This document shows positions 1 through 64,000 of a DNA stretch of 64,000 nucleotides, piece by piece. Numbering within the stretch: position 1 is the stretch's first letter; each line of letters begins with the position of its first letter. The notes below the pieces were generated by a model. The model was not told the DNA's origin. It saw only the letters and a program-made list of their open reading frames with translations, and did no database searches. The translations under genes and the position numbers were made by a program. The stretch lies in IMG/VR virus record IMGVR_UViG_3300005688_000042, one strand, 5' to 3'. Origin of the DNA: a virus. Its lineage: Duplodnaviria > Heunggongvirae > Uroviricota > Caudoviricetes.

Positions 1-1079
1 TGAAGCCGATGGTGTCACTGTAGGTGTTACAGATGGTGTCACTGTAGGTGTCACTGTAGGTGTTACAGATGGTGTCACTGTAGGTGTCACTGTAGCTGAA
101 ATATTGGTAGATGTGGGAGTAACGCTTGGTGACATTTGAAAATCAAACATTGTTTTTATAGGATCGCTAATATCAACAAAAATTGTGAATTCGTCTATTA
201 TGAATCCTACTCTTTGTATGATATACCTAGATGGTGATTCGCTTATATTCGCTTGTTCTCCTAGATATAAAGGAGAACCCGGTGAACCCGAAAACCCCCA
301 GCCTAAAACGTCATATAGATAACCATATTTGACATAATTTACAACATCACCGGAAGCATGCCCGTTTTGGTTGATTCCGGTGCACGCTAGTCCATTTTTT
401 GCCAATTTACAATATTTGTAATTCTTTGTATCAATTGACACACAATGATGTTTTGGAATAGCCTCTAAACATTTAGTGATGTTCAGATGTTGATCTATTT
501 TTCCAATATACCCATTTTCAACTGTCAGTTCACTTTCGGTGGTTAGAAACTCATTGCTATTGTCTTTTTTAATTGGATGTCTATTTTCATCAAATAGGAT
601 TAAACCGGAATTGTTTTTGGTTGCTAAGTTAAAATTAGATCCAATGTCGTAACACTTTAAAATAGCTCCTTTTCTATATTCACCAACAAATACTCTTATT
701 ACTTCTTTCCACGAATTCACCCCAGCACGTTTAATGTACATTTTTCTAGATTTGAATTCGAAGAAATTCTGATCTATTTCTGCATGGATAGGAAGTTTTC
801 CTCCAGCTTTAGGAGGTAGTGGTGTAGAGCCATATGTTATCTTTGCTGTATTAATATTAATATCTACATATAAATATGCGTCTTTATTTTTGTTGAATGG
901 ACCCTTCCATGCACTCTTTATTATGTCAGGGTGTATAGTTAGATAATTTGATGATCCGTGAGAGAAAGATAGTATTAAAGGTGCTGTCGCACTATTAAGT
1001 GATATGCTAGTTCCATTCTTGATTAGGAAAGGAGTTACGGGTTGCCTTTGGACTATACCATTTGAAAAATTTAATAACA
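1..1079 (-). CDS. hypothetical protein, N-terminus at 1079, continues past window start; C-terminal part is a Thr/Pro/Val-rich tandem repeat
   Basis: Hand translation of the reverse strand is continuous from ATG(1079-1077) to base 1 with no stop (MLLNFSNGIVQ...SATVTPTVTPSVTPTVTP); not in the ORF track, probably because it is truncated at the edge. Confidence 0.5.
9..108. repeat. tandem 12/24-nt repeat (ggtgtcactgta ggtgttacagat) x ~4, encodes the TPTV/TPSV repeats of the CDS above
   Basis: Direct repetition visible in the first two sequence lines. Confidence 0.7.
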
Positions 1080-1388
1080 TTAATCGTTCACTATTTTATT
1101 ATATTCTTCCGCACTTGTTACTTGCGTACACTCATAATTTTCTAATTCATATTCATTAAGCATTCTACGATTTTGATATACATCCACATATGTATATTGT
1201 ATAACACCAGTGCTCATTGATTCAAAAGAACTTTTGTTTTCTTCATAATATATAATGTCATCTTGTAAATCGTATATGTTTGTGCATGCGATAACCTCTT
1301 TTGTAAAGTCTATCTCCACTGATGAGCGACAACTAGATAAGATCATTAATAACATTATTAAAATAAATTTCATTGATTTTTTGCTCAT
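1080..1388 (-). CDS. small putative lipoprotein (signal peptide + lipobox LSSC)
   Basis: N-terminus MSKKSMKFILIMLLMILSSC. Confidence 0.45.
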   Translation of the reverse strand: MSKKSMKFILIMLLMILSSCRSSVEIDFTKEVIACTNIYDLQDDIIYYEENKSSFESMSTGVIQYTYVDVYQNRRMLNEYELENYECTQVTSAEEYNKIVND

Positions 1389-1438
1389 ATATTCACTTTA
1401 TTTATAGATAAATAGTTTTAAAAAGGCATTGAAATTAA

Positions 1439-1930
1439 ATGTTGATGAGTCAACGAGCCAAACAAGGTGTCATGGGTATTTCATGGATAATAGTGGGAAT
1501 CGTAATAATTTCCTCTGTCATAATTTTTGGAACTGTAAAACAAGAGGATATACCTTATACATTGCCTATAGATAATCAAAATGTTGTCATGTACACGCAG
1601 CCTACACAAACTAGCATGCCCGTAACGATAGAAACAACATTGTCTCCTAAAGTTGTAATGTATAGTGATTTGAGTGTTAGCGAGGATGATATGACATTCA
1701 AATTGGCAAAAGAATATCAAGAATCGTTTGAGCTTTTTAAGACTAAAGTTTTTGTAGAAAAGAAAAATCACGGCAAGGCATATAAAAAATTTATAGCGGA
1801 TATAGGGTTCATTGTTGACGAGGAAGGTAAAATATTAGATGCTTCCGGGAGAAAGGTAGACCCAGCATTAATTACCTGTCATGTCATGGGATTTTTTCCT
1901 GATAGACCACATATAAAGCCTAATTGTTGA
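1439..1930 (+). CDS. hypothetical membrane-anchored protein
   Basis: ORF track; hydrophobic N-terminal helix. Confidence 0.45.
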   Translation: MLMSQRAKQGVMGISWIIVGIVIISSVIIFGTVKQEDIPYTLPIDNQNVVMYTQPTQTSMPVTIETTLSPKVVMYSDLSVSEDDMTFKLAKEYQESFELFKTKVFVEKKNHGKAYKKFIADIGFIVDEEGKILDASGRKVDPALITCHVMGFFPDRPHIKPNC

Positions 1931-2094
1931 AATTTGTAAATAGATACTCGCCGCTAGAAATAAATCGAAAGTTAGTACTAAAATATCGATAAATTCTATT
2001 GTACCATTGATGGTATTATCTATAAGTTGATATGTTATAAAACAAAAAGGAACGAAAAAAGCTATGAGTAGCAATACTTCTGCGTATATGTTTC

Positions 2095-2316
2095 TTACAG
2101 TTTGCATTCTTCATCCATCAGATTTTCTGTCAATCTTGTAGTAAATGTAACGCCAGCGTTAGTAATTTCAATTATAGTATCCATCGCAAGTCTAATATCC
2201 TCTTCATTATTGAATGGTAATATTAAACGTGATGGAAAATTATCAGTTTCTTGATCTGGAGTAATGATTAGATTTACCATATAAAAAATCGGGCCGAAAG
2301 ACCCGATTTTCTCCAC
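2095..2316 (-). CDS. hypothetical protein
   Basis: ORF track; sits downstream of the minus-strand terminator hairpin. Confidence 0.4.
   Translation of the reverse strand: MEKIGSFGPIFYMVNLIITPDQETDNFPSRLILPFNNEEDIRLAMDTIIEITNAGVTFTTRLTENLMDEECKL
2278..2312 (-). terminator. rho-independent terminator for leftward transcription
   Basis: Minus-strand reading gives hairpin ATCGGGTC-ttt-CGGCCCGAT followed by TTTTTT. Confidence 0.6.
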
Positions 2317-2320
2317 ACAT

Positions 2321-2521
2321 TTACTTAACGTTCTTTAGAGCTTCTGATAACTGATTGATGATATCTTGCAATTCATTGGTATCTGTGGTATTATTAATAA
2401 TGTCACGAATTTCTTGGTATGTCATTTGTTGCTTCCTATGTTGTGCTTCAATTGTAGACGTGAAAAATTTGAATGTCAACTCACTCGGATATGTAGATGT
2501 ATAAAAGTAGTAAATATCCAA
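2321..2521 (-). CDS. hypothetical protein
   Basis: ORF track. Confidence 0.4.
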   Translation of the reverse strand: MDIYYFYTSTYPSELTFKFFTSTIEAQHRKQQMTYQEIRDIINNTTDTNELQDIINQLSEALKNVK

Positions 2522-2663
2522 GGAAATTCATAAAAAGTAAGGTGATCCACGGTTCTACTAACCCATTAATATAAATCGCAAAACCAAGTAAAACTGTTAC
2601 TAGAATGGTTGTCATCATTCCAATATAATATAATACATTATGACTTATAAATTTAAATTTCAT
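2481..2663 (-). CDS. possible small membrane protein (start trimmed to MKFKF)
   Basis: ORF track 2481..2726; hydrophobic; overlaps neighbours, start uncertain. Confidence 0.25.
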   Translation of the reverse strand: MKFKFISHNVLYYIGMMTTILVTVLLGFAIYINGLVEPWITLLFMNFLGYLLLLYIYISE

Positions 2664-3360
2664 TTTTTCTCTTTCTAAATCCATATTCGGGGTCGAAACC
2701 GTGTTTATAAACTTTATCTTTGTCACTAATATTAACCATGGGATTGCCAGAATTACCCAAAACGCCAGATAGGTACATATCCAACTCCATATAGGCTGTG
2801 AATGGATCTTTCACTTTAAAAAAATCATAGTACTTTAGACAAGGGTTTAACATAGAATTATAATCAGTTTTTAAATGATCTTCATAAATTGAACCACTTT
2901 TCTGATAGATTATTGGACATTTTCTTTCGATATTTAGGTTAGTATCCAAAACTTTAAAAAACTCTTCGTTTGGAAAATCTATGATAGTATTTTTATATAG
3001 TGCTTCTGGGTTTTTTGGATAAGTTTCTTCACATAATTTTTTCAGAGCCTCTACCATAGAGGTGTAATCATATGCTATTGTATAAGGGAAAGAATAAGGG
3101 TTGAAAGAATACTCAGCCTTACCACAATGTAGCTGTACAAATTTATATATTTTGCCACAGAAAATAATTGCTCCCCTTTGCATTTCATGTGTAGATTTAT
3201 ACTTTTTCCATGTATACTTATCGCGATATGATCTAGTATCTTGTAGGTCGATACCACAGTCATTAGTATATTCACGATTTCTAATATACACGACTGAATC
3301 ATCAGCACCAAATGCCTGAACTTTATCGTAGTAGTCAATAAATTTTGAAAAAATTCTCAT
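2653..3360 (-). CDS. hypothetical protein (235 aa)
   Basis: ORF track; long clean ORF. Confidence 0.5.
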   Translation of the reverse strand: MRIFSKFIDYYDKVQAFGADDSVVYIRNREYTNDCGIDLQDTRSYRDKYTWKKYKSTHEMQRGAIIFCGKIYKFVQLHCGKAEYSFNPYSFPYTIAYDYTSMVEALKKLCEETYPKNPEALYKNTIIDFPNEEFFKVLDTNLNIERKCPIIYQKSGSIYEDHLKTDYNSMLNPCLKYYDFFKVKDPFTAYMELDMYLSGVLGNSGNPMVNISDKDKVYKHGFDPEYGFRKRKNEI

Positions 3361-3400
3361 AGCACCTATCTTTTATAAATATGTAAAACGGAAAATAATT

Positions 3401-3763
3401 ATGAAATTACTTAGCGAAATATACAATAGCATGGAAGATGTTCAACAGCAAGTCATGCTTGAACAATTGAATAATATATTAAATGAAGCATCATTCAATA
3501 CTACAGATTCTCCTGTTACAAATTTACCAGAAGATATGGATTTGACCCAAGCATTTGAAATTGCTAAGAAACGCCTTGAAGCCGCACAACGTGCTGTTCC
3601 ACTGGTTGCAAAATTAAAAGACCCTGAGCAAAAGAACTTTCACAAGTCTAGAATTTTTACAAATATGAACAGACTTCAAGGATTGTTTAATGATATCGTG
3701 AAGATGATAAAACAACAATTGTCAGTCCACCAAGATACCATTTCACGCAGTAATTATATTTAA
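3401..3763 (+). CDS. hypothetical protein
   Basis: ORF track; AGGA-type RBS region upstream. Confidence 0.45.
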   Translation: MKLLSEIYNSMEDVQQQVMLEQLNNILNEASFNTTDSPVTNLPEDMDLTQAFEIAKKRLEAAQRAVPLVAKLKDPEQKNFHKSRIFTNMNRLQGLFNDIVKMIKQQLSVHQDTISRSNYI

Positions 3764-4785
3764 CTGAATGGTGGGAGTTTTTTCAACAATTCTATATAAG
3801 CATCTTTCTGTGGATCATTGTTTTTAACACCATCAATCCACATAGTTATCATCTCTTGAGTTGGAGGCTCAGGTTCTGGTAACTTTTCTACAACTGGCAC
3901 AAATGGGTTATATGGACAATAAAAGAATCCTTTATCCATACTGCGTTGCACTTTATAAGTAATAATACCGCCAATATCTTTTCTAGGTTCTTTTCTACTA
4001 AACTTATCTTCTAGTGCCATGATTAGGTCTGTCATATTGGCCGCATAGAACCCCGCGCTTGTGAGTGTATTCAATTCGACCACCTTGATACCATCTGGTG
4101 TGTCACAAACGTCTATCACGTATGCATCATGCGGTCGCCAATAATCTACTGAAAACGGTCCAGAAGTTAGTGATGACACAAACTTATCAAATCGATGATC
4201 AACGTCACTGGAGTAATGAACCGTCCCACCACGCTTATACATGGACTTGGTTACGATTTTATCGTCCACAACCCAGTATCTATACTCTGCGTAGATTTCC
4301 TTGACCGGGCATACTTGTATCAGTGTGTCACCATTCATAGAAGAACCATAGTCATCTCCCATAGTAATGATACTATGCTGCCATTCTGTAAGTTCTTGAT
4401 CTGTAAATACTTTTCCAGCAAATACTTTGGAATCTTCAATTGGACGTAGGAATGCTTTTCCTGTTACAATCTTAGCATCAGCAAATCTTGACACAACAGC
4501 ATCAGCATTGAGCATGTGCTTTCCCCAATGCTTCATTTGTTCATTAAAATTAACTGGTTCTAGATCGAACACACCGGGATACCAACCCTTCTTCTTAGCA
4601 ATGTGGCGCATAGAGTAAGAACCCATGCAGATCACATTGTCATCTGGACTAATGTCAGGCTCTAGCTCACCAACAAACGGCACAACCTTATGTAAAGAAT
4701 ATGGTATCTTAAACCTTTCAAAAACGTCCAGAGCGTCCCTAAATCCTTGTTCGTTAAACAAATTTTCCTGTAGTACCCAATGCAT
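3760..4785 (-). CDS. putative ATP-grasp fold enzyme
   Basis: Motifs RPIEDSKVFAGKV, EIYAEYRYWVVD and DGIKVVELNT resemble ATP-grasp ligase signatures; judged by eye only. Confidence 0.4.
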   Translation of the reverse strand: MHWVLQENLFNEQGFRDALDVFERFKIPYSLHKVVPFVGELEPDISPDDNVICMGSYSMRHIAKKKGWYPGVFDLEPVNFNEQMKHWGKHMLNADAVVSRFADAKIVTGKAFLRPIEDSKVFAGKVFTDQELTEWQHSIITMGDDYGSSMNGDTLIQVCPVKEIYAEYRYWVVDDKIVTKSMYKRGGTVHYSSDVDHRFDKFVSSLTSGPFSVDYWRPHDAYVIDVCDTPDGIKVVELNTLTSAGFYAANMTDLIMALEDKFSRKEPRKDIGGIITYKVQRSMDKGFFYCPYNPFVPVVEKLPEPEPPTQEMITMWIDGVKNNDPQKDAYIELLKKLPPFS

Positions 4786-4796
4786 GTTAAATTCCT

Positions 4797-5057
4797 TTAA
4801 ATTAATTGTTTAGTTGTAATTATAATTCGTCTTGCCTGATGTTTTGTACCATCGCCCCAAATCTCCTTACTATTTGCTAATTCATCATATTGTTTTAGTG
4901 ACGTAATTCGAATTATTTCTCTATGTGGTAACAAATTTACATAGTAAACATATGATTTATTTTGTAAAGCATCCGCAACTCTATTGTCCCAAAAATGTTG
5001 TCCATCAGGTGTAAATTGTGGCGGACTTTCGAATAGTGATTCTATCTTCATGGACAT
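4797..5057 (-). CDS. hypothetical protein (86 aa) downstream of the ATP-grasp gene
   Basis: ORF track. Confidence 0.4.
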   Translation of the reverse strand: MSMKIESLFESPPQFTPDGQHFWDNRVADALQNKSYVYYVNLLPHREIIRITSLKQYDELANSKEIWGDGTKHQARRIIITTKQLI

Positions 5058-5095
5058 GTACGTTCCTTGACTGAATTAGATGCCAATGATAGCAT

Positions 5096-5278
5096 ATGAA
5101 AAATGGAAATGAAAGGTGGCCGACCATGTCAAAGAAGAAAGTTAGATGGATCGTTTCGTGGTGGGACTTCGAAAAAGATTATGAGGTTCATAAATTTTAT
5201 GACACACACGAAGAAGCTATAACAAAGCAGTTTAAGCTTAAACGAATGGGAATTACAGCGCAGGTAGAATTAAAATGA
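5096..5278 (+). CDS. hypothetical protein
   Basis: ORF track; GGTGG RBS-like sequence upstream. Confidence 0.4.
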   Translation: MKNGNERWPTMSKKKVRWIVSWWDFEKDYEVHKFYDTHEEAITKQFKLKRMGITAQVELK

Positions 5279-5514
5279 ACAATAAAATCAAACAGTTAGC
5301 GGAAGAAGCGGGATTTTGTTTTTGGTCAGATGAACCTTGGAAGCCTGCTGGCGCAGAGATTGATTGGTCGTCTATCTATGATGACCAGCTTGCAGAACTT
5401 TTGAGGTTGTTAAAACTTGAACTACTTGATATAGTAGCTGAAGGCGAAAGATATTATGAGTTCAAGGACGGAGCAACTTATATCAAAAATCACATCAATG
5501 AATTATTAGGATAA
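5275..5514 (+). CDS. hypothetical protein
   Basis: ORF track; ATGA overlap with the previous ORF. Confidence 0.45.
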   Translation: MNNKIKQLAEEAGFCFWSDEPWKPAGAEIDWSSIYDDQLAELLRLLKLELLDIVAEGERYYEFKDGATYIKNHINELLG

Positions 5515-5518
5515 CGTC

Positions 5519-5998
5519 ATGAATAAAAATATTAGTGCAGGATTTCAATTAGTTGTAGATTCTTGGGAAAACGATGGCGATTCGCCAAAGACAATTACAC
5601 TATATGGACTTTCTAAAGAAAAAGTTCTATTCTTTTTAGAGTTCCTTAAAGGTTTCGATTCTGATGATGAGCGCTTTTGTAATCAAGGTGTCGAAGACGA
5701 ATTGCTTATTCAATATGTTGATAAAGTTCTTTTACGACATCCGTCAGTAGCCAGAGAAATCGTAGAAGAGTACGATCTTGGTCACACGGTTGAAGATATT
5801 CCTGACGAGCAGAACTTCTCTCACTATGTTAGTGATTCTTATTATCAAATCGTTGTAGATTTGCTGGGTTCTCCAGAAAATTCTTATTATCAAGATGAGC
5901 ACAACTTTTGTAGAGTCTTTGAAAGTGCCGAAGTATATTTTGTACCTAATGAAATTATAAATGTCACAAGGAATTTTGGTTATGAAAAAGCCAATTAA
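5519..5998 (+). CDS. hypothetical acidic protein
   Basis: ORF track. Confidence 0.45.
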   Translation: MNKNISAGFQLVVDSWENDGDSPKTITLYGLSKEKVLFFLEFLKGFDSDDERFCNQGVEDELLIQYVDKVLLRHPSVAREIVEEYDLGHTVEDIPDEQNFSHYVSDSYYQIVVDLLGSPENSYYQDEHNFCRVFESAEVYFVPNEIINVTRNFGYEKAN

Positions 5999-6428
5999 GC
6001 CAACGTTTAAAAAACCTGAAAAAACTAGTCATAAATTCTTTTATATGTATCGTGGATATTCAGATAATGATATTAAATTATTTGAAGATTATGAAAACGA
6101 ACATTATGATGATTATTCTGTTCATAACAGCGATATTCGGCTTAGTGAAATTAATACGGCTGTAAATGAACTAGCCAAAACATTTAATATAGTTCCAGAT
6201 AAAATAAAAATATCATTAATTGAAGACCATTATTATCCTATTATGGAATTCCACGTTGTGTTGGAAAAATCCGATGAAGAATTTAACAAAGAATTAAAAG
6301 AATTTGATGAAAAGTATTCCAACGCATTGGAAGAATATAATAAATCGGTACAATCTTATAAAGCTTATAACAAAGCTAAGAAAATACAAGATCTTAAGCT
6401 AGAATTAGAAAAATTACAAAAGGTGTAA
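5961..6428 (+). CDS. hypothetical protein
   Basis: ORF track; start may be a downstream Met. Confidence 0.4.
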   Translation: MSQGILVMKKPIKPTFKKPEKTSHKFFYMYRGYSDNDIKLFEDYENEHYDDYSVHNSDIRLSEINTAVNELAKTFNIVPDKIKISLIEDHYYPIMEFHVVLEKSDEEFNKELKEFDEKYSNALEEYNKSVQSYKAYNKAKKIQDLKLELEKLQKV

Positions 6429-6430
6429 TC

Positions 6431-6646
6431 ATGTTTGAAAATAATTATAAAATTAGAAAAGAAGAGCGTAGAAAAGCTTATCAAGAAAATCATGGAAGAA
6501 AGTTAGAAAAATGTAACGCATGTAATGGATCTGGACGATATGATCACAATGGTAGCCCCAAATGTGGCGCATGTGGTGGAACAGGAAAGACCTTGACAGA
6601 ACCTACAGAAATGGTTAAGATACAAAACATGAAAGGGACTCAATAA
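6431..6646 (+). CDS. small zinc-finger protein (DnaJ-type CxxCxGxG x2)
   Basis: CNACNGSGRYDHNGSPKCGACGGTGK. Confidence 0.45.
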   Translation: MFENNYKIRKEERRKAYQENHGRKLEKCNACNGSGRYDHNGSPKCGACGGTGKTLTEPTEMVKIQNMKGTQ

Positions 6647-6795
6647 TGAAATGGCGATCTAAAACAGAAAAATATACTGCGATGGCCGGAGCAGGAATCG
6701 GGGTTGTGTTGATGGCGGTTATGATGTACGTTTTTTATCTCATATCAACTACTTGTGGATATCCACTGATTGATGGAAAATGTCAGACAGTACGA
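6646..6795 (+). CDS. small membrane protein (49 aa)
   Basis: Hand translation MKWRSKTEKYTAMAGAGIGVVLMAVMMYVFYL...; below the ORF-track length cutoff. Confidence 0.3.
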
Positions 6796-7189
6796 GTGGA
6801 ACAGAATGAATGACATTCTGGTAAACATCAGAAAAATTTGTACTAAATACAACATGTCCGTTTCTGCAAGAGTATGTCTGGCCTTAATTGTAGAATATTT
6901 CTTGTGTAATAGTGATAAGGATGATATTCGAGAAGTTTTGGAAGAAAATGTGGATTATTTTCCTCTAGATATCATCCCAGCTACGGATGAAATAGTAGAT
7001 TATTTAAAAGAGTTGAATCTGCCTTTAATTGATTATAATTATTGTGATGTTGAAAGAGGGTCTTGGCAGAAGTTTGACATTGGTGGAAATGAGTGGTTCA
7101 TTAGCTTCACCTTTGATGGACGCAGGTCAGATTTTGAAAATGGCTGGTTCAGCAACGCAAAAGAGCTTGAAAACGCAATAAAGATTTGA
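6770..7189 (+). CDS. hypothetical protein
   Basis: ORF track. Confidence 0.4.
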   Translation: MMENVRQYEWNRMNDILVNIRKICTKYNMSVSARVCLALIVEYFLCNSDKDDIREVLEENVDYFPLDIIPATDEIVDYLKELNLPLIDYNYCDVERGSWQKFDIGGNEWFISFTFDGRRSDFENGWFSNAKELENAIKI

Positions 7190-7268
7190 TAAGTAAAGAG
7201 GGTGTCATTTATAACTCTTCTCATAAAATGATCTTTCTAAAACAAAACAAAAAAAAAAGGATTGTAAA

Positions 7269-7523
7269 ATGGCAAAGAAAAATAGCTGTAGCTGTGCTGC
7301 TGTATCAGCAGATGATGACGGTTCATTGTATGTCATTATGGATGTTAATAATGGTGAACTTGTAGCAGAAGCAATTGAATTCAATGAAATTGAAGATGAA
7401 GTTCAAAGATATTTGGACGAAAATGAGTATACCGAAGATGATGTAGACTTTATAGTTTACAAGGCAACTTCAATTGAAATTGAAATTAGTACTAAGCCAA
7501 AAATTACGATTAAGCGTTATTGA
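7269..7523 (+). CDS. hypothetical acidic protein
   Basis: ORF track; GGATTG RBS. Confidence 0.45.
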   Translation: MAKKNSCSCAAVSADDDGSLYVIMDVNNGELVAEAIEFNEIEDEVQRYLDENEYTEDDVDFIVYKATSIEIEISTKPKITIKRY

Positions 7524-7530
7524 GACCATC

Positions 7531-7824
7531 ATGGCTATCGCATTTAATTTACTTAGAAACGATGATCCAGAGAAAGAATACGTAATTATAAATTGGAACA
7601 ATGGTATCATTGTTGATGCTAATGTCTGGAAATTTAATGATGATGAATTTGAAGATGCTAAAAAGGTCTTACTTGAAGAATGGGGAGAACCGTATGGTTT
7701 TGCTTATAAATCGTGGGACGGTCCAATTGAAACTGGAAGAACTGTAGCATCTTATGTATTAGGTGTTGTTTTTAATAATAGCAACATGATTGACGTGCTT
7801 AAAAAGCACTTTAAGAAAACATAA
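7531..7824 (+). CDS. hypothetical protein (start trimmed to MAIAFNLL)
   Basis: ORF track 7474..7824; the ATG at 7531 follows the previous stop. Confidence 0.4.
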   Translation: MAIAFNLLRNDDPEKEYVIINWNNGIIVDANVWKFNDDEFEDAKKVLLEEWGEPYGFAYKSWDGPIETGRTVASYVLGVVFNNSNMIDVLKKHFKKT

Positions 7825-7921
7825 ATAGAATTGTAAGAATATTCAGTCGAAGGACAACTATGGGTTATCAACTATTATGAAAACTCCCATAACCGTCAAT
7901 AAAACTTACTGAATTAATAAT

Positions 7922-7997
7922 GTCTCGTTGACAGAGTGGCTATGTATCCGATTGCAACCCGGATTTTAGGGGAGTTCGATTCTCTCACGAGACTCCA
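7922..7997 (+). tRNA. tRNA, anticodon most likely GCA (Cys); encoded CCA
   Basis: Acceptor GTCTCGT/ACGAGAC, T-arm GGGAG-TTCGATT-CTCTC, anticodon loop ttGCAac; D-arm imperfect. Confidence 0.45.
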
Positions 7998-8011
7998 AAT
8001 TAGAGTACATT

Positions 8012-8197
8012 ATGGATAAGTATAAAGTATTTAAAAATGATGGTGGTAAATATTTTGTAAAAGAGTATGACTTCTTTGTTTCTCAAGGTGGACTAGATAG
8101 TCATTGGGGTAGAAACTGGAAAACGGTATTGGCAGATTCTATCGAACATGCTAGGCTAATCGCAGAGGATTTGGATTGGCCAAGGAAAACATATTGA
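8012..8197 (+). CDS. hypothetical protein
   Basis: ORF track. Confidence 0.4.
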   Translation: MDKYKVFKNDGGKYFVKEYDFFVSQGGLDSHWGRNWKTVLADSIEHARLIAEDLDWPRKTY

Positions 8198-8198
8198 T

Positions 8199-8411
8199 AT
8201 GCTGTATTGTGATCGTAACTGCGGTAAATCAATAGATGAAACCGAAAAGTGGATTGTGGAATTTGTTAAGAAACATGGAGCATGGCCAAGATGTGCATGT
8301 CAATGGGGTTGTGGACCATACGGTAGATGGCGCGAAACAAAAGACCCACAATGGTGGATTGATATGTTGGAACGGATTGAAGTAGTTGACAACAAGAAAA
8401 CAAAAGTGTAG
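8199..8411 (+). CDS. Cys-rich small protein (putative zinc binding)
   Basis: CDRNCGK...CACQWGCGPYG. Confidence 0.4.
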   Translation: MLYCDRNCGKSIDETEKWIVEFVKKHGAWPRCACQWGCGPYGRWRETKDPQWWIDMLERIEVVDNKKTKV

Positions 8412-8576
8412 AATGTACTAAATAGAATAAAATTGTTTAAGTCGAAGATGTAAAGGTTATCAAGCAAACAGCAGCACGTGGGTTCGAATCCCATCCGGGT
8501 ACTAGAAATAGAACTGGTAGGCAAGTGGTTAGCCAGCCGTCAAAACATCTTTCATTGTTTAACTTACTTGAACATG

Positions 8577-8584
8577 TATAAATA
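8577..8584 (+). promoter_or_regulatory. T4-type late promoter TATAAATA
   Basis: Exact TATAAATAG 25 nt upstream of an AGTCGA unit. Confidence 0.5.
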
Positions 8585-8693
8585 GAATAAAATTGTCAGT
8601 CGATTTGTAGAAGATTATCTTAAAAAAGACTGTGGGTTCGAATCCCACCTTGGGTATGGCACCAAAACTTTTACTAAAACTTATTGGCAAACA

Positions 8694-8701
8694 TATAAAT
8701 A
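8694..8701 (+). promoter_or_regulatory. T4-type late promoter TATAAATA
   Basis: Exact TATAAATAG. Confidence 0.5.
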
Positions 8702-8917
8702 GAATTTGTAGTCGATCTGCTAAGGATTATCTTTCAATTGGTGAATTGGGCCGCGTGCCCATAATTCCTTACGAATAACTTACTACAATAATTTTGAATT
8801 TATCAGTCGATAGATGATCATTATCTTCCCGCCAAAAATTTGGGAATTAGTTGGTTCGAATCCAACACTAGCGTCGGTTCGCATTTGATTGTTGATAACT
8901 TACTGGTAATGTATTAC

Positions 8918-9004
8918 GGACGGTTGGTGGAGTCAGGTTTATCACGTCACTCTTGAAAAGTGAAGCTCCGAAAGGGGCCGTGGGTTCGAATCCCACACTG
9001 TCCT
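8918..9004 (+). tRNA. tRNA-Ser (anticodon UGA), type II with long variable arm
   Basis: Acceptor GGACGGT/ACTGTCC, anticodon stem TCACT/AGTGA with loop cuUGAaa, long variable arm, T-arm GTGGG-TTCGAAT-CCCAC; followed by a T8 run. Confidence 0.6.
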
Positions 9005-9145
9005 CAGTTTTTTTTCACAGTCGATTAATCTGGTTTACCTTGGAGAAACGTTCGACTTAATCATCGGATCGCGAGTCTGGTTCAAACCCGGACAAAATAG
9101 CGAAAGCTATTCGAACCATTTTAGCAACTTATTGTGATTCAGAAA

Positions 9146-9172
9146 AAGGCCAGCTTGCGCTGGCCTTTTTCG
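9146..9172 (+). terminator. rho-independent terminator closing the tRNA/sRNA island
   Basis: GGCCAGC-ttgc-GCTGGCC followed by TTTTTCG. Confidence 0.65.
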
Positions 9173-9175
9173 TTC

Positions 9176-9204
9176 TTGACATATCGTCTTATGCTTGTTA
9201 CTAT
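9176..9204 (+). promoter_or_regulatory. sigma70-type early promoter TTGACA-N17-TACTAT
   Basis: Read directly. Confidence 0.5.
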
Positions 9205-9235
9205 GTTTGTGTCCACATACAAAAGAACACTATCA

Positions 9236-9911
9236 AATGAAACAATATTATGAATGCCATGTCACAATGCTTGGTAAAGCTTCAGAGCTTAAACCTATCG
9301 TAGAAGAGACTGGTTGGATATTTTCGTGCATCGAAAATGACATCTGTTTAGGTGAAGGTGTGAAGTGTTATGCCACGATGCACTATTCTCATTCTAAACA
9401 TACAACTGCACAAGTTATAGAAAATGTGCATATTATCGCGCAGCATTTGCGATCTCGCATGGTTGATGTTATTCGCGAAAAAGTGGAATTGGTGATTTAT
9501 GACTCAAGATCGGATGCATGTAAAAAAGAGAAAGAGGATTCTAAGCCTAAATCTAATTCTAACAAGATCAAGGATAATGAAAAATTATTAAAAATTTTTA
9601 ATTGGTTCTCTGAGCATGCTCGATATACGGTAGATTGTATGTGTGTATCATATATGGAACTTTGTACAGATAGATCAAAGAAGGACGATTTCGAACTTAC
9701 AAAGAACCATTCATATGACGAATCACTCAGGGTGGAATTTGTAGTAGATGGAGAACGTTATACAATCCCTTATCAAGAATTATTGGATTGTATTATCGAT
9801 GGTGATTATATTGATGGTCTTGATTTAGAGATTGTCAGACACGTCATAGACGATGGCGCTTTTAATCGTCGTAAAGTACCACACAGAGATTCGGAGATTA
9901 GAAAATCATGA
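9236..9911 (+). CDS. hypothetical protein (start trimmed to MKQYYECHV)
   Basis: ORF track 9195..9911; its listed start overlaps the -10 box. Confidence 0.45.
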
Positions 9912-10008
9912 AAATCATGAAAATTATTAAACGTGGCGTAGTGCCAACACCAGATAGTGAAAAGGTTCACAAAGGAACATGCCACAGTTGCTCGTAATAA
10001 GGACATAA

Positions 10009-10185
10009 CATGATCAAAATTATTCTAACAATCGTTGCATTCTTCTGTGTATTCTTCTTCGGTATTGACTATGTAGCCAAGCACGTGTATCATGTAAAGC
10101 TCAGGACAAATCAAAAGTGGACATACGCACTGATTGTAACAGCATTAACAAGTATCACGCTATACCTCTTCGTTACATTATTTTA
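10009..10185 (+). CDS. small hydrophobic membrane protein (58 aa)
   Basis: Hand translation MIKIILTIVAFFCVFFFGIDYV... Confidence 0.3.
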
Positions 10186-10205
10186 ACTAATCAAGGAAAA
10201 GACCA

Positions 10206-11012
10206 ATGAATAAACTTACAAAGTTGTCCCTAGCAATTGCCATCTCAGCTTTCGCTGTCGGCTGTACCCGTATCGAAACTGGTGAAGTAGGCGTCCGTGT
10301 AGGATTTGATAAGCAAGTTAAAACTGATGAGCTTGTACCGGGATCATTCAATCAACATTTGATTGGTGATGTACTTACATTTCCTACGAAAGATGTTCAA
10401 GTAGAAGTTAAAGATATGACTCCGCTCGCATCCGACAATAGCACAGTAAAAGATTTTGACATGGCTGTTATTTACAGTCTAAATATTTCGCAAGTTGCAG
10501 ACATTTATATTGACAAGAATCGTAGCTTCCACGCTGTCAGTGAAGATGGAGACATTCTATTGATGTATAATTATGTTCATCAGGTTGCACGCAATGCAGC
10601 ATACAAATCTGCTCGTAAGTATGAATCACTGAAAATGAGTGATAATCGCGCATCCATTGAACAAGAGATTAAGGAAAGTATGATAGATTCTCTTGCCGCA
10701 GAAGGACTTGCCGAGTCTATTCTAATTCAACAGGTATTAGTGAAGAATATTCTTCCAGCGGACAAGATTATTGAATCTGCTAATGCTTTAGTTGAGGCTA
10801 AGAATCGCTTCTTACAAAAGGAAGTAGAAGTTGACACAGCACGCAAGGAAGCTGAGCGTATTGCAGTTTTGAACGCGAATGCTGGTGCAGTAGGTTATAT
10901 GCAGGCAACTGCCACTGTAACGATTGCAGAGGCTGTACGTGACGGTAAAGTTAATACTATTATCATTCCGATGGACTTCAAAGGGATGCTGCAAGTACCA
11001 GTGTCAAAATAA
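10206..11012 (+). CDS. SPFH/band-7-like lipoprotein
   Basis: Lipobox AVGC; RIETGEVGVRVGFDK resembles the HflK/C SPFH start. Confidence 0.4.
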   Translation: MNKLTKLSLAIAISAFAVGCTRIETGEVGVRVGFDKQVKTDELVPGSFNQHLIGDVLTFPTKDVQVEVKDMTPLASDNSTVKDFDMAVIYSLNISQVADIYIDKNRSFHAVSEDGDILLMYNYVHQVARNAAYKSARKYESLKMSDNRASIEQEIKESMIDSLAAEGLAESILIQQVLVKNILPADKIIESANALVEAKNRFLQKEVEVDTARKEAERIAVLNANAGAVGYMQATATVTIAEAVRDGKVNTIIIPMDFKGMLQVPVSK

Positions 11013-11013
11013 C

Positions 11014-11042
11014 TTGACGCTTGTAGCATAAGATAGTATAGT
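11014..11042 (+). promoter_or_regulatory. sigma70-type promoter TTGACG-N17-TATAGT
   Basis: Read directly. Confidence 0.45.
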
Positions 11043-11076
11043 CTTCACAACTACCACCACTAACAAAGAATACATC

Positions 11077-12186
11077 ATGTCCAATAATAAGTTAAACATC
11101 GCAAAGACCATCAAAGTCGGATTCAATAAGCGCTCTGATACATATACTGGAATGTTGGCGTACATCATCTATTATGATGAGAAGGGTGTGCTCCGCAAGG
11201 AAAAGAGTTGGGACTCTTGGCGCGATCATAAGATTGATGCACAGGAATTTCCGAACGAACCCACTTCTGGTTTTGTTCTAAACAAGAAGGTTGGCGATTA
11301 TCGTAGCGATTGGAATCATCGCATGGCCCACATTCGCGTGTATGATCCGCGTGGGTTTGAATTTGAAATTTCTGTAGAAAATCTTCTTTATATCCTTCAG
11401 GAATGTACTTCCACGAAGGGTAAGGGTCTTGAGGGAGAATTTGTGTATGCGTGGGATGGTACTAATCTAATTCTTCTCCCAACTGAATCAGTTGAATATC
11501 AGTCATCAAAGGTTTTCACAGATCATAAGCTATCAAAGGTTTCAAAGAGTGACATGATCCCCGGATGCGTCTACATGAATAAGGACATGGAAAATGTTCT
11601 TTATCTGGGCAGAGAGGATTACTACGAATTTGAAACTGATTATGGCTTTGATAATGATAAGTACACCGCTTATCAACAAGTGAATAAAGGAAAGAAACAC
11701 GTATTCCTTCATACTGATAAAGATAAGGCAGGAAAGTACTGGATTCAAACAGGATTTACAAAAATTGCATCCAAATTGTCTGATGCAATTTCTTCAGACT
11801 TTGCTGAAGAATATGAGAAATTAAAACAGTCATTCTATGGGTCTCCCGTAACCAAAGTTACATTTGAAGAGGTCGTACCTGAGATTGTAAATCACTACGG
11901 ACATACGAGAGTTATGGGCTATGGTTACTTCTCAAGTAAAGATGGAAAGTATTATGAATTTGACTATAACGGAATTAAAGATGATATCATCAATATTCGT
12001 TGTAGGATTGAATGTATGATTGACGGTTATAAGGTGTTATGTGTACGCCCAACACGAGATAGTTATAATTATTTTTATGATTATCATAAACTGCCAAAAG
12101 ATCAATTCAGTACACAATTAAATAATCTTAAATTATATCAAGCAATTGCCCATAATGAATATGGCAAAATCCACAAAATTCGATAA
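11077..12186 (+). CDS. hypothetical protein (369 aa)
   Basis: ORF track. Confidence 0.5.
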   Translation: MSNNKLNIAKTIKVGFNKRSDTYTGMLAYIIYYDEKGVLRKEKSWDSWRDHKIDAQEFPNEPTSGFVLNKKVGDYRSDWNHRMAHIRVYDPRGFEFEISVENLLYILQECTSTKGKGLEGEFVYAWDGTNLILLPTESVEYQSSKVFTDHKLSKVSKSDMIPGCVYMNKDMENVLYLGREDYYEFETDYGFDNDKYTAYQQVNKGKKHVFLHTDKDKAGKYWIQTGFTKIASKLSDAISSDFAEEYEKLKQSFYGSPVTKVTFEEVVPEIVNHYGHTRVMGYGYFSSKDGKYYEFDYNGIKDDIINIRCRIECMIDGYKVLCVRPTRDSYNYFYDYHKLPKDQFSTQLNNLKLYQAIAHNEYGKIHKIR

Positions 12187-12202
12187 TTAAAAGGAAAATA
12201 AA

Positions 12203-12631
12203 ATGTCAAACAATGATAATAAAATTAAAGCTCTTCTGGAAACCATTGCTTCTAAGAAAGAAGCACTAGGCCAGAAGCCACGAATTAGTTATAAGACTAA
12301 TGGTGTGTTCAAGTATGATAATAATGATTTTTTCAATATCAATACTATCGTGGACCCACAGAAATTGGTTGAAGCTTTGTCGCATCTACTGCTGAAACAG
12401 AATTTCAATGATATTGCGGCAAACATGTTGTCAGTACCACAGAAAGTGTTGCAGTGGAATGGATATACTCTAGACGAATGGTGTGATGATTTCAAAACCC
12501 GTCTAAGCGTAGTATCTTGGGAATCCAAGAAGAAGGAATTGGAAGCCGCTGAACTGAAACTTAAGAAGTTGGTCAGTGAAGACACCAGAACTGCGATGGA
12601 AATTGATGAAATCGCCAGCCTGTTTAAATAA
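12203..12631 (+). CDS. hypothetical protein
   Basis: ORF track; AAGGAAA RBS. Confidence 0.5.
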   Translation: MSNNDNKIKALLETIASKKEALGQKPRISYKTNGVFKYDNNDFFNINTIVDPQKLVEALSHLLLKQNFNDIAANMLSVPQKVLQWNGYTLDEWCDDFKTRLSVVSWESKKKELEAAELKLKKLVSEDTRTAMEIDEIASLFK

Positions 12632-12649
12632 GATCAAGGAAAATCCATA

Positions 12650-13063
12650 ATGAACTTTAGTAGATTTGATTTTTTAGATAATGGCAGTATTTTAGTAATA
12701 GATGAAAACGGCTCTGCCATTGTACACGGGCCTGATAGCTTGTTTAAAAATTGGAATTGTCCCGAAAAGAGCTTTTCTGTAAGAGTAAAGCAACTATATG
12801 ATGCGTATATCACCCTGCGTGATCAAGCACAAAATACTAAATCAGAAACCATTCAAAAACCAAAACAGTTTCTGATATTCGATTACGAAGATGAAAATGT
12901 GGTCGAAGTAAACGTCGGGGAGAATGAAATCCAGAATGTTATTCGGCGTTATGCTGAAGAAGATTGTGAAGGTTTCGAAGAGGACTTCAGACTTGGAGTT
13001 TATGAGTTGAAGGATAATTACCTTATCTCTCAGGTACAAAAAATCAATATAACCAAGCTATAA
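12650..13063 (+). CDS. hypothetical protein
   Basis: ORF track; AAGGAAAA RBS. Confidence 0.5.
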   Translation: MNFSRFDFLDNGSILVIDENGSAIVHGPDSLFKNWNCPEKSFSVRVKQLYDAYITLRDQAQNTKSETIQKPKQFLIFDYEDENVVEVNVGENEIQNVIRRYAEEDCEGFEEDFRLGVYELKDNYLISQVQKINITKL

Positions 13064-13066
13064 ATC

Positions 13067-13270
13067 ATGAACTTAACCGATCTCAAAGAGAAGAAGCAGA
13101 GAGAAGTCCTCAAGCTAATAGGCGAGAAATTTATGGAAGTTTCTAGAGATGGGTCGGAGGTTGACATTGATATCATTTTAGGATATCTTCAGGATAACTT
13201 CCTTGACCCATTAGGAAATGATGATTTCTTCGGTACTGAAGGATGGGAACACTGGTTAGGATTAGATTGA
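13067..13270 (+). CDS. hypothetical protein
   Basis: ORF track. Confidence 0.4.
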   Translation: MNLTDLKEKKQREVLKLIGEKFMEVSRDGSEVDIDIILGYLQDNFLDPLGNDDFFGTEGWEHWLGLD

Positions 13271-13271
13271 A

Positions 13272-13622
13272 ATGAAACTATTCATTCCGCCATTAGGCAC
13301 AGTATTAAAATTAACGTCAGAATGGGCATTTAATTATTATGACGAATATCGAAACACAGGGTTGAGAGAGTATCTAGGTCTTCCAAGACCTAGCTACTAT
13401 GAACCAAATAAACTTACACGATGTGAGTTACCCATAGATGCTTTATTAAAGATTGATAGAATTTATATCAAAAAGGGTTCACCAGCATATGATAGCATTA
13501 CTTTTTTGTGGTTGAAGGAATCGATACCAGTAATTAATAAGAAAAAGATTACAAAGAGCATCAGGTTCTGGGTAAAATTAATTGATGCTAATGAAATAGA
13601 GTATAAAATTCATGAAGAATAA
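13272..13622 (+). CDS. hypothetical protein
   Basis: ORF track. Confidence 0.45.
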   Translation: MKLFIPPLGTVLKLTSEWAFNYYDEYRNTGLREYLGLPRPSYYEPNKLTRCELPIDALLKIDRIYIKKGSPAYDSITFLWLKESIPVINKKKITKSIRFWVKLIDANEIEYKIHEE

Positions 13623-13845
13623 TGTAGAATTATTGATCAATGAATCGGATTTCAAACCATATTACAAAGTGGAATTGTATGTCTCTGTTGAATATTTGCA
13701 GGACATGCAGTATTCTGAAATCAGGAATAATATTCCAGCTATAATTGGTAACACGGTTTTAGGTGAAATTCAACTGTTTAAAGAAAAACTTCAACAAGAT
13801 ATGAAAGATAAAATGATTCGGGATTTAAAGCCTTTTAGATCATAA
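13612..13845 (+). CDS. hypothetical protein
   Basis: ORF track. Confidence 0.4.
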   Translation: MKNNVELLINESDFKPYYKVELYVSVEYLQDMQYSEIRNNIPAIIGNTVLGEIQLFKEKLQQDMKDKMIRDLKPFRS

Positions 13846-13873
13846 ATAGTTATAAGTTCATTAGGAGAATACC

Positions 13874-14209
13874 ATGAACAAATTTTTAGTAATCTTTGCG
13901 TTGGTAGCATCATTGTTCGCTGGCACCGTTAAGGCGGATAGTGATGTAAGATTGATTTATGATAATGGGAACTTTGTGGTAGCAGTAGATCGCTATAGCA
14001 ACCATGGCTATTATAACGGTTATTACAGACCACCATATAATTATTATCGAAGTTATCCATATTATGGGCAACGATATTATAGGCCATATGGTTATTACAA
14101 TTATCCTCGTAATTATAGATATCGCTACGAATATCAATACAACTATAGATTTGACAATCATCGAAATTACAGGCATGATAGGCGCCATAGAGATCGTTGG
14201 GGCCGTTAA
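13874..14209 (+). CDS. secreted Tyr/Arg/Asn-rich low-complexity protein
   Basis: Signal peptide MNKFLVIFALVASLFAGTVKA, then YY..Y.RP.YNYYR repeats; AGGAGAA RBS. Confidence 0.5.
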   Translation: MNKFLVIFALVASLFAGTVKADSDVRLIYDNGNFVVAVDRYSNHGYYNGYYRPPYNYYRSYPYYGQRYYRPYGYYNYPRNYRYRYEYQYNYRFDNHRNYRHDRRHRDRWGR

Positions 14210-14381
14210 TTGAAAGAGTTATTTTACATACTTAGATATGGTGAAGTGACTTGCGGATATTGTAGTAGAAACAAATTACCGAACAAAAAATTATTTGGTT
14301 ACTATTCGACGTACTATGACGGTCATCATAAGGTTTTACACTTGTGGAGATTTTACTTAGCCATTTATTACTAGGAATAAT

Positions 14382-14609
14382 ATGAACACCAATAGCTTCC
14401 ATTTATATGATCCACAAGTACATGAGTCTGTCACGAAAGAAAGTAGGCGAGTTATGGTTGATGCCATGATGTCGATCAATGAAATACTTGCTGGTGGTTG
14501 CAAACCCGGTCAAATGGTCGTATTATACTCAAAAGGTAATTCTGGAAAGTCTCTTTTAAGAGAACTTATACAAAAACAACTCTCAAATGAGAATGATGAT
14601 GGACAATAA
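14382..14609 (+). CDS. hypothetical protein
   Basis: ORF track. Confidence 0.4.
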   Translation: MNTNSFHLYDPQVHESVTKESRRVMVDAMMSINEILAGGCKPGQMVVLYSKGNSGKSLLRELIQKQLSNENDDGQ

Positions 14610-14793
14610 TTTACTCACTGGTGGATTGCTTGGTGCACTTGTCTTAAAACAAGCTTATGATGAAAGTATTAAGCGTGATAATGAACATCATATCGAATTG
14701 CTTCGTGCTATCGCAGAAGCTAATAAGCCAGAACCCACTCCAGTTGTGGTAGAACCCTATGAAGCTCCTAAGCGTGTTTGGCCATTTGTATGA
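14587..14793 (+). CDS. hypothetical protein
   Basis: ORF track. Confidence 0.35.
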   Translation: MRMMMDNNLLTGGLLGALVLKQAYDESIKRDNEHHIELLRAIAEANKPEPTPVVVEPYEAPKRVWPFV

Positions 14794-15053
14794 GAGTTTA
14801 TAAAAACGACACAATTAAGTTCATGTCTGAAAATTGTGAAGATTCGGACACTATTAAAGAGCATAAAGAAAGGCTACAAGCCGCTTGTAATGAAGCTTAT
14901 CAAGTCATTGGTCTAATGTTATTAGAAGGTCATGAACATCCAAGATATACGGACAAAGATGTCAGAAGAATGCTTGACAATCTTCTCGCAGCAGTGAATA
15001 ATAGACCACTACCACATTCGGACTTACTACCATGGCCAAAACCACAATCTTAA
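14778..15053 (+). CDS. hypothetical protein
   Basis: ORF track. Confidence 0.4.
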   Translation: MAICMRVYKNDTIKFMSENCEDSDTIKEHKERLQAACNEAYQVIGLMLLEGHEHPRYTDKDVRRMLDNLLAAVNNRPLPHSDLLPWPKPQS

Positions 15054-15241
15054 TAGTTTTAATTTTATCACTTGCTGGATGTAACGATGCAATCCCACAA
15101 TGGGTTGCTGACAGTGCCGCAATTCATTGTGGCGGGGCAGATAAGATACAGCAAATGTTTTATGATGCATCTACTAGTTCCGGCTCAGTAAATTGTAAAA
15201 ATGGTATATTCTACTCAATTCAGTTACAAGAGGATAAGTAA
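15032..15241 (+). CDS. small lipoprotein (LAGC), paralogue of the next gene
   Basis: Lipobox LAGC; shares a Cys-containing motif (HCGGADKIQQ / ICGGQDKIQE) with 15242..15457. Confidence 0.45.
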   Translation: MAKTTILIVLILSLAGCNDAIPQWVADSAAIHCGGADKIQQMFYDASTSSGSVNCKNGIFYSIQLQEDK

Positions 15242-15457
15242 ATGCGCACAATAATGTTAATTATGATTGTATTTCTACTTTCTGCCTGTAGCGATACTGT
15301 ACCGGGTTGGACAGTAAATCTTGCTGTAGATATTTGTGGTGGTCAGGATAAAATCCAAGAAATAATTCATTCCGCAAACGGTTTGATGGTGGTGACATGT
15401 ATAAATGGGAATAGCACACAATTTAATTTACAGCGTTCAGCAGAACGTTCAAATTAA
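15242..15457 (+). CDS. small lipoprotein (LSAC), tandem paralogue
   Basis: Lipobox LSAC; similar to the previous ORF. Confidence 0.45.
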   Translation: MRTIMLIMIVFLLSACSDTVPGWTVNLAVDICGGQDKIQEIIHSANGLMVVTCINGNSTQFNLQRSAERSN

Positions 15458-15474
15458 GTCATTGGAGTATTAAA

Positions 15475-15627
15475 ATGAATATCGATGAATTTCAAAAAGT
15501 AAAAAATGCGTGGATTGAAGAGCTAGCCCAAGCTATGGTTGCTACCATGGATGAGATGAAAATTTCTCCAAAAGAGCTTGAATGGTTCAATCCGTTACTG
15601 TATAGTGCACCAACAGAAGAAGACTAA
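15475..15627 (+). CDS. small hypothetical protein (50 aa)
   Basis: Hand translation MNIDEFQKVKNAWIEELAQ... Confidence 0.3.
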   Translation: MNIDEFQKVKNAWIEELAQAMVATMDEMKISPKELEWFNPLLYSAPTEED

Positions 15628-15628
15628 T

Positions 15629-15901
15629 ATGTGGACCGAATTTTATGATATGTGTAGTGGCGGCTCAAGAAAGATTAAAGATTATGGTGTCATATACATT
15701 GAACTGCCATATGATGAGGCTGTCGAATATTTCATAGAAAAGTTTGAAAGATATCCACACAATATTACTTGTGATTGTTGTGGTGAAGATTTTTCGGTAT
15801 CTTCTGAAGAATTGCTGGAAGATTTTGGTATCCCGTACAGGAAGAATATTCTAGTGATTAAACAAGAACGATTGTCATTATTTGATTATGGATCTATTTG
15901 A
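15629..15901 (+). CDS. hypothetical Cys-containing protein (start trimmed to MWTEFYD)
   Basis: ORF track 15578..15901; the ATG at 15629 follows the previous stop. Confidence 0.4.
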   Translation: MWTEFYDMCSGGSRKIKDYGVIYIELPYDEAVEYFIEKFERYPHNITCDCCGEDFSVSSEELLEDFGIPYRKNILVIKQERLSLFDYGSI

Positions 15902-15910
15902 GAGAATATT

Positions 15911-16201
15911 ATGAATGACCAAGTAAAAATCAAACAATTTCTTGAGTTGTTTGAAAAACGAACCAAAACTTCAGATAGCTATGCTTCTAGAGCTTTGTAT
16001 AAATTGCTTAAAGAATACGAATCAGATTTACCAGATATTGACGGTTACTTTCATAAAGCGTTCCGGCAGACAGATGTTACTGATAGTGCTAATATTGATA
16101 TGGCAATTTGGTTATTAATAAATGAATCAGATGATTTCTGGTATTGTTATGGTGTTGTCAATAAAGATGAAGAAGAATTACAAGAAACTGATAAGGGTTA
16201 A
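15911..16201 (+). CDS. hypothetical protein
   Basis: ORF track. Confidence 0.45.
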   Translation: MNDQVKIKQFLELFEKRTKTSDSYASRALYKLLKEYESDLPDIDGYFHKAFRQTDVTDSANIDMAIWLLINESDDFWYCYGVVNKDEEELQETDKG

Positions 16202-16204
16202 ATA

Positions 16205-16516
16205 ATGAATCGTGGGCGCAGAAAAAATATTACAACAATTACTGTATCTGGTCCAGCAGGCACTGGTAAATCTATAGTCCTGTCAGAGATTCGAAAAATG
16301 TTGAAGGAAAAATTCAATATTGACGTATTACCAAATAAACATTTGGACGTTGAAGCTGAACAACTAAAAGATAAAGATTTAAAAAAATATCGGTTGAGAG
16401 GTAAGTGGGATTTGCAGGAAGAACATACACGAAGCACTCCTGACACAAACGATGCTGGTGAAAAGCTAAAAATGGGCATCTATCAGATAGAAAGTACTGG
16501 AAAAAGTTTCTTTTAA
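16205..16516 (+). CDS. small P-loop NTPase (Walker A GPAGTGKS)
   Basis: TVSGPAGTGKSIV. Confidence 0.45.
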   Translation: MNRGRRKNITTITVSGPAGTGKSIVLSEIRKMLKEKFNIDVLPNKHLDVEAEQLKDKDLKKYRLRGKWDLQEEHTRSTPDTNDAGEKLKMGIYQIESTGKSFF

Positions 16517-16534
16517 TAAAAGGATAATAAGTTT

Positions 16535-16814
16535 ATGAGTATGTCAATGCATGTTGTAGGATTAGTGCCAGTAGATGATAAATGGCGAGTGATGAAGGCT
16601 GTTTGGGACTCTTGTAAGAAATTAAACATCAAACCACCAATTGAGGTTGTTAATTTTTTTTGATGGGGAATATCCCGAAGAAGAAGAAGAGTGTATTGCC
16701 ACATCATTAAATTATGTTAGAAAATATAATGCCGATGTGTGTGAGGGATTAGAAGTAGATTTAAAACATGTATCAAAAGATGTGACAACAATTAGGTTTT
16801 ATTGTTTATGGTGA
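16535..16814 (+). pseudogene. small gene interrupted at a T8 homopolymer (16654-16661); T7 would fuse MSMSMHVVGL...IEVVNFF to DGEYPEEEEECIATSL...FYCLW
   Basis: Hand translation of both frames; frame 1 stops at TGA 16661-16663, frame 2 runs 16662-16814. Confidence 0.4.
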
Positions 16815-16823
16815 AACCAGTAG

Positions 16824-16852
16824 TTGACAGCAACACTAAATAGATGTAAGAT
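16824..16852 (+). promoter_or_regulatory. sigma70-type promoter TTGACA-gcaacACTAAATAgatg-TAAGAT (tRNA promoter family)
   Basis: 17-nt spacer; spacer carries ACTAAATA. Confidence 0.55.
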
Positions 16853-16863
16853 ACACAAATCAC

Positions 16864-16936
16864 GGGTATGCACTTTCGATGGACGATGGAATGAATACGA
16901 ATCATTCGGCTGTGGGTTCGACTCCTATCATGCCCG
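16864..16936 (+). tRNA. tRNA-Arg (anticodon ACG)
   Basis: Acceptor GGGTATG/CATGCCC, anticodon stem AATGA/TCATT with loop atACGaa; D-arm weak. Confidence 0.5.
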
Positions 16937-17088
16937 CAAAAAATTAAGAAATAGATTTAAGATGACTCAGATCGTATGTGACCTACGGTGGAATTCCCGG
17001 TTGGATGATCTATCGAACACTCATGTTAAATCTAGGGCAGTAAATGATTTAAGTACACGATTATTTACTGTCCATTAACAAAATATGT

Positions 17089-17162
17089 AGCGGTATAGCA
17101 TAATGGTAATGCATCTGACTTTGACTCAGACTATGGTGGTCCGATTCCATCTACCGCTGCCA
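17089..17162 (+). tRNA. tRNA-Gln (anticodon UUG), CCA encoded
   Basis: Acceptor AGCGGTA/TACCGCT, D-stem GCAT/ATGC, anticodon stem TCTGA/TCAGA with loop cuUUGac. Confidence 0.6.
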
Positions 17163-17880
17163 AATTATTAGATTTTTGAAATGATTTTTCTAAAATTTCT
17201 GGCATATATTTCTTCATCCATCTATTGATTTTCTGAGGTTTCTTACCAAGTAATGTGGCTAATTTTGTCACCCATCCATATTTTGTAAAATCAATATCAC
17301 AGTTTTTAATTATTTCCATATCATCTTTTATTTTTGTTGTTAGTTCTCCCGTCCTATAATTGTATATTTCTTTTCGGATTATTTCGGGTTTTATCTTTTT
17401 AGGTCTTTCTGGTTTTATCTTAACTGATCTCTTTTTGACATTTGCTCCGCAGAAGTTACTAGTCTGTGCGTGACAATTCCTACATAATAATCTTATATTT
17501 TCTAGTCGATGGTCTGTTGGATCTCCATTTATATGATCTAAATCCAATGGTATTGGTTTATCGTTCCATTCAGTTAATGAACATATAGAGCATTGATGAG
17601 AGAATATATTCTCTTTAATTAATCGCACTCTTAGTTTAGATGTTGTGTATGATGGATATTTCCCATCCAATATATCTTTTAGATTTATTTTAATGTTATT
17701 TTTCCCTATTTTATTATTTGTAAACTTATCTATATTTAAATCATATAACTTTATATAATAATTTAATGACTTATAAGAGTAATTGCTAGTAGTGTGTAAA
17801 CCTAGAAAATTAAAACACTCGGCTTTTGATGTACTGGCATTGATCGCCTCTTGTAAATCTTCTTTTGATATATAATTCAT
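17131..17880 (-). CDS. HNH homing endonuclease
   Basis: HNH motif DLDHINGDPTDHRLENIRLLCRNCH; late promoter and RBS upstream; last 32 nt overlap the tRNA-Gln 3' end on the opposite strand. Confidence 0.7.
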   Translation of the reverse strand: MNYISKEDLQEAINASTSKAECFNFLGLHTTSNYSYKSLNYYIKLYDLNIDKFTNNKIGKNNIKINLKDILDGKYPSYTTSKLRVRLIKENIFSHQCSICSLTEWNDKPIPLDLDHINGDPTDHRLENIRLLCRNCHAQTSNFCGANVKKRSVKIKPERPKKIKPEIIRKEIYNYRTGELTTKIKDDMEIIKNCDIDFTKYGWVTKLATLLGKKPQKINRWMKKYMPEILEKSFQKSNNLAAVDGIGPP

Positions 17881-17906
17881 TTTGAACCTTCTTATGTTGT
17901 TAATTG

Positions 17907-17914
17907 TATTTATA
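17907..17914 (-). promoter_or_regulatory. T4-type late promoter (TATAAATAC on the minus strand) for the HNH gene
   Basis: Plus strand reads gtatttatac; AAGAAGG RBS then ATG. Confidence 0.5.
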
Positions 17915-17955
17915 CAGATGGTTCGAATTTGTTATTTTCTAGGCAAAAACAACAG

Positions 17956-17984
17956 TTGACAAACATACTAAATAGGTGTAGTAT
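17956..17984 (+). promoter_or_regulatory. sigma70-type promoter TTGACA-aacatACTAAATAggtg-TAGTAT
   Basis: Same family as 16824. Confidence 0.55.
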
Positions 17985-17995
17985 GTATGAACAAT

Positions 17996-18071
17996 GCAAC
18001 TGTAGCTCAACTGGTAGAGCACTGGCGTGAAATGTCAGGTGTTGGAGGTTCGAAGCCTCTCGGTTGCACCA
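17996..18071 (+). tRNA. tRNA-Phe (anticodon GAA), CCA encoded
   Basis: Acceptor GCAACTG/CGGTTGC, D-stem GCTC/GAGC, anticodon loop guGAAau, T-loop TTCGAAG. Confidence 0.7.
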
Positions 18072-18086
18072 AAATTAAAGAATTAG

Positions 18087-18163
18087 GCGGGTGTGGTATA
18101 GTGGCTGTGCCCTGCGCTTCCAACGCAGAGTTTAGGTGGGTTCGATTCCCATCGCCCGCTCCA
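18087..18163 (+). tRNA. tRNA-Gly (anticodon UCC), CCA encoded
   Basis: Acceptor GCGGGTG/CGCCCGC, anticodon stem CTGCG/CGCAG with loop cuUCCaa, T-loop TTCGATT; followed by a T6 run. Confidence 0.7.
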
Positions 18164-18866
18164 ATTTTTTATATTTTCTCAAATCTAAATCTATCCCCAA
18201 CCGCTTACATCTTTTCTTAATTGCCGTGTCACTGACACCAAACTTCTCACCCAAAGACACCATTGAATGGTTTATGATCAATTCTGTCAATTCCTCTTTA
18301 GTGACGTTAAACTTTCTCATATTTTGAGTCCTGATGGCCTTTTTCTCTGCTGATTCATAGCTCTTCCGCTTGTCATTCTTCGGACGTTTGGAATTTCGAC
18401 CAGAAAATGTAGTAGTTTGGCTGTGACAGTTAGGACAAAGAAAACATAAATTTTCTAATCTATTGTCATCATTAATCCCATTAATGTGCTCTAATTGCAA
18501 GATTAATGGTTTGCCATTATGACTTCCATTATTATCACATTCAGAACATTTGTAAGCTAATAGATTATTTTCTGTTAGTATCTTTTTAATTGTTTTTCTA
18601 CTCGTCTTAGAACCAGTAACAAAAACATTGTGTATATTATGAGTACAATCTATGCGTGCTTTTCTATATTCTTTATAGTTTAATTTCATTTGTTCGGTAT
18701 TAATTGACTCCACACTGATCCTCCGTGTCAGTGTCCTATGGTTCCCGTTGTAACCATTAAATCCTAACTTCTCTAAAACTTCTACGATAGAACTACTTGT
18801 GTCTATCATGTTTTGTAAATCTTCTCTAGGTATTAACCATATTACTGACGTTCTTGGTTTTGGCAT
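18132..18866 (-). CDS. HNH homing endonuclease (start trimmed to MPKPRTS)
   Basis: LEHINGINDDNRLENLCFLCPNCH; late promoter plus AAGGAG RBS upstream of the ATG at 18866; C-terminus overlaps the tRNA-Gly 3' end. Confidence 0.65.
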   Translation of the reverse strand: MPKPRTSVIWLIPREDLQNMIDTSSSIVEVLEKLGFNGYNGNHRTLTRRISVESINTEQMKLNYKEYRKARIDCTHNIHNVFVTGSKTSRKTIKKILTENNLLAYKCSECDNNGSHNGKPLILQLEHINGINDDNRLENLCFLCPNCHSQTTTFSGRNSKRPKNDKRKSYESAEKKAIRTQNMRKFNVTKEELTELIINHSMVSLGEKFGVSDTAIKKRCKRLGIDLDLRKYKKLERAMGIEPT

Positions 18867-18885
18867 TCGAACTCTCCTTTTTAAG

Positions 18886-18893
18886 TATTTATA
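18886..18893 (-). promoter_or_regulatory. T4-type late promoter for the HNH gene
   Basis: Minus strand reads cgTATAAATActtaaaaaggagagttcgaATG. Confidence 0.55.
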
Positions 18894-18962
18894 CGAGTTC
18901 GTTGACATTATTCCTTTTTTGTGCGAACATGCCTTTACAACCTCCATAACCAAAAACCCACC

Positions 18963-19364
18963 ATGCGCATAATTATAGAAATCCCTGACGATCAAGTCCC
19001 CCCATCATATCGTTCTGATCTTTATCCTTCTGGTTATGCCGAGGATAATTTACATGATTTGATAATAAGTGATTCAATTTTACGCAAGCTTGAGATGAAG
19101 ATGGATTTGATCATAGCCAAAGATATTGGCGAAGAATTGAAGCAGGCTCTTAAAGAAACATACGAGGCTGACATAGCATTGCTAAAACTTTTACAACAAA
19201 ATATGAAGATAGAGTCAGAATCTGGCGTTTCAAAAGAAAAAATTCTAATTGATGGTTTGACAGATGTGGTTAAGGATTGGTATGATGGTTGCCCTAAGTC
19301 GATGAACTTTGTCACAAGAACTCTTAAACTACTTAAAACATATATGGGAAATCCAAAATGTTAA
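18963..19364 (+). CDS. hypothetical protein (start trimmed to MRIIIEIPDD)
   Basis: ORF track 18921..19364. Confidence 0.4.
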   Translation: MRIIIEIPDDQVPPSYRSDLYPSGYAEDNLHDLIISDSILRKLEMKMDLIIAKDIGEELKQALKETYEADIALLKLLQQNMKIESESGVSKEKILIDGLTDVVKDWYDGCPKSMNFVTRTLKLLKTYMGNPKC

Positions 19365-19738
19365 CTAAAATTTTTATGTTAGTGCTAGTATCTGTAATGA
19401 CATTCTTTGGCGCTATTCTTCAATATGAAAATATTATGAATTTGCTGTCATTCTTTGTGTACCTCTCTTTTACTATTTCTTTTCTATTATTTCTAGCATT
19501 AACAAATGACGCTATTTTGCAGAATAGTGCAAAGGTATATAAACCAGAGTCATCAATTACTGTCGTACACAGGACATTAAATATCATTGCGATTATAGCA
19601 TTAGTTTATCATGGGTATATTTTCCTACCAATCGTATTCATCCTTTGTCTTGCACTTAGTTTAATGATTAGAGAAGTGATCAAGCGTGAATATGAGTTGA
19701 CATTGACCGAAGATTCCAGTAAGATAGCTTCACAATAA
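19358..19738 (+). CDS. membrane protein (3-4 TM helices)
   Basis: ORF track; hydrophobic. Confidence 0.45.
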   Translation: MLTKIFMLVLVSVMTFFGAILQYENIMNLLSFFVYLSFTISFLLFLALTNDAILQNSAKVYKPESSITVVHRTLNIIAIIALVYHGYIFLPIVFILCLALSLMIREVIKREYELTLTEDSSKIASQ

Positions 19739-19755
19739 GCAGATCGGAGATATAA

Positions 19756-20034
19756 ATGTTCTTCTTTGTATTCGTAATACTTCTTATGTTAGCCATCGTG
19801 GTTGGAATTGCAGGCTTGAATTCTTATAAGCATGGAGAGATATATATGATAATAGCATGTTTATTTGGGTTCGCTTCATTATTTACACTTGAAGCAGCGT
19901 TGAATGAATATTCATGTACTAAAACATGGAACATGTCTAATACACCATCACATTATACAATGATGACTGGTTGTATGATCAAGATCGATGATAAATGGAT
20001 TCCTGCAAAGAATTACAGAGAATTCGAAGAGTAA
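19756..20034 (+). CDS. membrane protein
   Basis: ORF track; hydrophobic. Confidence 0.45.
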   Translation: MFFFVFVILLMLAIVVGIAGLNSYKHGEIYMIIACLFGFASLFTLEAALNEYSCTKTWNMSNTPSHYTMMTGCMIKIDDKWIPAKNYREFEE

Positions 20035-20040
20035 GTTTAT

Positions 20041-20116
20041 GGGACGGTAGCTCAATTGGCAGAGCATTCGGCTTTTAACCGACAGGTTCCGGGATCGTTG
20101 CCCGGTCGTCCCACCA
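20041..20116 (+). tRNA. tRNA-Lys (anticodon UUU), CCA encoded
   Basis: Acceptor GGGACGG/TCGTCCC, D-stem GCTC/GAGC, anticodon loop cuUUUaa, T-stem CCGGG/CCCGG. Confidence 0.6.
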
Positions 20117-20143
20117 TTTAATTAGGCAATATCGAACCTTATG

Positions 20144-20151
20144 TATAAATA
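20144..20151 (+). promoter_or_regulatory. T4-type late promoter TATAAATA inside a 9-bp inverted repeat (AACCTTATG...CATAAGGTT)
   Basis: Read directly; 27 nt upstream of the HNH ATG. Confidence 0.5.
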
Positions 20152-20177
20152 AGAATATAACCATAAGGTTCCATAAC

Positions 20178-20810
20178 ATGAAATGTAAAAAATGTGAAGT
20201 AGATTTTATACCATCCAAGGGGTTAATAAATTATTGTTCTCTAGCATGTAGAAATACTAGGGTCTTTACTGATGAAGCCAAAATTAAAAAAGCAGACCAG
20301 AACAAGATATTTTGGAGAAATTTATCAGATTTGGAAAGGGTAGAGAGAATATCAAAAATACATACACCAACTAGAATTAAGAAAATAAAAGAAACTCTCG
20401 AAAAGAAAATTAATGAAAAACCATTTGACTCTGTATGTTTTGATGTAAAGCGGGTTAGGGTCATAAAAGAACAAGAAAATAAATGTAATTCTTGTGGTAT
20501 TTTTGAGTGGATGGGATCTCCAATCTCATTAGAGATTGACCATATTGACGGAAATAATAAGAATAATTCTAGAGATAATCTAGAGGGATTATGTCCTAAT
20601 TGTCATTCATTAACTCCGACATGGCGAGGAAGAAACACAAGAAAGGCGAAAATAAGTGATAACGAACTTATTAATAGCATAGTAAACGCTGGCAGTATAC
20701 GCCATGGTTTGTTAAATTTAAACATGTCACCAAAGGGTGACAATTATGGTAGAGCAAAAAGACTACTAGAAAATAGTGGATTAGAAATAACCAGAGGGAT
20801 AGATTCATGA
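20178..20810 (+). CDS. HNH homing endonuclease
   Basis: EIDHIDGNNKNNSRDNLEGLCPNCH; N-terminal Cys cluster. Confidence 0.7.
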   Translation: MKCKKCEVDFIPSKGLINYCSLACRNTRVFTDEAKIKKADQNKIFWRNLSDLERVERISKIHTPTRIKKIKETLEKKINEKPFDSVCFDVKRVRVIKEQENKCNSCGIFEWMGSPISLEIDHIDGNNKNNSRDNLEGLCPNCHSLTPTWRGRNTRKAKISDNELINSIVNAGSIRHGLLNLNMSPKGDNYGRAKRLLENSGLEITRGIDS

Positions 20811-21112
20811 ATTACAATATTAAAGACATAGTTAAAGATAATAAGAGAGTGAAGTTTTGTTACTATAAGCATGGTGAATTGTTTTATAAAACTGAATGTG
20901 GCTTCATGTTTCCAGTGCCTATTAGTGATACTGGTGACGGGACTTTCTTGGATGAAGATAAAGCTATATTGTTTATGAGATATATTCGTAAACAAATTCA
21001 AGCGATTAAAAATGATAATTCCGAATTTGAGTCTATTGGTGGGTTGCCGCCACTATCAGAAAAAGAAGGCGTTGACTTGCTGAAATCTGCTGGTATTATG
21101 AATCTTTATTGA
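20807..21112 (+). CDS. hypothetical protein
   Basis: ORF track. Confidence 0.45.
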   Translation: MNYNIKDIVKDNKRVKFCYYKHGELFYKTECGFMFPVPISDTGDGTFLDEDKAILFMRYIRKQIQAIKNDNSEFESIGGLPPLSEKEGVDLLKSAGIMNLY

Positions 21113-21189
21113 ATTAGAAGACATAACAGGATATTTTTGGTACACTTGTCTGCGTTTACTATAAATAGATTTGTAGAAGAGAAAAACAA

Positions 21190-21756
21190 ATGAGAATAAA
21201 AATATCTGAATATGCAAAAATGAAAGGTGTGAGCCAGCGCACAGTATGGCGCTGGATCAAAAATAACGAACTACAAATAGAACATACACAAACTGGCAGG
21301 GTTCGCATCTTACTTGATGTCAATAAAGAGACAAAAGTCGCTGTTTATGCCCGAGTTTCGAGTACAGAAAACAAAGATAATCTTGATAGACAAAAAGATC
21401 GAGTTGTGTCTTATTGCAATGCCAAAGGATACAAAATAGAGAAGATTGTCACAGAAATTGGTTCTGGTTTAAATGACAACAGACCAAAACTTGAGTCGCT
21501 TTTAATAGATAAAGACATTGACTTGATTGTTGTGGAACACAAAGATCGATTAGCCCGTTTCGGCACCAATTACATCGAGAAATTGCTGGCTGTTTCTGAC
21601 AGAAAGATTGAGGTCATCAATCCGGTTCAGGACGAAAAAGAAGATTTAATGCAAGATTTCGTGTCACTTGTCACATCTTTTACAGCCCGGTTGTATGGAT
21701 TGCGTAGGTCCAAGCGACAGACCGAAAAGCTGATCCAATCCTTGGAAGCTGCATGA
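21190..21756 (+). CDS. tnpA: IS607-type TnpA: MerR-like HTH + serine recombinase (resolvase) domain
   Basis: KMKGVSQRTVWRW HTH; catalytic VYARVSS...RQ. Confidence 0.7.
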   Translation: MRIKISEYAKMKGVSQRTVWRWIKNNELQIEHTQTGRVRILLDVNKETKVAVYARVSSTENKDNLDRQKDRVVSYCNAKGYKIEKIVTEIGSGLNDNRPKLESLLIDKDIDLIVVEHKDRLARFGTNYIEKLLAVSDRKIEVINPVQDEKEDLMQDFVSLVTSFTARLYGLRRSKRQTEKLIQSLEAA

Positions 21757-22982
21757 AAGCTAGACGTGTAGAAAAGCATGCCATATGTCGCACAAGTCAT
21801 TATTTTAGTGACTTGTGTGATCTGACTCACAAGTCCAAAAACTTGTATAATGCATCTTTGTATGCCATTCGTCAGCATTTTTTCTCCACAAAAACATACA
21901 TCGGCTATTCAAAATTAGCTGGTGATTTCGCAAAAACTAATATAGATTACCAGCAATTACCTAGAAAAGTGTCACAACAGACCTTAAAATTGGTTGATCA
22001 AAATTTTAGATCATTCTTTGCTTTGTTGAAAGCAAAGAAAAATGACAAGGTACGTATACCAAATTACCTAGACAAATCAGGTAAATATGTGACAATTTTC
22101 ACTAATCAGGCATTATCTTTCGTTAAACCTGGATATGTAAAATTATCTGGTTATGACATCTTTATAAAGACAGAAAAAACAGATATACAACAGGTTAGAG
22201 TTGTTCCGAGAAGCAATCATTTTGATATAGAAGTGATATATTTGACAGATATAGAAGACAAAAGAAGTGACAATAGTCGTTATTTGTCCGTTGATATCGG
22301 TTTAAGTAATTTAGTAGCAACAGCGTCAAATGTCATGAAACCATTTTTAATAAATGGAAAACCATTGAAAGCTATAAACCAATATTATAATAAAAGAAAA
22401 GCAGAACTACAATCAAAATTAGGAGACAAAAGAAAGACAAGTAATAGAATCAACGCCATTTCTAGAAAAAGAAATGACAAAATTCGTGATTATTTACATA
22501 AAGCAAGTACGTGGCTTATTAATCAATTAGATTTCAACCAAATAAACACCTTAATAATCGGTGAAAATAAAGGTTGGAAACAAGAGATAAACATCGGAAA
22601 GAAAAATAATCAAAATTTTGTGTCAGTGCCATTCAATAAATTGAAACAAATGTTGACATATAAAGCCGAATCAAGAGGAATTAATGTCATTTGTCAGGAA
22701 GAGAGCTATACATCAAAGGCATCATGTTTGAGTAATGATATGATTCCGACATATGGAGAGAAGACGGATGACATGAAATTTTCTGGATATAGAAAAACCA
22801 GAGGAATTTATAAAGACAAATGTCTTGATTTAGAAATAAATGCAGATGTCAATGGCGCATATAATATTATGAGAAAAGCAGTCGGAGATGTAAAAATTGA
22901 TCCGATAGAGGCATGTAGTTGGCCCTTGTCAGTGAAAATTTCACTTGACACAAAACCTAAGTTATGTCATTATTGGCATTGA
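21753..22982 (+). CDS. tnpB: TnpB (OrfB) RuvC-like protein; C-terminal zinc finger degenerate
   Basis: RuvC-I VDIGLSN, RuvC-II IIGENKGW, RuvC-III NADVNGAYNI; both CxxC pairs lost (CLSND, CLDLE). Confidence 0.65.
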   Translation: MKARRVEKHAICRTSHYFSDLCDLTHKSKNLYNASLYAIRQHFFSTKTYIGYSKLAGDFAKTNIDYQQLPRKVSQQTLKLVDQNFRSFFALLKAKKNDKVRIPNYLDKSGKYVTIFTNQALSFVKPGYVKLSGYDIFIKTEKTDIQQVRVVPRSNHFDIEVIYLTDIEDKRSDNSRYLSVDIGLSNLVATASNVMKPFLINGKPLKAINQYYNKRKAELQSKLGDKRKTSNRINAISRKRNDKIRDYLHKASTWLINQLDFNQINTLIIGENKGWKQEINIGKKNNQNFVSVPFNKLKQMLTYKAESRGINVICQEESYTSKASCLSNDMIPTYGEKTDDMKFSGYRKTRGIYKDKCLDLEINADVNGAYNIMRKAVGDVKIDPIEACSWPLSVKISLDTKPKLCHYWH

Positions 22983-23042
22983 TTTATGGAACTATAATGA
23001 TGGTACTCCAATTACATGTGAATATAAAGTAGAGGAAAGAAA

Positions 23043-23321
23043 ATGAAAACTAAAGGTTTTACAATAATTGAATTGATGATTGTTATTGTGATTATGGCTA
23101 TAATTGCCGCAATTATCATTCCCATTGTTAAGGAAAAGCAATCATGTAAAGATAGTAACGACAAGTATTGTCGATCAAATGTTATAACAACATCTAATGG
23201 ACTGAAGATAGGGTGTATTAATGGCGTTGTTTATTTCTTAGGTGAATATCTTCGTCCAACAACTCCAGTCATTGATCCAGAAACAAAACAACCAAAAACT
23301 TGTGAAGTTGAAAGATTATGA
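23043..23321 (+). CDS. type IV pilin/pseudopilin-like protein (prepilin-type N-terminal helix)
   Basis: MKTKGFTIIELMIVIVIMAIIAAI resembles the prepilin leader/N-methylation motif (GFTLIELMIV). Confidence 0.5.
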   Translation: MKTKGFTIIELMIVIVIMAIIAAIIIPIVKEKQSCKDSNDKYCRSNVITTSNGLKIGCINGVVYFLGEYLRPTTPVIDPETKQPKTCEVERL

Positions 23322-23584
23322 AAGAACTTCATCAAATACGAATTGCAAATCAGTGCTATGCGACAGTCTCTGGCATGTTTGCTACCTTTTTGAATGATAA
23401 AATGAGAGGCGACAAATTTACTTGGGATAAGTTTCCAGATATGATGGCGCGCCATTGTGCTCTTCAGGTTGCCTTAAATGTTCCGCATGCAAAAAAAGAT
23501 GAAGTCGAATATGAAGCTAAAGCCGAGCAATACGGTAGAGAAATTGCTACTCGTCTAATTAAAGCTGCGGGTTTTGTAGAATGA
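23318..23584 (+). CDS. hypothetical protein
   Basis: ORF track. Confidence 0.45.
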   Translation: MKELHQIRIANQCYATVSGMFATFLNDKMRGDKFTWDKFPDMMARHCALQVALNVPHAKKDEVEYEAKAEQYGREIATRLIKAAGFVE

Positions 23585-23766
23585 ATATCTATGATATACA
23601 GGATGATGGTAGTTGTATTAGAATATACCTGAAAGGTAAAGTGGTCGCAATCGTCGAAGATTATTATTTCGGCGGTCATGTTCATGCCGCCATACGTCAA
23701 TTGTTAGAAGACGTAGAAGAAAAACGCCAAACTATCATGAGTTTACAACCCAAGGATCACGAATAA
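23581..23766 (+). CDS. hypothetical protein
   Basis: ORF track. Confidence 0.4.
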   Translation: MNIYDIQDDGSCIRIYLKGKVVAIVEDYYFGGHVHAAIRQLLEDVEEKRQTIMSLQPKDHE

Positions 23767-23767
23767 T

Positions 23768-23953
23768 ATGACAAAATATGAACAAAAACTCAGAGATAAC
23801 TTCGCTAAATGTGCTATGAAAACATTATTACAAATTAAAATATATGGGTGGAATAACCCAGAGTTTGTTGCAACGCAAGCATATGCTTATGCAGATAAAA
23901 TGTTAGTTGAACGTGCCAAAGTTATGGACTATATTGACGAAATGAAATGTTAA
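23768..23953 (+). CDS. hypothetical protein
   Basis: ORF track. Confidence 0.4.
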   Translation: MTKYEQKLRDNFAKCAMKTLLQIKIYGWNNPEFVATQAYAYADKMLVERAKVMDYIDEMKC

Positions 23954-23998
23954 AGGTAGATAAACAATTTAAAATGTTTTCACTGGGATAAAGTATAA

Positions 23999-24286
23999 AT
24001 GAAAAAGATCGTAGAAAAATACATCAACTTAAATTATGGTATGAGTTTGAATGATATTTTACAAACAGTAAATGGACTACCTAATCATATATCATATGAC
24101 GATATACGGTTGCAGTATGACCATGATGATGAATACGTTTGGTTAAAGTATGAAAGAGAAGAAACCGATAAAGAATATGAAGCTCGTCTTTTTTTGGAAG
24201 AACGTCGTAAAGAATTAGATAAAAACCGCGATCTCAACCAGTTGAGATATCTTATTTCTGTGTATGGGATTCCAGATGAGCAATAA
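23999..24286 (+). CDS. hypothetical protein
   Basis: ORF track. Confidence 0.45.
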   Translation: MKKIVEKYINLNYGMSLNDILQTVNGLPNHISYDDIRLQYDHDDEYVWLKYEREETDKEYEARLFLEERRKELDKNRDLNQLRYLISVYGIPDEQ

Positions 24287-24491
24287 TATACGTGATATGT
24301 CTAAGAGATATGATGTCAAAGATGTCAGAGAGTATTATGATGCTGCACCTAAGATTGAGACAAGAGAAGATGCTATCTTTTTAGCAAACGTGTGCATTGA
24401 AGAGCTTGACAAGATCAACAAAATCTTGGATACTGCGTTTGAAGCTTGTGAAAGAGACCTTAAAAATGAAGCCAGATTGGAAACCGATTGA
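24264..24491 (+). CDS. hypothetical protein
   Basis: ORF track. Confidence 0.4.
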   Translation: MGFQMSNNIRDMSKRYDVKDVREYYDAAPKIETREDAIFLANVCIEELDKINKILDTAFEACERDLKNEARLETD

Positions 24492-24717
24492 TTCTGCTCC
24501 AAAAGATGGTACAGTGTGCCTTGCAGTATGGGAACGTCAGGATGGGGAAAAGTTTATCGCAATTACTCATTTTAGTTTGGTTTATTTCCAACGAGAGTAT
24601 GTAGGATTTTTTACTGGCAATTCAAAGTTTGGAAAAGAATTGAGTATGGACGGATTTGCCAGTCCTATTAAGTGGGATTATTTACCGGATATGGAAACGA
24701 ACGCAAATGATCTTTAA
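24466..24717 (+). CDS. DUF551-like phage protein (start trimmed to MKPDWKPIDSAPKDGT)
   Basis: W.PIDSAPKDGTV motif; paralogue of 29174..29449. Confidence 0.45.
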   Translation: MKPDWKPIDSAPKDGTVCLAVWERQDGEKFIAITHFSLVYFQREYVGFFTGNSKFGKELSMDGFASPIKWDYLPDMETNANDL

Positions 24718-24933
24718 TATAAAACAAAAGCCCCGAAGCAAGGCAAAAATAAATGAACAGCGAATTTATACAAAATTCGCTTGGTTCCCACTACTACATA
24801 AAGATACCATCTATTGGTTGGAAACAGTAGTAATTACTGAAATGTATTCAAATTGTAGAGTCGTCAGCCCAGAAGGGTTCATTCACTACGGTAATAAATG
24901 GAAAAGAATTGGTATATCTAGGTTAGATCCGAA

Positions 24934-25410
24934 ATGAAAGTTGAACGAAAATATTTACACGATCTATTAAAAGATGCCTTGTCTGAAGGTGTTCTGGGTT
25001 ATGTCGATCCTGTCCTTTACGGTCCTGCGCATGATGGTGGTGGTCCATACTGTCATAATAGATTTGGTTGGTATGATTATAAAGATTATATCAAACTTAG
25101 TGACTCTCCAGAAAAAATGTTGTCTTGTAAATTTTTAGAAGTTGTTCGTCAATTTATAAAAGACAATAATATTATTTTTATCGCCTCTACTGATAATGAA
25201 TCGCATGTACCAATAGAATATGATGTTTACATAGTCATAGATGATGTAAAATATGTTATAACTGACGAGCAGCAAGATAGATATTACGATTTACTACAAA
25301 ATGCAAACGCTATCAAGGCCGCGAAATATCTCTCAGAAATCTTTGCATTACCGTTATGCGTAACATATGAATTTACAAAAAAGAATAGATACTTGACGAT
25401 CAGCTATTGA
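24934..25410 (+). CDS. hypothetical protein
   Basis: ORF track. Confidence 0.45.
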   Translation: MKVERKYLHDLLKDALSEGVLGYVDPVLYGPAHDGGGPYCHNRFGWYDYKDYIKLSDSPEKMLSCKFLEVVRQFIKDNNIIFIASTDNESHVPIEYDVYIVIDDVKYVITDEQQDRYYDLLQNANAIKAAKYLSEIFALPLCVTYEFTKKNRYLTISY

Positions 25411-25435
25411 CAAGATGAAGGACTCCATGTAAGAT
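25407..25435 (+). promoter_or_regulatory. sigma70-type promoter TTGACA-N17-TAAGAT
   Basis: Read directly. Confidence 0.5.
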
Positions 25436-25600
25436 ACACGAAAGAATCAAAGAGCGCCGCTGCGGACAGTACGGATAGACGTACACGACCAAGGGGGATC
25501 ATAGTAGGTGTGCCTTGGCCTCAACCATACTTGGGTATGCGTGAAGGGGACTATGATGAGATGCCGAAAGCTAGAACTAGGCACCGCAGCGTTAAATTAT
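25436..25600 (+). ncRNA. candidate structured small RNA (~165 nt) between promoter and next ORF
   Basis: Long-range stem CGCTGCGG (25464) / CCGCAGCG (25580); internal hairpin CCAAGG...CCTTGG; no ORF. Confidence 0.35.
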
Positions 25601-25615
25601 AACTAAGAGAGAAAT

Positions 25616-26161
25616 ATGAATAATTACTTCAAGATCCATAAGCTTACAGACGACAGAAAAGAAATGTTAAAGTCGTTCGGAACGTTGTCGCATATTAATG
25701 CGGAGTTTGTTAAAAACGTGAATAAATATGACGAATATGTTGATCCGAAATCAGTTGTAGATTTTATCGCACAGATGAAACTTGAAGGTAAGTATTGCGT
25801 CTTCTTAGCATCAAAAGAAAGGGGTGTAGAGCGCTTTCTTTCGTGGGAAGAGATCGAACAGAAGTTAATCAGTAAGCGTGATTCTATCTTAGAAGAAGGG
25901 AGAATCAAATTGGACAAGATTCTGCTTGATCTCAATCAGCAGATAATGAACCTTGATGAAAATTATGTACATGCCAATAAGACAACGCTGTCTTGGAAGC
26001 TAGTTAATGAGGCTCGAATGGAAGCGGAGTTCTTACAGGTTCATAAGAAGCTTGTACAGCATCGAAAAGAATATGTGAATGGCGACTTCCACCTTCATGT
26101 GGATGATTTCCATAATAATCGTGTATATCACTATGTTTCAGCGGATGATTTTGTGCTATGA
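25616..26161 (+). CDS. hypothetical protein
   Basis: ORF track; GAGAGAAA RBS region. Confidence 0.5.
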   Translation: MNNYFKIHKLTDDRKEMLKSFGTLSHINAEFVKNVNKYDEYVDPKSVVDFIAQMKLEGKYCVFLASKERGVERFLSWEEIEQKLISKRDSILEEGRIKLDKILLDLNQQIMNLDENYVHANKTTLSWKLVNEARMEAEFLQVHKKLVQHRKEYVNGDFHLHVDDFHNNRVYHYVSADDFVL

Positions 26162-27114
26162 AATTAATTTTAAATGATAAACTGACTAAATCTGAGAATA
26201 TACGAGAATATCCGTTAGGAGATATTATTCGGTCAAATATGACTAAGGTATTGAAACCTGATGAAAAATATCAATTCTTTTATGAATTTCCCCAGACCAA
26301 ATTGCGTAACGCGGGACTCTTGGGATTTTTGAGTCACGCTTATTCGAATCATGTGAATGTATCTATCTCACCATATGATATTTGGATTCTGATTATTAGT
26401 GAAGTGTCCAAATTTATTGTAGATAAGCCGGAACCATTTAGGGAACTGTTTACCGATTCCACTGAAAAGAAAGAAATTCTAGTTCCAACGAATAGCGAAT
26501 ATGAGATGCCGATGGATTTATTATCAGAGGCTTTATCGAAGAGCATTAATTTTGATGCGTCTATCCTCTTTCCAGAATTATCAATTGAGAGCGAAGAATC
26601 TGTTGGAATGATTCAGGCTTTATTTTGTGAAATGGCGTCACCGTATTATTCGTACTCAATGTTTATGTGTGGTCTGCCAGAGATAAAAGTGCTAGGCACC
26701 GTAGACGATTGGAAAAATATTCGCACGAACTTTGATAAGCTTTTTGAATTGCTTGGCAAGTGCTATAATTTTAAGAACTATCCAGTAAGAGTTAAAATAA
26801 TTCTAGACAATATAGTTAACTCATTTGAAGCCAGTGAGGCGGATAGAATTTCCTTTTGGAAGGATATTTTTACACAAAAGAACGTTGGTTCTGGTAGTCA
26901 ATTAGAAGTAGATGGTTGGATTACTCATTTTCTAATTGTGCAGAAAAAGCCACTAAAACTTGAGAATTTTACTAATACTATCGGTTATGTTAGATATAAG
27001 AACCTGACATCTGGTAACAATTATATGAGCATCCATGGTGGATTTGACTATGACCTTGACGAGGAAGAGTTTGCATGTTTAAGGTACAGTAAGTACATAT
27101 CGATAAAGTGTTGA
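26158..27114 (+). CDS. hypothetical protein (318 aa)
   Basis: ORF track. Confidence 0.5.
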   Translation: MKLILNDKLTKSENIREYPLGDIIRSNMTKVLKPDEKYQFFYEFPQTKLRNAGLLGFLSHAYSNHVNVSISPYDIWILIISEVSKFIVDKPEPFRELFTDSTEKKEILVPTNSEYEMPMDLLSEALSKSINFDASILFPELSIESEESVGMIQALFCEMASPYYSYSMFMCGLPEIKVLGTVDDWKNIRTNFDKLFELLGKCYNFKNYPVRVKIILDNIVNSFEASEADRISFWKDIFTQKNVGSGSQLEVDGWITHFLIVQKKPLKLENFTNTIGYVRYKNLTSGNNYMSIHGGFDYDLDEEEFACLRYSKYISIKC

Positions 27115-27139
27115 CAAGAGTTGGTGCATCAGTTATGAT
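27111..27139 (+). promoter_or_regulatory. sigma70-type promoter TTGACA-N17-TATGAT
   Basis: Read directly. Confidence 0.5.
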
Positions 27140-27400
27140 AGCACAACTTAGAAATTCGGTGATCTCACACCGGTCCTTGTCCATAAGGTGAAATGGATAG
27201 CATGCGACTGGTCATGCTCTAAACCACCCAGCAGGTAAGAGGCACTTACTGAATAGATGCCATAGCTTGAGCAACTATGTGGATGTCGAAGTCCGCGAAG
27301 GATTTGAGAAGTCCTGCTCAAAAATTTAACAGGCTATTGTAGAATTTGTGATGATGTAATAGCATATATACAAGATATAGGTAATAAAAATTAAGGAACT
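27140..27400 (+). ncRNA. ~260-nt ORF-free, hairpin-rich leader/small RNA upstream of tRNA-Asp
   Basis: Hairpins CACC..GGTG, GCATG..CATGC, GAGCA..TGCTC; repeated GAAGTCC. Confidence 0.3.
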
Positions 27401-27479
27401 GCGGGGTTATCTTCTAACTGGCGAAGAAAATTCACTGTCGATGAATGAAATATCGGTTCGAATCCGTTTAACCCCGCCA
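27401..27479 (+). tRNA. tRNA-Asp (anticodon GUC), CCA encoded
   Basis: 7-bp acceptor, anticodon stem ATTCA/TGAAT with loop cuGUCga, T-loop TTCGAAT; D-arm register ambiguous. Confidence 0.5.
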
Positions 27480-27486
27480 TTCTTCT

Positions 27487-28296
27487 TTAAGATTTACAGA
27501 ATCTATTATGATTTCCCGCATACTGCCCGCCACATTTTTGAGAACAAAATTTCTTACGGTCAGAAGTAACTTTAAACTCTGTACCACAATTAGCACATCC
27601 CTTAAATTCAATTACGACATCATCATATAATTCAAAAAATCTGTTTCGGTGTAATCCAGTCTTGTTTTCAACATATTCAAATATCTCTTGTAAATCTTGT
27701 TTATATTTTATGGTCACCAAACCGTTTGTTCCTGATAATTTGTAAGTGTCTATATTTCTAAAATAATTCTTTATTTCTATGATTTTACCATTGACTAAAA
27801 AGTCGGGAAAAAATTTGAAGTGGTCATTGCGATCAGGGTCATAATAGTCGAAATATTTTCCATATCTTTCAATATTATTACCGTGATCTAAGTTGTATAT
27901 TACAAAAGCTAATTCATAAGTAGAATCGCAATATATGCCTTGGTATTTTCCAGACTTACCTCTGGTAGAGCCTAGACGAACGCCTCCCATTTTTACACCA
28001 TCATATAATCCGTTTTTCCAATAATTGATTGTCAATTGTGATCTTGCTTTATGGTAACATTCATCAGAACACGTTTTTCTATATCGCCGATGTTGATATT
28101 GCGCGTTACAGATTATGCATGTTATTATTTTAAGTGATCTGCTTAGTTTATGGTTTTCAGACATTTTTCGTTTTGTTTCTTCACTATGTTTTCTTCTACT
28201 GTTATTATATGAAGCGGCACACGATTGATTACAGAATTTACTTCTTGAGTCATTTGTGGTAAACTCTTTACTACAGTATAAACATGTTTTAATCAT
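27487..28296 (-). CDS. putative PD-(D/E)xK-type endonuclease with three Cys4 zinc ribbons (candidate homing endonuclease)
   Basis: CLYCSKEF...CNQSC, CIICNAQ...CSDEC, CANCGTEF...CSQKC; core YCDSTYE...FFPDF...EIK. Confidence 0.4.
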   Translation of the reverse strand: MIKTCLYCSKEFTTNDSRSKFCNQSCAASYNNSRRKHSEETKRKMSENHKLSRSLKIITCIICNAQYQHRRYRKTCSDECYHKARSQLTINYWKNGLYDGVKMGGVRLGSTRGKSGKYQGIYCDSTYELAFVIYNLDHGNNIERYGKYFDYYDPDRNDHFKFFPDFLVNGKIIEIKNYFRNIDTYKLSGTNGLVTIKYKQDLQEIFEYVENKTGLHRNRFFELYDDVVIEFKGCANCGTEFKVTSDRKKFCSQKCGGQYAGNHNRFCKS

Positions 28297-28364
28297 TTTG
28301 TTATCCTTTTTAAGTATTTATCAACGTGAACATAAAATAGTTCAAAACACTGAAATCAAACATA

Positions 28365-28394
28365 GCTGACAACACTAAATAAGTTGTGTATGAT
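28365..28394 (+). promoter_or_regulatory. sigma70-type promoter CTGACA-acACTAAATAagttgtg-TATGAT (tRNA promoter family)
   Basis: Read directly. Confidence 0.5.
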
Positions 28395-28403
28395 ACAAGA
28401 AAT

Positions 28404-28506
28404 GGGGATGTCGTATAACGCGTGAGTAGAATGCATTCACCACATTTGGAATTACGCATGATGTTAAAATTGTGAAATGGTGGTTCGAATCCATCTGTCC
28501 TCGCCA
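28404..28506 (+). tRNA. tRNA-like gene, ~103 nt, canonical 3' half with CCA; 5' half/anticodon unresolved
   Basis: T-arm GGTGG-TTCGAAT-CCATC, 3' acceptor TGTCCTC-G-CCA, possible 5' partner GGGGATG; internal palindrome GAATGCATTC. Confidence 0.3.
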
Positions 28507-28523
28507 AAATTAAATAAAATTAT

Positions 28524-28643
28524 GGAAATAATTGTTGTCTCAGCTAAAGAATTAGAAGAATTAGAAGAATTAGAAGAATTAGAAGAATTAGAAGAAATGG
28601 AAAGAATAGCTAGAGAACGTGAATTAAAAGCGTTTGCATAAAG
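28524..28643 (+). CDS. 39-aa micro-ORF containing (EEL)5
   Basis: Hand translation MEIIVVSAKELEELEELEELEELEEMERIARERELKAFA. Confidence 0.25.
28546..28595. repeat. 9-nt tandem repeat (agaattaga)x5
   Basis: Read directly. Confidence 0.7.
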
Positions 28644-28702
28644 ATGCCATTTACAGGTTTTGCAAAAAATGCTACTGTAGAATGGAATAAATAAAGTAAT
28701 AT

Positions 28703-28801
28703 AGATCGGTGGTGCAATGGCAGCATACCAGTCTCCTAAATGTTTTTGTAAAAGAATATTTAGGAAAACTGATGATCGGGGTTCAAGTCCCTGCCGGTCT
28801 G
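28703..28801 (+). tRNA. over-long tRNA-like gene (~98 nt) with a 7-bp internal hairpin CCTAAAT/ATTTAGG
   Basis: Acceptor AGATCGG/CCGGTCT, D-stem GTGC/GCAT, T-arm CGGGG-TTCAAGT-CCCTG; anticodon not assignable. Confidence 0.3.
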
Positions 28802-28817
28802 CAAAATAATATTATAT

Positions 28818-28942
28818 GGATCATTGGTATGTCTGGGTATTACGGCTGCCTGTGGGTGTAAGAGTTTTAGGCTCTGATCAGTTCAAATCTGAAATCACCA
28901 AAAGTAAGCAGCATTAGGTTGGTTCGATTCCAACATGGTCCT
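28818..28942 (+). tRNA. composite tRNA-like structure (~125 nt) with two T-arm-like hairpins
   Basis: Outer acceptor GGATCAT/ATGGTCC, T-arm GTTGG-TTCGATT-CCAAC; second T-arm-like TCAG-TTCAAAT-CTGA. Confidence 0.25.
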
Positions 28943-28959
28943 CAATTTTAAGGAATATC

Positions 28960-29172
28960 ATGGTTACATCATTCCAAGAACAAATGGTCGAATATTCTTC
29001 GGCTATTATGGGTCATAAAGAATTAACTTATGGTCTTAAAGAACAAATGGCATATCTTTTTGAAGGTATGTCTAATATAGACACTGATGCTAAATTAAAA
29101 GTGTTCTATGATCTAACTAAAGTTGAACCAAGATTAGATTATGAACAAATTTCCAGTACATTGAAGAGATAA
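28960..29172 (+). CDS. hypothetical protein
   Basis: ORF track; AAGGAAT RBS. Confidence 0.45.
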   Translation: MVTSFQEQMVEYSSAIMGHKELTYGLKEQMAYLFEGMSNIDTDAKLKVFYDLTKVEPRLDYEQISSTLKR

Positions 29173-29173
29173 T

Positions 29174-29449
29174 ATGAACTATAGCCAATTCCCACCGTGG
29201 CAATCTATGGATACTGCTCCCAAGGACAGAGATATTCTTATTTTATGGCAATTCACTAATCATAGTGATAACCGATATAATTGTAAACAAGTAGGTATAG
29301 GATATTTTAATGGTATCTTCGAAGAACATCATCCGGGCAGTGGATTCTGGAATGGATATATTGTAGGTGGGCATGTCACAACTAGATCAAATAATTGTAA
29401 ACCAATCGCATGGATGGAATTACCACCAACTGACGTGGAAGAAAAATGA
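29174..29449 (+). CDS. DUF551-like phage protein
   Basis: W.SMDTAPKDRDILI motif. Confidence 0.45.
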   Translation: MNYSQFPPWQSMDTAPKDRDILILWQFTNHSDNRYNCKQVGIGYFNGIFEEHHPGSGFWNGYIVGGHVTTRSNNCKPIAWMELPPTDVEEK

Positions 29450-29613
29450 AAACACGTAGATTTAGTCGTCGTTGCATGTGCTACTATTGCACTGGCTCCG
29501 TATTAGAGTATAGAGAAAAAACTGCCCTAGAAAAATACAGAGATTCTCTTGAAGAATATGAATTATTATTGATTCATAAACAAGAAGATAATTCGGAATA
29601 TGAAAATATATAA
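29446..29613 (+). CDS. small hypothetical protein (55 aa)
   Basis: Hand translation MKTRRFSRRCMCYYCTGS... Confidence 0.3.
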   Translation: MKTRRFSRRCMCYYCTGSVLEYREKTALEKYRDSLEEYELLLIHKQEDNSEYENI

Positions 29614-29729
29614 ATATCCATATATGTTATTCATAAGGGGATATAATCATTACTACAAGCATTCTTTCGTTAGGCCAAACTTCTGCATATTCTGATTCAT
29701 TTGTTGTTTCCGAGGGTTCTTCGGTATTA

Positions 29730-29957
29730 GTGTGCATATATACTGGCGCAGACCCTCTTCAAAATGAAACTGCTACATTAAAAATTCAACGAATGAATAA
29801 TTTAGGAATTTTTGATGATGCATTTGTGGCTGGTGTGGGGCAGCTTATTTTAACTGAAAAAAATTTATGTGTCGCGATAGATATCGTTGGTACATATAGG
29901 GTATACCGCCCTAACATATCATATTTTGGTACGGATATTGGAGTACAAATAAATTAA
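29730..29957 (+). CDS. truncated paralogue of the tail-fibre N-terminal domain
   Basis: TYRVYRPNISYFGTDIGVQ resembles EYKILRPDITAFDIDIGIE of 30005..31792. Confidence 0.35.
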   Translation: MCIYTGADPLQNETATLKIQRMNNLGIFDDAFVAGVGQLILTEKNLCVAIDIVGTYRVYRPNISYFGTDIGVQIN

Positions 29958-30004
29958 TTTATTTTATCACATGATATAAATATACAAAATATCATGGATA
30001 ATTT

Positions 30005-31792
30005 ATGTCAACTGTTCTATTAACCGCTGGAAGGACTAAAACACTAACATCGTCAATCATTGTTGGCGAGAACGAAGTGTTACAATTAACCATTTTCAGT
30101 CCTACTGTGAACATTCCGAAGGATATTCCTCTTTTTAGAGTTAAAAGAAAAAATGTTCTCGATATTTACGAATCATTTTACTTAAATGGTGTCGTAGCTA
30201 TGAGTGGTAGTGCATACTCATTAACAATATCATATCCGGGTGAATATAAAATACTTCGCCCAGATATTACTGCTTTTGACATTGATATAGGAATTGAATA
30301 CGATAAATTTTCAGCAGGCGATGCTGGCGCAGTAGGCTGGGATGATATAACAGACAAGCCCGCTACCTTCCCAGCAACAGCGGGTGGCGCAGACACACAG
30401 ATTCAGTTCAACAACGCTGGCGCACTTGCCGGCGACTCAGGGTTTACTTACAACACGACTAACAAGACTGTAGCGCTAGGCGGCGGTGTCCTTACTGCTA
30501 GTAACCCTGTTCTTAATCTTGCGCAGACTTGGAATAACGCTGCGGTTACGTTTGAGGGCATCAAACTCAACGTGACGAATACCGCTAGCGATGTGCTGAG
30601 CAGGTTCGCTACATTTAGTGTGGATGGATCAGATTTTGTCCGCATACTGAGGCGCGGGGCTATCGTATTTCCTACGTCACCCGGAGTGCAAGATCCCGGT
30701 GTTGCTGGCATCGGCAACTACGGAGGTACGCTCACTATGTGGAGCGGCTCCGGGACGCGCATGATCAGTATATCTACTACGGATATAAATGTAGTAAGCG
30801 CTAGTGCGTCTCTATCTTTCAGCACGGGCACAGCTCTTTTCAGGGATGCCGCTGGGATACTTGCGCAACGTAGTGGTGTTACCACCCAAACTTCCCGCAT
30901 TTACAATACCTATACCGATGCCAGCAACTACGAGCGTTTGGCACTCATTCCCGGCGCCACATCCGGTTGGATGCAGATCGCTGCGCAGAGTGCGGGTACT
31001 GGCACCGCTAACATCAACGTCGCACTGACTCCTGCGGGTACAGGCGCTTTGTCTGCGCAGGTTCCGGATAGCACCACGGCGGGTGGTAATGCGCGCGGGA
31101 CGAATGCAGTTGATTGGCAGACAAGCACTCGCACTCTCGCTACGCAGGTCGCTTCCGGCGCATGGGCGACATGCGCAGGGGGATTCAGAAACACTGCCTC
31201 AGGTTCAACTTCTGTCGTCGCTGGCGGTAATACAAACATAGCAGGAGGACAAACTTCTGCTGTTGGTGGTGGGTATGCAAACTTGGCATCTGGTCCGCTG
31301 TCGTGGATTCCCGGAGGATCGACGGCCACTACGCGCCTGCTATATGGCGCAGGCGCGTATAGTGCTGGTCAGCGTGCGGCATTAGGCGACGCGCAGGTTA
31401 TAGTACAGCCAGTCCGCATTACGACCAGCGCAGCATCCGCAACAACGCTCACGGCGGACGGTGGCGCCGAATCCGCCACGAATGTGATGGTGTTGCCAAT
31501 TAACTCTGGCGCAGATTTCGAAGCGCGGGTTGTTGCGGTGCATGCGTCTGGCGCCGCTGCTGGATCGTGGAAGATCGAAGGTACTGCACGCCGGGGAGCT
31601 AGCGGCAATGCAATAATCGTTGGCACTAACACGGTTACTACCAAGGGTTTAGATGCTGCTTTAGGCACACCAACGATCAATGTAGTACCGGCAACGGGTG
31701 CGGGTGCGGGTGCAATCGTAATCCAAGTAACTCCTGCCAACGCAACGACAACTTATTGGGTTGGTCGAGTCGAACTGATTCAAGCAGCATAA
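30005..31792 (+). CDS. tail-fibre / receptor-binding-like protein, Gly/Ala/Thr-rich, GC-rich
   Basis: ITDKPATFPATAGG resembles the tail-fibre KPxTFPP repeat; composition differs strongly from the flanks. Confidence 0.55.
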   Translation: MSTVLLTAGRTKTLTSSIIVGENEVLQLTIFSPTVNIPKDIPLFRVKRKNVLDIYESFYLNGVVAMSGSAYSLTISYPGEYKILRPDITAFDIDIGIEYDKFSAGDAGAVGWDDITDKPATFPATAGGADTQIQFNNAGALAGDSGFTYNTTNKTVALGGGVLTASNPVLNLAQTWNNAAVTFEGIKLNVTNTASDVLSRFATFSVDGSDFVRILRRGAIVFPTSPGVQDPGVAGIGNYGGTLTMWSGSGTRMISISTTDINVVSASASLSFSTGTALFRDAAGILAQRSGVTTQTSRIYNTYTDASNYERLALIPGATSGWMQIAAQSAGTGTANINVALTPAGTGALSAQVPDSTTAGGNARGTNAVDWQTSTRTLATQVASGAWATCAGGFRNTASGSTSVVAGGNTNIAGGQTSAVGGGYANLASGPLSWIPGGSTATTRLLYGAGAYSAGQRAALGDAQVIVQPVRITTSAASATTLTADGGAESATNVMVLPINSGADFEARVVAVHASGAAAGSWKIEGTARRGASGNAIIVGTNTVTTKGLDAALGTPTINVVPATGAGAGAIVIQVTPANATTTYWVGRVELIQAA

Positions 31793-31823
31793 ATATCAAT
31801 TAGACTAATAGGGATATACACAC

Positions 31824-32183
31824 ATGAAAATTACTACGGATGAGTTTGAAGTCGAAGGTTCTTTTGTCGCAAGGCAGACTTATAAAGAACCAACGTCTAC
31901 CAACTCTCACACTTTTGGCCCAAGTGATGTAAACAAGTGCGTAAGGTTTACGGATGCTGGAGCGAACAGCGCTATATTTCCTGACACTTTAACCGCTGGA
32001 ATGGGCGGCTTGATTATGCGAGCCGTTGGAGCTGGGGTCATCACTTGGTCAGTGACGGGATCAATGGTCATAACCCCTGATGCTGCGTCTACTGGACACA
32101 CAGGAAGTGCTGCTGACCCATCATTCCTATGGTGGGAATGTGATGGAACAAACTCCGTGATCATTGGAGGAAGTACAGCGTGA
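31824..32183 (+). CDS. hypothetical protein in the GC-rich fibre module
   Basis: ORF track; GGGATA RBS. Confidence 0.45.
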   Translation: MKITTDEFEVEGSFVARQTYKEPTSTNSHTFGPSDVNKCVRFTDAGANSAIFPDTLTAGMGGLIMRAVGAGVITWSVTGSMVITPDAASTGHTGSAADPSFLWWECDGTNSVIIGGSTA

Positions 32184-32932
32184 TTAAACGCGGCGGCAGG
32201 TTCTTACAACGGTCTAATGGTAGCTTGGACCTATCATCTAATTTAGTTCTTTCACTTGATCTTGAAGAGGTTAGTGGGGACGCTATTGATCAAAGTATTA
32301 GTGAGTATGATTTCATTGATGTGAATACAGTGGAATCCGCCGCCGGAGCAACGCCCGGATACGGGTCACGCTTGTTTACACCAGATAACTCGGAGCATCT
32401 CTATCTGCCAAGTTCAGGAACATCAAATGTAAATATTTTAGATAATGAATGGGCCATGCACTTTTGGGCCAAGCGAAACGCAACTGGCGCCCGCATCATT
32501 TTTGCCAAATCACCGAGTACTGTGGTCGCTACTGCTACCGCAAGAGCATTCATTATTTACTTTTCTTTGTCGACTTTGATCTTTACTGTTGGGAGATCTG
32601 TCGCTGCTGATGGCGCTGTATCGGTTTCTGCTAATGTACCGATGAGTGAATGGATTCCTGTGTTATGTTGGCACGATCCAAATGCAGATGTAATTGGAGT
32701 GAAAATCGGCACGGATGCGGCTGTGACAACCACTTTAGTTGGAGGCGCACGAGCCGGTAGCTCATCTGACGTCAGGATCGGATCGACATCCGTAACCCCC
32801 GGCTCTTATCTTGACGCAAATCTTGCAGCTTTGCGAATCTGGCGAGGCGCTGGTGTCATCAATCAAATAGTCAATCCTGAAGTAATCAATTTTCTAAACG
32901 CAAGACAACGAAGACACACGGAGTTAGTATGA
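32180..32932 (+). CDS. hypothetical protein, possibly lectin/LamG-like jelly-roll (fibre-associated)
   Basis: ORF track; GC-rich; fold assignment is a guess. Confidence 0.35.
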   Translation: MIKRGGRFLQRSNGSLDLSSNLVLSLDLEEVSGDAIDQSISEYDFIDVNTVESAAGATPGYGSRLFTPDNSEHLYLPSSGTSNVNILDNEWAMHFWAKRNATGARIIFAKSPSTVVATATARAFIIYFSLSTLIFTVGRSVAADGAVSVSANVPMSEWIPVLCWHDPNADVIGVKIGTDAAVTTTLVGGARAGSSSDVRIGSTSVTPGSYLDANLAALRIWRGAGVINQIVNPEVINFLNARQRRHTELV

Positions 32933-33435
32933 AAATAGTAAACACAATAACTGGCGGTAGAACTACGCTGCAACAATTACTTCGAACGTTTCCACGTATC
33001 GGATCAGTAGCAAATCCCGCGCAAGGCATCCGCACAGTCTGGGATAATCCCCCAACCGATGAGCAGTTAGCGGCGGTAGGCTATCAATATGTTTTGGAAG
33101 TAGACCCTCCAGAATTTGGACCTGATGAACAATTGAGCAATGGACCAGATGCCCTAATAAATGGCAGATGGACCCAGACATGGGTTGTCGAAGAACTTGC
33201 CGTGCCAGAGGAAGTGGACACTATAGCATTCAAATTGACATTACATGATCTCAATCTACTTCCCTCTGTGCAGGGTTATGTAGATACGCTTTCTCCGGTG
33301 GAACAAATCTATTGGCAACACAGATCAACGATACGTCGCGATTCTGATTTTATTGAGTCGGGAAGAATCGCCCTTGGATTAACTCAGGAACAAGTTGATG
33401 ACTTGTTTCATGCCGCTAAAGCCAGAGCAGTGTGA
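32929..33435 (+). CDS. hypothetical protein (fibre module)
   Basis: ORF track. Confidence 0.45.
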   Translation: MKIVNTITGGRTTLQQLLRTFPRIGSVANPAQGIRTVWDNPPTDEQLAAVGYQYVLEVDPPEFGPDEQLSNGPDALINGRWTQTWVVEELAVPEEVDTIAFKLTLHDLNLLPSVQGYVDTLSPVEQIYWQHRSTIRRDSDFIESGRIALGLTQEQVDDLFHAAKARAV

Positions 33436-33495
33436 TATGATTAGGTTGGTCGCCTTGAATTGATAAATACCTTTATAAACTAAATAGGAATAAAA

Positions 33496-33888
33496 ATGAC
33501 AATTACGGTTACTTTAACAAATAACAGACACATAGCTGGCGCAAATGCGGCTTATATGATGACAATCCCTGAAGATGGAGATTCACCGTACCAATCTGTA
33601 CAGGAATATGTACAAAATGCAATCGAACGTGTAGCTGAATCATGGGCTGACTCAGCGAAGGTTGATCAAATTTCAGTATTTGAGTTTGTTGAACGTATTG
33701 GCGCGGAGCGATTCGCCGCGATAACAGCAGCGGCACCGAACGACCCTATCATCGCAGAAATGTTGGTCACGCTTCGCGCCCGACAGACCGTGAGATTAGG
33801 ATCGCCAGATGCAATCAATGGTATTGCATACCTCGTCAGTGTTGGTCTATTGACACAGCAACAAGCTGACACCGCGTTGGCGTATTGA
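33496..33888 (+). CDS. hypothetical protein (fibre module)
   Basis: ORF track; AGGAATAAAA RBS. Confidence 0.45.
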   Translation: MTITVTLTNNRHIAGANAAYMMTIPEDGDSPYQSVQEYVQNAIERVAESWADSAKVDQISVFEFVERIGAERFAAITAAAPNDPIIAEMLVTLRARQTVRLGSPDAINGIAYLVSVGLLTQQQADTALAY

Positions 33889-33948
33889 TCATCATTGACA
33901 TCTAACCTCAATTCCCTTATGATAGCTTAAACATAGGGGATGAAGGAC

Positions 33949-34110
33949 ATGAAATTATTTTGGGTGTTGGGGTGGGATCAATATTATCCAAATATTGACA
34001 ATTTTTTAGCCTCATTCGATAATGAAGCTGATGCGCAAGAATATATCTCTCAACAAAATAAGTATTACGATTTTTACAAAATCGTGAATATCTCGGATAG
34101 GCTATAAGAT
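33949..34110 (+). CDS. small hypothetical protein (53 aa)
   Basis: Hand translation MKLFWVLGWDQYYPNIDNF... Confidence 0.3.
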
Positions 34111-34419
34111 ATGTACGCACCACCTAATTCAGAGCTTGTGTTCATTGTGCAGGATATTGAAACTGACAGATATCGATTAATTGAGTGTGATGGTAAGATT
34201 GCTGCCAAACTTAATGAATATGATTGTTTAGTTGATTCACTTGATGTCGCCGCAAGTGAGCCATCACATTTCGCAGCATTCATTACGACTATTCGACTAC
34301 AATACGGCGTAGATTGTAAAATAAAGGTTTGTGCTGGTGAGTATAGTCAGTATGGTTGTATTATTTATTTCGAGGTCACGAACCTCAACCGTAATAAAAA
34401 TGTTACCTATATCACCTAA
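34111..34419 (+). CDS. hypothetical protein
   Basis: ORF track. Confidence 0.45.
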   Translation: MYAPPNSELVFIVQDIETDRYRLIECDGKIAAKLNEYDCLVDSLDVAASEPSHFAAFITTIRLQYGVDCKIKVCAGEYSQYGCIIYFEVTNLNRNKNVTYIT

Positions 34420-34424
34420 AGGAT

Positions 34425-34637
34425 ATGATGAGTATGACTCAGATTAAGCTCGGCATGATTGTAGAGTTTGTGGACAAAGTTTATGAGCCACCATTCTATC
34501 CTTATTATGAAGAATATAAAGGACATAAATTCAAAGTAGATCATATTCACCATGGTGATCATCTAGCATTGACTTGCATTACAGGCGATGTTCTGGTAAA
34601 AGGGTACGTACATGACTTTGATGTGAGGATAGTATGA
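34425..34637 (+). CDS. hypothetical protein
   Basis: ORF track. Confidence 0.4.
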   Translation: MMSMTQIKLGMIVEFVDKVYEPPFYPYYEEYKGHKFKVDHIHHGDHLALTCITGDVLVKGYVHDFDVRIV

Positions 34638-35020
34638 GCTATGAATTAGATTATTTTCCGCCAAAACCATTCAACGGTACTGGTTGGGGTTCCAAATCAT
34701 TAAATTATAGTCCTTGGAGAAAATCATTATACTACAATTCTCCAGCTAATATAGATTTGGAAGTTGATTTGATCGATGGAATGTATCGATGGTCAGTAGA
34801 AATTACTGATTGGAATTATAAACATACTAGATATATTGGAAAGGCTAAAACAGCAGTAGAAGCATGTAAAAAAGCTGAAAAGATTGGTAATGAACAATTA
34901 AAATTGTTAACACCTGATTGGATTAAAACAGCATTGGAAAATAAATGGCGACCACCATGCACACCTGTTAATACTTCTGGTTATTTGGGTAGAGATATTA
35001 AAATTATTGAAATGGATTAA
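34634..35020 (+). CDS. hypothetical protein
   Basis: ORF track. Confidence 0.45.
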   Translation: MSYELDYFPPKPFNGTGWGSKSLNYSPWRKSLYYNSPANIDLEVDLIDGMYRWSVEITDWNYKHTRYIGKAKTAVEACKKAEKIGNEQLKLLTPDWIKTALENKWRPPCTPVNTSGYLGRDIKIIEMD

Positions 35021-35025
35021 TCATT

Positions 35026-35313
35026 ATGAGCAACGTAAAATTACTACCATGCCCGTTCTGTGGTATGGAACCAGAAGAAGATTTAATTGATACGCTATAT
35101 CCATCTGGGACATACTGGAGAGATAATGTACTTCCAAATGAAGGGACTATGCGGTCTTATCATGGAAGAGATAGAGCTAAGGAAGGTGACGGTATGTGCT
35201 GGACTATGAATTGTACCGAAAATGCTGGAGGATGTGGCGCAGAAATAAGTGGTGATAGTGAACAAGAAGCTATTGACCGTTGGAACAGAAGAACTGTAAT
35301 TGAGAATGAATAA
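35026..35313 (+). CDS. Lar-family restriction-alleviation-like protein
   Basis: N-terminus KLLPCPFCG and C-terminal AIDRWNRR resemble the Lar family (PCPFCG ... AWNRR). Confidence 0.45.
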   Translation: MSNVKLLPCPFCGMEPEEDLIDTLYPSGTYWRDNVLPNEGTMRSYHGRDRAKEGDGMCWTMNCTENAGGCGAEISGDSEQEAIDRWNRRTVIENE

Positions 35314-35570
35314 TGGAAGAAATAACTGAAGGCACTTTTGTAGATTTTGTTCGCAAGTATTGGTCACAAGATTTAACCTATGAGGAATGTGATACAATTT
35401 TATGGAATCTAACCTCATACCCATTTTCACCTTTAGAAAAAATCAAAGAAGAGTTGATATTGCAACACGCCGAAAGTGGTGGTAATATTGGTGTTGCAAT
35501 GAACAATTATGACAACTTAATGCGTAGAGAAATTAAACGATTAAAGGAACAAGAAATCAAAAATTGTTAG
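35313..35570 (+). CDS. hypothetical protein
   Basis: ORF track. Confidence 0.4.
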   Translation: MEEITEGTFVDFVRKYWSQDLTYEECDTILWNLTSYPFSPLEKIKEELILQHAESGGNIGVAMNNYDNLMRREIKRLKEQEIKNC

Positions 35571-35615
35571 CGCGTATTTTTAAAATCCGTATAAATAGAT
35601 GTAAAGGATTGAAAA

Positions 35616-35774
35616 ATGATGATAAAATTAGTAGATTTCGCAAAGACGCAAGGTGTATGTTACAGAACAGCTTACAATTGGTTCCACCTTGGCTACATCG
35701 AAGGTGCATACCAAACGGCATCACGCACTATATTGGTGCCGAAAGACGCCAAAGTTAAGAGAAAAAGCGAATAA
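35616..35774 (+). CDS. truncated IS607 TnpA: MerR-like HTH only (52 aa)
   Basis: Hand translation MMIKLVDFAKTQGVCYRTAYNWFHLGYIEG... parallels the TnpA N-termini of copies 1 and 3; no resolvase domain; AAAGGA RBS. Confidence 0.45.
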   Translation: MMIKLVDFAKTQGVCYRTAYNWFHLGYIEGAYQTASRTILVPKDAKVKRKSE

Positions 35775-35781
35775 AATCGCC

Positions 35782-36891
35782 GTGAATCTTGCCCACAAAA
35801 TTCAGTTAAAACCCAACAAAGAACAGAAGCAGATGCTGGCGCGAGCCGCAGGCTGCGCCAGATTCACTTACAATTGGGCTTTGGCCGAATGGAATAAGCA
35901 ATATATGGCAGGCGAGAAACCGTCAGCATTAAAATTGAAAAAGCAATTCAATTCCATTAAAAAGCAGGAATTTCCATGGATATACGATTCACCAAAAGAT
36001 GCAAATCAACAACCATTTACAAATTTACAAAGTGCTTTCAAAGGTTTCTTCGACAAACGAACCGCGTATCCGCAGTTTAAGAAAAAGTACAAACGCGATT
36101 CATTTTATGTCTCAAACGATCAATTTCACATAACTGATAATATGATTAAACTTCCACTAATTGGAAAAATTAAATTGGAAGAGACATTGAGATTTGAAGG
36201 TAAGATCATGTCTGCTGTGGTCAGTCGAAAAGCTGATAAATGGTTTATATCAATTGCGGTAGAGATGAATGATTATGGTAAAGCTAGAACATCAGATAAC
36301 ACCATAGCAATTGATTTTGGCATCAAAACTTTCGCGGTTGATCAAAATGGCGCATCTTTCGATGCACCAAAACCATTGAAAAACAAGCTTCAAAAGCTGA
36401 AAAGGTATCAGAGAATTTGTTCAAAGAGAAAAGATGGAAGTCAAAACAAAAAGAAACAAAGATGTAAAGTAGCAAAAATACATAAAGAAATCAGTGACTT
36501 ACGTCACGATTTCACACACAAATTTACAACTCAAATCTGTCGCGAAAACCAAACGATAATTATAGAAGATTTGAATTTGAAAAGCTGGAGCAAAATGTTT
36601 GGGAAGTCAGGAATTGATGGTGGCGTGGGCGAAGCCCGACGCCAACTCAAATACAAGTCATTGATTTATAACAACAATTTAGTTGTAATAGATAAATGGG
36701 CACCGACTTCCAAATCATGTTCTAGTTGTGGTAGCTATAAATCAGACTTGAAATTGAGTGATCGAATCTTCTGCTGTACGGATTGTGGTCATAAAATGGA
36801 CAGAGATTGGAATGCTGCCAAAAATATTTATGTCTCAGGAATGAGACAACTAGGGATGGCTTGTCCCGAAGTTACGCCTTTGGACATCTGA
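35782..36891 (+). CDS. tnpB: TnpB (OrfB), apparently intact; probable GTG start
   Basis: RuvC-I IDFGIKT, RuvC-II IIIEDLN, zinc finger CSSCGS...CTDCGH, RuvC-III DRDWNAAKNI; no in-frame ATG after the HTH ORF stop. Confidence 0.6.
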   Translation: MNLAHKIQLKPNKEQKQMLARAAGCARFTYNWALAEWNKQYMAGEKPSALKLKKQFNSIKKQEFPWIYDSPKDANQQPFTNLQSAFKGFFDKRTAYPQFKKKYKRDSFYVSNDQFHITDNMIKLPLIGKIKLEETLRFEGKIMSAVVSRKADKWFISIAVEMNDYGKARTSDNTIAIDFGIKTFAVDQNGASFDAPKPLKNKLQKLKRYQRICSKRKDGSQNKKKQRCKVAKIHKEISDLRHDFTHKFTTQICRENQTIIIEDLNLKSWSKMFGKSGIDGGVGEARRQLKYKSLIYNNNLVVIDKWAPTSKSCSSCGSYKSDLKLSDRIFCCTDCGHKMDRDWNAAKNIYVSGMRQLGMACPEVTPLDI

Positions 36892-37004
36892 CCAATTTGC
36901 ACAGAAAATCGTGTGAAAGTTGGATGGTTGAATTAGGAACTGGAATGATGTACATTATGTACATGTTTTAGGAAGCAGATAATGGTGATGGTAGTCATTC
37001 TTAT

Positions 37005-37469
37005 ATGAAATTAAATAAAGAACTGTTAGATTCTGATCCAATAGAATTAAAATTATTTTACTCATCGTATGTAAGTCCATCATTTTCCGATGATCAAATG
37101 TTTGCAAAGATAAAGATAGACAATATACAAACGAAAAAAGTGGCAACACAACATAAGTCGTCTAATGGATTGGTTCAGATAGAAGGTAATATCGAAAATA
37201 GTAAAGCATTTCTTCGGTTCCCACCTAATAGGTTGATAAATGAATCTACAGGTGAAGTTACATATGATTATGTATCCGAAGAACAGAAGAAACAATGGCC
37301 AGAACCACAATTAAAGAAAGATGCTGATCCTCCTAAAAAGAAACAGAAAGAAATAGTCAAGCCAGAACCTAAGCCAGAATATGGTGAAACCATAAACATT
37401 CGTAAAAAGAAATCATTGTGGGAAAGGATCATTGATAGAATCATCAAAAATATAGTATGGGGTAAGTGA
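37005..37469 (+). CDS. hypothetical Lys-rich protein
   Basis: ORF track. Confidence 0.45.
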   Translation: MKLNKELLDSDPIELKLFYSSYVSPSFSDDQMFAKIKIDNIQTKKVATQHKSSNGLVQIEGNIENSKAFLRFPPNRLINESTGEVTYDYVSEEQKKQWPEPQLKKDADPPKKKQKEIVKPEPKPEYGETINIRKKKSLWERIIDRIIKNIVWGK

Positions 37470-37679
37470 ATGCGTAAGCTAGAAGGCGAGTGGACAATAG
37501 AATATGAAAAGCCTGTTAGGCAATATCATAGTCGGGCATTACGAATGATGGTTAAACAGTTAAAACAAGAGATAGCCGATGATGCTAAAGTAATTGTTGA
37601 TAAATATGCGACTGAAGCCGTCTTAAAACATCTGATTAAAGAGCTTCGTAAACAGACGAAAGAGAGATTTAAGAAATGA
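37470..37679 (+). CDS. hypothetical protein
   Basis: ORF track. Confidence 0.4.
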   Translation: MRKLEGEWTIEYEKPVRQYHSRALRMMVKQLKQEIADDAKVIVDKYATEAVLKHLIKELRKQTKERFKK

Positions 37680-38008
37680 ATTATACAGTCAATGGGCCAT
37701 TTATTATATTGGATGGAGTTAATAGGGGAGGTCCGAGCTATAAGCTTGATGCCAATTTTGATTTAGATATATCTTGGGAGAAAACTTCGAAGCGTAGATT
37801 GAATACCAATAGAATCCTACCAAAGAGTAAAAGAAATCATAATATTATTCAGCCTTGGCAGTCATCATATAAGCGGTGGAATAGAAATCCCCATATTATC
37901 GAAAGACTTCTCGTTAAGAAATGCGCTAAAGAGATATGTGATGAAATTGATAAGGAACTTATGGCAGATTTAGTAAAATTATTTAGAGGGCCATTATTTA
38001 ATGTATAA
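37676..38008 (+). CDS. hypothetical protein, paralogue of 39212..39526
   Basis: Shared IIQPWQS.Y.R and EI.DEIDKE motifs. Confidence 0.45.
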   Translation: MNYTVNGPFIILDGVNRGGPSYKLDANFDLDISWEKTSKRRLNTNRILPKSKRNHNIIQPWQSSYKRWNRNPHIIERLLVKKCAKEICDEIDKELMADLVKLFRGPLFNV

Positions 38009-38405
38009 CATAGCAAACTTGACATATAACTGCAATTTCAAGATTGATTACACAAACTATAAGGGCGAACGTTCAGTAAGAACTATTCGCCCAATTTGCA
38101 TATGGTTTGGATCAACGGAATATCACAAAGAGCCACAATTTCTTTTAAACGCTCTAGACGTTGATAAAAATGAAGAGAGGGATTTCGCGATGAAGGATAT
38201 CCACGATCTAGAGCTTGATAACCAAGACGGTTATTACAATCCGCTATCGTTACAAGAAGATTACATTTTTCCATATCCTTCCAATAGTGGGGCGACAGTT
38301 GAAGGTGATAATGTAATTATACTAGACAGAGAAGAATTGCTCAAACAGTTGACAAGGACTCTGCTACCAGATACTATAGAGCCATCAAATGAGAAACAAG
38401 AATAA
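38001..38405 (+). CDS. hypothetical protein
   Basis: ORF track. Confidence 0.45.
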   Translation: MYNIANLTYNCNFKIDYTNYKGERSVRTIRPICIWFGSTEYHKEPQFLLNALDVDKNEERDFAMKDIHDLELDNQDGYYNPLSLQEDYIFPYPSNSGATVEGDNVIILDREELLKQLTRTLLPDTIEPSNEKQE

Positions 38406-38560
38406 CATATGTAACCGGAAACGGTGTCATTAAAGGCGGTTGAATACTACCCGGCTGAGATTAGACAGAGAGGTTCGAAACTCTCAAACTATCGAGAACT
38501 AAGGAATGGACCGGGTTCGTTATCACAATGTCAACCTGCATATGTTTTACTTATATGTAA
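38401..38560 (+). ncRNA. structured RNA element, copy 1 of a duplicated ~150-nt unit (starts in the last codons of the upstream ORF)
   Basis: About 85% identical to 40669-40830; hairpin GAGAG-gttcgaaa-CTCTC; long-range CCCGG/CCGGG; bounded by CATATG palindromes. Confidence 0.4.
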
Positions 38561-38566
38561 TAGTAC

Positions 38567-38638
38567 ACCCTGTTAGTAATAGCGGCTAGAATATCTATAT
38601 TGATCTGGAAGAGGACGGTTCGATACCGTCACAGGGTG
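38567..38638 (+). tRNA. tRNA-sized (72 nt) tRNA-like gene, anticodon arm degenerate
   Basis: Acceptor ACCCTGT/ACAGGGT, T-arm GACGG-TTCGATA-CCGTC; no convincing anticodon stem. Confidence 0.3.
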
Positions 38639-38654
38639 TATGAAAAAGAATTAA

Positions 38655-38729
38655 GCCCATTTAGCTCAGAGAAAGAGCAGCGATAGCGTATAGCGGCGAG
38701 CGCGGGTTCAAGTCCCGTAGTGGGCTCCA
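38655..38729 (+). tRNA. tRNA-like gene with CCA, D-arm GCTC/GAGC, anticodon arm non-canonical (probable pseudo-tRNA)
   Basis: Acceptor GCCCATT/AGTGGGC, T-arm GCGGG-TTCAAGT-CCCGT; homologue of 40931..41002. Confidence 0.35.
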
Positions 38730-38752
38730 AATTATACAGGAATATTGGCTTT

Positions 38753-39175
38753 ATGATGTCTGCAAATGGTTTAACAAAATTGATGGAAGAATGCGGTGAA
38801 CTAGTTCAGATATGCGCAAAGAAAATCGCATATTATGATAGTGATGATCACCCGGATGGTAAAGGTTCCATGATAACCAGAATGACTGAAGAGATGGGTG
38901 ATGTACTTGCAGCTATTGACTTTGTAGCAAGAAAGTGGCAGATTAGTGAGGATGCTCTTGCGGCTAGAAGGCTCAAAAAGCGTGAATTATTTATAGAATG
39001 GGACAATCGCGATTCAAACATTGCTGACGCCTGTGATTTCAATAATGTAAATTTAAAGAAAGCATTGCGAACTGTCGATTTTGAACGTGATAATATAAAG
39101 AATATGAGTGTCATTAACGGCGAGCTTCGCAAACGCATTAAAGAACTTGAGGACAATCTGAATGAAAAGCAATAA
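38753..39175 (+). CDS. MazG-like nucleotide pyrophosphohydrolase (start trimmed to MMSANG)
   Basis: EE..E/D motifs LMEECGELVQ and EEMGDVLAAIDF; ORF track 38720..39175 overlaps the tRNA-like gene. Confidence 0.5.
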   Translation: MMSANGLTKLMEECGELVQICAKKIAYYDSDDHPDGKGSMITRMTEEMGDVLAAIDFVARKWQISEDALAARRLKKRELFIEWDNRDSNIADACDFNNVNLKKALRTVDFERDNIKNMSVINGELRKRIKELEDNLNEKQ

Positions 39176-39211
39176 ATTCAGTAATTGACAGACAAAAGAG
39201 ATATTTAAGTA

Positions 39212-39526
39212 ATGAATGTAATTTACAAATTATACAAATACATAAAAAGTTTATTTTGGAAACATGAAGGCAGAAAATTAACTGCTAGTTGGACAATGGA
39301 GGCTGAAAAATGGTGGCTTCCATTACAGTATAAAAAAACGTATGCATTTAAACGCAATAAGGCAATAATTCAGCCATGGCAATCTAGATATCGTCGCAAT
39401 AAAAGACAATGGCACTTAGCCATGAACAATGTTGTGCGCAGATTGGCAAACGAAATCAGAGATGAAATAGATAAAGAAATTTTAGCGGAAATACAACAAA
39501 TGGTGGACGATGGACGCTTTAAGTAA
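39212..39526 (+). CDS. hypothetical protein, paralogue of 37676..38008
   Basis: IIQPWQSRYRR, EIRDEIDKE. Confidence 0.45.
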   Translation: MNVIYKLYKYIKSLFWKHEGRKLTASWTMEAEKWWLPLQYKKTYAFKRNKAIIQPWQSRYRRNKRQWHLAMNNVVRRLANEIRDEIDKEILAEIQQMVDDGRFK

Positions 39527-39959
39527 AGTAAATACCAGAAGAGTAATTCAAAAATTACAGGAAGAATGTTCACAAAGATTAATGCATGATCTATTTACCA
39601 ATGATTTGCATAATTGTGAAAGTATTATAAAAGATACTTGCGAATATTTTAAAGATAAAAATATGATATATGATTATGGCGTAACAGATTGTAAGACTGT
39701 CACGTACCATAGTTATGAATTTATTCGTAAAAATAGAAGGTATTATATCCGCCCATTTGTAATAGATCAAAATGAATTTATAACATACGCTGATGATGTT
39801 AAGTGTCGTAGTAAGCGTCATGCAGTTAAATTGTGGAAGGATGGAATGATCGGTAAAGAGTTGATGTGGGTTGACTTATTGATCAAACCGGTTCTACCAT
39901 GTAATTATATTCAATTGAAATACACTATAAAGAGGAATCGAAATATAAATGAAAATTGA
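39510..39959 (+). CDS. hypothetical protein
   Basis: ORF track. Confidence 0.45.
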   Translation: MDALSKVNTRRVIQKLQEECSQRLMHDLFTNDLHNCESIIKDTCEYFKDKNMIYDYGVTDCKTVTYHSYEFIRKNRRYYIRPFVIDQNEFITYADDVKCRSKRHAVKLWKDGMIGKELMWVDLLIKPVLPCNYIQLKYTIKRNRNINEN

Positions 39960-40245
39960 ATTTAAAATTACTGTAGATAGTCGTAATATGTTACAACCAT
40001 TCTTTGACGAATATAAAAGAATTCGGGGTTCTCAATGTTTTACATATGAAGAATTTGAGAACGCAGTTATGGCAAATGATTATCTTTTTGATAAAGTTAA
40101 AAAACTTGCTTTGGGTTGGATGAATATTGGGTTAGATGATTTTGATGAATATGATGATGTATATGATTTAGCACGATGTTTACCTACACAATGTAAATAT
40201 ATTGATAATATTATTAATTGTAAAAGGATTATTTATGCAATATGA
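39949..40245 (+). CDS. hypothetical protein
   Basis: ORF track. Confidence 0.45.
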   Translation: MKIEFKITVDSRNMLQPFFDEYKRIRGSQCFTYEEFENAVMANDYLFDKVKKLALGWMNIGLDDFDEYDDVYDLARCLPTQCKYIDNIINCKRIIYAI

Positions 40246-40417
40246 ATGGAAAGTAATTGAGCATCGGTTTAAGGAAGGTTATGGGCATGTCGAGAAAGAG
40301 TACCTTGATATGTTACAACAAGGATATGAGTATCTTGGAACTCTCCCCGAAAAATCAAAATCTGGACATTTTAACGTTTATAGAAAACGTATTAATGGCG
40401 AGCAAAACAATGGATAA
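40235..40417 (+). CDS. hypothetical protein (start trimmed to MQYEWKV)
   Basis: ORF track 40202..40417. Confidence 0.35.
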   Translation: MQYEWKVIEHRFKEGYGHVEKEYLDMLQQGYEYLGTLPEKSKSGHFNVYRKRINGEQNNG

Positions 40418-40668
40418 GGAACTCTTACAAGAAATAAAAGAAACTTTACAGATGGTAATAAATGTTATCAATGAAGGGGATTTCGAAGTCGGATATTGTT
40501 GTTGCTGAAGCTCGTGTGATACTCATGGAATGGGTGATGGGCACAGTCCAGTAGATGCTGGCTTTTATTATAATCAAATGTTGCCAATCCAACGAATAGA
40601 AAAATTGTTAGAACGCTTGACGTCAACCCAAGAGTCAGCTATGATAGCTTCAACAAATCAAGAATAAC

Positions 40669-40830
40669 ATATGTAACCAGAAATGGTGCCATTTAAAGAC
40701 GATTGAATACTACCCGGCTGAGATAGCAACAGAGTTCGAAATCTGTATACTGTCGAGACTTACGGAATGGACCGGGTTCGTTATCACAATGTCAATCTGC
40801 ATATGTTTAAATTTTATGATATCCATGAAA
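40669..40830 (+). ncRNA. structured RNA element, copy 2
   Basis: Hairpin CAGA-gttcgaaat-TCTG is a compensatory variant of the copy-1 hairpin; same CCCGG/CCGGG and CATATG landmarks. Confidence 0.4.
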
Positions 40831-40930
40831 AGAATGTTATCAGAAGTCACCATTTTTGGATATACAAATTGGTGATAGGGTGATAAGTCATATTGTCACT
40901 CCCAGTAGAATATTGTGAACAAGAACAAAT

Positions 40931-41002
40931 GCCCTCTTAGCTCAGAGAAAGAGCAGCGGAAAACATAGCTGGTCACGGGTTTAAGTCCCGTAGTGGGCAC
41001 CA
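40931..41002 (+). tRNA. tRNA-like gene (homologue of 38655..38729), CCA encoded, anticodon arm degenerate
   Basis: Identical D-arm, T-arm ACGGG-TTTAAGT-CCCGT, 3' acceptor AGTGGGC-A-CCA; one acceptor mismatch. Confidence 0.3.
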
Positions 41003-41021
41003 AATATAAAAGGAAATACTA

Positions 41022-41198
41022 AAATGTCAAATGATTCTATATCATTCAAAGAATTTGTTGCGAAATATATCCGAGACAATTTAAAAATTAATTTAAATAT
41101 TAATAAAGAGTATGGATATGACGACTCTTGTAAAACTATCTCCGTAGAATTGACCCTAGAAGGTGAGACTATCGGATATACCACAGCGTATTTAGATT
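41022..41198 (+). CDS. small hypothetical protein (58 aa)
   Basis: Hand translation MSNDSISFKEFVAKYIRDN...; AAAAGGAAA RBS. Confidence 0.3.
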
Positions 41199-41240
41199 AA
41201 TACCAGAAATTATGGAGAGAGAAAAATTAATATTTTTATT

Positions 41241-41690
41241 GTGGATCGAAATCCTGAAGTAGCGGCCAGAGAATTAAACGACAAACACGTGATAAAATTA
41301 ATTTTAGAGGGTTGTCAGCTAATGACAACTGTACTTCATCGTTACGGCGAAGGTTATTATTGTACATACAAACCGACTCATCATAATCATCCCTGTACGC
41401 GATGGGCTGGCGACAGTAAGCAGAACTTCATGTGGCTATGGTTTCATACGAAAGAACTCTGTAAAGAGTACACAAGACGTTATGGCAAGGTTCACAAGAG
41501 TGAACAATACTTAGCTGAGTATATGCCACCAGAATCAATGCCTGATATCGGTTTAACACCATTCGCGCAGGCTATGCCAGACCAATATAAACACGAAGAT
41601 GCTGTTATAGCGTATAGAAATTATTACCATGGCGAGAAAGCATCATTCTCAACATGGAAGACACAAAAACCTCATTGGTGGAAATTATAA
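41241..41690 (+). CDS. hypothetical protein; weak resemblance to pyrimidine-dimer DNA glycosylase (DenV-like)
   Basis: N-terminus NPEVAARELNDKH and C-terminal W-rich tail loosely recall T4 endonuclease V; low certainty. Confidence 0.25.
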   Translation: MDRNPEVAARELNDKHVIKLILEGCQLMTTVLHRYGEGYYCTYKPTHHNHPCTRWAGDSKQNFMWLWFHTKELCKEYTRRYGKVHKSEQYLAEYMPPESMPDIGLTPFAQAMPDQYKHEDAVIAYRNYYHGEKASFSTWKTQKPHWWKL

Positions 41691-41980
41691 TGGACAAAAA
41701 AGAAACATTGTTAGAACGATTGGAATGCGTACTTTTGGGATATTGTTTTTCAAATTCACCTAAATCTTTGGGTAGAAAATATGATGAACTTTTTATATTA
41801 CGTAAATTGGAATATCGCTTAATCAAAGAGCCTTTACTATTATTGATATATTTTTTGGTAAATCTTCCATACAAATTTAATAGTACATATAAACCATATG
41901 TAATTCGTAAATATTATCATATGAAATGGTGGTATCTGGAAAAATTCCACGGAAAGCGTAAACTTAGAGTGGATGATTAG
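41690..41980 (+). CDS. hypothetical protein (start MDKKETLL, TAATG overlap)
   Basis: ORF track 41654..41980. Confidence 0.4.
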   Translation: MDKKETLLERLECVLLGYCFSNSPKSLGRKYDELFILRKLEYRLIKEPLLLLIYFLVNLPYKFNSTYKPYVIRKYYHMKWWYLEKFHGKRKLRVDD

Positions 41981-41982
41981 AT

Positions 41983-42141
41983 ATGAGCCAATTAATTAGT
42001 GCCACAAAACAAGAAACGATAGAGTATTTTAATCGTGCTCATCAAATTTATTTAATAAGTTTGTGTAACGATGATTCTGTGGATGATATAGCAGCACAAT
42101 TGGCAGAAATTGATGGTAAAATTTTGGAAGAGCAAAAATAA
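41983..42141 (+). CDS. small hypothetical protein (52 aa)
   Basis: Hand translation MSQLISATKQETIEYFNRAH... Confidence 0.3.
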   Translation: MSQLISATKQETIEYFNRAHQIYLISLCNDDSVDDIAAQLAEIDGKILEEQK

Positions 42142-42377
42142 TGTCTCATAATTTATATTTTAGAAGGGTTCGCCCAAACGGTCATGTGGATTTTCCGATA
42201 CAAATTCCAACGGAAGTGTCGCGTCAAGTCATCAATTTAACAAATGACAATGATAGATTATTATATTTGCGAAATTATCTTGAGGATTGTGAATGGAATT
42301 ATAAAGATATTTGCGAAGTACTTGAAATGGTTGCGGATATGATGGATGATGAAAACTTGACATTGATGGTGGACTAA
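42141..42377 (+). CDS. hypothetical protein
   Basis: ORF track. Confidence 0.45.
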   Translation: MSHNLYFRRVRPNGHVDFPIQIPTEVSRQVINLTNDNDRLLYLRNYLEDCEWNYKDICEVLEMVADMMDDENLTLMVD

Positions 42378-42379
42378 AA

Positions 42380-42541
42380 ATGAAAGCTAGTACATTAATT
42401 GATAAATTGCAACGTACAATTGAAGAACATGGTGATTATCAAGTCTACTATGCGGACTATTGGCGTTACGCCGAAGTGGTCAATTCAATTAAAATTGAAA
42501 ATAATGTCAGAGACAACGACAAAGTAATTTTATTATCTTAA
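42380..42541 (+). CDS. small hypothetical protein (53 aa)
   Basis: Hand translation MKASTLIDKLQRTIEEHGD... Confidence 0.3.
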   Translation: MKASTLIDKLQRTIEEHGDYQVYYADYWRYAEVVNSIKIENNVRDNDKVILLS

Positions 42542-42551
42542 GGAAATCAAT

Positions 42552-42779
42552 ATGTTAGACATTATATTGTTTTATTTTGTTCCAATGATTATAGTTTTTT
42601 TATGGTTATATTATTTTATATACATAAATGATAATGTAACTGTAACTAACGGTGCTGTTATGATTGCTGTTATAGTTTCATTGATACCGGGTGTAAATAT
42701 TATTGGCGCTATCACTACAATTGTAATTTGGTTGATAGAGAGTGATTGGGCGAATACCCCTTTCAAAAAGCCATGGTGA
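42552..42779 (+). CDS. membrane protein
   Basis: ORF track; hydrophobic. Confidence 0.45.
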   Translation: MLDIILFYFVPMIIVFLWLYYFIYINDNVTVTNGAVMIAVIVSLIPGVNIIGAITTIVIWLIESDWANTPFKKPW

Positions 42780-42930
42780 ATCTCTGGGCAACAACCTATA
42801 GATGTCCCATATGTCACGATCAATTGATTAATGTTAATGAACTACAATATTCTGACAAGCCAATTGTTAAACCATTGAATCCTTGTACCAACTGTGATAG
42901 AATGAAACAAATAACAGAGCCACCTACATC

Positions 42931-43131
42931 ATGACTATAACATTTGCACTTTTACTCGCACTACATTTTTTATATCACTTGATCGCTACTATTACAGTAG
43001 TGTATTCGCTATGGCACTCTAATACGGTCCACAAACGCGCGTGGTGGAAGTTAGTCGCTGCGGTGGCGTGGACTGCACTGTCAGTGTATCTAGCAGTAGA
43101 AGTGTTTCTAGGAGGGCACAACCATGGTTGA
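42931..43131 (+). CDS. membrane protein
   Basis: ORF track; hydrophobic. Confidence 0.4.
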   Translation: MTITFALLLALHFLYHLIATITVVYSLWHSNTVHKRAWWKLVAAVAWTALSVYLAVEVFLGGHNHG

Positions 43132-43343
43132 ATATTCAAAACCTATCGTAATGGATGATGGAAATCTATATCTCCCAAATCATATGATAATTGGTGGTAT
43201 TCCACTGATTTTAAAAAATCAAATGAATGAACTACTAATTCCAAATAATACCATTAATGAATGTGTGAGATTGAGCCATATGATGATATTAAACCAATAA
43301 CGTATGAATATAAAAACTGAAGAAGAACCTAATTTGATATATT

Positions 43344-43568
43344 TTGACATTAAACCAATTGAAGAGAAATAATGACATGAACAAATTTCAATATTTAATT
43401 AGAACTTATGAGTTAATGGAAAAAAACACGTATGACATAGAAGATGAAATCAATGAAATTGGTGATGATGGATGGGAATTATGTAATGTCATAGAATCAG
43501 AATATTTACTAAAGTGTTTCTTTAAACGAATGAAAAAAGAAGTACCAACAAATACAGGAGCAAGATAA
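43344..43568 (+). CDS. hypothetical protein, paralogue of 43921..44115
   Basis: Shared EINEIGDDGWELCNV / ELNELGRLGWELVSV and C-terminal P(T/E)(N/S)TG.R. Confidence 0.45.
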   Translation: MTLNQLKRNNDMNKFQYLIRTYELMEKNTYDIEDEINEIGDDGWELCNVIESEYLLKCFFKRMKKEVPTNTGAR

Positions 43569-43924
43569 TGAGTGATGAATCTTTAGAACGAAAAGAATTA
43601 GGCAAGATCAAGTCAGTAGAGTTTGGTCTGGGTGGATATCAAGACGCCTGCTTAGGTATTCAATTTAGCCTTGGCGGCGAATCATGGGGCGTCGGCGATT
43701 GGAAGGGACCGTGGGATTTTAATCTTATTGAATGTGACAGCCATAGTAGATGGACTGAAGAGGATAGGGAAAAGCAGGCTATTGAAATGCTTAAATTTAT
43801 ATCTAACTTATTACGGGATGCAAATGTCAGACATATATCACAATTAAAGAACAAACCAATTGAAGTGACATTCAAGAATTATAATACATTGAAGGGTTGG
43901 AGAATTCTTAAGGAAGTATTATGA
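43568..43924 (+). CDS. hypothetical protein
   Basis: ORF track. Confidence 0.45.
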   Translation: MSDESLERKELGKIKSVEFGLGGYQDACLGIQFSLGGESWGVGDWKGPWDFNLIECDSHSRWTEEDREKQAIEMLKFISNLLRDANVRHISQLKNKPIEVTFKNYNTLKGWRILKEVL

Positions 43925-44115
43925 ATAATATATTCAGTTACATAGTAAGAAAATCTGATAATTTTATTAATAATCCAACGCAGGTTGAGCAGGAATTAAA
44001 TGAGCTTGGACGACTTGGTTGGGAATTGGTTTCCGTAGTACGCGGTGACCGTTACACAAACCATTATTTCAAGAAAACAATAAATATCGTACCGGAAAGT
44101 ACAGGACCAAGATGA
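43921..44115 (+). CDS. hypothetical protein (paralogue of 43344)
   Basis: See 43344. Confidence 0.45.
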   Translation: MNNIFSYIVRKSDNFINNPTQVEQELNELGRLGWELVSVVRGDRYTNHYFKKTINIVPESTGPR

Positions 44116-44423
44116 AAGAGCTAAAGTTAACAACAAAGCTAGAATTACCATGCGGGTGTGTTGAAGAATACACCTTTTCAGAGGGTGAAATAGTTTATTT
44201 CATAGAAAATGAAGACAAACAGTTAGACAAAGAACTGTTCAGTTTCTGGTTAAACACAAAAATTAGAAATCACGTATGTATAGCAACATATGAAGACATA
44301 GAAAAATATTTACTATGCATGCTGCCTATGTTGGCCAAAGAATCTGATTATTATCAGCAAGAATTAATTCATATGTTGGCAGATGTTTTCGCCAGCCAAG
44401 AAGGAAAGAGAATGCCATGGTAA
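44112..44423 (+). CDS. hypothetical protein
   Basis: ORF track. Confidence 0.45.
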   Translation: MKELKLTTKLELPCGCVEEYTFSEGEIVYFIENEDKQLDKELFSFWLNTKIRNHVCIATYEDIEKYLLCMLPMLAKESDYYQQELIHMLADVFASQEGKRMPW

Positions 44424-44602
44424 CTTTATTTTACTTTATACCGATGTTTATTTGTATAACTATTGCGTCTACAATCTACATTAATCATTTTAATGCATAC
44501 GATAGTGTTTTCTTGTTTATAATAGCATTTATACCAATCTTGAACATCCTTGTTCTGATCTTCCTAACCTATTTGTTTATAACTTCTCATAGAAATATTT
44601 AA
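44417..44602 (+). CDS. small membrane protein
   Basis: ORF track; hydrophobic. Confidence 0.4.
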   Translation: MVTLFYFIPMFICITIASTIYINHFNAYDSVFLFIIAFIPILNILVLIFLTYLFITSHRNI

Positions 44603-44605
44603 TTA

Positions 44606-45241
44606 TTATGAAACGTCTTTGATGCTGAAGGCGGGGTCAGTGAAGACTAATTGGATACCAACAGGAGACAAACGAACCATAATATTTTTAGCTGCAATAT
44701 CTTCTCTGAAATGAGGATTAGAATCTATGAAGTCATGTATTATTGTAACAGCCTCTTTCCAACTTTCTAATTTTATATTCTTAGGTTTTTGCAATGCAAA
44801 CACCAATGATGAAACCCTATTTTGTAGTCCCAAATGTGGACTATTAGGAATATTACTAACCTGATCATTAAGATATAACTCGGTGACATTATTAATTCGT
44901 TCATCTGATTCTTCATTATTAGTCGCATCATAAATCAGATATTCTTGAAGCGTTTTGTGAAGCTTTTCCATTTCCCAATGCTTTCCGCCAGCGGAAACGT
45001 AGATTCGAGGAAAATGTGGATTGCGCTGTGCAAGTTTATTCTTCATTAAGAAGTCTGCATAGGCATTATACGCACTATCATGATAGTCAGCAGTTTTGAT
45101 TACAGTATGAGGGTCATCTTTATTATTGAACACAGTAGAAAAATGTCCACCGCCAGTTTCGCTGCCAGTATTAACTTTTGGGACATCTTTTAGTTGTTGC
45201 TGATCGAATACTTCAATAAGTTTCATTCCATTGTCTCCCAA
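44606..45241 (-). CDS. hypothetical protein, tandem paralogue of 45223..45813
   Basis: Shared AYNAYADFLMKNKLAQRNPHFPRIY...W.MEKL. Confidence 0.5.
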   Translation of the reverse strand: MGDNGMKLIEVFDQQQLKDVPKVNTGSETGGGHFSTVFNNKDDPHTVIKTADYHDSAYNAYADFLMKNKLAQRNPHFPRIYVSAGGKHWEMEKLHKTLQEYLIYDATNNEESDERINNVTELYLNDQVSNIPNSPHLGLQNRVSSLVFALQKPKNIKLESWKEAVTIIHDFIDSNPHFREDIAAKNIMVRLSPVGIQLVFTDPAFSIKDVS

Positions 45242-45813
45242 GGATCTGTAATAACTAATTGTGGTCCTTGTGGGGTCAAACGAACCATGATGTTATTAGC
45301 GTGCAAATCATATCTAAATTTGTTAGATTTTCGCAATGATAGGAATTCTTGTTCTATCATTCCTAAAGCTTTTTTGTATGATTCAAGTTTAATTGGCGAA
45401 GATGCAGATTTTACCAAATCATATAGTTTACCTTTATCATTTAAAGCTGCACCATCAAAGTAAATATTATTTATTAGATTAAATCGGTGTGTATTCTCTT
45501 CATGATCGTCGGTATTAAGGTATTCTTCTAATGTAAAGGGTAATTTTTCCATCTTCCATTTCTTACCACGTTGAATTTGATAAATGCGAGGAAAGTGTGG
45601 GTTGGATTGGGCTAATTTGTTGTTAACATATGCATCATACGCGGGGTCTTCGTCTATACCCTTGTTTACTTTATTGATCATGAATGGATCTTCGTCACCC
45701 TTTACGGCTGCGAAAAAACCAGAGCCTTTAACCTCTGGGTCTTCTTTAGATGAATCTGGGAAAGTATCCGCTACCTCTTGATCAAATGCCTCGCACAACT
45801 GTTTTAGTTTCAT
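45223..45813 (-). CDS. hypothetical protein (tandem paralogue)
   Basis: See previous. Confidence 0.5.
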   Translation of the reverse strand: MKLKQLCEAFDQEVADTFPDSSKEDPEVKGSGFFAAVKGDEDPFMINKVNKGIDEDPAYDAYVNNKLAQSNPHFPRIYQIQRGKKWKMEKLPFTLEEYLNTDDHEENTHRFNLINNIYFDGAALNDKGKLYDLVKSASSPIKLESYKKALGMIEQEFLSLRKSNKFRYDLHANNIMVRLTPQGPQLVITDPWETME

Positions 45814-45870
45814 ATTTTCAATAGATTATTACTTATTATTTATGTAAAACATTTGTCACGAATATCTATT

Positions 45871-46017
45871 TCATTTTGGAATTTCCGTCAAAACAAGTTG
45901 TTTGCCAATAGTATTCGTAATTTTATATTTTTTACCATTAATGTTATAAATCTTACTACGAATGTACCGATCATATTCATGTGGTAAATATTTCTCATAA
46001 AATTTATGTTCACTCAT
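45871..46017 (-). CDS. small hypothetical protein (48 aa)
   Basis: Hand translation MSEHKFYEKYLPHEYDRYIRSK...; 4 nt after the upstream stop. Confidence 0.3.
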   Translation of the reverse strand: MSEHKFYEKYLPHEYDRYIRSKIYNINGKKYKITNTIGKQLVLTEIPK

Positions 46018-46021
46018 TGAC

Positions 46022-46357
46022 TTACCATTTACATGTTGTTCCATCGCGATAATAGCTAATTAAAGGTGGGAGATCATTATCTCTGAATATTTTACCATCC
46101 ATGTGATACACTTGTGACTTGATCGTGCCATCATCATGGAATAAAATATCGGATGGATCACCATTGCCATGTAGAATTTGATGCGAGGGATCTTTGTATG
46201 ATTTAACCGAATGCAGTACACCCCCACATTTTTCTTCAACAACGTATAGTCCGTTAATAAGTCCCTTGTCTATTTTTGTAATCATGTAAAGTAAGTTCAT
46301 GTTCATATTTGTTCCGTGGTAGTTTAGATAGGAAGATTGTACCATGCTTGCACACAT
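46022..46357 (-). CDS. hypothetical protein with MORN-like G/Y repeats
   Basis: YHMDGKIFRDND, YYRDGTT motifs. Confidence 0.4.
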   Translation of the reverse strand: MCASMVQSSYLNYHGTNMNMNLLYMITKIDKGLINGLYVVEEKCGGVLHSVKSYKDPSHQILHGNGDPSDILFHDDGTIKSQVYHMDGKIFRDNDLPPLISYYRDGTTCKW

Positions 46358-46714
46358 AACGAAAGTGGGGTAACATGTGAAAACAAATTAAGGAAACAGA
46401 TGATGATCCAAAGATATAAACCAGTAACTTTTCATGGAATGTATGACAATGATGTTGGGGGATATGTAAGATACGAAGATTATGTTAAAGAGTTAAACAA
46501 ATACAAACCAACTGAAAAAGATCCGTTCTCTGTCAAGTACGAACATCCAAGTGCGAAGGGATACATCATGAAGTATGCAAGTAATTATGGCGAAATGTTA
46601 AGGCTTGTAAATGATTTAAGAAAGGTTGATGGCATCTCTAACATCAGAGTGTTTGCGATGACTGAGCTAGACATAATGGAAACTGTAGTCATTAATGTTA
46701 AACCACCAGAATAA
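46337..46714 (+). CDS. hypothetical protein, member of a 3-gene paralogue family
   Basis: C-terminus ISNIRVFAMTELDIMETVVINV; compare 46740 and 48836. Confidence 0.45.
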   Translation: MYHACTHNESGVTCENKLRKQMMIQRYKPVTFHGMYDNDVGGYVRYEDYVKELNKYKPTEKDPFSVKYEHPSAKGYIMKYASNYGEMLRLVNDLRKVDGISNIRVFAMTELDIMETVVINVKPPE

Positions 46715-46739
46715 AAAATAGAACTCATTATATTACACG

Positions 46740-47117
46740 GTGAAAAAAATGACAATTAATAAATTTAGTCCAGTACAAGGTATGTTTGAACATAGTGATG
46801 GTGATTTCATGAGGGTCGTCGATCATCAAGATGAAGTGTTACGACTTAAAGGAATCATTAATTCATTGTATGATCAATTGAGTGAGATAAGTTCTCTGAA
46901 AGATACAGTTGAAAAACTCAAACCGAGTATGAATTCAAGCTTTGTAGTTAAATATAGGGAAGAAGGAACATATAAAGAGCATATAAAATATCATAGATGG
47001 TTTAACCATGCGGTTAAGCACATAAACGAATTACAAAAAGATCCAAATGTTTTTAGTATTAGAGCATTTGCATTGACAGAGGTTCCTATTGTAGACTCAT
47101 TGACAATACAACTATAA
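46740..47117 (+). CDS. hypothetical protein (paralogue)
   Basis: FSIRAFALTEVPIVDSLTIQL. Confidence 0.45.
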   Translation: MKKMTINKFSPVQGMFEHSDGDFMRVVDHQDEVLRLKGIINSLYDQLSEISSLKDTVEKLKPSMNSSFVVKYREEGTYKEHIKYHRWFNHAVKHINELQKDPNVFSIRAFALTEVPIVDSLTIQL

Positions 47118-47314
47118 TTACAAAAACGTAATTTTATTTTTGATATGTAACCAATATAGGATAGAATGAAATGGTTGTGAAAAAGTCCACACCAATGATT
47201 TATAGAAGTGACAAAACCAAAAACGTAAATCTATTTTTGACCTAATTACAAAGTATGTTGTAGGAAACATTGTCACCAGAAAAGCCACACCAATGGTTTA
47301 GAATGACCATAGAG

Positions 47315-47346
47315 GCTAAATGCTAACGCAAGCGTTAGCATTTAGC
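47315..47346. repeat. perfect 15-bp inverted repeat hairpin GCTAAATGCTAACGC-aa-GCGTTAGCATTTAGC
   Basis: Read directly. Confidence 0.7.
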
Positions 47347-47527
47347 CTGTGGAAGGGGTTAGGGGATGGTGAATTTGACCATATTATGGGCTAAAATGTC
47401 AATGTTACTGGGGAATAATTTTGGCAAGATTTTTGAAGAGATGGTAATATGAGTACAGATAACGGGCCAAAAGTAGCGTAAGTGACTGTTTTAAAGCAGT
47501 TTTTTGAAATTTTGAGTCGAAGTGTGG

Positions 47528-47535
47528 TATAAATA
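47528..47535 (+). promoter_or_regulatory. T4-type late promoter TATAAATA (a second variant CATAAATAC lies 35 nt downstream)
   Basis: Read directly. Confidence 0.4.
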
Positions 47536-47606
47536 CAACAAAGATTATTTTAAGAATGTTGCATAAATACAACAAGAATACAGTGAGAACGATTGTTTTT
47601 TAATTG

Positions 47607-47614
47607 TATAAATA
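47607..47614 (+). promoter_or_regulatory. T4-type late promoter TATAAATA
   Basis: Read directly. Confidence 0.4.
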
Positions 47615-48236
47615 ATAGTATAAGTATATGATAATAAAGAATAATTTGAATTATTTTTGAATTATGGTAAAGATTATTGATGCGATAGTATTATGAGGAA
47701 TCTAAGGGAAAAAAATTCGTATACTTCACATAAAAAACCCTTATAAATCAAGCACTTACGTAACTTTTTTAAAGTATTTTCTTATAATTTTATCCCACCG
47801 TAGCCGCCAAAACGGTCCAAAAAACCCTCTAGTATAGCATAATTCCCACCCTCTTGTCAAGCGTTTTTCGCAACTTTTTGCGAGATTTTACAATTACTTT
47901 TCCCTTTAGAATCAATGACTTACGATTTTCTTTACAAATGATACCCTCCTACCATACTTCGACCCTCCTGTCAACCATTTTTCGAAAGATTTACACAAAA
48001 TTTACTTTATAAATCAACAACTTATAGGTAAATCTTGCGCCAACCACATGATAGCAAATAGTTATATACCATGTCAAGTGCCATTTTATATTATTTTGTT
48101 CAGCTATCGTTCAGGTATGGTATGTTAAAATAGGGTGGAGGTTGGGAGAATAGGGTTAAATTCTCATCAAAGCGTGATATTGTGATTGCACAATTCACGC
48201 TTCGCGTGATACAATGAGCAAACGAAGGAGATTTTT

Positions 48237-48449
48237 ATGTTGAATGATCTTGTGGATAGTGTGAAAAGGGAAATTATGGACCATTGGAGGATTGAAACAG
48301 CCCTTAAAAATGGTTTCCTAGAGGATGTAGAGGGTGCTATACGCGAAGCGATCATCCGTGGTATCACCTATGGGGGTATGGATCAGGGTATTTTTAAGGA
48401 AGCTTTGACAGTTTGTGAAGAAATGGATAAGGAAACAGACAACATATAA
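48237..48449 (+). CDS. hypothetical protein
   Basis: ORF track; AAGGAG RBS. Confidence 0.5.
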   Translation: MLNDLVDSVKREIMDHWRIETALKNGFLEDVEGAIREAIIRGITYGGMDQGIFKEALTVCEEMDKETDNI

Positions 48450-48835
48450 ACTTAAAAAGTGGTAAAAAGTGGGAATTTCATTGTAAATTTGATCTAATCA
48501 TTAGGGTCTGAGGGTATCCAGCAAAGACTTTTTTGTTTCAAAAGTGGTAAAAAGTGGTTTTTTGGCTGTTTTGTTCATGATTTGTTCAGGTACGGTGTGT
48601 TAAAATGGGTGCGTGGTCGGGGGAACCGTGGCTCGAAATTGATAAGTGCTTGATTTATAAGGGTTTTGTACATTAGCATTTCCTAATGTATTCACTTTGG
48701 GGGTAGTAAACATAGACTTTTTTGTGGTAGGAACGTGCGCACGATCATATGATGGTCCACAGAGCACAAAGTTGTTGCATGTTAGCCTTAGAGCATGTAT
48801 AGTTATGGTCACTGAATGGACTTGGAGTTATAAAC

Positions 48836-49195
48836 ATGACTATTAAACGATACCGATATGATCCGAATGAAGAGTGCTTCAATGAGCATGAAAGGGGTAA
48901 CGTAGTCTTCTGGGCTGATCATCAGGAGATTGTGGATAGACATGAAAGGACCGTAGAAGGTCTCAGGGAGACCATTAAGATTAGTAATGATCGTTTGAAG
49001 CCTAGTAAGCAACATATGTACCTTGTTCAATGGTGGATTGGTCCACATGATCCTATCATGGCAGTCAAACACTATGATGCGCTGGAAGACTTTCTAAGCA
49101 ATCTGGCCGAGAATAGTTCTATTAATGATATCAGTGTATGTGCATTACATCCAGTCAAGGTAACTACAAAGAAAGTGTTGACAGTCGAACTTTGA
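48836..49195 (+). CDS. hypothetical protein (third paralogue of the 46337 family)
   Basis: C-terminus INDISVCALHPVKVTTKKVLTVEL. Confidence 0.45.
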   Translation: MTIKRYRYDPNEECFNEHERGNVVFWADHQEIVDRHERTVEGLRETIKISNDRLKPSKQHMYLVQWWIGPHDPIMAVKHYDALEDFLSNLAENSSINDISVCALHPVKVTTKKVLTVEL

Positions 49196-49233
49196 TGCGG
49201 TAGTATCATTACACACTCACTGAGGAACCTACC

Positions 49234-49506
49234 ATGAAGATCAAGTATAACCGTAACAGCATGTTTGCTACCATTCGTTTCCTTCGCGAGCATAATCCTA
49301 CTGCTGGTAGGATGACTGAATTGGATATTCTTAATGATATTGAACGCACTATGATTCAGTGTGCCAAGGATGAAGAGATGATCTATTGTGGTACGATGGG
49401 GTATATGGTACTGAAAGTTGATGATGAAGATGGTGTAACTGATTTTGAGATCATGGTTGATCCCGGTATCTGTATGGGCTATGAATCTGTTACTATTGAG
49501 TGTTAA
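49234..49506 (+). CDS. hypothetical protein
   Basis: ORF track; GAGGAA RBS. Confidence 0.45.
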   Translation: MKIKYNRNSMFATIRFLREHNPTAGRMTELDILNDIERTMIQCAKDEEMIYCGTMGYMVLKVDDEDGVTDFEIMVDPGICMGYESVTIEC

Positions 49507-49516
49507 ATAGGAAAAA

Positions 49517-49563
49517 GCAAAGTTGCTAAATACGTTTTATACATACGTATTTAGCAACTTTGC
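49517..49563. terminator. perfect 19-bp inverted repeat hairpin, probable factor-independent (possibly bidirectional) terminator
   Basis: GCAAAGTTGCTAAATACGT-tttatacat-ACGTATTTAGCAACTTTGC, flanked by TTTTT on the left and AAAAAATTTTT on the right. Confidence 0.55.
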
Positions 49564-49716
49564 AAAAAATTTTTGAACTTTTTTGTTCAGTTCATGTTCA
49601 GGTACCATCTAATATAATTGATACATCAATCAACGGGATAATATAATGAACATCATGCGAATTCAGAATGCGACCAATCTATATTTTGTGTTTAATCACA
49701 TTGGCGAGAGTTATTA

Positions 49717-50007
49717 ATGATATTGGAAATCTCTGGTGGTATAGCAATAGGCTTAATTATCGGTTTCGCTATCGGTAGATATTATACTGGTAATGAAACC
49801 GTTCTAAGGCTTAGGAAGAGAGGGTATTCCATAAAAAGTCGATCAACTTATTATGGTCCTACTTACTACTATTTTTCTTATAATGGATTTAATGATAGGT
49901 TACAGCCTGTATCAATAACTGGTAATGAGTTTACTGTATATGATGATGCGGTGGCTAATGCCGATGCCCATTATTATGCGATGGCCTTAAAGAATTCACC
50001 TATTTGA
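49717..50007 (+). CDS. hypothetical protein with N-terminal TM helix
   Basis: ORF track. Confidence 0.45.
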   Translation: MILEISGGIAIGLIIGFAIGRYYTGNETVLRLRKRGYSIKSRSTYYGPTYYYFSYNGFNDRLQPVSITGNEFTVYDDAVANADAHYYAMALKNSPI

Positions 50008-50103
50008 TTGTTCAGTTAGCGTTCAGCTTAGTGTGGTATCATACTACGTATGAATTGGCATTGGCCAATATAGTTATCCCATCAAACAACGGAGTAAGTT
50101 TAC

Positions 50104-50838
50104 ATGACCACTAAGTTGCTCTCTATCTCTGCCGATGCTAAGACTGTCAAGGGTAACGCGCTAGGCGTTCTGACAGGCATCCTGTACCTTGCACCTTATG
50201 ATATCTCAGGCTATCAAGTCTGCCCTAAGTCTACCGATGCTTGCCGTAAGACTTGCCTGTTCACGGCTGGGCGTGGAGTCTATGACACTGTTAAAAAGGC
50301 TCGCATTCGCAAGACTAAATGGTTCTTTGAGGATCGCAATACTTTCATGGTACAGTTGTATAATGATATTAAGTTCCTTGTCCGCAAGGCTAAGAAACTT
50401 AAGATGGTCCCTGCCGTTCGGTTGAATGGTACGTCTGATATTGCTTGGGAAAAGTTTGCGGTTACGTTTGATGGGATCACATATCCTAACCTTATGACCG
50501 CATTCCCCGAAGCATCATTCTATGAATACACAAAAATCCTTAACCGCAAGAGTGCATTGCATATTCCTAACTATCATCTCACGTTCTCTTTGTCTGAGAA
50601 TAACGATAAGGAAGCATTGAAGGCTCTGGCCGCTGGTATGAATGTTGCTGTAGTCGTCAATACAAAGCGTAAGGCTGCCAAGCCTGTTACATTCTCTGGC
50701 TTTCCTGCCATTGATGGCGACCTTAGTGATGTTCGGTTCCTTGATGCAAAGGGTAACATTATCCTCTTGACTGCCAAGGGTAAGGCGCGATATGATAAGT
50801 CTGGTTTCGTGAAGTCTCTTGACTACAGGATTGGATGA
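50104..50838 (+). CDS. conserved phage protein, possibly Gp88-family (Cys-x5-Cys-x3-Cys motif)
   Basis: LAPYDISGYQVCPKSTDACRKTCLFTAGRG recalls the Gp88 family N-terminus; from memory only. Confidence 0.35.
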   Translation: MTTKLLSISADAKTVKGNALGVLTGILYLAPYDISGYQVCPKSTDACRKTCLFTAGRGVYDTVKKARIRKTKWFFEDRNTFMVQLYNDIKFLVRKAKKLKMVPAVRLNGTSDIAWEKFAVTFDGITYPNLMTAFPEASFYEYTKILNRKSALHIPNYHLTFSLSENNDKEALKALAAGMNVAVVVNTKRKAAKPVTFSGFPAIDGDLSDVRFLDAKGNIILLTAKGKARYDKSGFVKSLDYRIG

Positions 50839-50839
50839 A

Positions 50840-51325
50840 ATGAAAGTTAAACATGCGTATGCAAACTCATATCGGGTTCTTCATGATGAAGTGGAACACA
50901 TTCTGACATTTTATAAATGGGATGGTGGAGAACATTCATTAAAAGAATATATTAATGAATACCATGGTAACGTGATGACTTGGATGGTGCCATTGTTTAA
51001 ACGAAATGGATTTTACCAGAATCGAAGGACGGGATTCACATGGATGGAGATTAATGATCTAGCTTTTACTAATAGACATATGAAGGCGCAATTTGATTAT
51101 GATCTATCGGTTCTTAATCAAAAGGTACATAGTACACGTGAAATCAATGCCATGAATGAATTGTTTAAACTGAATTCATTGTCGCCTAAATGTATGCAAG
51201 AGATTCGCCAAGCATTGTATAATAATAAAAATCGGACTGAATTGCGATTGATTGGGTTGTCTGGATTGCGTACTCGCAAAAGAGTAATAGCTTTCAAAGA
51301 AAAACATAACATTGCAAAGGAGTAG
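50840..51325 (+). CDS. hypothetical protein (start trimmed to MKVKHAY)
   Basis: ORF track 50819..51325. Confidence 0.4.
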   Translation: MKVKHAYANSYRVLHDEVEHILTFYKWDGGEHSLKEYINEYHGNVMTWMVPLFKRNGFYQNRRTGFTWMEINDLAFTNRHMKAQFDYDLSVLNQKVHSTREINAMNELFKLNSLSPKCMQEIRQALYNNKNRTELRLIGLSGLRTRKRVIAFKEKHNIAKE

Positions 51326-51408
51326 TTGACAAGTAAGTAAAAACCAAGTAACCTAACAACGTGGAAATGATCCACGAAATTTTTAAACCCACTAACCGGA
51401 GAAACAAA

Positions 51409-51732
51409 ATGAATACAGAAATCGAAACTGTTGCAACTGAAACTGTTGATACCGTTGTCCATGCTGATACCAGCGCAGTCGTTGAAGGTGCTGTTACTGA
51501 GGCTACTAACACTGCCGCAGAAGCTACGCCTAGTGTGAAGCCTGCCAAGGCCAAGGGTGTACCGGGACGTCCGCGTGTTGCTGGCTCTGCCCTCTCTCGT
51601 GCTCGCTCCATTTATGCCGCTAACCCTACTGCTGCCCGTGCTGACATCGTGGCTAAGTTTGTTGCGGATGGCATTAGCAAGCCGATTGCCAATACCTACT
51701 TCCACCTGATTCAGAAGTCTAACAAGCGATAA
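51409..51732 (+). CDS. acidic/Ala-rich protein with AT-hook-like PGRPR (start trimmed to MNTEIETV)
   Basis: ORF track 51361..51732; GGAG RBS before the ATG at 51409. Confidence 0.4.
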   Translation: MNTEIETVATETVDTVVHADTSAVVEGAVTEATNTAAEATPSVKPAKAKGVPGRPRVAGSALSRARSIYAANPTAARADIVAKFVADGISKPIANTYFHLIQKSNKR

Positions 51733-51740
51733 TAGGGAGA

Positions 51741-52094
51741 ATGACAATGAAGCGTAAGATTAATTTCAAGTTTCATGTCATTCAGATGGCCGATCATCGT
51801 GTTACGGTGGGGTACATTCCTACCGTAACATCTGAAGGGCTTCAGGTCAAGATTGCAGCCGCATGGACTAATCCAAAGGATCAGTTTGTAAAGGCTCGTG
51901 GTCGTGAGATTGTAGCTGGTCGTCTGGATGCTGGTCGTAATGTTTTCGATATTACGATTCCCAATGCCAAGCATCCTACCAAGGCTGGGGAGTATCGCGA
52001 ACTGGAGAGCAAGATTATTGACAAGGTGATGGACGAAATGCCAAAGGCTGTAATCCAAGCCGCTGAACGTGCTGAAAGGCGTCTTGACTCATAA
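51741..52094 (+). CDS. hypothetical protein
   Basis: ORF track. Confidence 0.45.
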   Translation: MTMKRKINFKFHVIQMADHRVTVGYIPTVTSEGLQVKIAAAWTNPKDQFVKARGREIVAGRLDAGRNVFDITIPNAKHPTKAGEYRELESKIIDKVMDEMPKAVIQAAERAERRLDS

Positions 52095-52156
52095 TTCCGA
52101 AAATTAGCACAAATAATATCATCTGCTATAAATAGATATATGAAAGGTGATATTAC

Positions 52157-52735
52157 ATGAAACTTCGACAATGGGCAAATAAACAAGGGATTTCCTACTT
52201 GACAGCGCTTCGCTGGTTCAAGGCAGGTAAAATTCCAAATTCAACTCAATTCCCATCTGGCACCATCATAATACAAGATGAGCTGCCTGTCAACACGGAT
52301 GAAAATAAATCAGTACATATCTATGCCAGAGTTTCTTCACATGAGAAGAAAGATGATCTAACCAGACAAGCCCAAAGATGTGTTGAATTTGCTAATGCCA
52401 ATGGATACGAAATAATCTCAGTTACAAAAGAAATTGCTTCTGGCATGAATGATAAGCGACCAAAATTAATTAAATTGATTGAACAGAAACCAAAACATAT
52501 CATTGTTGAGCACAAGGACAGATTGACCAGATTTGGATTCAATTACTTTGATTTATTACTTCCTATGATTGGTTGTAAATTAACTGTTATGAATAGAGAT
52601 CAAGAAGAGCATGCGGATTTAATGAAAGATTTAGTTTCTGTTATTACATCATTTTGTTGTAAATTATATGGTCTGCGCAGAGCGCAGAACAAGAAACAAA
52701 AGATCCAACAAATATTGGAAGACGAAAATGTTTAA
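52157..52735 (+). CDS. tnpA: IS607-type TnpA serine recombinase with MerR-like HTH
   Basis: NKQGISYLTALRWF HTH; IYARVSS...RQ. Confidence 0.7.
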   Translation: MKLRQWANKQGISYLTALRWFKAGKIPNSTQFPSGTIIIQDELPVNTDENKSVHIYARVSSHEKKDDLTRQAQRCVEFANANGYEIISVTKEIASGMNDKRPKLIKLIEQKPKHIIVEHKDRLTRFGFNYFDLLLPMIGCKLTVMNRDQEEHADLMKDLVSVITSFCCKLYGLRRAQNKKQKIQQILEDENV

Positions 52736-53783
52736 AAGAGCTATTAAGTTGAAATCATATGCAACAGAAGCAAAGCAAAATAAAGTCCTTGCTTTGATTA
52801 GTCGCTATAGATGTCAAGTTAATATGTTTATAGATTACATCTGGAACAACAAAGAAACAGCAAAATTAGATGCTAAAACATTGAAATCTATAGATAAAGT
52901 TCAAGATTTATCCGAAAGATATAAATCCAATGCATTGAAACAGGCACTTCAAATTTGTAAAAGCGAAAAGAACAAATCCAAACCAGATTTCAATGGTTAT
53001 CCGGTGCTAGATGCAAAGTTCGTGTCTATTGACACGAACAAATCTTCAAAAGAATTTGATTTGTGGATAAAATTATCAACATTGAAATCTGGAAGACGAA
53101 TAGAAATACCAACAAAGAAGCATGCACATTTAAACAAATGGCTTAAAACTGGTACATTGATACAAGGCTGTGAGCTTCGCCCAGACGGTTTCATCGTCTG
53201 GGTAGAGGCGAACCCACCTGAAAAGAAAAATAGCTTGAAGGTCGGTGTAGACATCGGAATGAACAAGCTATTGACCACTAGCTATGGTGAAAAATTAGGA
53301 ACTGATTTTAATCGAATCAATGATAAAATTCTAAGGAAGAAAAAGAACAGTAAGAATTACAAAAGAGCCATAGCAGAAAAGAAAAACTATATAAATCAAT
53401 CAGTTAACTTGCTTCCGTGGACAGAAATGGAAGTGCTTTGCTATGAAAACATTAAAAATTTGAAGAAAGGAAGTACAAAAAGAAATAAACAAACAAGACA
53501 AAAACAGCAACATTGGAGCTATAGACAAGTTATAGAAGCTATGAAAATGAAGGCCCAAGCTAACCGTGTTAGCTTGGTCTATGTTAATCCGGCTTACACT
53601 TCTCAGAAATGTTCCGCTTGTGGTAATATTGCTGCATCCAGTCGATATCTAGAAAATTATTGTTGCATCAGTTGCGGTCATACACAAGACGCAGATGTAA
53701 ATGCAGCAAAAAATATTCTACACAAAGGACTAGACTGGATAACGAGCTTAGAGTCCGTTAAGTCAAAAAGTGCTATCATATGA
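52728..53783 (+). CDS. tnpB: TnpB (OrfB), intact RuvC motifs and zinc finger (start trimmed to MFKRAIKL, ATGTTTAA overlap)
   Basis: VDIGMNK, YENIKNL, YTSQKCSACG...CISCGH, DADVNAAKNI. Confidence 0.7.
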   Translation: MFKRAIKLKSYATEAKQNKVLALISRYRCQVNMFIDYIWNNKETAKLDAKTLKSIDKVQDLSERYKSNALKQALQICKSEKNKSKPDFNGYPVLDAKFVSIDTNKSSKEFDLWIKLSTLKSGRRIEIPTKKHAHLNKWLKTGTLIQGCELRPDGFIVWVEANPPEKKNSLKVGVDIGMNKLLTTSYGEKLGTDFNRINDKILRKKKNSKNYKRAIAEKKNYINQSVNLLPWTEMEVLCYENIKNLKKGSTKRNKQTRQKQQHWSYRQVIEAMKMKAQANRVSLVYVNPAYTSQKCSACGNIAASSRYLENYCCISCGHTQDADVNAAKNILHKGLDWITSLESVKSKSAII

Positions 53784-53831
53784 TAGCTAAATCACTAACT
53801 CTGCTACGAGTGTTAAATCTGTAATATAACA

Positions 53832-53864
53832 GAACCCCACCTGAGACGTGGGGTTTCTTTTTTG
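53832..53864 (+). terminator. rho-independent terminator
   Basis: CCCCAC-ctgaga-CGTGGGG followed by TTTCTTTTTTG. Confidence 0.65.
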
Positions 53865-54038
53865 TCTTTCCTACCATCCCCGACCTCCATCCCATTTTAC
53901 CACATATAATATAACTCTGTCTTGTTGTTTTTTCGCAACATTCATAAACCGTTCATGAAGAAAGAAAACGGTTTTGTTCATTTACCGTTCATCGTACTGT
54001 GCTATGATTCATCCATACAAACCAACTGGAGAAAAGAA

Positions 54039-56261
54039 ATGCTTCTGAACGAACGTCGCAGTGAGGGCGCAGTGTCCAACATCCCGCAAGACTTGCGTGG
54101 ACAGTTTACCATTGCCGCTAATGGCAAGGCGTTTGAGATTCTTTCTAGCACACTGTATCAGGATAAGATCGGTTCCATCGTGCGTGAGATTTCTTGTAAC
54201 GCTTATGATGCCCATAAGGAAGCTGGCACTCCTGATCTCCCGTTTGAGATTCATCTGCCGTCTATTATGGAACCGTATTTTTCTGTAAAGGATTATGGTA
54301 TTGGTATGGACACTCACACTGTTGAGAATGTCTTTACTAGCCTATTCGTTTCTACCAAGGAAAACAGTAACGATTCCGTTGGCGCATTCGGTCTTGGTTC
54401 CAAGACTCCATTTGCTTATACTGATACCTTCAACGTGGTGGCAATCAAGGATGGTATGTCGCGTACCTTCACGATGTATAAGCGTGAGGATGGTACTCCT
54501 ATTCACAGTTTGCTTCTGGAAAAGGAAACTACTGAGCCTAATGGTGTTGAGATTATCATGCCGGTTAATAACCTTGGTGATCGTTCGGCATTTGCTAGGG
54601 CTATCTCTCGCCAATTGCATTTCTTTAAGGTTCGCCCGATTATCAAGGGTGGCGATCATTCTGTTGAATGGCAGGATGAACCTACTGATAATGATATTCT
54701 GGTTAAGTATCATAATATTACTATGTTTAAGACTGGCGATTATCGTCGTGGTGTAGTGGCGATTATGGGTCCGGTTGGATATGAATTGAATTTCCAGATT
54801 TTGAAAGAGAAACTTCCCAAGCATGAAAAGGTTATCTCTTGGTTGTCTAATCGTGTTATTCGAATTTACTTTAATATCGGTGATGTTTCCGTAACTCCTT
54901 CGCGTGAGAATCTTTCTTATGATTCTCGCACCATTAAGGCTTTTGATAAGGTTTTCGATGGTCTAATCGAAGAGATTACTGCTACCTTTGAAAAGCAATT
55001 CTCTGGATTCAAGACTCCTTGGGAACGTGCGCAGTTTATCGCAGAATCCAATGATGACGTTGGCAATATCATTGTAATCAAGAACGATAAGGATAATGAT
55101 GGTGTTGTGCGATTCACTGGTCGATATGCCTACTTTGATGTTCAATCGGTTAAAGAGGCTATGGGCGCGAATGCTTGCCATCTCCAGATTATGAGTGTCC
55201 AGCAATTGTCTGGCAATTCTAGGTCTACTTATGCTCAGAATCGCGTGGCTATTAATGAGTTTAATAACAGCCGCAAGTTTATTCTGATTGCGAATGATTG
55301 CAAGTATATGAAGCGTCGGTATATTGCTATCCATAATCAGAATCAGTATTCTACCTGTTGGGTAGTTGTGCCGAGTGATCTGGAAAAGAGTCTGGATATT
55401 CAAAAGGTTTTTGAAGATTCTGGTATTACCACTAAACTGTTGTCCGAGTTTGATCCGGTTGATGTTTCTAGCTCATATTCGTTTGTCAAGGCTCATGGGT
55501 ATATGGTTCCGTTTGAAGAGTTCAAGACTTCTAATCAGGATTTCTGTAAGACTCGTTATAACTGGACCAAGATTGTTGATAAGACTGTAATTGAACCGGC
55601 ATTCTATGTCGTGTCTGATAATGGGGTTATCAATGATTATAAGATTCTGACCAAGTTCAAGGAACTGGTTTCCCTTGGTCTAGTTCCCAATGAATATCAG
55701 ATTCCGATTTACGCTTTCCCCGTTAAGACCGCTGAAAAGATTGCAAAGGATGAAAATTGGATTCTGTTGAATAATTATATTAATGAGCATTTCAATGCTG
55801 ATGCAATTGCTAAACTGTATGCCGATGTATGGGAGAGTGCCGCTTATTTGAATGCTTTCAATTATATCAGGGATAATTCGGATGCGCGTTATCAATTGGT
55901 TCTGAATAATACCAAAGTTAAACAGTGGTTGCTTGATGTTGAATTGACCCTGTTTAGTAAGACTGAAGTTGCATCGCAATATGATTCTGTTATGCTTAAG
56001 CAGATTCTGCAACAGCGTCCGATTGGTAAGTTTAATCATATTGAGGCTACCATTCGGGATTATGTTACTGATAATATCAGGAAGCTGGTGGACCATTATC
56101 CACTGTTGAGGCATATTCGCCACAGTTATTATTTTACTGTTGACGCACAATCAAAGGCTGAATTTGCGGAATATATGGATATGTATGATGCCAAGCATGG
56201 TGCGCCACTTCTTCCGCCTGTAGACTTGGAAGTGCTCGAAAAGTTGTTGACACCGAGCTAA
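54039..56261 (+). CDS. rIIA: rIIA-like protein (GHKL ATPase-like N-domain)
   Basis: KAFEILSSTLY / CNAYDAH / DYGIGMD / GAFGLGSKT match the T4 rIIA N-terminus and Bergerat-fold boxes; start trimmed to MLLNERR with GGAG RBS. Confidence 0.7.
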   Translation: MLLNERRSEGAVSNIPQDLRGQFTIAANGKAFEILSSTLYQDKIGSIVREISCNAYDAHKEAGTPDLPFEIHLPSIMEPYFSVKDYGIGMDTHTVENVFTSLFVSTKENSNDSVGAFGLGSKTPFAYTDTFNVVAIKDGMSRTFTMYKREDGTPIHSLLLEKETTEPNGVEIIMPVNNLGDRSAFARAISRQLHFFKVRPIIKGGDHSVEWQDEPTDNDILVKYHNITMFKTGDYRRGVVAIMGPVGYELNFQILKEKLPKHEKVISWLSNRVIRIYFNIGDVSVTPSRENLSYDSRTIKAFDKVFDGLIEEITATFEKQFSGFKTPWERAQFIAESNDDVGNIIVIKNDKDNDGVVRFTGRYAYFDVQSVKEAMGANACHLQIMSVQQLSGNSRSTYAQNRVAINEFNNSRKFILIANDCKYMKRRYIAIHNQNQYSTCWVVVPSDLEKSLDIQKVFEDSGITTKLLSEFDPVDVSSSYSFVKAHGYMVPFEEFKTSNQDFCKTRYNWTKIVDKTVIEPAFYVVSDNGVINDYKILTKFKELVSLGLVPNEYQIPIYAFPVKTAEKIAKDENWILLNNYINEHFNADAIAKLYADVWESAAYLNAFNYIRDNSDARYQLVLNNTKVKQWLLDVELTLFSKTEVASQYDSVMLKQILQQRPIGKFNHIEATIRDYVTDNIRKLVDHYPLLRHIRHSYYFTVDAQSKAEFAEYMDMYDAKHGAPLLPPVDLEVLEKLLTPS

Positions 56262-56314
56262 GACTGAGTTATGATTACCACACTGAAAACACACACCCAC
56301 TAGGAGTAACAAAC

Positions 56315-57403
56315 ATGGCAACGATTCCCTTCATCTCCACCGAAAATGCTGTTACGGTCGCCGTCGATGGCGCAGCATACACGATTCCAAAGACTGCACC
56401 TAACTATAAGGATGTTAAGTCTGCACTGGTTCGTGGCGAGACCGATGTATCCATTTTTAAGCGTCTTCTGAACATCCGCGAGTATGTTGCACAGTTGACC
56501 GAGGGTCGCGCTGAACTGGTCGATGGTAAGTTGTATTTTGATGGTGGCCCGATGCGTGGTGCTCTTGCTGATCGTGTCGCTACCATGTTCGCAGAAGGTT
56601 TCGGGGTGGCTCCACTGTTGCGCTTCCTGAACCGTGTTGCTGCCAATCCGCGTCTGGACAAGGATAGTAAACTGTATTCGCCTAAGTTTGAAGATGAACT
56701 GTATTTGTTCCTTGAAGGTGGCGATTGCCCGATTACTGAGAATGGCACGTTCCTCGCTTATAAGATGGTGAATTCCGATTTTACGGATATTTACACTGGT
56801 AAGATGGACAATAGTCCGGGCACTCTGGTATCTTTGAAGAGTCCGGAGAATGTTGATCCTGAACGTATGAATACCTGCTCGTATGGTCTGCATTTTGCAT
56901 CGCTGAATTATGTTCTGAATGGTGGATATGGTTCAGGTTCGCATGGTCATCGTCTGGTAGTGGTTGAAATTGATCCCGCTGATGTTATCTCAATTCCTTA
57001 CGATTACGGTAACTCCAAGGGTCGTGCATGGAAGTATACTATCCTCCGTGAGATTGAATGGAATGATCGTATCAAGCCGAATTTCATTTCCACCAACGAT
57101 TGTAACGGTTGGGATGATGCGGAAGATTTTGATGAAGATGATTATGTAGATGATTATGAAGACGATGCAGACGAAGAACAAGGTAATCTGGAGTGGATGA
57201 AGGATGCCGAAGGTCGAGAAGATACTGAGAATGAAGTTGTAAACGTGGTCGCTGTTGGAGTGTTGGAGGACAACGAAGTCCGTGGCATCCGAGCATCGCT
57301 GGCGAGGGGTGAGACTCTGGCAGCAATCGCAAGGTTCTATCAGGTTAGCCCGCGAACTGTAGCACGCATCCGCGATGGTGAAACCTACTCTCACGTAAAG
57401 TGA
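56315..57403 (+). CDS. rIIB: rIIB-like protein with extra acidic tract and C-terminal HTH
   Basis: ENGTFLAYKMV, MDNSPGTLVSLKSP, CSYGLHFASLNYV, VVVEIDPADVISIPYDYGNSKGRAWKYTIL parallel T4 rIIB; directly follows rIIA. Confidence 0.7.
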   Translation: MATIPFISTENAVTVAVDGAAYTIPKTAPNYKDVKSALVRGETDVSIFKRLLNIREYVAQLTEGRAELVDGKLYFDGGPMRGALADRVATMFAEGFGVAPLLRFLNRVAANPRLDKDSKLYSPKFEDELYLFLEGGDCPITENGTFLAYKMVNSDFTDIYTGKMDNSPGTLVSLKSPENVDPERMNTCSYGLHFASLNYVLNGGYGSGSHGHRLVVVEIDPADVISIPYDYGNSKGRAWKYTILREIEWNDRIKPNFISTNDCNGWDDAEDFDEDDYVDDYEDDADEEQGNLEWMKDAEGREDTENEVVNVVAVGVLEDNEVRGIRASLARGETLAAIARFYQVSPRTVARIRDGETYSHVK

Positions 57404-57536
57404 GAGTCTGGTAGATAAGTTATAAAGAATGGCCGGGGAAACCCGGCCATTCATTTTATGTTCATATACATGGTGTTAAAATTGGTACGGCGGTTGGGGA
57501 ACATCATAAATAGACTTACAACAGGAGATCTATTTT

Positions 57537-58055
57537 ATGAAAAATTTTATTAAAGTCGTATGTGCATCGGTCTTAGCCCTTGCATCAATTTCAGCAGTAG
57601 CCAAGCAGAATTATGTTACACTTCCACCAGTACCAGTTACTACAGCAGTGGTTCCAGCAGATGCCTCCGGTTATTGGGCGTCGTATCAGGTTCCCGGCTT
57701 AAAAGTGGTCCTAGCGTCAGGTAGCTACTATGCAGGTAGCTATGGTCCAGCTACTTGCGGAAAGGTTTTAAGAGCTACAGTCTCAATCCCTCGCACTGGT
57801 CCAGTTAACGGTTGGATACACGCAGAAGGTTACAAGCACGATTCTACCAATACGGGAATCCCGTATGGTCAAAGTTTCAACCTCTTGACAAAGTCTGCAC
57901 TAGCTGGTACCTTTAGTGTCGTAGCATACGATGCAACCAACAACTACTTAACAATTCAGTTAAGTACGCCAGCGGGTGGCCCTTCTGGAACTTTTGTGTT
58001 GAATCGTGATCCAACTACACCGTACACTGCGTTAGTGGTTCCAAATTGTCAATAA
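57537..58055 (+). CDS. secreted protein (signal peptide)
   Basis: MKNFIKVVCASVLALASISAVA; AGGAGA RBS. Confidence 0.5.
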   Translation: MKNFIKVVCASVLALASISAVAKQNYVTLPPVPVTTAVVPADASGYWASYQVPGLKVVLASGSYYAGSYGPATCGKVLRATVSIPRTGPVNGWIHAEGYKHDSTNTGIPYGQSFNLLTKSALAGTFSVVAYDATNNYLTIQLSTPAGGPSGTFVLNRDPTTPYTALVVPNCQ

Positions 58056-58083
58056 CAATAATTATAAACAGTTGTAACATTCA

Positions 58084-58114
58084 AAGGGGTGCTTGACGCA
58101 CCCCTTCTTTTTTG
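58084..58114 (+). terminator. rho-independent terminator
   Basis: AAGGGGTGC-ttgac-GCACCCCTT followed by CTTTTTT. Confidence 0.7.
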
Positions 58115-58153
58115 ATATAGTCTATCCACACTAACAACAGGACATAAAAACAA

Positions 58154-58345
58154 ATGAGCAACCTGAACAACCTTCAGGCACGTTTGATTACACTCTCCAA
58201 GCAACTTGCTGAAGCTCGTGGGATGGATGAAGTGGACGATGAACTCGTAGAAGATTTAGAAGATATGATCGCGGACATCGAAGATGAGATTGAAGGAATA
58301 CTCGCAGACGAGTATGATTCGAAGCACGGGGCGCAGTGGAATTAA
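58154..58345 (+). CDS. small acidic protein
   Basis: ORF track. Confidence 0.45.
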   Translation: MSNLNNLQARLITLSKQLAEARGMDEVDDELVEDLEDMIADIEDEIEGILADEYDSKHGAQWN

Positions 58346-58352
58346 ATTATAA

Positions 58353-58425
58353 GCCTCGGTAGCTTAGTGGCCTAAAGCGACTTTCTCTAAAATTGTGATC
58401 GTGAGTTCAAATCTCACCCGAGGCG
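58353..58425 (+). tRNA. tRNA with anticodon CUA (amber-suppressor-like); anticodon stem has two U-U mismatches
   Basis: Acceptor GCCTCGG/CCGAGGC disc G, D GCTT/AAGC, loop cuCUAaa, T-arm GTGAG-TTCAAAT-CTCAC; alternative registers pair worse. Confidence 0.4.
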
Positions 58426-58433
58426 ATATAATC

Positions 58434-59057
58434 ATGTTCCGTTTCCTTGTAAAAGTTCCTAACAAAGTCGGGGTTGCATTTTCCGGTGGAGTCGATTCAT
58501 TGGCTATCGCACATTTCCTGAAAAAGGGAAATAAGGAAGTCACCCTATACCATTTTAACCATCTATGTCAATACTCGGCAGACATTGAGTATAAATGTTG
58601 TCGTCTGGCTGATAGACTCAGAATGCCTATTGTTCTGGCTAGTTATCATGGACAACGTGAGAAGGGACAATCCCTTGAAGACGCATGGCGTAGAGCTAGG
58701 TATCGTTTTCTTAGATCATGTGATCAACAGATTATCACTGGTCATCATATCGATGATGCCGTAGAAACGTGGGTGTGGTCTTCATTACATGGTGAAGGTA
58801 AGTTGATCCCTGTAACTTCTGGTAACATCATCCGTCCGTTTTTGACAACAGAAAAATCAGTTTTCGAAAATCATTGTAAAATCAATAAGTTAGATGTTGT
58901 TGAAGATGAAATGAACAAAGATTTACATCTAATGCGCAATTATATGAGAGCAAATATGATGCAACACATCTATCATATTAATCCGGGATTACGGAAAGTA
59001 ATCAAGAAAAAATACATAAATATGATTAATATTCCAGAATTAGAAGATGACAGTTAA
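58434..59057 (+). CDS. PP-loop ATPase, tRNA(Ile)-lysidine synthetase (TilS)-like; 3' end replaced by the downstream insertion
   Basis: SGGVDS PP-loop; start trimmed to MFRF to clear the tRNA; C-terminal 45 aa duplicated at 60720-60833. Confidence 0.55.
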   Translation: MFRFLVKVPNKVGVAFSGGVDSLAIAHFLKKGNKEVTLYHFNHLCQYSADIEYKCCRLADRLRMPIVLASYHGQREKGQSLEDAWRRARYRFLRSCDQQIITGHHIDDAVETWVWSSLHGEGKLIPVTSGNIIRPFLTTEKSVFENHCKINKLDVVEDEMNKDLHLMRNYMRANMMQHIYHINPGLRKVIKKKYINMINIPELEDDS

Positions 59058-60720
59058 AGAAGAACTACGAGAGATATTCAAACAAAAAAACTGGCCGGGA
59101 TGGTTAGCTAGGAATAGACCACTATTGTTGGCTGAATTAAAACGATTAACTAATTTTGTTCCTGAAGATTTTCCTTTGGTTGTAAGAGCATGGCACATAA
59201 CGAACGAAGTATTCACAATACCAAAATGTGCTCTGTGCGATCAAGTTGTTTTTCTTCGAAAAAAGCAAAACACATACAGTGACTATTGTAGAGAATGTGC
59301 AAGAAAGGTAGAACAACAGAATAGAGAAAAAGCGGTATTGAAAAAATATGGAACCCGCCAGATTTTATCTGTTGGTAGTATTCGCGAAAGTATCAAAAAA
59401 ACTAATTTGAAAAAATATGGCGTAGAATTTGTATCTCAATCTAAAATAATACGAGATAAAATAGAGAATACGGTTAAAGAAAAATATGGAGTATCCAACC
59501 CTTCGCAAGCCGATAGTGTTAAGCAAAAGAAAATTATTAAGTCAATGAAAGTCTACGGTGTTGCTAATCCTCTGATGGTAGATGAAATAAAGGATAAGAT
59601 CAAAGAAACAAATAAAGAAAAATATGGCACGCAAAATGCTATGCAATCTGATAAGATTAAAAATAAAAATAAAGCGACTTGTTTACAAAAATATGGTGTT
59701 GAATTTCATGTGCAAAAAAATCTATCTAACGAAGCATTAGAGGTTTTAAATTCAAAAGATATATTGATTGATATGCATCATAACAAAAAGATGACACAGG
59801 GGGAAATAGCCAAAATCATCGATGTTACTCAAACTACTGTATCTAATTATTGTTTTAAGCATAACATAGAAGTTAAACATTACTTCAGATCTGCTGGAGA
59901 AAAAGAGCTTTTCGATTTTGTGCTATCATCATTTCCAAACGCGATTCCCAACTATAGAAAAATAGCAGGCGTAGAGTTGGATTGCTTCATACCAGATATA
60001 TCATTAGCGATAGAATATAATGGAGTATATTGGCATAGTGAAAAAGTTGGTAAGACACAAAACTTTCATGCTGACAAATATAATTTATGTAAAGATAATG
60101 GAATACGACTAATAACAATCTTCGAAAATGAGTGGACTGAAAAAAATGATTTAGTAAAATTAAAATTATTAAACATATTCGGAAAATCACAAGAACGTAA
60201 GATATTCGCAAGAAAAACTACAATCTGTGAGGTATCTACAAAAGATAAGAATAATTTTTTTGATTTGTACCATATACAAGAATCTGGCCCATCGTCCATA
60301 AATTTTGGCTTAATGAGTGACAATGATTTAGTTGCATGTATGGGTTTCATTAAGTACAATGATTATTATGTTTTGAATAGATACGCATCCTCATGTAATG
60401 TTGTTGGCGGATTTACCAAATTGTTAACACATTTTGAAAACAAATTTGATAAACCTAAGATAGTGACATTTGCAGACTTAAGATGGTCGGGAGGAGATTT
60501 ATATCACAATTCAAAATTTAAGCTTGACAGTGTGCTTGAACCTGATTATAGTTGGGTTAAAGATGGAAAGGTTTGGCATAAATTTAGTTGGAGACATACT
60601 TCCGGTCTTAAAAAATTACAAAATTATGACCCAAACAAATCAGAGATAGAAAACATGCATGCTCATGGATTCTATCGCTTATGGGACTGTGGTAAGCTGC
60701 GGTTCGTAAAAAACACTTGA
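59047..60720 (+). CDS. homing-endonuclease-like protein: Zn ribbon + six KYG-type homing-endonuclease-associated repeats + Vsr/DUF559-like PD-(D/E)xK nuclease + C-terminal domain
   Basis: Repeats KYGTRQ, KYGVEFVSQ, KYGVSNPSQ, VYGVANPLM, KYGTQNAMQ, KYGVEFHVQ; nuclease motif VELDCFIPDISLAIEYNGVYWH. Confidence 0.55.
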   Translation: MTVKEELREIFKQKNWPGWLARNRPLLLAELKRLTNFVPEDFPLVVRAWHITNEVFTIPKCALCDQVVFLRKKQNTYSDYCRECARKVEQQNREKAVLKKYGTRQILSVGSIRESIKKTNLKKYGVEFVSQSKIIRDKIENTVKEKYGVSNPSQADSVKQKKIIKSMKVYGVANPLMVDEIKDKIKETNKEKYGTQNAMQSDKIKNKNKATCLQKYGVEFHVQKNLSNEALEVLNSKDILIDMHHNKKMTQGEIAKIIDVTQTTVSNYCFKHNIEVKHYFRSAGEKELFDFVLSSFPNAIPNYRKIAGVELDCFIPDISLAIEYNGVYWHSEKVGKTQNFHADKYNLCKDNGIRLITIFENEWTEKNDLVKLKLLNIFGKSQERKIFARKTTICEVSTKDKNNFFDLYHIQESGPSSINFGLMSDNDLVACMGFIKYNDYYVLNRYASSCNVVGGFTKLLTHFENKFDKPKIVTFADLRWSGGDLYHNSKFKLDSVLEPDYSWVKDGKVWHKFSWRHTSGLKKLQNYDPNKSEIENMHAHGFYRLWDCGKLRFVKNT

Positions 60721-60833
60721 TACGTAACTACATGCGTGCTAACATGATGGAACATATCTATCATATCAACCCCGGTATTAGAACTGTCATCAAGAAAAAA
60801 TACGAAAAGTTGTTGACAACGTCTGCTGGTTGA
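60720..60833 (+). pseudogene. displaced original 3' end of the tilS-like gene (no start codon)
   Basis: Encodes ...IRNYMRANMMEHIYHINPGIRTVIKKKYEKLLTTSAG*, about 90% aa and 70% nt identical to 58927-59010. Confidence 0.5.
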
Positions 60834-60841
60834 TTTATAGT
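60813..60841 (+). promoter_or_regulatory. sigma70-type promoter TTGACA-N17-TATAGT for rnlA
   Basis: Read directly. Confidence 0.5.
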
Positions 60842-60866
60842 ATATACACTCAACCAAGGAACGCCA

Positions 60867-61979
60867 ATGAACACCTTCCAGCAGACTCTTTACAATGATC
60901 TCATGAAGCTCTGTGAGAACGAAGCTTTCTACTATGTGGATCAGAATGTAGACGGTAAGGTTTTCCGTGTGTTCACTTATCGTTTGGCATCCTACACTGA
61001 ATTCTGCCTCCCGAATGCACTGGAATGCCGTGGTCATACCTTCCTGATGGATGGTGACACTGCGGTGGATTTGGTTTGTCTTCCGCCTGCAAAGTTTTTC
61101 AATCTATACGAAAACAATTTCACAATGGATTTAGATCTAAAGAATGCTGTTCTTTATATGGATAAACTCGACGGCTCATTGATTTCAACCGTAAAAGATT
61201 CAACGATGCATCATGGATTTCGTTTGAAGTCAAAAACTTCATTCATTTCCCAACAAGCCGTTGACGCATATCAATTTCTCTTAAGCAACCATCATTTGTT
61301 AATGGTTGTTTCTGAATATATTGATGATGGATATACTGTAAATTTTGAATGGATCGGAAGTTCTAACCAAATTGTGGTTCGTTATCCGGAACATTCATTA
61401 AAAGTATTAAGCGCACGCAACTTGTTGAACGGTCATACAGAATATCCAGACATTTCTCTTCAACATCAGTTGAGTTCAAAATATGTGGTATCATGTGATT
61501 ATACGATGCGCTCATATGAAGAAATTCTTGATATGACTGGCGTTGAAGGTTTCGTTGTTTTGTTTAATGATGGTCGATTGGCAAAAATAAAAAACAACTG
61601 GTATTCAAAAATTCATCGTTGTAAAGATAGTGTAAACAATCCAAAGGCGCTGTTTCAGGCTTGTCTGTATGAAACTTCTGATGACTTGCGTTCACTGTTC
61701 CATGATGATGAACTGGCGATGAAGCAGATCACTGCAATGGAAACTTTGGTACGTACTAACTTCAATCACATTTCTTCACAGTTGCAGAAGTTTTACGATG
61801 AAAATAAGTTGCTTTCGAGGAAAGATTACGCGATACTTGCGCAACAAACTTTCAAGGATGGCACATTCCCTCTCGCAATGAATCTTTATCTTGGTAAGGA
61901 TATGGGATTGAAGGATTGGATGATGAAGAACTATCGTGAATTCGGTATTACTGATGTTCAACTAGAATCGGAGAATTGA
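60867..61979 (+). CDS. rnlA: RNA ligase 1 (T4 gp63/RnlA homologue)
   Basis: ALECRGHTF, AKFFNLYENNFTMDLDL, nucleotidyl-transfer motif MDKLDGSL, NPKALFQACL, SDDLRSLFHDDE parallel T4 Rnl1 along its length. Confidence 0.8.
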   Translation: MNTFQQTLYNDLMKLCENEAFYYVDQNVDGKVFRVFTYRLASYTEFCLPNALECRGHTFLMDGDTAVDLVCLPPAKFFNLYENNFTMDLDLKNAVLYMDKLDGSLISTVKDSTMHHGFRLKSKTSFISQQAVDAYQFLLSNHHLLMVVSEYIDDGYTVNFEWIGSSNQIVVRYPEHSLKVLSARNLLNGHTEYPDISLQHQLSSKYVVSCDYTMRSYEEILDMTGVEGFVVLFNDGRLAKIKNNWYSKIHRCKDSVNNPKALFQACLYETSDDLRSLFHDDELAMKQITAMETLVRTNFNHISSQLQKFYDENKLLSRKDYAILAQQTFKDGTFPLAMNLYLGKDMGLKDWMMKNYREFGITDVQLESEN

Positions 61980-61980
61980 G

Positions 61981-62178
61981 ATGGCACGTTATTTGTTGAT
62001 TGTCAATGAAAAATTCTACCCTGCCCGTGGTACTGGTGATTGGGTTGGATCTTATGATACATGGGAGAAAGCTGAAGAAATTGGACAAGGTCTTCTAGAG
62101 GACGAGTACAAGTCGTATACTGTAGTAGACTTGCTTGATCTTGTTAACCAACCTGAAGGTGAAAAGGTAGAAGAATGA
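61981..62178 (+). CDS. hypothetical acidic protein
   Basis: ORF track. Confidence 0.45.
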   Translation: MARYLLIVNEKFYPARGTGDWVGSYDTWEKAEEIGQGLLEDEYKSYTVVDLLDLVNQPEGEKVEE

Positions 62179-62179
62179 T

Positions 62180-62431
62180 ATGATCATCGAACTGTATCCC
62201 AATGATGAAAAGTTTGAATTCGAACATGGTGATGAACATGCACTATGGGTAAATGCTTCTGAAGAACAGATAGAAGTGCTATCATCTATGGATTGGATGA
62301 TTTGTTCAGAGGTTGATGGTGATCCAGAGTATATTCATGTTGACTTTGATATTAGCGAACAAGGTATCGGTGCAGCGTTTAATGTTGCCAATCTGATGCT
62401 AAACAAAATTCAAGGTGAGGTTCTGACGTGA
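62180..62431 (+). CDS. hypothetical acidic protein
   Basis: ORF track. Confidence 0.45.
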   Translation: MIIELYPNDEKFEFEHGDEHALWVNASEEQIEVLSSMDWMICSEVDGDPEYIHVDFDISEQGIGAAFNVANLMLNKIQGEVLT

Positions 62432-62613
62432 TGAACAAAGAATTTTGGAATGTATTCATTCCCACCTGTATATGGTTTTGTATCATATGTGTATGTAGTG
62501 CAATCATCTTTCCTTTACCAGAAGGGCAGAAGTTGTTTGATGCACGTACACTTATAATTGTGTCAATATTGTTAAATATTTTGATAGAAGTTAAACAGAT
62601 CAGAAAAGGTTGA
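62428..62613 (+). CDS. small membrane protein
   Basis: ORF track; hydrophobic. Confidence 0.4.
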   Translation: MMNKEFWNVFIPTCIWFCIICVCSAIIFPLPEGQKLFDARTLIIVSILLNILIEVKQIRKG

Positions 62614-62638
62614 CAATCAGAATTAACCATTGTATTAT
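62610..62638 (+). promoter_or_regulatory. sigma70-type promoter TTGACA-N17-TATTAT
   Basis: Read directly. Confidence 0.5.
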
Positions 62639-62671
62639 TTACCCTAACAAACAACTTAAGGATTAAACGAA

Positions 62672-62833
62672 ATGGCTGAAGAACGTAAGACCGGCATGGA
62701 TTACCCTGAATACAAGACCCCGAAGAGTGTCGCAATGTGCTTGCGTGTCATCGGGGAATGTCGTAGACTGACTGAAGAACGTATGACGATCCAGCGTAAG
62801 CTGTTGAATCGTCACGGGAAGTTGCGCAAGTGA
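62672..62833 (+). CDS. small basic protein (53 aa)
   Basis: Hand translation MAEERKTGMDYPEYKTPKSV... Confidence 0.35.
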   Translation: MAEERKTGMDYPEYKTPKSVAMCLRVIGECRRLTEERMTIQRKLLNRHGKLRK

Positions 62834-63042
62834 ATCTCAAAATAGCTCCAGATGAAAGCTTTGCACGTGTTTATCACTTGTATGATGATAAGCGTCCACT
62901 GGCAGTTATTTTGCAAGCACTTGATGGTAACAAAGAACTGGCTTTTACTGTAAAAACGTTGAAATTCAATGAGTTACGTGAAGTGTACGATTTCGTATCA
63001 AACTACAGCGGATGGTTGACAGACGATCAGTGGTTGATGTAG
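62830..63042 (+). CDS. hypothetical protein (GTG start)
   Basis: ORF track. Confidence 0.4.
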   Translation: MNLKIAPDESFARVYHLYDDKRPLAVILQALDGNKELAFTVKTLKFNELREVYDFVSNYSGWLTDDQWLM

Positions 63043-63323
63043 AATTCTTACATGGTCGCAAACATATGAGATTGAAAATCTCATTCAACAAAGTTGATAT
63101 ATAGATGTACTAAAGAATAAATGATAACAACGTGTTGAAAGAACGTAAGATATTTGGCATCACGTTGAGCATTCAAAGACGAATTCAATAGTTTTGAATG
63201 GCACTAGAGCGATACTTTACTGGGATATGATATACTCTAGTGAAAAATTAATCCCTCGCGGTTTTTGAATTGTGAAATGGGTTTAGGAGTACATTGAGTA
63301 CGGGTCGTCGAGTCAGCTATTAA

Positions 63324-63584
63324 GTGGGACTGCCAACGCGCAAAATATTGTTGGAGGAAGGTAAACCTGCCATACTCGCATTTCACAATGTTTCACTATC
63401 AACTGGAAAGAAAATGGGCTATAAAGAACTTGCTGAAGGGTGGCTCGCTAAGAAAGAAAAAGAGTCTAGCGTGTTGTTGACTACCGCCAATGATGTTGTT
63501 AACATTGCTCCCACAACGGTTGAGCAGTTAAACGAAGCGATTGAAATAGAGATGCAAAAGCTAAGAATCAAAAAGACTAAATAG
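63324..63584 (+). CDS. hypothetical protein
   Basis: ORF track. Confidence 0.45.
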   Translation: MGLPTRKILLEEGKPAILAFHNVSLSTGKKMGYKELAEGWLAKKEKESSVLLTTANDVVNIAPTTVEQLNEAIEIEMQKLRIKKTK

Positions 63585-63594
63585 TATGATTAAT

Positions 63595-63670
63595 GGCCCG
63601 GAAGCTTATTCGGTCAAGCAGCAAACTCATAATTTGAAGAAAATGGGTTCGAATCCCATACGGGCCACCA
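63595..63670 (+). tRNA. tRNA with anticodon CAU (Met, or Ile2 if lysidinylated), CCA encoded
   Basis: Acceptor GGCCCGG/ACGGGCC (one mismatch), D GCTT/AAGC, loop cuCAUaa, T-arm ATGGG-TTCGAAT-CCCAT. Confidence 0.55.
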
Positions 63671-63694
63671 ACTTAAACACTCTATTTTAAATCA

Positions 63695-63702
63695 TATAAA
63701 TA
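63695..63702 (+). promoter_or_regulatory. T4-type late promoter TATAAATA for the downstream HNH gene
   Basis: caTATAAATActtc 35 nt before the ATG. Confidence 0.5.
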
Positions 63703-63736
63703 CTTCTGTAGGTCAGAAATTACAGGAGAATTAACA

Positions 63737-64000
63737 TGACAGATTTACTACGAGAAAGGGATATAAACGGGTACAGAGGGATATATAAGCCAGATTGGCC
63801 AACTGCGTATACTTCTAACAATTGGAAGGGATTCGTTTACGAACATCGTTACTTAATGGAACGCGAAATGGGTCGCTCTCTAAGAGATGATGAGATTGTT
63901 CATCACCTTGACGGGAATAGATACAACAATAGAATTTCCAATTTAGTCGTATTATCAAACTCAGCATCACATATGAGATTGCATTACTGGATCGACTCTG
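63737..64000 (+). CDS. HNH homing endonuclease (partial, runs off window end)
   Basis: EIVHHLDGNRYNNRISNLVVLSNSASH; directly downstream of tRNA(CAU). Confidence 0.6.

Follow-up and report, generated by a model that had tools for sequence, protein, structure and literature searches.

Extent, Coding Status, and Conservation of the Hub

The window analyzed here is a 64-kb stretch from the ~307-kb genome of an uncultured jumbo phage. Its longest stretch without an ORF of at least 75 aa runs from 47118 to 48808, in agreement with the sequence-only reading, which had called the region ORF-free; the features listed there were all recovered at or near their positions. The core of the region (47211–48236, ~1 kb), hereafter the hub, has no coding capacity: neither code 11 nor reassignment of each stop codon in turn gave an ORF that spans it or accounts for its conservation. 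The features of the hub and its surroundings are collected in Table 1.

Nucleotide identity in the hub was 78–89% across seven related metagenomic phage lineages. For L042, L048, and L045 it was 89%, 80%, and 78%, respectively, compared with 81%, 80%, and 79% for the GP88 gene and 74%, 60%, and 65% for the adjacent gene g48836. The hub is therefore conserved at the level of the best-conserved neighboring gene and far above g48836 (60–74%). Across four to seven lineages, 558 of its 1026 positions (54%) were invariant. The hub is under strong purifying selection, and the earlier suggestion that such a region might turn out to be poorly conserved junk in relatives does not apply to it. The conservation is promoter-shaped, with invariant blocks at predicted leftward and rightward promoters, tandem boxes, short palindromes, an 84% A+T segment, and copies of an IHF-type motif. 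Since 54% invariance over 1 kb is denser than in most phage promoter regions, a further cis function is plausible.

Synteny with the relatives places the hub at the switch between leftward and rightward gene clusters. In L048, it lies directly between a leftward cluster, which contains a MORN-like gene and two T7 gp0.7-like kinase paralogues and is orthologous to 44606–46285 of the window, and rightward genes. In this phage, two rightward genes (46400–47117) lie between the hub and the leftward cluster, so leftward transcripts would cross them in antisense. No terminators were found in the hub region. INPHARED DNA searches in near and distant modes gave no match, IMG/VR searches with three flanking proteins gave no relatives, and the GP88-based IMG/VR loci (L007–L041) showed no synteny or DNA similarity to the hub.

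Table 1. Features in and around the hub, with positions in the window. Promoters are predictions from consensus.
Feature	Position	Strand	Description
Left-end duplicate, copy 1	47121–47217		~97 bp, lineage-specific; directly after the stop codon of rightward gene 46749–47117
Left boundary block	47212–47237		CAAAACCAAAAACGTAAATCTATTTT; invariant in 4/4 lineages reaching it
Palindrome cluster	47280–47382		Invariant block AAAAGCCACACCAATGGT, two dyads, one palindrome
Predicted extended −10 promoter	47421–47450	+	TTGGCA-N18-TAATAT, TGg before −10
Three tandem phage-type boxes	47523–47614	+	TATAAATA 47528, CATAAATA 47562, TATAAATA 47607
A+T-rich segment	47596–47695		84% A+T, easily melted; contains invariant GAATTATTTTTGAATTWTGGTA and M0
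M0, weak M-type site	47620–47640	reverse	Inside the A+T-rich segment
M1, IHF-consensus-type site	47739–47759	+	AAAAAA-CCCTTATA-AATCAA-GCAC-TTA; arm 1 of inverted repeat
P1, predicted sigma70 promoter	47831–47860	−	TTGACA 47860–47855, 18-nt spacer ending TGc, TATACT 47836–47831
M2, IHF-consensus-type site	47903–47923	+	CCTTTAGAATCAATGACTTAC; 19 nt invariant in 7/7 lineages
P2, weaker promoter-like unit	47947–47974	−	Invariant TTGACAGGAKGGT, poor −10 (TAGGAG); within direct repeat 2
M3, IHF-consensus-type site	48005–48025	+	CTTTATAAATCAACAACTTAT
P3, predicted sigma70 promoter	48048–48077	−	TTGACA 48077–48072, 18-nt spacer ending TGc, TATCAT 48053–48048
Predicted extended −10 promoter, D1 copy 1	48094–48131	+	TGtTAAAAT 48123–48131, after two GTTCAG repeats
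Small-gene promoter and Shine-Dalgarno	48187–48236	+	TGaTACAAT, −10 at 48210–48215
70-aa gene	48237–48449	+	Shine-Dalgarno; always linked to the hub
Two copies of AAAAGTGGTAAAAAGTGG (four AAAAGTGG units)	48452–48557	+	Intergenic, repeat family D5
Extended −10 promoter module D1, copy 2	48569–48606	+	TGtTAAAAT 48598–48606
M4, inverted near-identical M1 copy	48642–48662	−	Arm 2 of inverted repeat; this phage lineage only
Predicted promoter of gene 48836–49195	48775–48803	+	TTGCAT, 17-nt spacer, TATAGT

Left End and Palindromes

The genes to the left of the boundary block vary by lineage, and the similarity of the relatives to the window starts at 47211/47212. Relatives carry a single copy of the left-end ~97 bp, which is tandemly duplicated in the window (47121–47217 and 47218–47315, 81% identical). 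The two copies of CCACACCAATG noticed earlier are present as part of this duplication, but on their own they are not above chance (22 of 100 shuffles).

In the palindrome cluster, ATGGT-N7/8-ACCAT dyads at 47294–47311 and 47366–47382 lie on either side of a palindrome at 47313–47348. This palindrome is perfect, as had been described, but its arms measure 17 nt (47313–47329 and 47332–47348, 100%) and not 15 nt. Relatives keep only the inner CTAACGC-NN-GCGTTAG. The hairpin is not followed by a T-run on either strand and no terminator was called. The elements of this cluster look like operators.

Predicted Leftward and Rightward Promoters

All promoters are predictions from consensus matches; a simple promoter scan of the region gave 17 hits against 11.7 ± 3.4 in shuffles, a modest excess. 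On the minus strand, predicted promoters P1 and P3 each scored 11 of 12 against the consensus and carry the TGc. The combined pattern TTGACA-N14-15-TGNTAT occurs three times in 64 kb (0.11 expected), with two of the three occurrences in the hub. In the seven-lineage alignment, the P1 and P3 hexamers are invariant or swapped for other good −10 hexamers while the spacers vary, as expected of sigma70-type promoters. For P1, the −35 and the TGC are conserved, the spacer varies, and the −10 in relatives is TATAAT or TAAACT; phased A-tracts lie upstream. For P3, the blocks ATGATAGCAAAT and ATGTCAAGTGCCAT are invariant in all seven lineages. In L048, the leader after P1 would measure ~650 nt, a considerable length if the hub were simply a promoter region. 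The two ~70-nt direct repeats reported for this part of the hub are real but loose (68% identity), and copy 2 is ~12 nt shorter than copy 1 between two conserved landmarks.

On the plus strand, every lineage retains the TGnTAnnAT extended −10 elements at 47442, 48123, 48207, and 48598, even where 32 nt are deleted; window-wide, the pattern shows a modest excess (44 vs 30). The first of these predicted promoters is conserved as TTTTGGYAAGATTTTTG...GATGKTAWTAT in five of five lineages, and the one at copy 1 of the 57-nt repeat D1 in seven of seven. In the small-gene promoter, TACAATGAGCAAAC is invariant and the extended −10 survives the 32-nt deletion in L048 and L060. Both hexamers of the predicted g48836 promoter are kept in L042 and L044.

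The ORF behind the small-gene promoter is a real gene, with a Shine-Dalgarno sequence, third-position substitution bias, and 79–92% amino acid identity in relatives. Its 70-aa product is predicted to be helical and had no Pfam or PHROG match; the AlphaFold model (mean pLDDT 63.6) was too poor for a fold search. The intergenic region that follows contains a 38-nt block that is invariant in a three-way alignment.

The three TATAAATA-type boxes of the sequence-only reading are present, all on the plus strand. The window has 17 copies of [T/C]ATAAATA where 9.0 would be expected, and outside the hub at least 13 of them stand 20–35 nt upstream of start codons; these counts and positions mark it as a genuine promoter-type motif. 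In the hub, all three copies are conserved among relatives, those at 47528 and 47562 sit within 18-nt units TGTKGYATAAATACMACA, and the next plus-strand gene lies ~630 nt downstream, with none nearer. The motif was also seen ahead of tRNA-like, TnpB, and resolvase genes.

IHF-Consensus-Type Sites

A 20-nt motif, M, composed of an A-tract, 8 nt, and WATCAA-N4-TTR, is present in three to five copies in the hub. Its core WATCAANNNNTTR, matched by M1, M2, M3, and M4, has 18 matches in the window against 9.3 expected, four of them within 930 bp; for the extended motif there are six matches against 0.57 expected, five of them in the hub. The A-tract lies ~8 nt upstream of the core. M1 and M4 read AAAAAA-N8-AATCAA, and the flanks of M2 and M3 are mixed A/T-rich. 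M1 is conserved in seven of seven lineages, as is M2, and M3 is found in the window and L042 and is degenerate or deleted in the other lineages. The center of M2 is ~89 bp upstream of the inferred P1 start. The M core and the −35 are 55 nt apart in repeat 1 and 43 nt apart in repeat 2, and L056 has a 31-nt insertion between M2 and P1. These spacing differences correspond to ~1 and ~3 helical turns, so the phasing between M and promoter is preserved. By consensus, the M sites are candidate IHF sites, at which IHF would bind. Searches with approximate query sequences found no HU/IHF/TF1 homologues encoded in the window.

The "convergent late-promoter-like boxes" of the sequence-only reading were a misreading of this motif. 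The TATAAATC strings are the A/T-rich half of M, the best-conserved copy of which reads TTTAGAATC and not TATAAATC, and the genuine late-type boxes are the three at 47528–47614. Two promoter readings of M itself, as a phage single-subunit RNA-polymerase promoter and as a T4-late variant, were dropped: M is also present in bacterial chromosomes by tRNA genes and DnaA boxes, the best-conserved copy has no TATAAAT, and the orientation to downstream genes is inconsistent.

Proposed Function and Alternative Explanations

Gene-like conservation, predicted promoters on both strands, and candidate sites for a DNA-bending protein make transcription control the most likely function of this DNA, rather than an invertible segment. 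We consider that the hub is probably a non-coding divergent early/late promoter hub at the point where leftward and rightward gene clusters diverge. A regulatory hub had been one of several options named before, and it is supported by the strong conservation, the strand-switch position, and invariant blocks that correspond to promoter hexamers with variable spacers.

The transcription starts, their timing, and the interference mechanism that we infer would be as follows. Early in infection, host sigma70-type RNA polymerase would start leftward at the tandem P3, P2, and P1, of which P1 and P2 each stand behind an IHF-type bend site and phased A-tracts. The host polymerase would also start rightward at several extended −10 promoters, towards the 70-aa gene, g48836, and the genes beyond. 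Later, the three tandem plus-strand phage promoters of the [T/C]ATAAATA type would fire rightward across the leftward promoters. The late boxes would thereby give late expression of the rightward genes, and the resulting antisense transcription and polymerase collision would silence early transcription from the leftward promoters. The palindromes and the short motifs that recur in the hub may serve as operators for regulators.

Among the other explanations, a hidden protein gene with a reassigned stop codon deserves practically no weight. A CUA-anticodon suppressor tRNA (anticodon CTA) at 58353–58425 would suit it, but the recoded frames (TAG, TGA, or TAA as sense) reach at most 178 codons, the longest with TAA as sense, and none spans the conserved blocks. 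Substitutions in the hub show no 3-nt periodicity, in contrast to the third-position bias in the adjacent 70-aa gene, and the indels among relatives are not multiples of three in length. Hidden coding by stop reassignment was refuted by these frame, periodicity, and indel tests. The hub is also quite unlikely to encode one or more long non-coding RNAs, acting as antisense regulators or decoys through sequence rather than fold. The candidates would be a ~500-nt RNA starting leftward at P1 and a ~600-nt RNA running rightward from the late boxes. Promoters on both strands do point into gene-free DNA, conservation continues between the promoter blocks, and the two units overlap by ~500 bp, which would give sense/antisense pairs. 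However, sliding RNAalifold in 120-nt windows on both strands gave structure conservation indices of at most 0.75 with weak energies and no conserved fold, an Rfam search at permissive E-values returned chance-level matches and no family for the hub, and no terminators delimit discrete RNAs. The variable stretches coincide exactly with the transcribed spacers that separate the promoter and site blocks, which is the opposite of what an RNA product predicts. The inverted repeat had been taken to bound the hub and to mark an invertible or foldback segment. It is real, though 28 nt long and not 26 (47731–47758 and 48643–48670, 27 of 28 complementary), and its 21-nt core occurs at only two places in 64 kb (0 of 100 shuffles match). 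A near-perfect repeat that is unique in the window could form the ends of such a segment, or of a small mobile element carrying 885 bp with the gene 48237–48449, but we regard this as very improbable. The hub is not bounded by this repeat: arm 1 falls midway along the conserved non-coding block, and arm 2 beyond the small gene. Six of six other lineages lack arm 2, although they keep arm 1 and the enclosed sequence; arm 2 is missing at this position in L042 and L044, and no relative has a reverse copy here. This phage is represented by six contigs from different samples, which agree at 100% identity over 3.6 kb and share a single orientation. With arm 2 found in this lineage only and all six contigs in one orientation, inversion is unsupported. 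Moreover, no invertase or transposase is adjacent, the nearest recombinase (52157–52735) being part of an IS607-type TnpA/TnpB unit, and the arms are merely two copies of a motif present five times locally.

That the hub is or contains a transcription-activated replication origin is possible, if doubtful. Transcription from P3–P1 would then run into the A+T-rich segment, M0 and M1 would bend the adjacent DNA, and the 18-nt TGTKGYATAAATACMACA units would be initiator-binding repeats. Only one other 100-mer in the 64 kb is less stable than this segment, as suits an unwinding element; the segment is conserved in sequence and not in composition alone, with IHF-type sites within and beside it. Within the window, the extended M motif is confined to the hub locus, as would be expected of a unique cis site more than of a general accessory to promoters. 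Elsewhere, in an oriC-like region of Noviherbaspirillum, the M 19-mer and clusters of DnaA boxes are ~80 nt apart, and other phage contigs carry 4–6 M copies in ORF-free ends. Against an origin, the cumulative GC skew climbs steadily over 44–52 kb with no inflection or switch, and none of the adjacent genes encodes an initiator, helicase loader, or primase. There are just two or three candidate repeats (two 18-nt TGTKGYATAAATACMACA units and a third box; the four AAAAGTGG units at 48452–48557 are another possible set), none of these units could be assigned to an initiator, and the dyad arms show no co-variation. A promoter role accounts fully for the TATAAATA boxes. At other loci, DnaA boxes show no general enrichment around M (0.13 vs 0.10 per kb), and M was rejected as an origin marker for this reason.

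Jumbo phages from metagenomes are annotated almost solely by their proteins, and control DNA is left aside. The hub is a non-coding module of 1 kb with precise boundaries, and its rate of evolution is as low as that of core genes. Candidate operators, architectural-protein sites, and promoters of host and phage type can be read directly from its conservation pattern. Parts suitable for testing are the M sites, the TATAAATA promoters, and the strong promoters in both directions. The promoter-hub reading predicts that the host possesses IHF. TnpB is uninformative on the host, because its best plasmid and phage matches are ~40% identical and come from several phyla.

Comparison with Known Systems

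In the T7 early region, the tandem host-RNAP promoters A1, A2, and A3 drive genes 0.3, 0.7, and 1. The hub similarly has two to three strong consensus sigma70 promoters in tandem, ~100 nt apart in gene-free DNA, and in L048 the leftward promoters face a cluster with gp0.7-like protein-kinase genes. Unlike the T7 region, the hub is bidirectional and internal to a ~307-kb genome, and it adds late-type promoters on the opposite strand, IHF-type sites, and a leader of ~650 nt before the first leftward gene. T4-type late promoters (TATAAATA) consist of a −10 alone and are read by gp55-modified host polymerase. Compared by motif alone, the hub octamer is identical, and elsewhere in the window it stands 20–35 nt upstream of start codons with no −35; in the hub, however, the three copies are in tandem with no gene nearby.

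IHF-dependent control regions include the Mu Pe/Pc operator region, the lambda pL upstream sites, and the lambda attP H' site. Like the H' site, the hub M sites fit WATCAANNNNTTR with an A-tract 8 nt upstream, and as in the IHF-dependent phage regions they lie ~70–90 bp upstream of sigma70 promoters in a divergent region where indels keep the helical phase. Compared with the E. coli IHF consensus, M is far more constrained (cCCTTTArAATCAAnnACTTAc). T4 oriF/oriG and the T7 primary origin combine a promoter with a downstream DNA-unwinding element, and oriC is IHF-assisted. The hub promoters are likewise followed, at 130–230 nt, by a very A+T-rich conserved segment, but the hub lacks a skew signal and is much larger and more complex than these origins.

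PeSL cassettes of T4-type phages are promoter-early and stem-loop modules that mediate gene shuffling, and they occur as ~50–100 bp units scattered in hyperplastic regions (PMC2839356, PMC4122927). The hub resembles them in that repeated modules containing promoters adjoin regions where gene content varies: one exact hub boundary is shared by three different left neighbors, a promoter-proximal module has moved between two D1 promoters, and the left end is duplicated. In contrast to PeSLs, the hub is one 1-kb composite that is conserved as a whole, with no stem-loop terminators detected.

Recurrence of the M Motif

Exact copies of the M 19-mer are present in hundreds of unrelated contigs, viral as well as bacterial, and this recurrence may matter more widely than the hub itself. 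Scans of metagenome, genome, and viral collections with the invariant 19-mer returned only unrelated loci bearing the motif and no further relatives of the hub. It is essentially absent from E. coli genomes, and a literature search by sequence strings found nothing relevant. M would thus be a widespread extended binding motif, apparently undescribed.

A bolder proposal, which we consider unlikely as a whole, is that M (cCCTTTArAATCAAnnACTTAc) serves an IHF-like architectural protein as a cis-element across phyla. Many unrelated phages would use it in single copies, tandem arrays, and inverted pairs to build nucleoprotein hubs, and Acidobacteriota would bracket tRNA genes with it. In this phage, the five copies would form a 1-kb 'enhanceosome' through which the switch from early to late promoters is coupled to the start of replication at the neighboring unwinding element.

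Loci of several kinds were seen in the scans. The 19-mer flanks tRNA genes in Acidobacteriota, stands close to DnaA-box clusters in the Noviherbaspirillum region described above, and forms arrays in the ORF-free ends of other phage contigs. A-runs precede M copies at other phage loci as well.

Conservation and boundaries of the hub

The hub was compared with six further lineages, which were reached via homologues of two flanking small proteins (L042, L044, L045/46, L048/49/53-55, L056, and L060). In all relatives the left edge of DNA similarity fell at 47211/47212, and from there it extended across the gene-free DNA and into the 70-aa gene at 48237-48449. Hub identity was 89%, 80%, and 78% for L042, L048, and L045, respectively; the corresponding values were 81%, 80%, and 79% for the well conserved GP88 gene and 74%, 60%, and 65% for g48836, the gene at 48836-49195. 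A total of 558 of the 1026 hub positions were invariant. Substitutions in the hub lacked codon periodicity, and those in the 70-aa gene showed third-position bias. These results mark the hub as non-coding DNA under strong purifying selection, and not as the poorly conserved junk that would have refuted the sequence-only reading. The ORF-free stretch seen in that reading is the longest ORF-poor interval in the window. As the phage has a suppressor-type tRNA, stop-codon reassignment was also tested, but with TAG, TGA, or TAA read as sense no frame spanned the hub or accounted for its conservation.

An RNA gene was rejected, as Rfam matches were only at chance level and 120-nt windows on both strands gave a structure conservation index of at most 0.75 with weak consensus energies. 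No intrinsic terminators were detected in the hub. The 70-aa gene had no family match, and its predicted model had a pLDDT of 63.6.

In L048, the hub lies directly between a leftward cluster, made up of a MORN-like gene plus a pair of kinase paralogues that match the T7 gp0.7 PHROG, and the rightward 70-aa gene, g48836-like gene, GP88, and rIIA/B. The leftward genes are also present in the window at 44606-46285. Two paralogues there (44606-45813, leftward, 39% identical) hit the PHROG for T7 gp0.7, a protein kinase and host-transcription inhibitor. The MORN-like gene, a single 201-aa gene in L048 (1904-2509), is split in the window into two ORFs of 57 and 87 aa (45871-46285), so it is probably disrupted in this lineage. 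Between these genes and the hub, the window has two extra rightward g48836 paralogues (46400-47117), along with a second copy of the leftmost 97 bp of the hub. Three distant paralogues of one small-protein family (24-28% identical) flank the hub, two of them lineage-specific insertions. In L042 the left neighbour is different again. The hub thus forms a discrete module, fixed at its left edge and variable in what flanks it. A promoter-proximal module (ACATTAGCATTT...) follows the first copy of D1, a 57-nt repeat with an extended -10 promoter, in L042 and the second copy in the window. This shuffling resembles that of the PeSL promoter-terminator cassettes, to which gene shuffling in T4-type phages has been attributed (PMC2839356, PMC4122927).

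Contigs of related phages (L042, L045, L046, L049, L054, L055) often stop within the hub or a few hundred nt left of it, and those of L045 and L046, from different runs, share the same end point at position 72. The assemblies probably broke at internal repeats or in the variable left flank, but in some relatives the ends may mark a physical genome end.

Candidate promoters and IHF sites

All features listed by the sequence-only reading were found in the sequence, several with revised limits or meaning (see table). The two ~70-nt direct repeats are 68% identical, and in copy 2 the distance from the -35 box to the M core is reduced by ~12 nt. The CCACACCAATG pair is present but not significant by itself; it is part of a ~97-bp tandem duplication (81% identical). 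The 'TATAAATC boxes' in the arms of the inverted repeat had been taken for late-promoter-like boxes, and are instead copies of the 20-nt motif M.

Putative regulatory features of the hub (window positions)
Feature	Position	Strand or orientation	Description
M0	47620-47640	reversed	weaker copy of M motif
M1	47739-47759	forward	20-nt M motif
M2	47903-47923	forward	20-nt M motif
M3	48005-48025	forward	20-nt M motif
M4	48642-48662	reversed	20-nt M motif
P1, putative sigma70-type	TTGACA 47860-47855; TATACT 47836-47831	-, leftward	canonical; 18-nt spacer ending TGc
P2, putative third unit		leftward	-35 block kept; -10 weak
P3, putative sigma70-type	TTGACA 48077-48072; TATCAT 48053-48048	-, leftward	canonical; 18-nt spacer ending TGc
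Extended -10 elements	47442, 48123, 48207, 48598	+, rightward	TGnTAnnAT; conserved
Putative g48836 promoter	upstream of g48836		TTGCAT-17-TATAGT
Late-type boxes	47528, 47562 (CATAAATA), 47607	rightward	three tandem [T/C]ATAAATA; conserved
Palindrome	47313-47348		perfect 17-nt arms
Inverted repeat	47731-47758 / 48643-48670		28 nt, 27/28 complementary; single occurrence in window

The pattern TTGACA-N14-15-TGNTAT occurred three times in 64 kb (0.11 expected), two of the three inside the hub. Across lineages the leftward -35 and TGC were invariant, the -10 was exchanged among good hexamers, and the spacer drifted. Phased A-tracts lie upstream of P1. On the other strand, the extended -10 ahead of the 70-aa gene was retained despite a 32-nt deletion in two lineages. 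The [T/C]ATAAATA octamer has the sequence of the T4 late promoter. In the rest of the window it was over-represented (17 vs 9.0 expected), and at least 13 start codons, among them those of TnpB and resolvase genes, have a copy 20-35 nt upstream, so it is taken as a genuine promoter type of this phage. The hub boxes point toward and across P1-P3, and the next ~630 nt are gene-free. Probable operators are the short dyads ATGGT-N7/8-ACCAT (two copies) and CTAACGC-NN-GCGTTAG and the repeated 18-nt units that surround the first two boxes.

All four strong M copies, M1-M4, fit the IHF consensus WATCAANNNNTTR; they make up 4 of the 18 matches in the window and fall within 930 bp. In M1 and M4 an A6 tract lies exactly 8 nt upstream, and an A-tract 8 nt upstream of the core is the architecture of the lambda H' site. 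M0, M1, and M2 were universal among the lineages and M3 partial. Nineteen nt of M2 were invariant in 7/7 lineages, reading TTTAGAATC, so its conserved function is not that of a TATAAAT promoter. From the M core to the -35 the distance is 55 nt for P1 and 43 nt for P2, and in L056 an insertion of 31 nt separates M2 further from P1. These changes in spacing amount to roughly one and three helical turns, which is what a bend held in phase would require.

Function of the hub

Judged from these sequence features, the hub is probably a divergent early/late transcription-control region, which is the best-supported reading. It would resemble a T7 A1-A3 region joined to an IHF-assisted divergent control region such as Mu Pe/Pc. 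An invertible segment, suggested from the inverted repeat, is contradicted by arm 2 (M4), which was confined to this phage among the compared lineages, by the single orientation seen in all six identical contigs, and by the lack of an adjacent recombinase.

Origin function, in addition to transcription control or instead of it, is possible though less likely. The segment 47596-47695 is 84% A+T, and only one 100-mer of the window is less stable; its sequence is conserved, and it lies downstream of P1-P3 with M0 and M1 at its sides, as might suit an origin. However, cumulative GC skew, the check proposed for this idea, had no inflection at the hub, and neither initiator repeats nor initiator genes were evident. 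That the hub yields unstructured regulatory RNAs seems less likely still.

The M motif in other genomes

The invariant 19-mer of M2 (47903-47921, CCTTTAGAATCAATGACTT) was used as an exact query for relatives. It was found in at least 120 metagenome contigs, at least 119 IMG/VR contigs, and 46 reference (GTDB) genome contigs (L061-L345), none otherwise similar to the window. The IHF core was enriched 17-fold in these loci, and ~97 further degenerate copies shared cCCTTTArAATCAAnnACTTAc, often preceded by an A-run. Near-exact copies in cultured phages belonged to phages of Proteobacteria. M was essentially absent from E. coli genomes, and a literature search by sequence strings found no description of the extended motif.

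Elsewhere M occurs as a single copy upstream of consensus promoters, as inverted pairs whose predicted hairpins precede T-runs, and as tandem arrays of 4-6 direct copies, 40-80 nt apart, in ORF-free DNA of phage contigs (L173 480-1120; L150 330-570). A further repeat family (CTGAGTCGATAGACGWAGCTAT) is present in L173. In 14 of the 46 reference-genome matches, all Acidobacteriota, a tRNA gene lies 1-20 nt from M (L183-L186, L189, L191-L193, L197, L202, L204, L209, L216, L221). Several of these (e.g., L184, L191, L192, L202, L204) have a degenerate inverted M on the other side, so that the tRNA, in the cases with both flanks readable, is bracketed by a reversed M before its 5' end and a forward M after its 3' end. 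As RNA, such a pair would extend the acceptor stem; as DNA, it would place two binding sites around the gene. In Noviherbaspirillum malthae (L208 2455-3000), a ~700-bp gene-free region has two tandem units, each with a DnaA-box-like cluster (TGTGGATAA / TCCACAA) and an M copy ~80 nt on; it resembles a chromosomal origin equipped with IHF sites. Across loci, DnaA boxes had no general association with M.

Other features of the phage

The window, 21% of the genome of this uncultured phage, encodes rIIA/rIIB, a T4-type RNA ligase 1, a GP88-family protein, and three TnpB proteins, one paired with an IS607-type resolvase. Its segment 46001-49600 was matched at 100% identity by six metagenomic contigs from different samples, and hub-locus proteins were also found on contigs up to 306,759 bp. 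The hub locus was absent from cultured phages (DNA search) and from IMG/VR (flanking-protein search).

A TATAAATA promoter box lies 5' of TnpB-containing units and the IS607-type resolvase (21160, 35590, 52127), so these insertion-sequence genes appear wired into the phage transcription programme. Among the ~10 scattered tRNA genes, one at 58353-58425 (called tRNA-Pyl by ARAGORN) has anticodon CTA and would read the amber stop, which hints at stop-codon suppression somewhere in the phage other than the hub. At 8481, 8635, 8853, and 28482, tRNA T-arm strings (GGTTCGAATCC) lie where no tRNA was called, two of them with TATAAATA boxes ahead (8577 and 8694); those in the gene-free stretch at 7.8-9.2 kb may be divergent, interrupted, or decayed tRNA genes. 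An island of ~50% G+C (30000-33500) in this 35% G+C genome contains a 595-aa ORF (30005-31792) that matched nothing in Pfam; the island may have been acquired recently. Two perfect tandem arrays were also present, a 36-nt unit repeated 2.4 times and built on the 12-nt sub-repeat GGTGTCACTGTA (11-95), and the 9-nt unit AAGAATTAG repeated 5.6 times (28547-28596).

Follow-up and report, generated by a model that had tools for sequence, protein, structure and literature searches.

A 73-nt gene at positions 58353 to 58425 (+ strand) of the 64,000-nt stretch of phage DNA analyzed here (the window) is a genuine tRNA of the amber-suppressor type, with anticodon CUA, and both the gene and its conservation in a family of related phages are far beyond chance. 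The window belongs to a ~307-kb T4-like jumbo phage related to the Xanthomonas and Stenotrophomonas phages XacN1, Xoo-sp13, and RAS14. The reading that best accounts for the locus, to which we assign a probability of about 0.6, is that of a selected amber-suppressor tRNA in a phage using the standard code, with the TilS-like gene directly downstream serving a separate CAU tRNA. The two genes would then most likely have separate jobs, weak amber suppression in one case and AUA decoding in the other.

The tRNA was called by ARAGORN at exactly the coordinates proposed in the initial annotation, with CUA rather than a sense anticodon. The Rfam tRNA model (RF00005) matched it over its full length (model positions 1 to 71) at 56.2 bits, passing the family threshold (gathering score, 29; E = 9e-12) and equaling in quality the scores of the other tRNAs of this phage. 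The cloverleaf has stems of 7, 4, 5, and 5 bp, the conserved U8, G18G19, and T-loop, a 4-nt variable loop, and discriminator G73, and its acceptor, D, and T arms are perfect. The anticodon is centered in a 7-nt loop (C32-U33-CUA-A37-A38) with U33 in place and a purine at position 37. The anticodon stem, ACUUU/AUUGU, contains the mismatches U29·U41 and U30·U40, just as first described, and the minimum free energy (MFE) fold of the sequence lacks the anticodon arm, whereas the corresponding tRNAs of three relatives (L061, L060, and L064; related sequences are referred to by L numbers) fold as cloverleaves. A 3′ CCA is not encoded, in contrast to nearly all other tRNAs of this phage and the CUA tRNAs of all five relatives described below. 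A 904-nt block of the locus is identical across five independent assemblies from different samples. The tRNA bodies nearest to this one are those of Lys, CAU, and Thr tRNAs, at ~0.70 to 0.77 identity. An origin from tRNA-Trp by a CCA-to-CUA change, as in E. coli su7, was hinted at by a tRNA-Trp in L054 but was rejected because the anticodon-masked identity to Trp was only ~0.69, below or equal to that for Thr, CAU, and Lys tRNAs.

A CUA tRNA occupies the same slot in five related lineages (L006, L060, L061, L064, and L065; TilS identity, 73 to 82%). Megablast of the locus against GenBank phages gave no match, and the relatives were found through protein searches. In the alignment of the six tRNAs, 97.5% of the pair cells are standard pairs, 13 of the 20 stem pairs show compensatory changes, and the CUAAA sequence is invariant (6 of 6). 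None of 500 shuffles reached the observed level of covariation, slid controls were only 29 to 48% paired, and RNAalifold independently recovered the cloverleaf from the alignment. Only three cells hold nonstandard pairs, and two of them are U29·U41 and U30·U40 of the window; at these two positions (29-41/30-40) the relatives have G-C/G-C, G·U/A-U, or U-A/A-U. Indeed, the anticodon stems of the relatives are better than that of the window, and those of L061, L064, and L065 are perfect, while L064 and L065 carry C33 in place of U33. A good example of how the anticodon has been kept is L006, where an L060-type tRNA has left a 3′ remnant of 19 nt beside TilS; the locus also has an HNH endonuclease gene, and a complete CUA tRNA of a different kind is found ~700 nt and an endonuclease gene away from TilS. 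This means that the CUA anticodon survived replacement of the cassette. The L006 tRNA also shows tertiary covariation, from G19-C56 to A19-U56. Taken at the sequence level, these patterns point to selection on the cloverleaf and the CUA anticodon alike. Two further ideas about the family failed. A D-arm motif common to the window and L006, GTAGCTTAGNGNNCTAAAGCG, served as an anticodon-free family probe but proved generic: it matched tRNAs for Trp, His, Met, and Asp as well as tRNA-like fragments and yielded no new family members. Descent in place from a CAU tRNA, such as the one in the same slot of L310, was unsupported, the identity of 58 to 68% being about background.

The tRNA is part of an accessory block, located between rIIB and the RNA ligase 1 gene (Rnl1), that consists of a 172-aa open reading frame (ORF), a 63-aa acidic ORF, the tRNA, and TilS; in XacN1 and Xoo-sp13, which have no such block, rIIB is followed directly by Rnl1. 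The first gene (57537 to 58055, +) encodes a protein with a signal peptide-like N terminus and is found in the same position in L001 to L004, L006, L060, L061, L064, and L065. It is followed by a terminator-like hairpin (58084 to 58106, +) and an overlapping promoter-like site, TTGACG-17-TATAGT (58093 to 58121, +), both detected by consensus scan, and the segment from 58084 to 58121 is probably where a transcription unit of the 63-aa ORF, the tRNA, and TilS starts. The 63-aa ORF (58154 to 58345, +) is strongly acidic and gave a weak DUF4404 match and nothing else in Pfam; an ORF of 61 to 65 aa lies directly upstream of the tRNA in all close relatives. At the downstream end, the TilS stop codon is overlapped by a gene for a 557-aa homing endonuclease (59047 to 60720, +; PHROG 3339, E = 8e-118; PHROG 559 [HNH]; DUF7487), and other endonucleases occur at nearby positions in L006 (HNH) and L060 (GIY-YIG). 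The locus can be recognized, from the endonuclease at the TilS stop, as a mobile-endonuclease hot spot.

The junction between the tRNA and TilS is tight. TilS starts at the ATG at 58434, the start supported by all homologues, which makes the spacer 8 nt long rather than the 9 nt initially given. The Shine-Dalgarno-like GAGG of TilS (58420 to 58423, +), 10 nt before this ATG, is located in the 3′ strand of the acceptor stem of the tRNA. The physical coupling of the two genes is therefore real. Related arrangements were seen elsewhere: the counterpart of GAGG is GGAGG, 7 nt before the ATG, in L064 and L065 and AGGGG in L060 and the L006 remnant; only 2 nt separate the CCA from the TilS ATG in L060, L064, and L065. 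In L061, the spacer is 14 nt long and has its own purine-rich Shine-Dalgarno sequence. The consensus scan found no terminator-like or promoter-like site with at least 10 matches between the tRNA and TilS. That a suppressor-type tRNA stands directly before a TilS-like PP-loop gene, the central observation of the initial annotation, is conserved and not accidental. A Shine-Dalgarno sequence within an acceptor stem suggests a regulatory role.

The downstream gene (58434 to 59057, +) encodes a 207-aa protein that has the PP-loop SGGVDS at residues 17 to 22 and is TilS-like, as proposed: it matched PF01171 (E = 3e-30) and passed the cutoff of the NCBIfam model for the TilS N-terminal domain, TIGR02432 (107.2 bits versus 93.6). 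However, the full-length TilS model NF007942 gave only 54 bits versus a cutoff of 606. The protein aligns to residues 26 to 224, 14 to 196, and 21 to 221 of solved TilS structures, and its AlphaFold model (pLDDT, 90.5) has as best fold matches the Aquifex and E. coli TilS structures 1wy5, 2e21, and 1ni5 (TMq, 0.77 to 0.81; TMt, 0.39 to 0.56). Comparison with bacterial TilS of type I (E. coli and G. kaustophilus) and type II (A. aeolicus) therefore bore out the catalytic N-terminal domain, with SGGxDS in common and the motifs HHxxDxxET, RP, EDExN, and RN conserved, but not the tRNA-binding part: CTD1, present in types I and II, and CTD2, present in type I, are both missing. In cellular enzymes, these domains contact the anticodon and acceptor stems and discriminate tRNA-Ile2 from tRNA-Met (PMC12514573, PMC2500205). 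At least 258 homologues of the phage protein were found, and the 120 listed are nearly all ~195 to 220 aa long. The catalytic residues are conserved across 20 diverse homologues, whether CUA associated, CAU associated, or without a tRNA. Judged by sequence, this ~200-aa family is large and uniform and appears to fit neither type I nor type II, the types described in the literature searched. Similar proteins of ~200 aa with the N-terminal domain only, annotated as tRNA(Ile)-lysidine synthetase, are encoded by the Pseudomonas jumbo phages PA5oct and MIJ3 (PMC6892783), at 37.5% identity over 88% of the query. Their context differs from that of the window in having no rII/Rnl1 neighborhood, and the PA5oct gene has no tRNA within 4 kb. 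Degenerate patterns saturated a metagenome scan based on the TilS alignment; it yielded distant relatives only, but these brought to light loci with a CAU tRNA beside TilS.

A more conventional candidate substrate for this enzyme is present in the window. A tRNA with anticodon CAU at 63595 to 63670 (+), called by ARAGORN, present in the feature table, and having an orthologue in L065, is a probable tRNA-Ile2. Its acceptor stem (GGCCCGG) contains C3-G70, C4-G69, and C5-G68 with A73, and it is not fMet-like, having C11-G24 and a paired 1-72. C4-G69 and C5-G68 are determinants of E. coli TilS and are frequent in tRNA-Ile(CAU) (PMC12514573, PMC1635315, PMC2500205), and by these acceptor-stem rules the tRNA would be Ile2 rather than elongator Met. 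More distant TilS loci also adjoin a CAU tRNA, downstream of the gene in L008 to L015 and upstream of it in L020, L038, and L310, and most of these tRNAs carry G3-C70, an Ile marker (PMC1635315). ATA makes up 20 per 1,000 codons, and AUA accounts for 28% of the phage's Ile codons. It is most likely, from these features, that TilS serves the phage's own CAU tRNA, a canonical type of TilS substrate.

The initial annotation had linked the CUA tRNA to stop-codon recoding and suggested a search for in-frame stops in late genes, but none of the regions covered bears this link out. The 64-kb window has no in-frame TAG in coding ORFs and no TAG flanked by coding sequence on both sides, and reassigning TAG, TGA, or TAA increased neither mean nor maximum ORF length. 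TAG ends only 5 of 100 genes, compared to 20 to 26% expected from composition (P of ~3e-5); TAA is the main stop and ends 54%. The five TAG-ended genes have backup stops 2 to 13 codons further on and show no sign of programmed extensions. For late genes, a 20.8-kb region (L228) was used from a 315-kb relative that has the same tRNA-TilS pair (TilS 77% identical to that of the window) rather than the window phage's own late genes; it was located by a back-translated invariant capsid peptide. Under code 11, coding sequence makes up 87.5% of L228; its capsid gene (467 aa) and ORFs of 972, 601, 578, and 478 aa are intact, and no coding ORF contains an in-frame TAG. TAG ends 3 and TAA 14 of its 22 called ORFs. 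The best 80 related capsid genes all match nearly end to end, and the 120 capsid homologues listed are full length. A TAA at 16584 of L228, between two long in-frame ORFs, was considered as a read-through candidate but is probably a matter of chance because a 2-nt offset is seen in the Xoo-sp13 homologues. Apart from this one adjacent-gene coincidence, there was no in-frame TAA in the coding ORFs of the window and L228. TAG recoding is thus not supported in the regions examined. TAG depletion by itself is common in low-GC phages, with or without suppressors.

A CUA suppressor without recoding is already known from the cultured jumbo phages XacN1 and RsoM2USA, of which the window phage is a further example. 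XacN1 represents the nearest cultured clade (best matches for rIIA and Rnl1 and rIIA-rIIB-Rnl1 synteny) and has two tandem tRNA-Sup genes; the paper on it counts 18 amber stops and found no targets of read-through (PMC5852040, 2018). Its suppressors resemble the window tRNA in the identical loop CUCUAAA, the weak anticodon stem, and the same A73/G73 split, and both phages use the standard code with few amber stops. However, the XacN1 genes lie in a terminal-repeat tRNA array and not beside TilS, and a TilS search of phage records gave no XacN1 homologue. Common descent of the XacN1 and window CUA tRNAs is unsupported because their 64 to 66% identity is no better than that between unrelated tRNAs. 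The Ralstonia jumbo phage RsoM2USA has a CUA suppressor, TilS, and a large tRNA set in one genome, with no adjacency or link of suppressor and TilS reported (PMC8504454); its TilS, unlike that of the window, has 349 aa and a C-terminal extension and is not among the tblastn matches of the window protein. Recoded phages (crAss-like, Lak, Agate, and others) share the CUA tRNA, low GC content, and TAG depletion, and in a proposed model, suppressors are acquired by TAG-depleted standard-code phages before recoding (preprint, 10.1101/2021.08.26.457843). By analogy, the window phage would fit this pre-recoding stage of Borges et al., although unlike recoded phages it shows, in the regions examined, neither in-frame TAG nor a higher coding density under code 15. 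No release-factor gene was noticed in the window.

Several other explanations were weighed against that of a working suppressor beside an independent TilS. The window tRNA may be decaying or inactive and persist mainly as a carrier of the TilS ribosome-binding site, the copies of the relatives being functional. The two U·U cells, the anticodon arm missing from the MFE fold, the lack of CCA in this member of the family only, and the double duty of GAGG would all fit this, and the window copy is the weakest of the family, so that its activity is doubtful. Nevertheless, we regard outright decay as unlikely. The Rfam score is on par with those of the other phage tRNAs, three arms are perfect, and the intact loop is that of the XacN1 suppressors, which likewise have only three Watson-Crick anticodon-stem pairs; the identical sequence in five assemblies from different samples shows that this form is fixed. 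Moreover, helices can accommodate internal U·U pairs, and phage tRNAs encoded without CCA are finished by the CCA-adding enzymes of the host, T4 being an example. Much less probable still is that the sequence acts not as a translating tRNA but mainly in cis, as a leader in the shape of a tRNA that controls TilS translation by its folding or processing, perhaps with bound TilS as an autoregulator. The location of the Shine-Dalgarno sequence and the uninterrupted junction speak for a cis role. In addition, where the ATG stands 2 nt after CCA, the folded acceptor stem would mask the Shine-Dalgarno sequence, and the 3′ processing cut would fall at the start codon. But a leader needs no perfect T-loop, 19-56 covariation, encoded CCA, or invariant CUAAA, the long spacer of L061 supplies its own Shine-Dalgarno sequence, an endonuclease gene separates the complete tRNA from TilS in L006, and CUA tRNAs of the XacN1 type occur away from any TilS.

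A different question is whether TilS acts on its neighbor. The initial annotation had speculated that a lysidinylated CUA tRNA would read UAA, and an enzyme without CTDs that reads only the anticodon loop could in principle lysidinylate C34 of this tRNA, leading to UAA reading or changed charging. The passage of PMC12069591 that cites Ikeuchi 2005 lists U33, C34, and A37, all of which are present in the window tRNA, as loop determinants of E. coli TilS; positions 35 and 36 are not in that list. The acceptor stem-checking domains are missing from the phage enzyme (PMC12514573), the junction is conserved, a tRNA of the known substrate type, CAU, occupies the slot in L310, L020, and L038, and CUA tRNAs are found near TilS in L026 and L311 and in the same genome in RsoM2USA. 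The L060 CUA tRNA, too, is the only one among 247 tRNAs to combine G27·U43 with C4-G69 and C5-G68 (chance estimated at ~0.05), whereas an enrichment of the E. coli acceptor determinants in CUA tRNAs was unconvincing (2 of 9 versus 18 of 248 tRNAs overall). A functional link could be indicated by the tight, conserved junction and by CUA tRNAs recurring close to TilS. Against this, efficient ochre reading would hit most genes, given how many end in TAA in the window and L228, and the phage has a canonical CAU substrate. The close relatives L007, L062, and L309 keep TilS with no tRNA in the slot, while XacN1 keeps its suppressors with no TilS detected; L064 and L065 lack the determinant U33, the invariant residues of TilS are alike in CUA- and CAU-associated enzymes, and no report of lysidine on a CUA anticodon was found in the literature searched. 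Lysidinylation of the CUA tRNA is accordingly improbable, and the same holds for the fuller version in which TilS without CTDs would read U33, C34, and A37 of a cotranscribed tRNA that in turn gates TilS translation. Least probable of all, an outside chance, is that TAG is a sense codon in late genes beyond the window and the tRNA its agent, as in crAss-like and Lak phages. In recoded phages, in-frame stops concentrate in late genes and early regions look standard (10.1101/2021.08.26.457843). The window is an early/accessory region in which TAG is rare as a stop, and the part of this phage covered by the analysis is the window and ~5 kb downstream (L001) of ~307 kb. The intact L228 genes, the end-to-end capsid matches, and the standard code of XacN1, with the same kind of suppressor, all argue the other way.

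Under the favored reading, that of a suppressor and a TilS with separate tasks, the tRNA and TilS would be cotranscribed from the promoter upstream of the 63-aa ORF, and the tRNA would be cut out by host RNase P and 3′-end processing enzymes, receive CCA from a host enzyme, be charged by a host synthetase, and read UAG at low efficiency. Suppression would be cheap for the phage because it uses the standard code and only ~5% of its genes end in TAG. The benefit is likely to be that amber nonsense mutations are buffered, that host termination is disturbed, or both; no target or benefit of suppression was identified, which counts against this reading. The phage would then be in a state of "suppressor acquired, code not yet changed," as described for low-GC phages. 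TilS, in turn, would convert C34 of the CAU tRNA to lysidine and so make AUA readable. The coupling of the two genes is best put down to shared ancestry in a tRNA cluster and to compaction of the operon; as a side effect, folding or processing of the tRNA may limit TilS translation.

CUA suppressors in phages that do not recode are a recognized loose end; for XacN1, described in 2018, no targets were identified. To this the present locus adds evidence of selection on such a tRNA, in the form of covariation, an invariant CUAAA, and a CUA anticodon kept through cassette replacement. It also adds a conserved physical partner, a TilS with the catalytic domain only whose ribosome-binding site lies inside the tRNA, and a large, uniform family of ~200-aa TilS proteins that fits neither of the types, I and II, described in the literature searched. 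Made up of just a tRNA gene and a 207-aa enzyme, it is a compact, cloneable test system for two questions that it raises: whether a TilS without CTDs can tell tRNA-Ile2 from other C34 tRNAs, and whether lysidine can sit on an anticodon that reads a stop codon. If a lysidinylated LUA anticodon did read UAA, it would be the first time that a tRNA-modifying enzyme is seen to have been redirected, in nature, to a tRNA that reads a stop codon. If both genes work independently, which is most likely, they would be ordinary, if neat, translation accessories of the phage.

ARAGORN called nine tRNAs in the window. One of them, at 58353-58425 (+), is the CUA-anticodon cloverleaf that the initial annotation had proposed at these coordinates. 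It is 73 nt long and was covered end to end by the Rfam tRNA model at 56.2 bits (gathering score, 29), on a par with the phage's other tRNAs. It consists of an acceptor stem GCCUCGG/CCGAGGC, a D arm GCUU/AAGC, an anticodon stem ACUUU/AUUGU, an anticodon loop C-U-CUA-A-A, a 4-nt variable loop, a T arm GUGAG/CUCAC, and the discriminator G73. The two U·U mismatches claimed for the anticodon stem were also present, at 29-41 and 30-40, and no CCA is encoded, whereas all relatives of this tRNA and most other phage tRNAs encode it. The mismatches and the missing CCA are real because the 904-nt block from an upstream 63-amino-acid (aa) ORF to the TilS stop was identical in five assemblies from different samples. 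The window copy is most probably a genuine amber-suppressor tRNA that has been weakened in this phage.

Other tRNA-like elements were apparent. The one at 28703-28801 (+), a tRNA by Rfam (44.6 bits) missed by ARAGORN, has the anticodon loop CU-CCU-AA (Arg, AGG) followed by an insertion of ∼28 nt that folds into a perfect hairpin (CCTAAAT...ATTTAGG); it could be a small intron or insert within the tRNA. At 38655-38726 (+), the acceptor, D, and T arms are good and CCA is encoded (Rfam, 40.6 bits; no ARAGORN call); the anticodon arm is degenerate (ATAGCG/TATAGCG repeat). This element may be a pseudo-tRNA, or a tRNA-like RNA with no decoding role. Sequences with an acceptor 5′ strand, a D arm, a T arm, and no anticodon arm (GGGCGGTAGCTTAGTGGTCTAAAGCGCGGCGAGATGGTGGTTTCGAAGTCCACC...) sit in phage tRNA clusters on other contigs (L051:612-690 and L055:5960-6036), again with no ARAGORN call.

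The TilS-like gene extends from the ATG at 58434 to 59057 and encodes a 207-aa product. Its adjacency to the tRNA was as annotated; the spacer, however, is 8 nt and not 9 nt, because TilS starts at this ATG. The product contains the SGGVDS PP-loop, matched PF01171 (E value, 3e-30), and scored 107.2 bits against NCBIfam TIGR02432 (TilS N-terminal domain; curated cutoff, 93.6), in agreement with its description as TilS-like. It fell below the cutoff of the full-length TilS model (54 versus 606 bits) and could be aligned solely to residues about 14-224 of three solved TilS proteins. The best matches of its predicted structure (pLDDT, 90.5) were Aquifex and E. coli TilS, with TM-scores of 0.77-0.81 for the query compared to 0.39-0.56 for the target. 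This means that the model represents the catalytic domain alone. The domains through which cellular TilS enzymes read the body of a tRNA are missing (PMC12514573). At least 258 homologues were found and, among the 120 matches listed, nearly all are 195-220 aa.

The exact TilS protein is also present on a 306,759-bp contig, and the cultured phages closest to this one are jumbo myoviruses: Xoo-sp13, XacN1, and Stenotrophomonas CM1/RAS14. In the window, rIIA-like (53922-56261) and rIIB (56315-57403) genes lie upstream of the locus, and a homing endonuclease (59047-60720) and RNA ligase 1 (Rnl1; 60867-61979) lie downstream. Because rIIA, rIIB, and Rnl1 are contiguous in XacN1 and Xoo-sp13, the block of 172-aa ORF, 63-aa ORF, tRNA-CUA, and TilS represents accessory DNA inserted in the clade of the window. 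The site is a hot spot for endonucleases, with the homing endonuclease in the window and a GIY-YIG enzyme in the related locus L060. The 63-aa ORF (58154-58345, +) is extremely acidic, with D/E runs, and its length and position are kept in all close relatives. The window also has three transposase-type genes (21753-22982, 35653-36891, and 52157-53783, +), an insertion-element load unusual for a lytic-type jumbo phage; two match PHROG 506, and the third element is an IS607-like pair (serine resolvase plus Cas12f1-like TnpB) just upstream of rIIA. In distant phage relatives, TilS is preceded at a distance of 1-2 kb by tmRNA genes called by ARAGORN (L012:873-1309, L013:873-1309, and L015:1651-2090; tag peptide ANDNFVRNEQIAQSIVVRDRDLVAA), which would add another translation-rescue element to the TilS neighborhood.

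The order rIIA-rIIB-172aa-63aa-gap-TilS recurs on other contigs with a close TilS homologue (73-82% identity), and in every case a CUA tRNA occupies the gap (L060, L061, L064, L065, and, in modified form, L006). Although the pairwise identity of the six CUA tRNAs is just 58-79%, except for L064 versus L065 (97%), CUAAA is invariant. Aligned on the canonical cloverleaf, which RNAalifold also returned, they have standard pairs in 97.5% of pair cells and both-sided changes at 13 of 20 stem pairs. These values were reached by none of 500 column shuffles, and pairing fell to 29-48% when partners were slid; the window's U·U pairs account for two of the three nonstandard cells. The L006 tRNA has A19 and U56 in place of G19 and C56, which, as read from the sequence, looks like tertiary covariation. 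The 19 nt directly 5′ of the L006 TilS start (ATCCTGACTAGGGGCGCCA) match the 3′ end of an L060-type tRNA exactly and are a remnant of such a tRNA; farther upstream are an oppositely oriented HNH endonuclease gene and a CUA tRNA that is complete but different. Therefore, the tRNA was swapped as a cassette with the anticodon kept, a result difficult to account for unless CUA is under selection. This L006 region (2225-3000), in which the inserted HNH/HTH endonuclease gene spans 2239-2877 on the minus strand, lies at a homing-endonuclease hot spot.

Immediately 5′ of the 63-aa ORF are a terminator-like hairpin and a promoter-like site, and no comparable site was found between tRNA and TilS; most probably, the weakened CUA tRNA and the catalytic-domain-only TilS share an operon. 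In L060, L064, and L065, the TilS ATG comes 2 nt after the tRNA's CCA, and the only Shine-Dalgarno sequence, GGAGG or AGGGG at 7 nt from the ATG, is the acceptor-stem 3′ strand. In the window it is GAGG in the same strand, 10 nt from the ATG. With the Shine-Dalgarno inside the stem, we infer that stem folding or tRNA 3′ processing would hamper TilS translation.

The initial annotation had noted that phage suppressor tRNAs are linked to stop-codon recoding or to host manipulation. Short genes fill the window densely under the standard code, and reassigning TAG, TGA, or TAA added spurious ORFs and did not lengthen real ones. No TAG with open, coding-like sequence on both sides was found in the window, and the five credible TAG-ended genes have backup stops 2-13 codons downstream. 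TAG ended 5 of 100 confident window genes, whereas trinucleotide frequencies in off-frame or intergenic sequence predict 20-26% (p about 3e-5); TAA ended 54%. Since the window represents an early-type region, the analysis was extended to 20.8 kb (L228) surrounding the capsid gene of the 315-kb IMG/VR contig that bears the L006 tRNA-TilS pair. This stretch is 87.5% coding under code 11; its 467-aa capsid gene is intact, as are ORFs of 972, 601, 578, and 478 aa. Stops were TAA (14), TGA (5), and TAG (3), and coding ORFs contained no in-frame TAG. Capsid genes were uninterrupted in the best 80 related loci and among the 120 capsid proteins listed. Therefore, recoding is unsupported in the 64-kb window and the relative's 20.8 kb. 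The 972-aa and 578-aa ORFs (L228:13668-18326) share one frame with only TAA and one codon between them, and ochre read-through, if any, would fuse them; this is probably coincidence, because their Xoo-sp13 homologues have a 2-nt offset.

The tRNA-TilS pairing was not obligatory. The slot holds a DUF7275 protein and a small ORF in L007 (75%) and L062 (66%), no tRNA adjoins TilS in L309 (64%), L312 (57%), and L063 (54%), and a CAU tRNA fills the slot 39 nt before TilS in L310 (61%). A CAU tRNA is also found directly upstream of TilS in L020, ∼375 nt upstream in L038, and within tens of nucleotides downstream in L008-L015. Since most of these have G3-C70, a marker of tRNA-Ile(CAU) versus tRNA-Met (Silva et al., PMC1635315), the usual arrangement seems to be TilS beside its canonical substrate, with CUA in the slot peculiar to the clade of the window. 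In two further lineages (L026 and L311), CUA tRNAs lie no more than about 2 kb from TilS, and jumbo phage RsoM2USA reportedly has both (PMC8504454). A tandem tRNA pair follows a TilS homologue (59% identity) by ∼1.4 kb at L311:5970-6127. In the first tRNA, the anticodon loop has 8 nt (AUUCUAAC; anticodon "tcta" by ARAGORN, frameshift-suppressor-like); the second is a normal CUA tRNA, and a CAU tRNA follows a further 1.1 kb on.

It was also speculated that TilS turns C34 of the CUA tRNA into lysidine, whereupon the tRNA would read UAA. The anticodon-loop determinants of E. coli TilS, in the part of PMC12069591 citing Ikeuchi 2005, are U33, C34, and A37, with 35 and 36 not listed; all three are present in the window CUA tRNA, and a TilS without body-reading domains might accept it. 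Weak hints are that G27·U43, C4-G69, and C5-G68 are combined in the L060 CUA tRNA alone (1 of 247 tRNAs) and that the acceptor stem of XacN1 Sup1 (GGCCCGU) almost equals that of the window CAU tRNA (GGCCCGG). However, the main stop codon of both the early and the late genes is TAA, TilS is kept in close relatives with no tRNA in the slot, L064 and L065 have C33, conserved TilS residues are the same in CUA- and CAU-associated enzymes, and no account of lysidine on CUA was found in the literature searched. This evidence is stronger than the hints, and such an activity is quite unlikely.

Most probably, the main client of TilS is the phage's tRNA-Ile2(CAU). The CAU tRNA at 63595-63670, which has an orthologue in L065, combines acceptor GGCCCGG (C3-G70, C4-G69, C5-G68) with A73 and has no fMet features. 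C4-G69 and C5-G68, frequent in tRNA-Ile(CAU), are the dominant E. coli TilS determinants, and U4-A69 and A5-U68 of tRNA-Met are negative ones (PMC12514573, PMC2500205, PMC1635315). Of the Ile codons, 28% are ATA (20 per 1000; window GC, 36.7%), so a phage-borne TilS and tRNA-Ile2 have an obvious use. About 430 nt past the window end, on the overlapping contig (L001:16000-16094), is a 95-nt UAU tRNA that reads AUA directly, with a 25-nt stem-loop in the variable region, an otherwise class-I body, A73, and CCA; AUA may therefore be decoded in two ways in this phage.

XacN1 has two tandem CUA suppressors and 18 amber stops, with no read-through targets found (PMC5852040). These suppressors have the same loop CUCUAAA as the window tRNA, and the pair has weak anticodon stems and A73/G73 variants. 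Their D, anticodon, and T arms are nearly identical (L308:36047-36205) and their acceptor stems unrelated; together with the different discriminators, this suggests, at the sequence level, two charging identities for one anticodon. Putative phage TilS was noted earlier in MIJ3 and PA5oct (PMC6892783). We found no earlier description of a conserved tRNA(CUA)-TilS junction, a Shine-Dalgarno inside a tRNA, CUA retention through cassette replacement, or an about 200-aa TilS as its own architecture. The CUA tRNA-TilS observation is confirmed and its first interpretation partly supported. Borges et al. (10.1101/2021.08.26.457843) described low-GC standard-code phages with a depleted stop codon and an acquired suppressor tRNA as a possible prelude to recoding, and the window locus fits this, the XacN1 suppressor, and the MIJ3/PA5oct TilS descriptions alike.

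Follow-up and report, generated by a model that had tools for sequence, protein, structure and literature searches.

A putative homing endonuclease gene with its own replacement 3' end inside a tilS-like gene of an uncultured jumbo phage

Introduction

Why do the last codons of a phage gene occur twice, on either side of a nuclease gene, and which of the two copies arrived with the nuclease? This question is raised by a locus of an uncultured jumbo phage (genome of ~307 kb), studied here in a window of 64,000 nucleotides. A first-pass annotation of the DNA had proposed that a free-standing homing endonuclease gene invaded a tRNA-modification gene of a T4-like phage together with flanking donor sequence, displacing the native gene end. 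The phage is not T4-like in the strict sense, since its nearest cultured relatives as judged by RnlA, namely Xoo-sp13, CM1 and RAS14, share only 45-47% identity with it. A megablast search with positions 57400-62200 returned zero matches against 50,697 phage records, which consequently hold no close sequenced relative. A search of IMG/VR for related loci with the nuclease protein as query gave no confirmed relative. The comparisons below were made with related metagenomic contigs.

Results and Discussion

Organization of the locus

The order on the + strand is PP-loop gene, nuclease gene, orphaned 3' end and rnlA, a T4 Rnl1-like RNA ligase gene (60867..61979, +; Pfam RNA_lig_T4_1 and T4_Rnl1_C). 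The PP-loop gene (58434..59057, +) encodes a protein of 207 aa and shares its start ATG with its homologues. An SGGVDS PP-loop motif occupies residues 17-22 (58482-58499), and the protein matches Pfam ATP_bind_3 (3e-30) as well as TIGR02432, lysidine_TilS_N, at 107.2 bits against a cutoff of 93.6. Both the SGGxDS motif and the N-terminal catalytic domain of TilS are thus present. Against the full-length TilS model NF007942 (cutoff 606 bits) the protein reaches 54 bits, with the alignment confined to the N-terminal 200 profile positions; by this comparison the C-terminal tRNA-binding domains of full-length TilS are absent from the 207-aa protein. On these profiles, TilS-like is the most appropriate name for the gene. 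Genes for a suppressor tRNA (anticodon CTA) and for another tRNA, with anticodon CAT, are also present in the window.

An in-frame insertion of 1788 bp (58926..60713, +), delimited by the offset of the two copies of the gene end and by a right junction shared with other lineages, separates native codon 164 from codon 165, within the part of the gene that encodes the conserved catalytic domain. It begins with the first copy of the gene end, hereafter copy 1 (58926..59057, +), which supplies codons 165-207 and a TAA stop. The nuclease gene (59047..60720, +; 557 aa) follows, its ATG overlapping the PP-loop gene by 11 nt. The second copy (60714..60833, +), corresponding to codons 165-203 and a stop, is an orphan: a 39-codon reading frame which keeps the PP-loop frame modulo 3 at an offset of 1788 bp and is joined to no upstream coding sequence. 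The TGA stop of the nuclease gene (60718-60720) lies out of frame within the first codons of this orphan, from which the nuclease gene takes 7 bases beyond the insertion. As the inserted DNA is in frame inside the PP-loop gene, reading continues through the imported end and the gene is complete. We infer that the gene works on with this imported end and that the native end is idle downstream.

A consensus scan picked out a candidate sigma-70-like promoter (TTGACA-17-TATAGT, a match at 11/12 positions; 60813..60841, +) whose -35 box falls within the tail of the orphan and whose end is 26 nt upstream of the rnlA ATG.

The duplicated gene end

The homologous stretches, 58926-59015 and 60714-60803, comprise 30 codons each and represent the same codons of the gene. 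They share 26 of 30 amino acids (86.7%), 73.3% of nucleotides and only 40% of third positions, figures close to the ~90% protein and ~70% nucleotide identity estimated in the first-pass annotation, which had placed the copies a few bases off. The differences are, as it had also held, mainly synonymous: the Nei-Gojobori method gives 18 synonymous as against 6 non-synonymous differences; synonymous sites are saturated, and dN is ~0.09. When the orphan peptide was compared with the whole window by tblastn, copy 1 was retrieved at E=5.8e-16 and the runner-up at E=0.098, a gap indicating that the match between the copies is not due to chance. Past codon 194 the tails diverge, reading INMINIPELEDDS before the stop in copy 1 and EKLLTTSAG before the stop in the orphan.

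Empty, occupied and deleted sites in related contigs

The first-pass annotation had suggested looking for an uninterrupted allele in related phages, and such alleles, of 196-203 aa, were found. Seven loci are empty sites (L001, L002, L022, L023, L025, L027 and L029). In L022 (P0010) the uninterrupted gene carries an orphan-type tail, ...EKLLTTSND, and an ORF whose DNA aligns with the orphan-rnlA region of the window at 81% starts 38 nt after it. From that DNA alignment we take rnlA to be the right-hand neighbour at both the window locus and the empty site. Occupied sites were found in three lineages, represented by the window, L016 and L020, which have the 1788-bp in-frame insertion at one shared junction. 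The right junction, AAAAA/CACTTGAT, is the same in all three, and it would therefore have formed once. The 5' parts of the PP-loop genes of L016 and L020 are just 45-75% identical to that of the window. The exact window PP-loop protein was always accompanied by the nuclease gene (22/22 contigs read), and the search for a near-identical empty-site allele of the window lineage found none, the best candidate being P0002 at 85% protein identity.

Identities among the gene ends, computed on short segments of 90 nt, reveal which copy travels with the nuclease. Copy 1 of the window shares 90% identity with its counterpart in L016 and 84% with that in L020, whereas native ends reach 66-78%, and each copy 1 segment of the three lineages has its nearest sequence among the other two (0.84-0.90). 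For the orphan of the window, by contrast, identity is 91% with the native end of the uninterrupted L022 and 73% with copy 1, and the L020 orphan agrees with the native end of L023 at 99%. That of L016 is nearest to the L020 orphan (0.86), native ends among the sampled contigs reaching 0.83-0.84. Two of the three orphans are thus nearest to the end of an uninterrupted allele and copy 1 tracks the nuclease gene in three lineages, which supports the earlier proposal of an invading nuclease with donor flank and a displaced native end; the opposite assignment, with the orphan as companion of the nuclease, was rejected on the same grounds.

These relationships also bear on whether the gene end was simply duplicated within this genome, independently of the nuclease, and then drifted. 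Two direct copies on one strand, 1.8 kb apart, are compatible with such an event. Saturated synonymous sites combined with 87% protein conservation argue instead that both copies were selected as working ends in separate lineages, and each copy is nearest to a sequence from another phage. Local tandem duplication was dropped for these reasons and is considered highly improbable.

L017-L019 correspond to L016 minus ~1.58 kb, deleted at an ATAT microhomology. They keep copy 1 but have lost the nuclease gene from codon 56 onward and most of the orphan, of which only the last ~24 nt remain in L017. The coding part of the orphan is consequently dispensable. The L017 deletion spares the TTGACA of the promoter match, a hexamer that the orphan tail of L016 and the native tail of L025 encode as well. 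The presence of copy 1 without the orphan gives indirect support to the inserted end being the sole end expressed in the phage gene. A single upstream-type 3' end with no nuclease nearby had been named beforehand as evidence against an invasion. That arrangement does occur in L017-L019, but they retain the first 55 nuclease codons and are thus deletion derivatives, which supports the model. A further arrangement was observed in L026, a distant relative: its PP-loop gene is followed, likewise with an 11-nt overlap, by a 53%-identical nuclease gene that has its own TAG stop and no orphan.

The nuclease

The intact ORF that separates the two copies has a match to PHROG 3339, 'homing endonuclease' (8e-118). 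The protein contains, in order, a CxxC...CxxC element, DUF7487 'KYG' repeats (aa 115-224), an HTH, a Vsr/EDxHD nuclease domain (~aa 285-385) and a Mom/GNAT-like domain (~aa 385-557) that is strongly conserved in this nuclease clade. The HTH matches, together with sigma-region-4-like ones, are weak (~aa 177-284), and the four N-terminal Cys positions are nearly invariant among homologues. A predicted modular DNA-binding region therefore precedes the nuclease domain, as in Hef/EDxHD enzymes.

Sequence profile and predicted fold place the 557-aa protein in the Hef/EDxHD family, with a Vsr-like fold homologous to the catalytic domain of I-Bth0305I. Across 44 homologous sequences there is no variation at E26, D28 and H46, the residues at catalytic positions, or at E39 (domain numbering), and D28 and H46 align with the positions mutated as D196A and H213A in 3r3p. 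The counterpart of 3r3p D222 falls near H57/K60, where an Asp is not clearly present in this clade. A single-sequence phmmer search against PDB retrieved 3r3p only marginally (E=0.029), the family profile being needed for the match. The earlier description of the enzyme as KYG-repeat and Vsr-like was correct, whereas its description as HNH-associated was not.

Genes for EDxHD enzymes, that for I-Bth0305I among them, are often found in introns (PMC3239194), and the orphan shares the PP-loop frame modulo 3, which might suggest that the nuclease gene resides in a group I intron or an intein, the orphan being the true second exon and copy 1 a decaying remnant. Rfam over 58000-61200 at E<=1 yields a tRNA alone and no intron, and neither a ribozyme structure there nor an in-frame protein fusion was found around the nuclease ORF. 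Moreover, the nuclease is in another frame and separated by a stop codon from the PP-loop reading, which excludes an intein. The PP-loop ORF is complete with copy 1 and the stop that copy 1 carries, L017-L019 have copy 1 after loss of the orphan, and the nuclease of L026 occurs without an orphan. Both forms of this explanation were dropped on the Rfam result, the frames and the stop codons; we give them next to no credence.

Conversion tract and age of the insertion

The PP-loop gene of the window appears to contain a donor-type, co-converted tract immediately left of the insertion (58735..58925, +), whose approximate bounds were derived from a drop in GC, a rise in identity and the mismatches between L020 and L023. 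GC falls from ~0.43 to ~0.30 near 58775-58850, and from codon 101 on the window is 0.80-0.92 identical to the other loci that bear the nuclease, as compared with 0.45-0.72 before. Between L020 and the uninterrupted L023 there are 4 mismatches over a stretch made up of 300 upstream nt and the initial 300 nt of the gene; gene nt 335-491 then hold 32 mismatches (the first at nt 335), and to the right of the junction none occurs within 88 nt. This near-identical allele pair places the probable left exchange point ~50-70 codons upstream of the insertion. In the window the left boundary is approximate since the PP-loop gene is mosaic in many lineages; the uninterrupted L027, for instance, matches the window at 92-93% over codons 111-150 and then switches to a native-type end. 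Related loci thus display both presence/absence polymorphism at one site and donor-type conversion of the flank.

Part of this pattern could be explained by a single ancient insertion inherited vertically, the orphan being kept by selection for a function of its own (rnlA promoter, homology arm or small peptide) and the recent gains reflecting recombination, not homing. The junction common to the three lineages is in agreement with such a history, as are the near-consensus -35 box spared in L017 and the nuclease proteins, whose divergence (76-85% identity among the window, L016 and L020 lineages) is similar to that of some flanking genes; at such distances, no sampled genome is the recent donor of another. 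Yet the orphan of L020 matches the native end of L023 at 99% next to a copy 1 region of 73-85%, a contrast that points to a recent exchange ending exactly at the junction. Cassette identity between lineages also exceeds that of the gene 5' part (for window and L016, 0.85-0.96 over much of the cassette and 0.45-0.72 in the 5' part), and L017 does without nearly the whole orphan. We therefore regard an ancient insertion with vertical descent as unlikely.

Origin and spread of the cassette

We favour, with a probability of roughly 0.8, the interpretation of 58926-60713 as a mobile cassette consisting of a recoded replacement end of 43 codons and a Hef/EDxHD homing endonuclease gene. Under this interpretation the nuclease gene would at first have been located just downstream of a PP-loop gene, in an L026-like arrangement. 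One illegitimate repair event would then have fused the terminal nuclease codons to ...CAC TTG AT... in the PP-loop gene of a related phage, and the same event would have made the orphan and provided the TGA stop of the nuclease. During co-infection, the enzyme would cut uninterrupted alleles at or near codon 164/165, and the break would be repaired off the cassette-bearing genome, the left end pairing with the PP-loop gene (~150-220 nt of co-conversion) and the right end with the donor orphan. Each recipient would thereby acquire copy 1 and the nuclease gene, its own 3' end being left as a new orphan. Cleavage at the codon 164/165 junction and recurrent homing are thus our predictions. Cassette-bearing genomes would be immune, as the site is recoded in copy 1 (CAT CTA for CAC TTG) and half-replaced at the nuclease/orphan junction; in such genomes the cassette may later decay by deletion. 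Cleavage site and basis of immunity are both read solely from the fixed junction, and the enzyme activity is putative.

A more speculative extension is that the element is self-sufficient for gene-end replacement, a kind of element for which we came across no viral description, puts the displaced fragment to use and encodes a bifunctional nuclease. The displaced fragment may provide the right homology arm at each homing event, the nuclease stop codon and the promoter of the next gene. If the element is self-sufficient, its 90-bp repeats would allow scar-free loss of the cassette; L027 is suggestive of an excision product of recombination between the two repeats, ordinary mosaicism being also possible. 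The Mom/GNAT-like domain might act catalytically on DNA, for example by marking or protecting target sites, which would make the protein more than a plain nuclease. That all of these hold jointly appears doubtful.

Public metagenomes thus contain several stages at one locus, from a free-standing nuclease gene (L026) through seven empty sites and three occupied lineages to deleted forms (L017-L019), which makes the locus a convenient natural system in which to study homing, the length of conversion tracts and the loss of such elements in uncultured jumbo phages. Such cassettes yield chimeric genes and orphan fragments and can mislead annotation and single-gene phylogeny.

Comparison with known systems

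The first-pass annotation compared the locus with T4 39/60-mobA and Aeh1 nrdA-mobE. Like these and seg43(25) in gene 43, another gene-internal free-standing endonuclease insertion of T4-type phages (PMC2988022), the nuclease gene described here is free-standing and occupies a conserved part of a phage gene that is important. The parallel is inexact, since mobA and mobE split their genes in two polypeptides with no duplication, and the polypeptides of such T4-type split genes reassemble (PMC2988022). In the present locus the gene is whole through its imported end and the native end is redundant: two non-redundant, required gene parts were not found, the orphan repeating codons 165-194 and being mostly deleted in L017. 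The cassette also resembles T4 intronless homing, in which the seg and mob genes co-convert flanking markers (reviewed in PMC2988022), in that the nuclease is present or absent in relatives, the flanks are donor-type and immunity is probably conferred by target differences. Classical intronless homing, however, takes place between genes and needs homology on both sides, whereas this cassette lies within coding sequence and its right homology arm would be a displaced gene fragment.

Among related enzymes, I-Bth0305I (PDB 3R3P), the EDxHD prototype, resides in a recA intron and cuts immediately beside its own insertion site (PMC3239194), and Hef of phage U5 sits between nrdA and nrdB (Sandegren et al. 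2005, as described in PMC2988022). For neither do the accounts cited here report a replacement gene end such as that of the phage cassette. The phage nuclease further differs from both in its conserved Mom/GNAT-like C-terminal domain and in a final motif D that is not clearly conserved in its clade.

The closest known systems, and a better analogue than mobA or mobE, are the fungal mitochondrial mORFs with replacement C-termini. These 'gene hybrids' have been described in Allomyces macrogynus atp6, Rhizopus atp9, Mortierella cox2 and Glomus atp6, atp9, cox2 and nad3 (PMC3630166), and C-terminal duplications of atp6 and cob with endonuclease ORFs occur in Endoconidiophora (PMC6279837). In both cases a gene core is followed by a foreign C-terminus in frame, an endonuclease ORF and the displaced native C-terminus, an arrangement deduced for the phage from sequence alone. 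Inserted and native ends are far apart in DNA and close in protein in both, those of Glomus atp6 sharing 63.5% of nucleotides and 91% of amino acids and those of the phage locus 73% and 87%, and the native end matches insertion-free relatives, here at 0.99 (L020-L023) and 0.91 (window-L022). The two differ in that the host is a jumbo phage instead of an organelle, and that the enzyme is of the Hef/EDxHD (Vsr-fold) type instead of LAGLIDADG or GIY-YIG. Whereas the Glomus atp6 nuclease is fused in phase, the phage nuclease is a separate overlapping ORF, and its stop codon is, unlike in the mORFs, supplied by the displaced fragment. The literature searched contained no phage precedent for a replacement 3' end, though one may still exist. 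The locus thus extends the fungal mitochondrial layout to viruses and suggests that a phage gene can survive the entry of a selfish nuclease gene into its conserved core when the invader brings a recoded spare end.

Organization of the PP-loop locus

The 207-aa PP-loop gene (window 58434-59057, plus strand) is preceded at 8 nt by a tRNA with anticodon CTA (58353-58425, plus strand; Rfam tRNA, 56 bits) and overlaps by 11 nt the 557-aa ORF of a nuclease (59047-60720, plus strand). A short orphan frame (60714-60833, plus strand) follows, and rnlA, coding for a T4 Rnl1-like RNA ligase (60867-61979, plus strand), starts 34 nt after it. Codon-by-codon comparison revealed that 30 codons are present twice, at 58926-59015 (copy 1) and 60714-60803 (orphan), spaced by 1788 bp and in the same frame. 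The two share 26 of 30 amino acids and 73.3% of nucleotides, third positions being only 40% identical; 18 differences are synonymous and 6 non-synonymous, and synonymous sites are saturated. Searched against the six-frame translated window, the orphan peptide matched the upstream copy with E=5.8e-16, the second-best match having E=0.098. The first-pass annotation, which had described this repeated gene end, is thus borne out to within a few bases. It overlooked that the homology starts at a His codon (CAT/CAC), so the nuclease stop codon sits out of frame within the displaced fragment, the ORF end ...AAA AAC ACT TGA overlapping the orphan's CAC TTG ATA.

The PP-loop protein bears an SGGVDS motif and passes the TilS N-terminal domain model TIGR02432 (107 bits, curated cutoff 93.6), whereas NF007942 scores 54 bits against a cutoff of 606 and revealed no C-terminal tRNA-binding part of TilS. 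TilS-like is therefore the correct name. The insertion point, between native codons 164 and 165, falls within both models, which reach residues 173-176. A tRNA with anticodon CAT (63595-63670) has an acceptor stem beginning GGCCC (C4-G69 and C5-G68 pairs) and the anticodon loop CUCAUAA, and thereby resembles the E. coli substrate of TilS, tRNA-Ile2; instead of a Met tRNA, it may be a partner for the TilS-like enzyme of the phage.

Uninterrupted, occupied and decayed alleles

Megablast of 57400-62200 against 50,697 records of the phage collection found no close relative of the locus; relatives were found in metagenome collections (loci labelled L below). L001 and L002 carry uninterrupted PP-loop genes of 201 aa, and about two dozen more proteins, each 195-203 aa long, share 64-85% identity with that of the window. 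One of them (P0010 of L022, 203 aa) ends in ...EHIYHINPGIRTVIRKKYEKLLTTSND, the orphan type of C-terminus; the next ORF of L022 starts 38 nt past the gene, and that DNA aligns at 81% to the window's orphan-rnlA region. Two other lineages, L016 and L020, are occupied: a 206-207-aa gene with a copy 1-type tail, a 557-aa nuclease gene and an orphan. Pairwise identities over 90 nt place the copy 1 segments of window, L016 and L020 closest to one another (0.84-0.90). The orphans have other affinities: that of L020 comes closest to the L023 native end (0.99), that of the window to the L022 native end (0.91), and that of L016 to the L020 orphan (0.86), with the L023 and L025 native ends at 0.83-0.84. 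Copy 1 and the nuclease gene are a single inherited unit, and the orphan represents the displaced end of the recipient's gene. These cross-lineage affinities, together with saturated synonymous divergence, exclude a local duplication.

L017-L019 are 100% (left) and 99.95% (right) identical to L016 and have lost about 1.58 kb at an ATAT microhomology, nuclease codon 55 being joined to the orphan's final five codons; the deletion leaves copy 1 in place, as well as the TTGACA box that precedes rnlA. The more distant L026 has a 202-aa PP-loop gene that overlaps, again by 11 nt, a following nuclease gene; the latter shares 53% identity with that of the window and ends at its own TAG, and the PP-loop gene end occurs there only once. 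That the nuclease gene lies inside an intron is unlikely: Rfam detects only the tRNA in 58000-61200 (E<=1), copy 1 brings the reading frame to a stop, and neither L017 nor L026 has an orphan. An intein is excluded by frame and stop codon.

A selected function is possible for the orphan's tail only, which contains the -35 box of a near-consensus sigma-70-type promoter match (TTGACA-17-TATAGT, 60813-60841; 11/12 positions, consensus match only) ending 26 nt upstream of rnlA. Two other tails, that of the L016 orphan and the native one of L025, likewise encode TTGACA. A similar consensus match, TTGACG-17-TATAGT, follows a terminator-like hairpin at 58084-58121.

Boundaries and proposed spread of the element

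Compared with uninterrupted L023, L020 shows 1 difference in the 300 nt upstream, 3 in the gene's first 300 nt and 32 at gene nt 335-491; right of the junction there are none in 88 nt, then about 3.5% over the next 330 nt. The imported tract thus starts 50-70 codons before the insertion and stops exactly at the junction. In the window, GC drops from ~0.43 to ~0.30 near 58775-58850 and recovers at ~60720; identity of its PP-loop gene to L016/L020 rises from 0.45-0.75 (codons 1-100) to 0.80-0.92 (codons 101-180), and over the cassette identity to L016 is 0.85-0.96, the repeat region excepted. The PP-loop gene is also mosaic in uninterrupted lineages. Segment affinities, the L020/L023 boundaries and the uninterrupted alleles together support the earlier proposal that copy 1 and the nuclease were imported and displaced the native end.

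The right junction, ...GTA AAA AAC ACT TGA T..., is identical in window, L016 and L020, which indicates a single founding illegitimate join. Two orphans closely match the ends of uninterrupted alleles, and the L020/L023 boundaries are sharp; both facts argue for later spread by homologous repair. The break's right end would pair with the donor's orphan, the simplest break position would be the junction itself, and cassette-bearing genomes would be immune through CAT CTA recoding and a half-replaced site; we infer cleavage position, immunity and homing frequency alike. Timing is the main uncertainty. Between lineages the nuclease proteins share only 76-85% identity; therefore no sampled genome was the direct donor to another, and part of the history must be vertical descent.

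Neighbouring features

The CTA tRNA, labelled 'Pyl' by ARAGORN, is an amber suppressor; on the plus strand, only 2 of the 42 ORFs that reach 120 aa end in TAG. The PP-loop gene sits in a hotspot of further endonuclease genes. In the closest uninterrupted allele, a GIY-YIG ORF separates it from rnlA (L029 2785-3639 and L030 1312-2166, minus strand); L001 has an HNH ORF where the window has the CTA tRNA (5236-5877, minus strand); and ~1.8 kb past rnlA, an HNH_3 ORF runs from ~63736 to the end of the window. At 52157-53783, Pfam annotations of the identical contig L011 and window ORFs identify a serine-recombinase (Resolvase) gene adjoining a TnpB-like (Cas12f1-like_TNB) gene, an IS607-type pair. 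The PP-loop gene-rnlA interval of L002 (6690-7600, ~1 kb) contains overlapping ORFs for Ala/Arg/Gly-rich proteins, unlike the flanking phage genes; it could have a foreign origin or result from chimeric assembly.

Comparison with known systems

The observation of the first-pass annotation is confirmed and its interpretation supported; its enzyme family, phage type and analogies need correcting. From its sequence profile and predicted fold, the nuclease belongs to the Hef/EDxHD family. Judged by RnlA, the closest cultured phages are the jumbo phages Xoo-sp13, CM1 and RAS14 (45-47% identity), and the phage is not strictly T4-like. The insertions it had invoked, mobA (39/60) and Aeh1 mobE (nrdA), like seg43(25), split genes into two polypeptides (PMC2988022); the word stem 'duplicat' is absent from the text of that T4 review. 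No phage example of such a replacement gene end was found in the literature searched, whose coverage is incomplete. The nuclease's Mom/GNAT-like domain was unexpected and is the part most deserving further attention. The element itself is a clean multi-stage natural example and involves no new principle. Its layout is that of fungal mitochondrial mobile ORFs, as in Allomyces atp6 and Glomus atp6, atp9, cox2 and nad3; for Glomus atp6, the C-terminus that was inserted and the native one share 63.5% of nucleotides and 91% of amino acids (PMC3630166). Endoconidiophora atp6 and cob add further such cases (PMC6279837).
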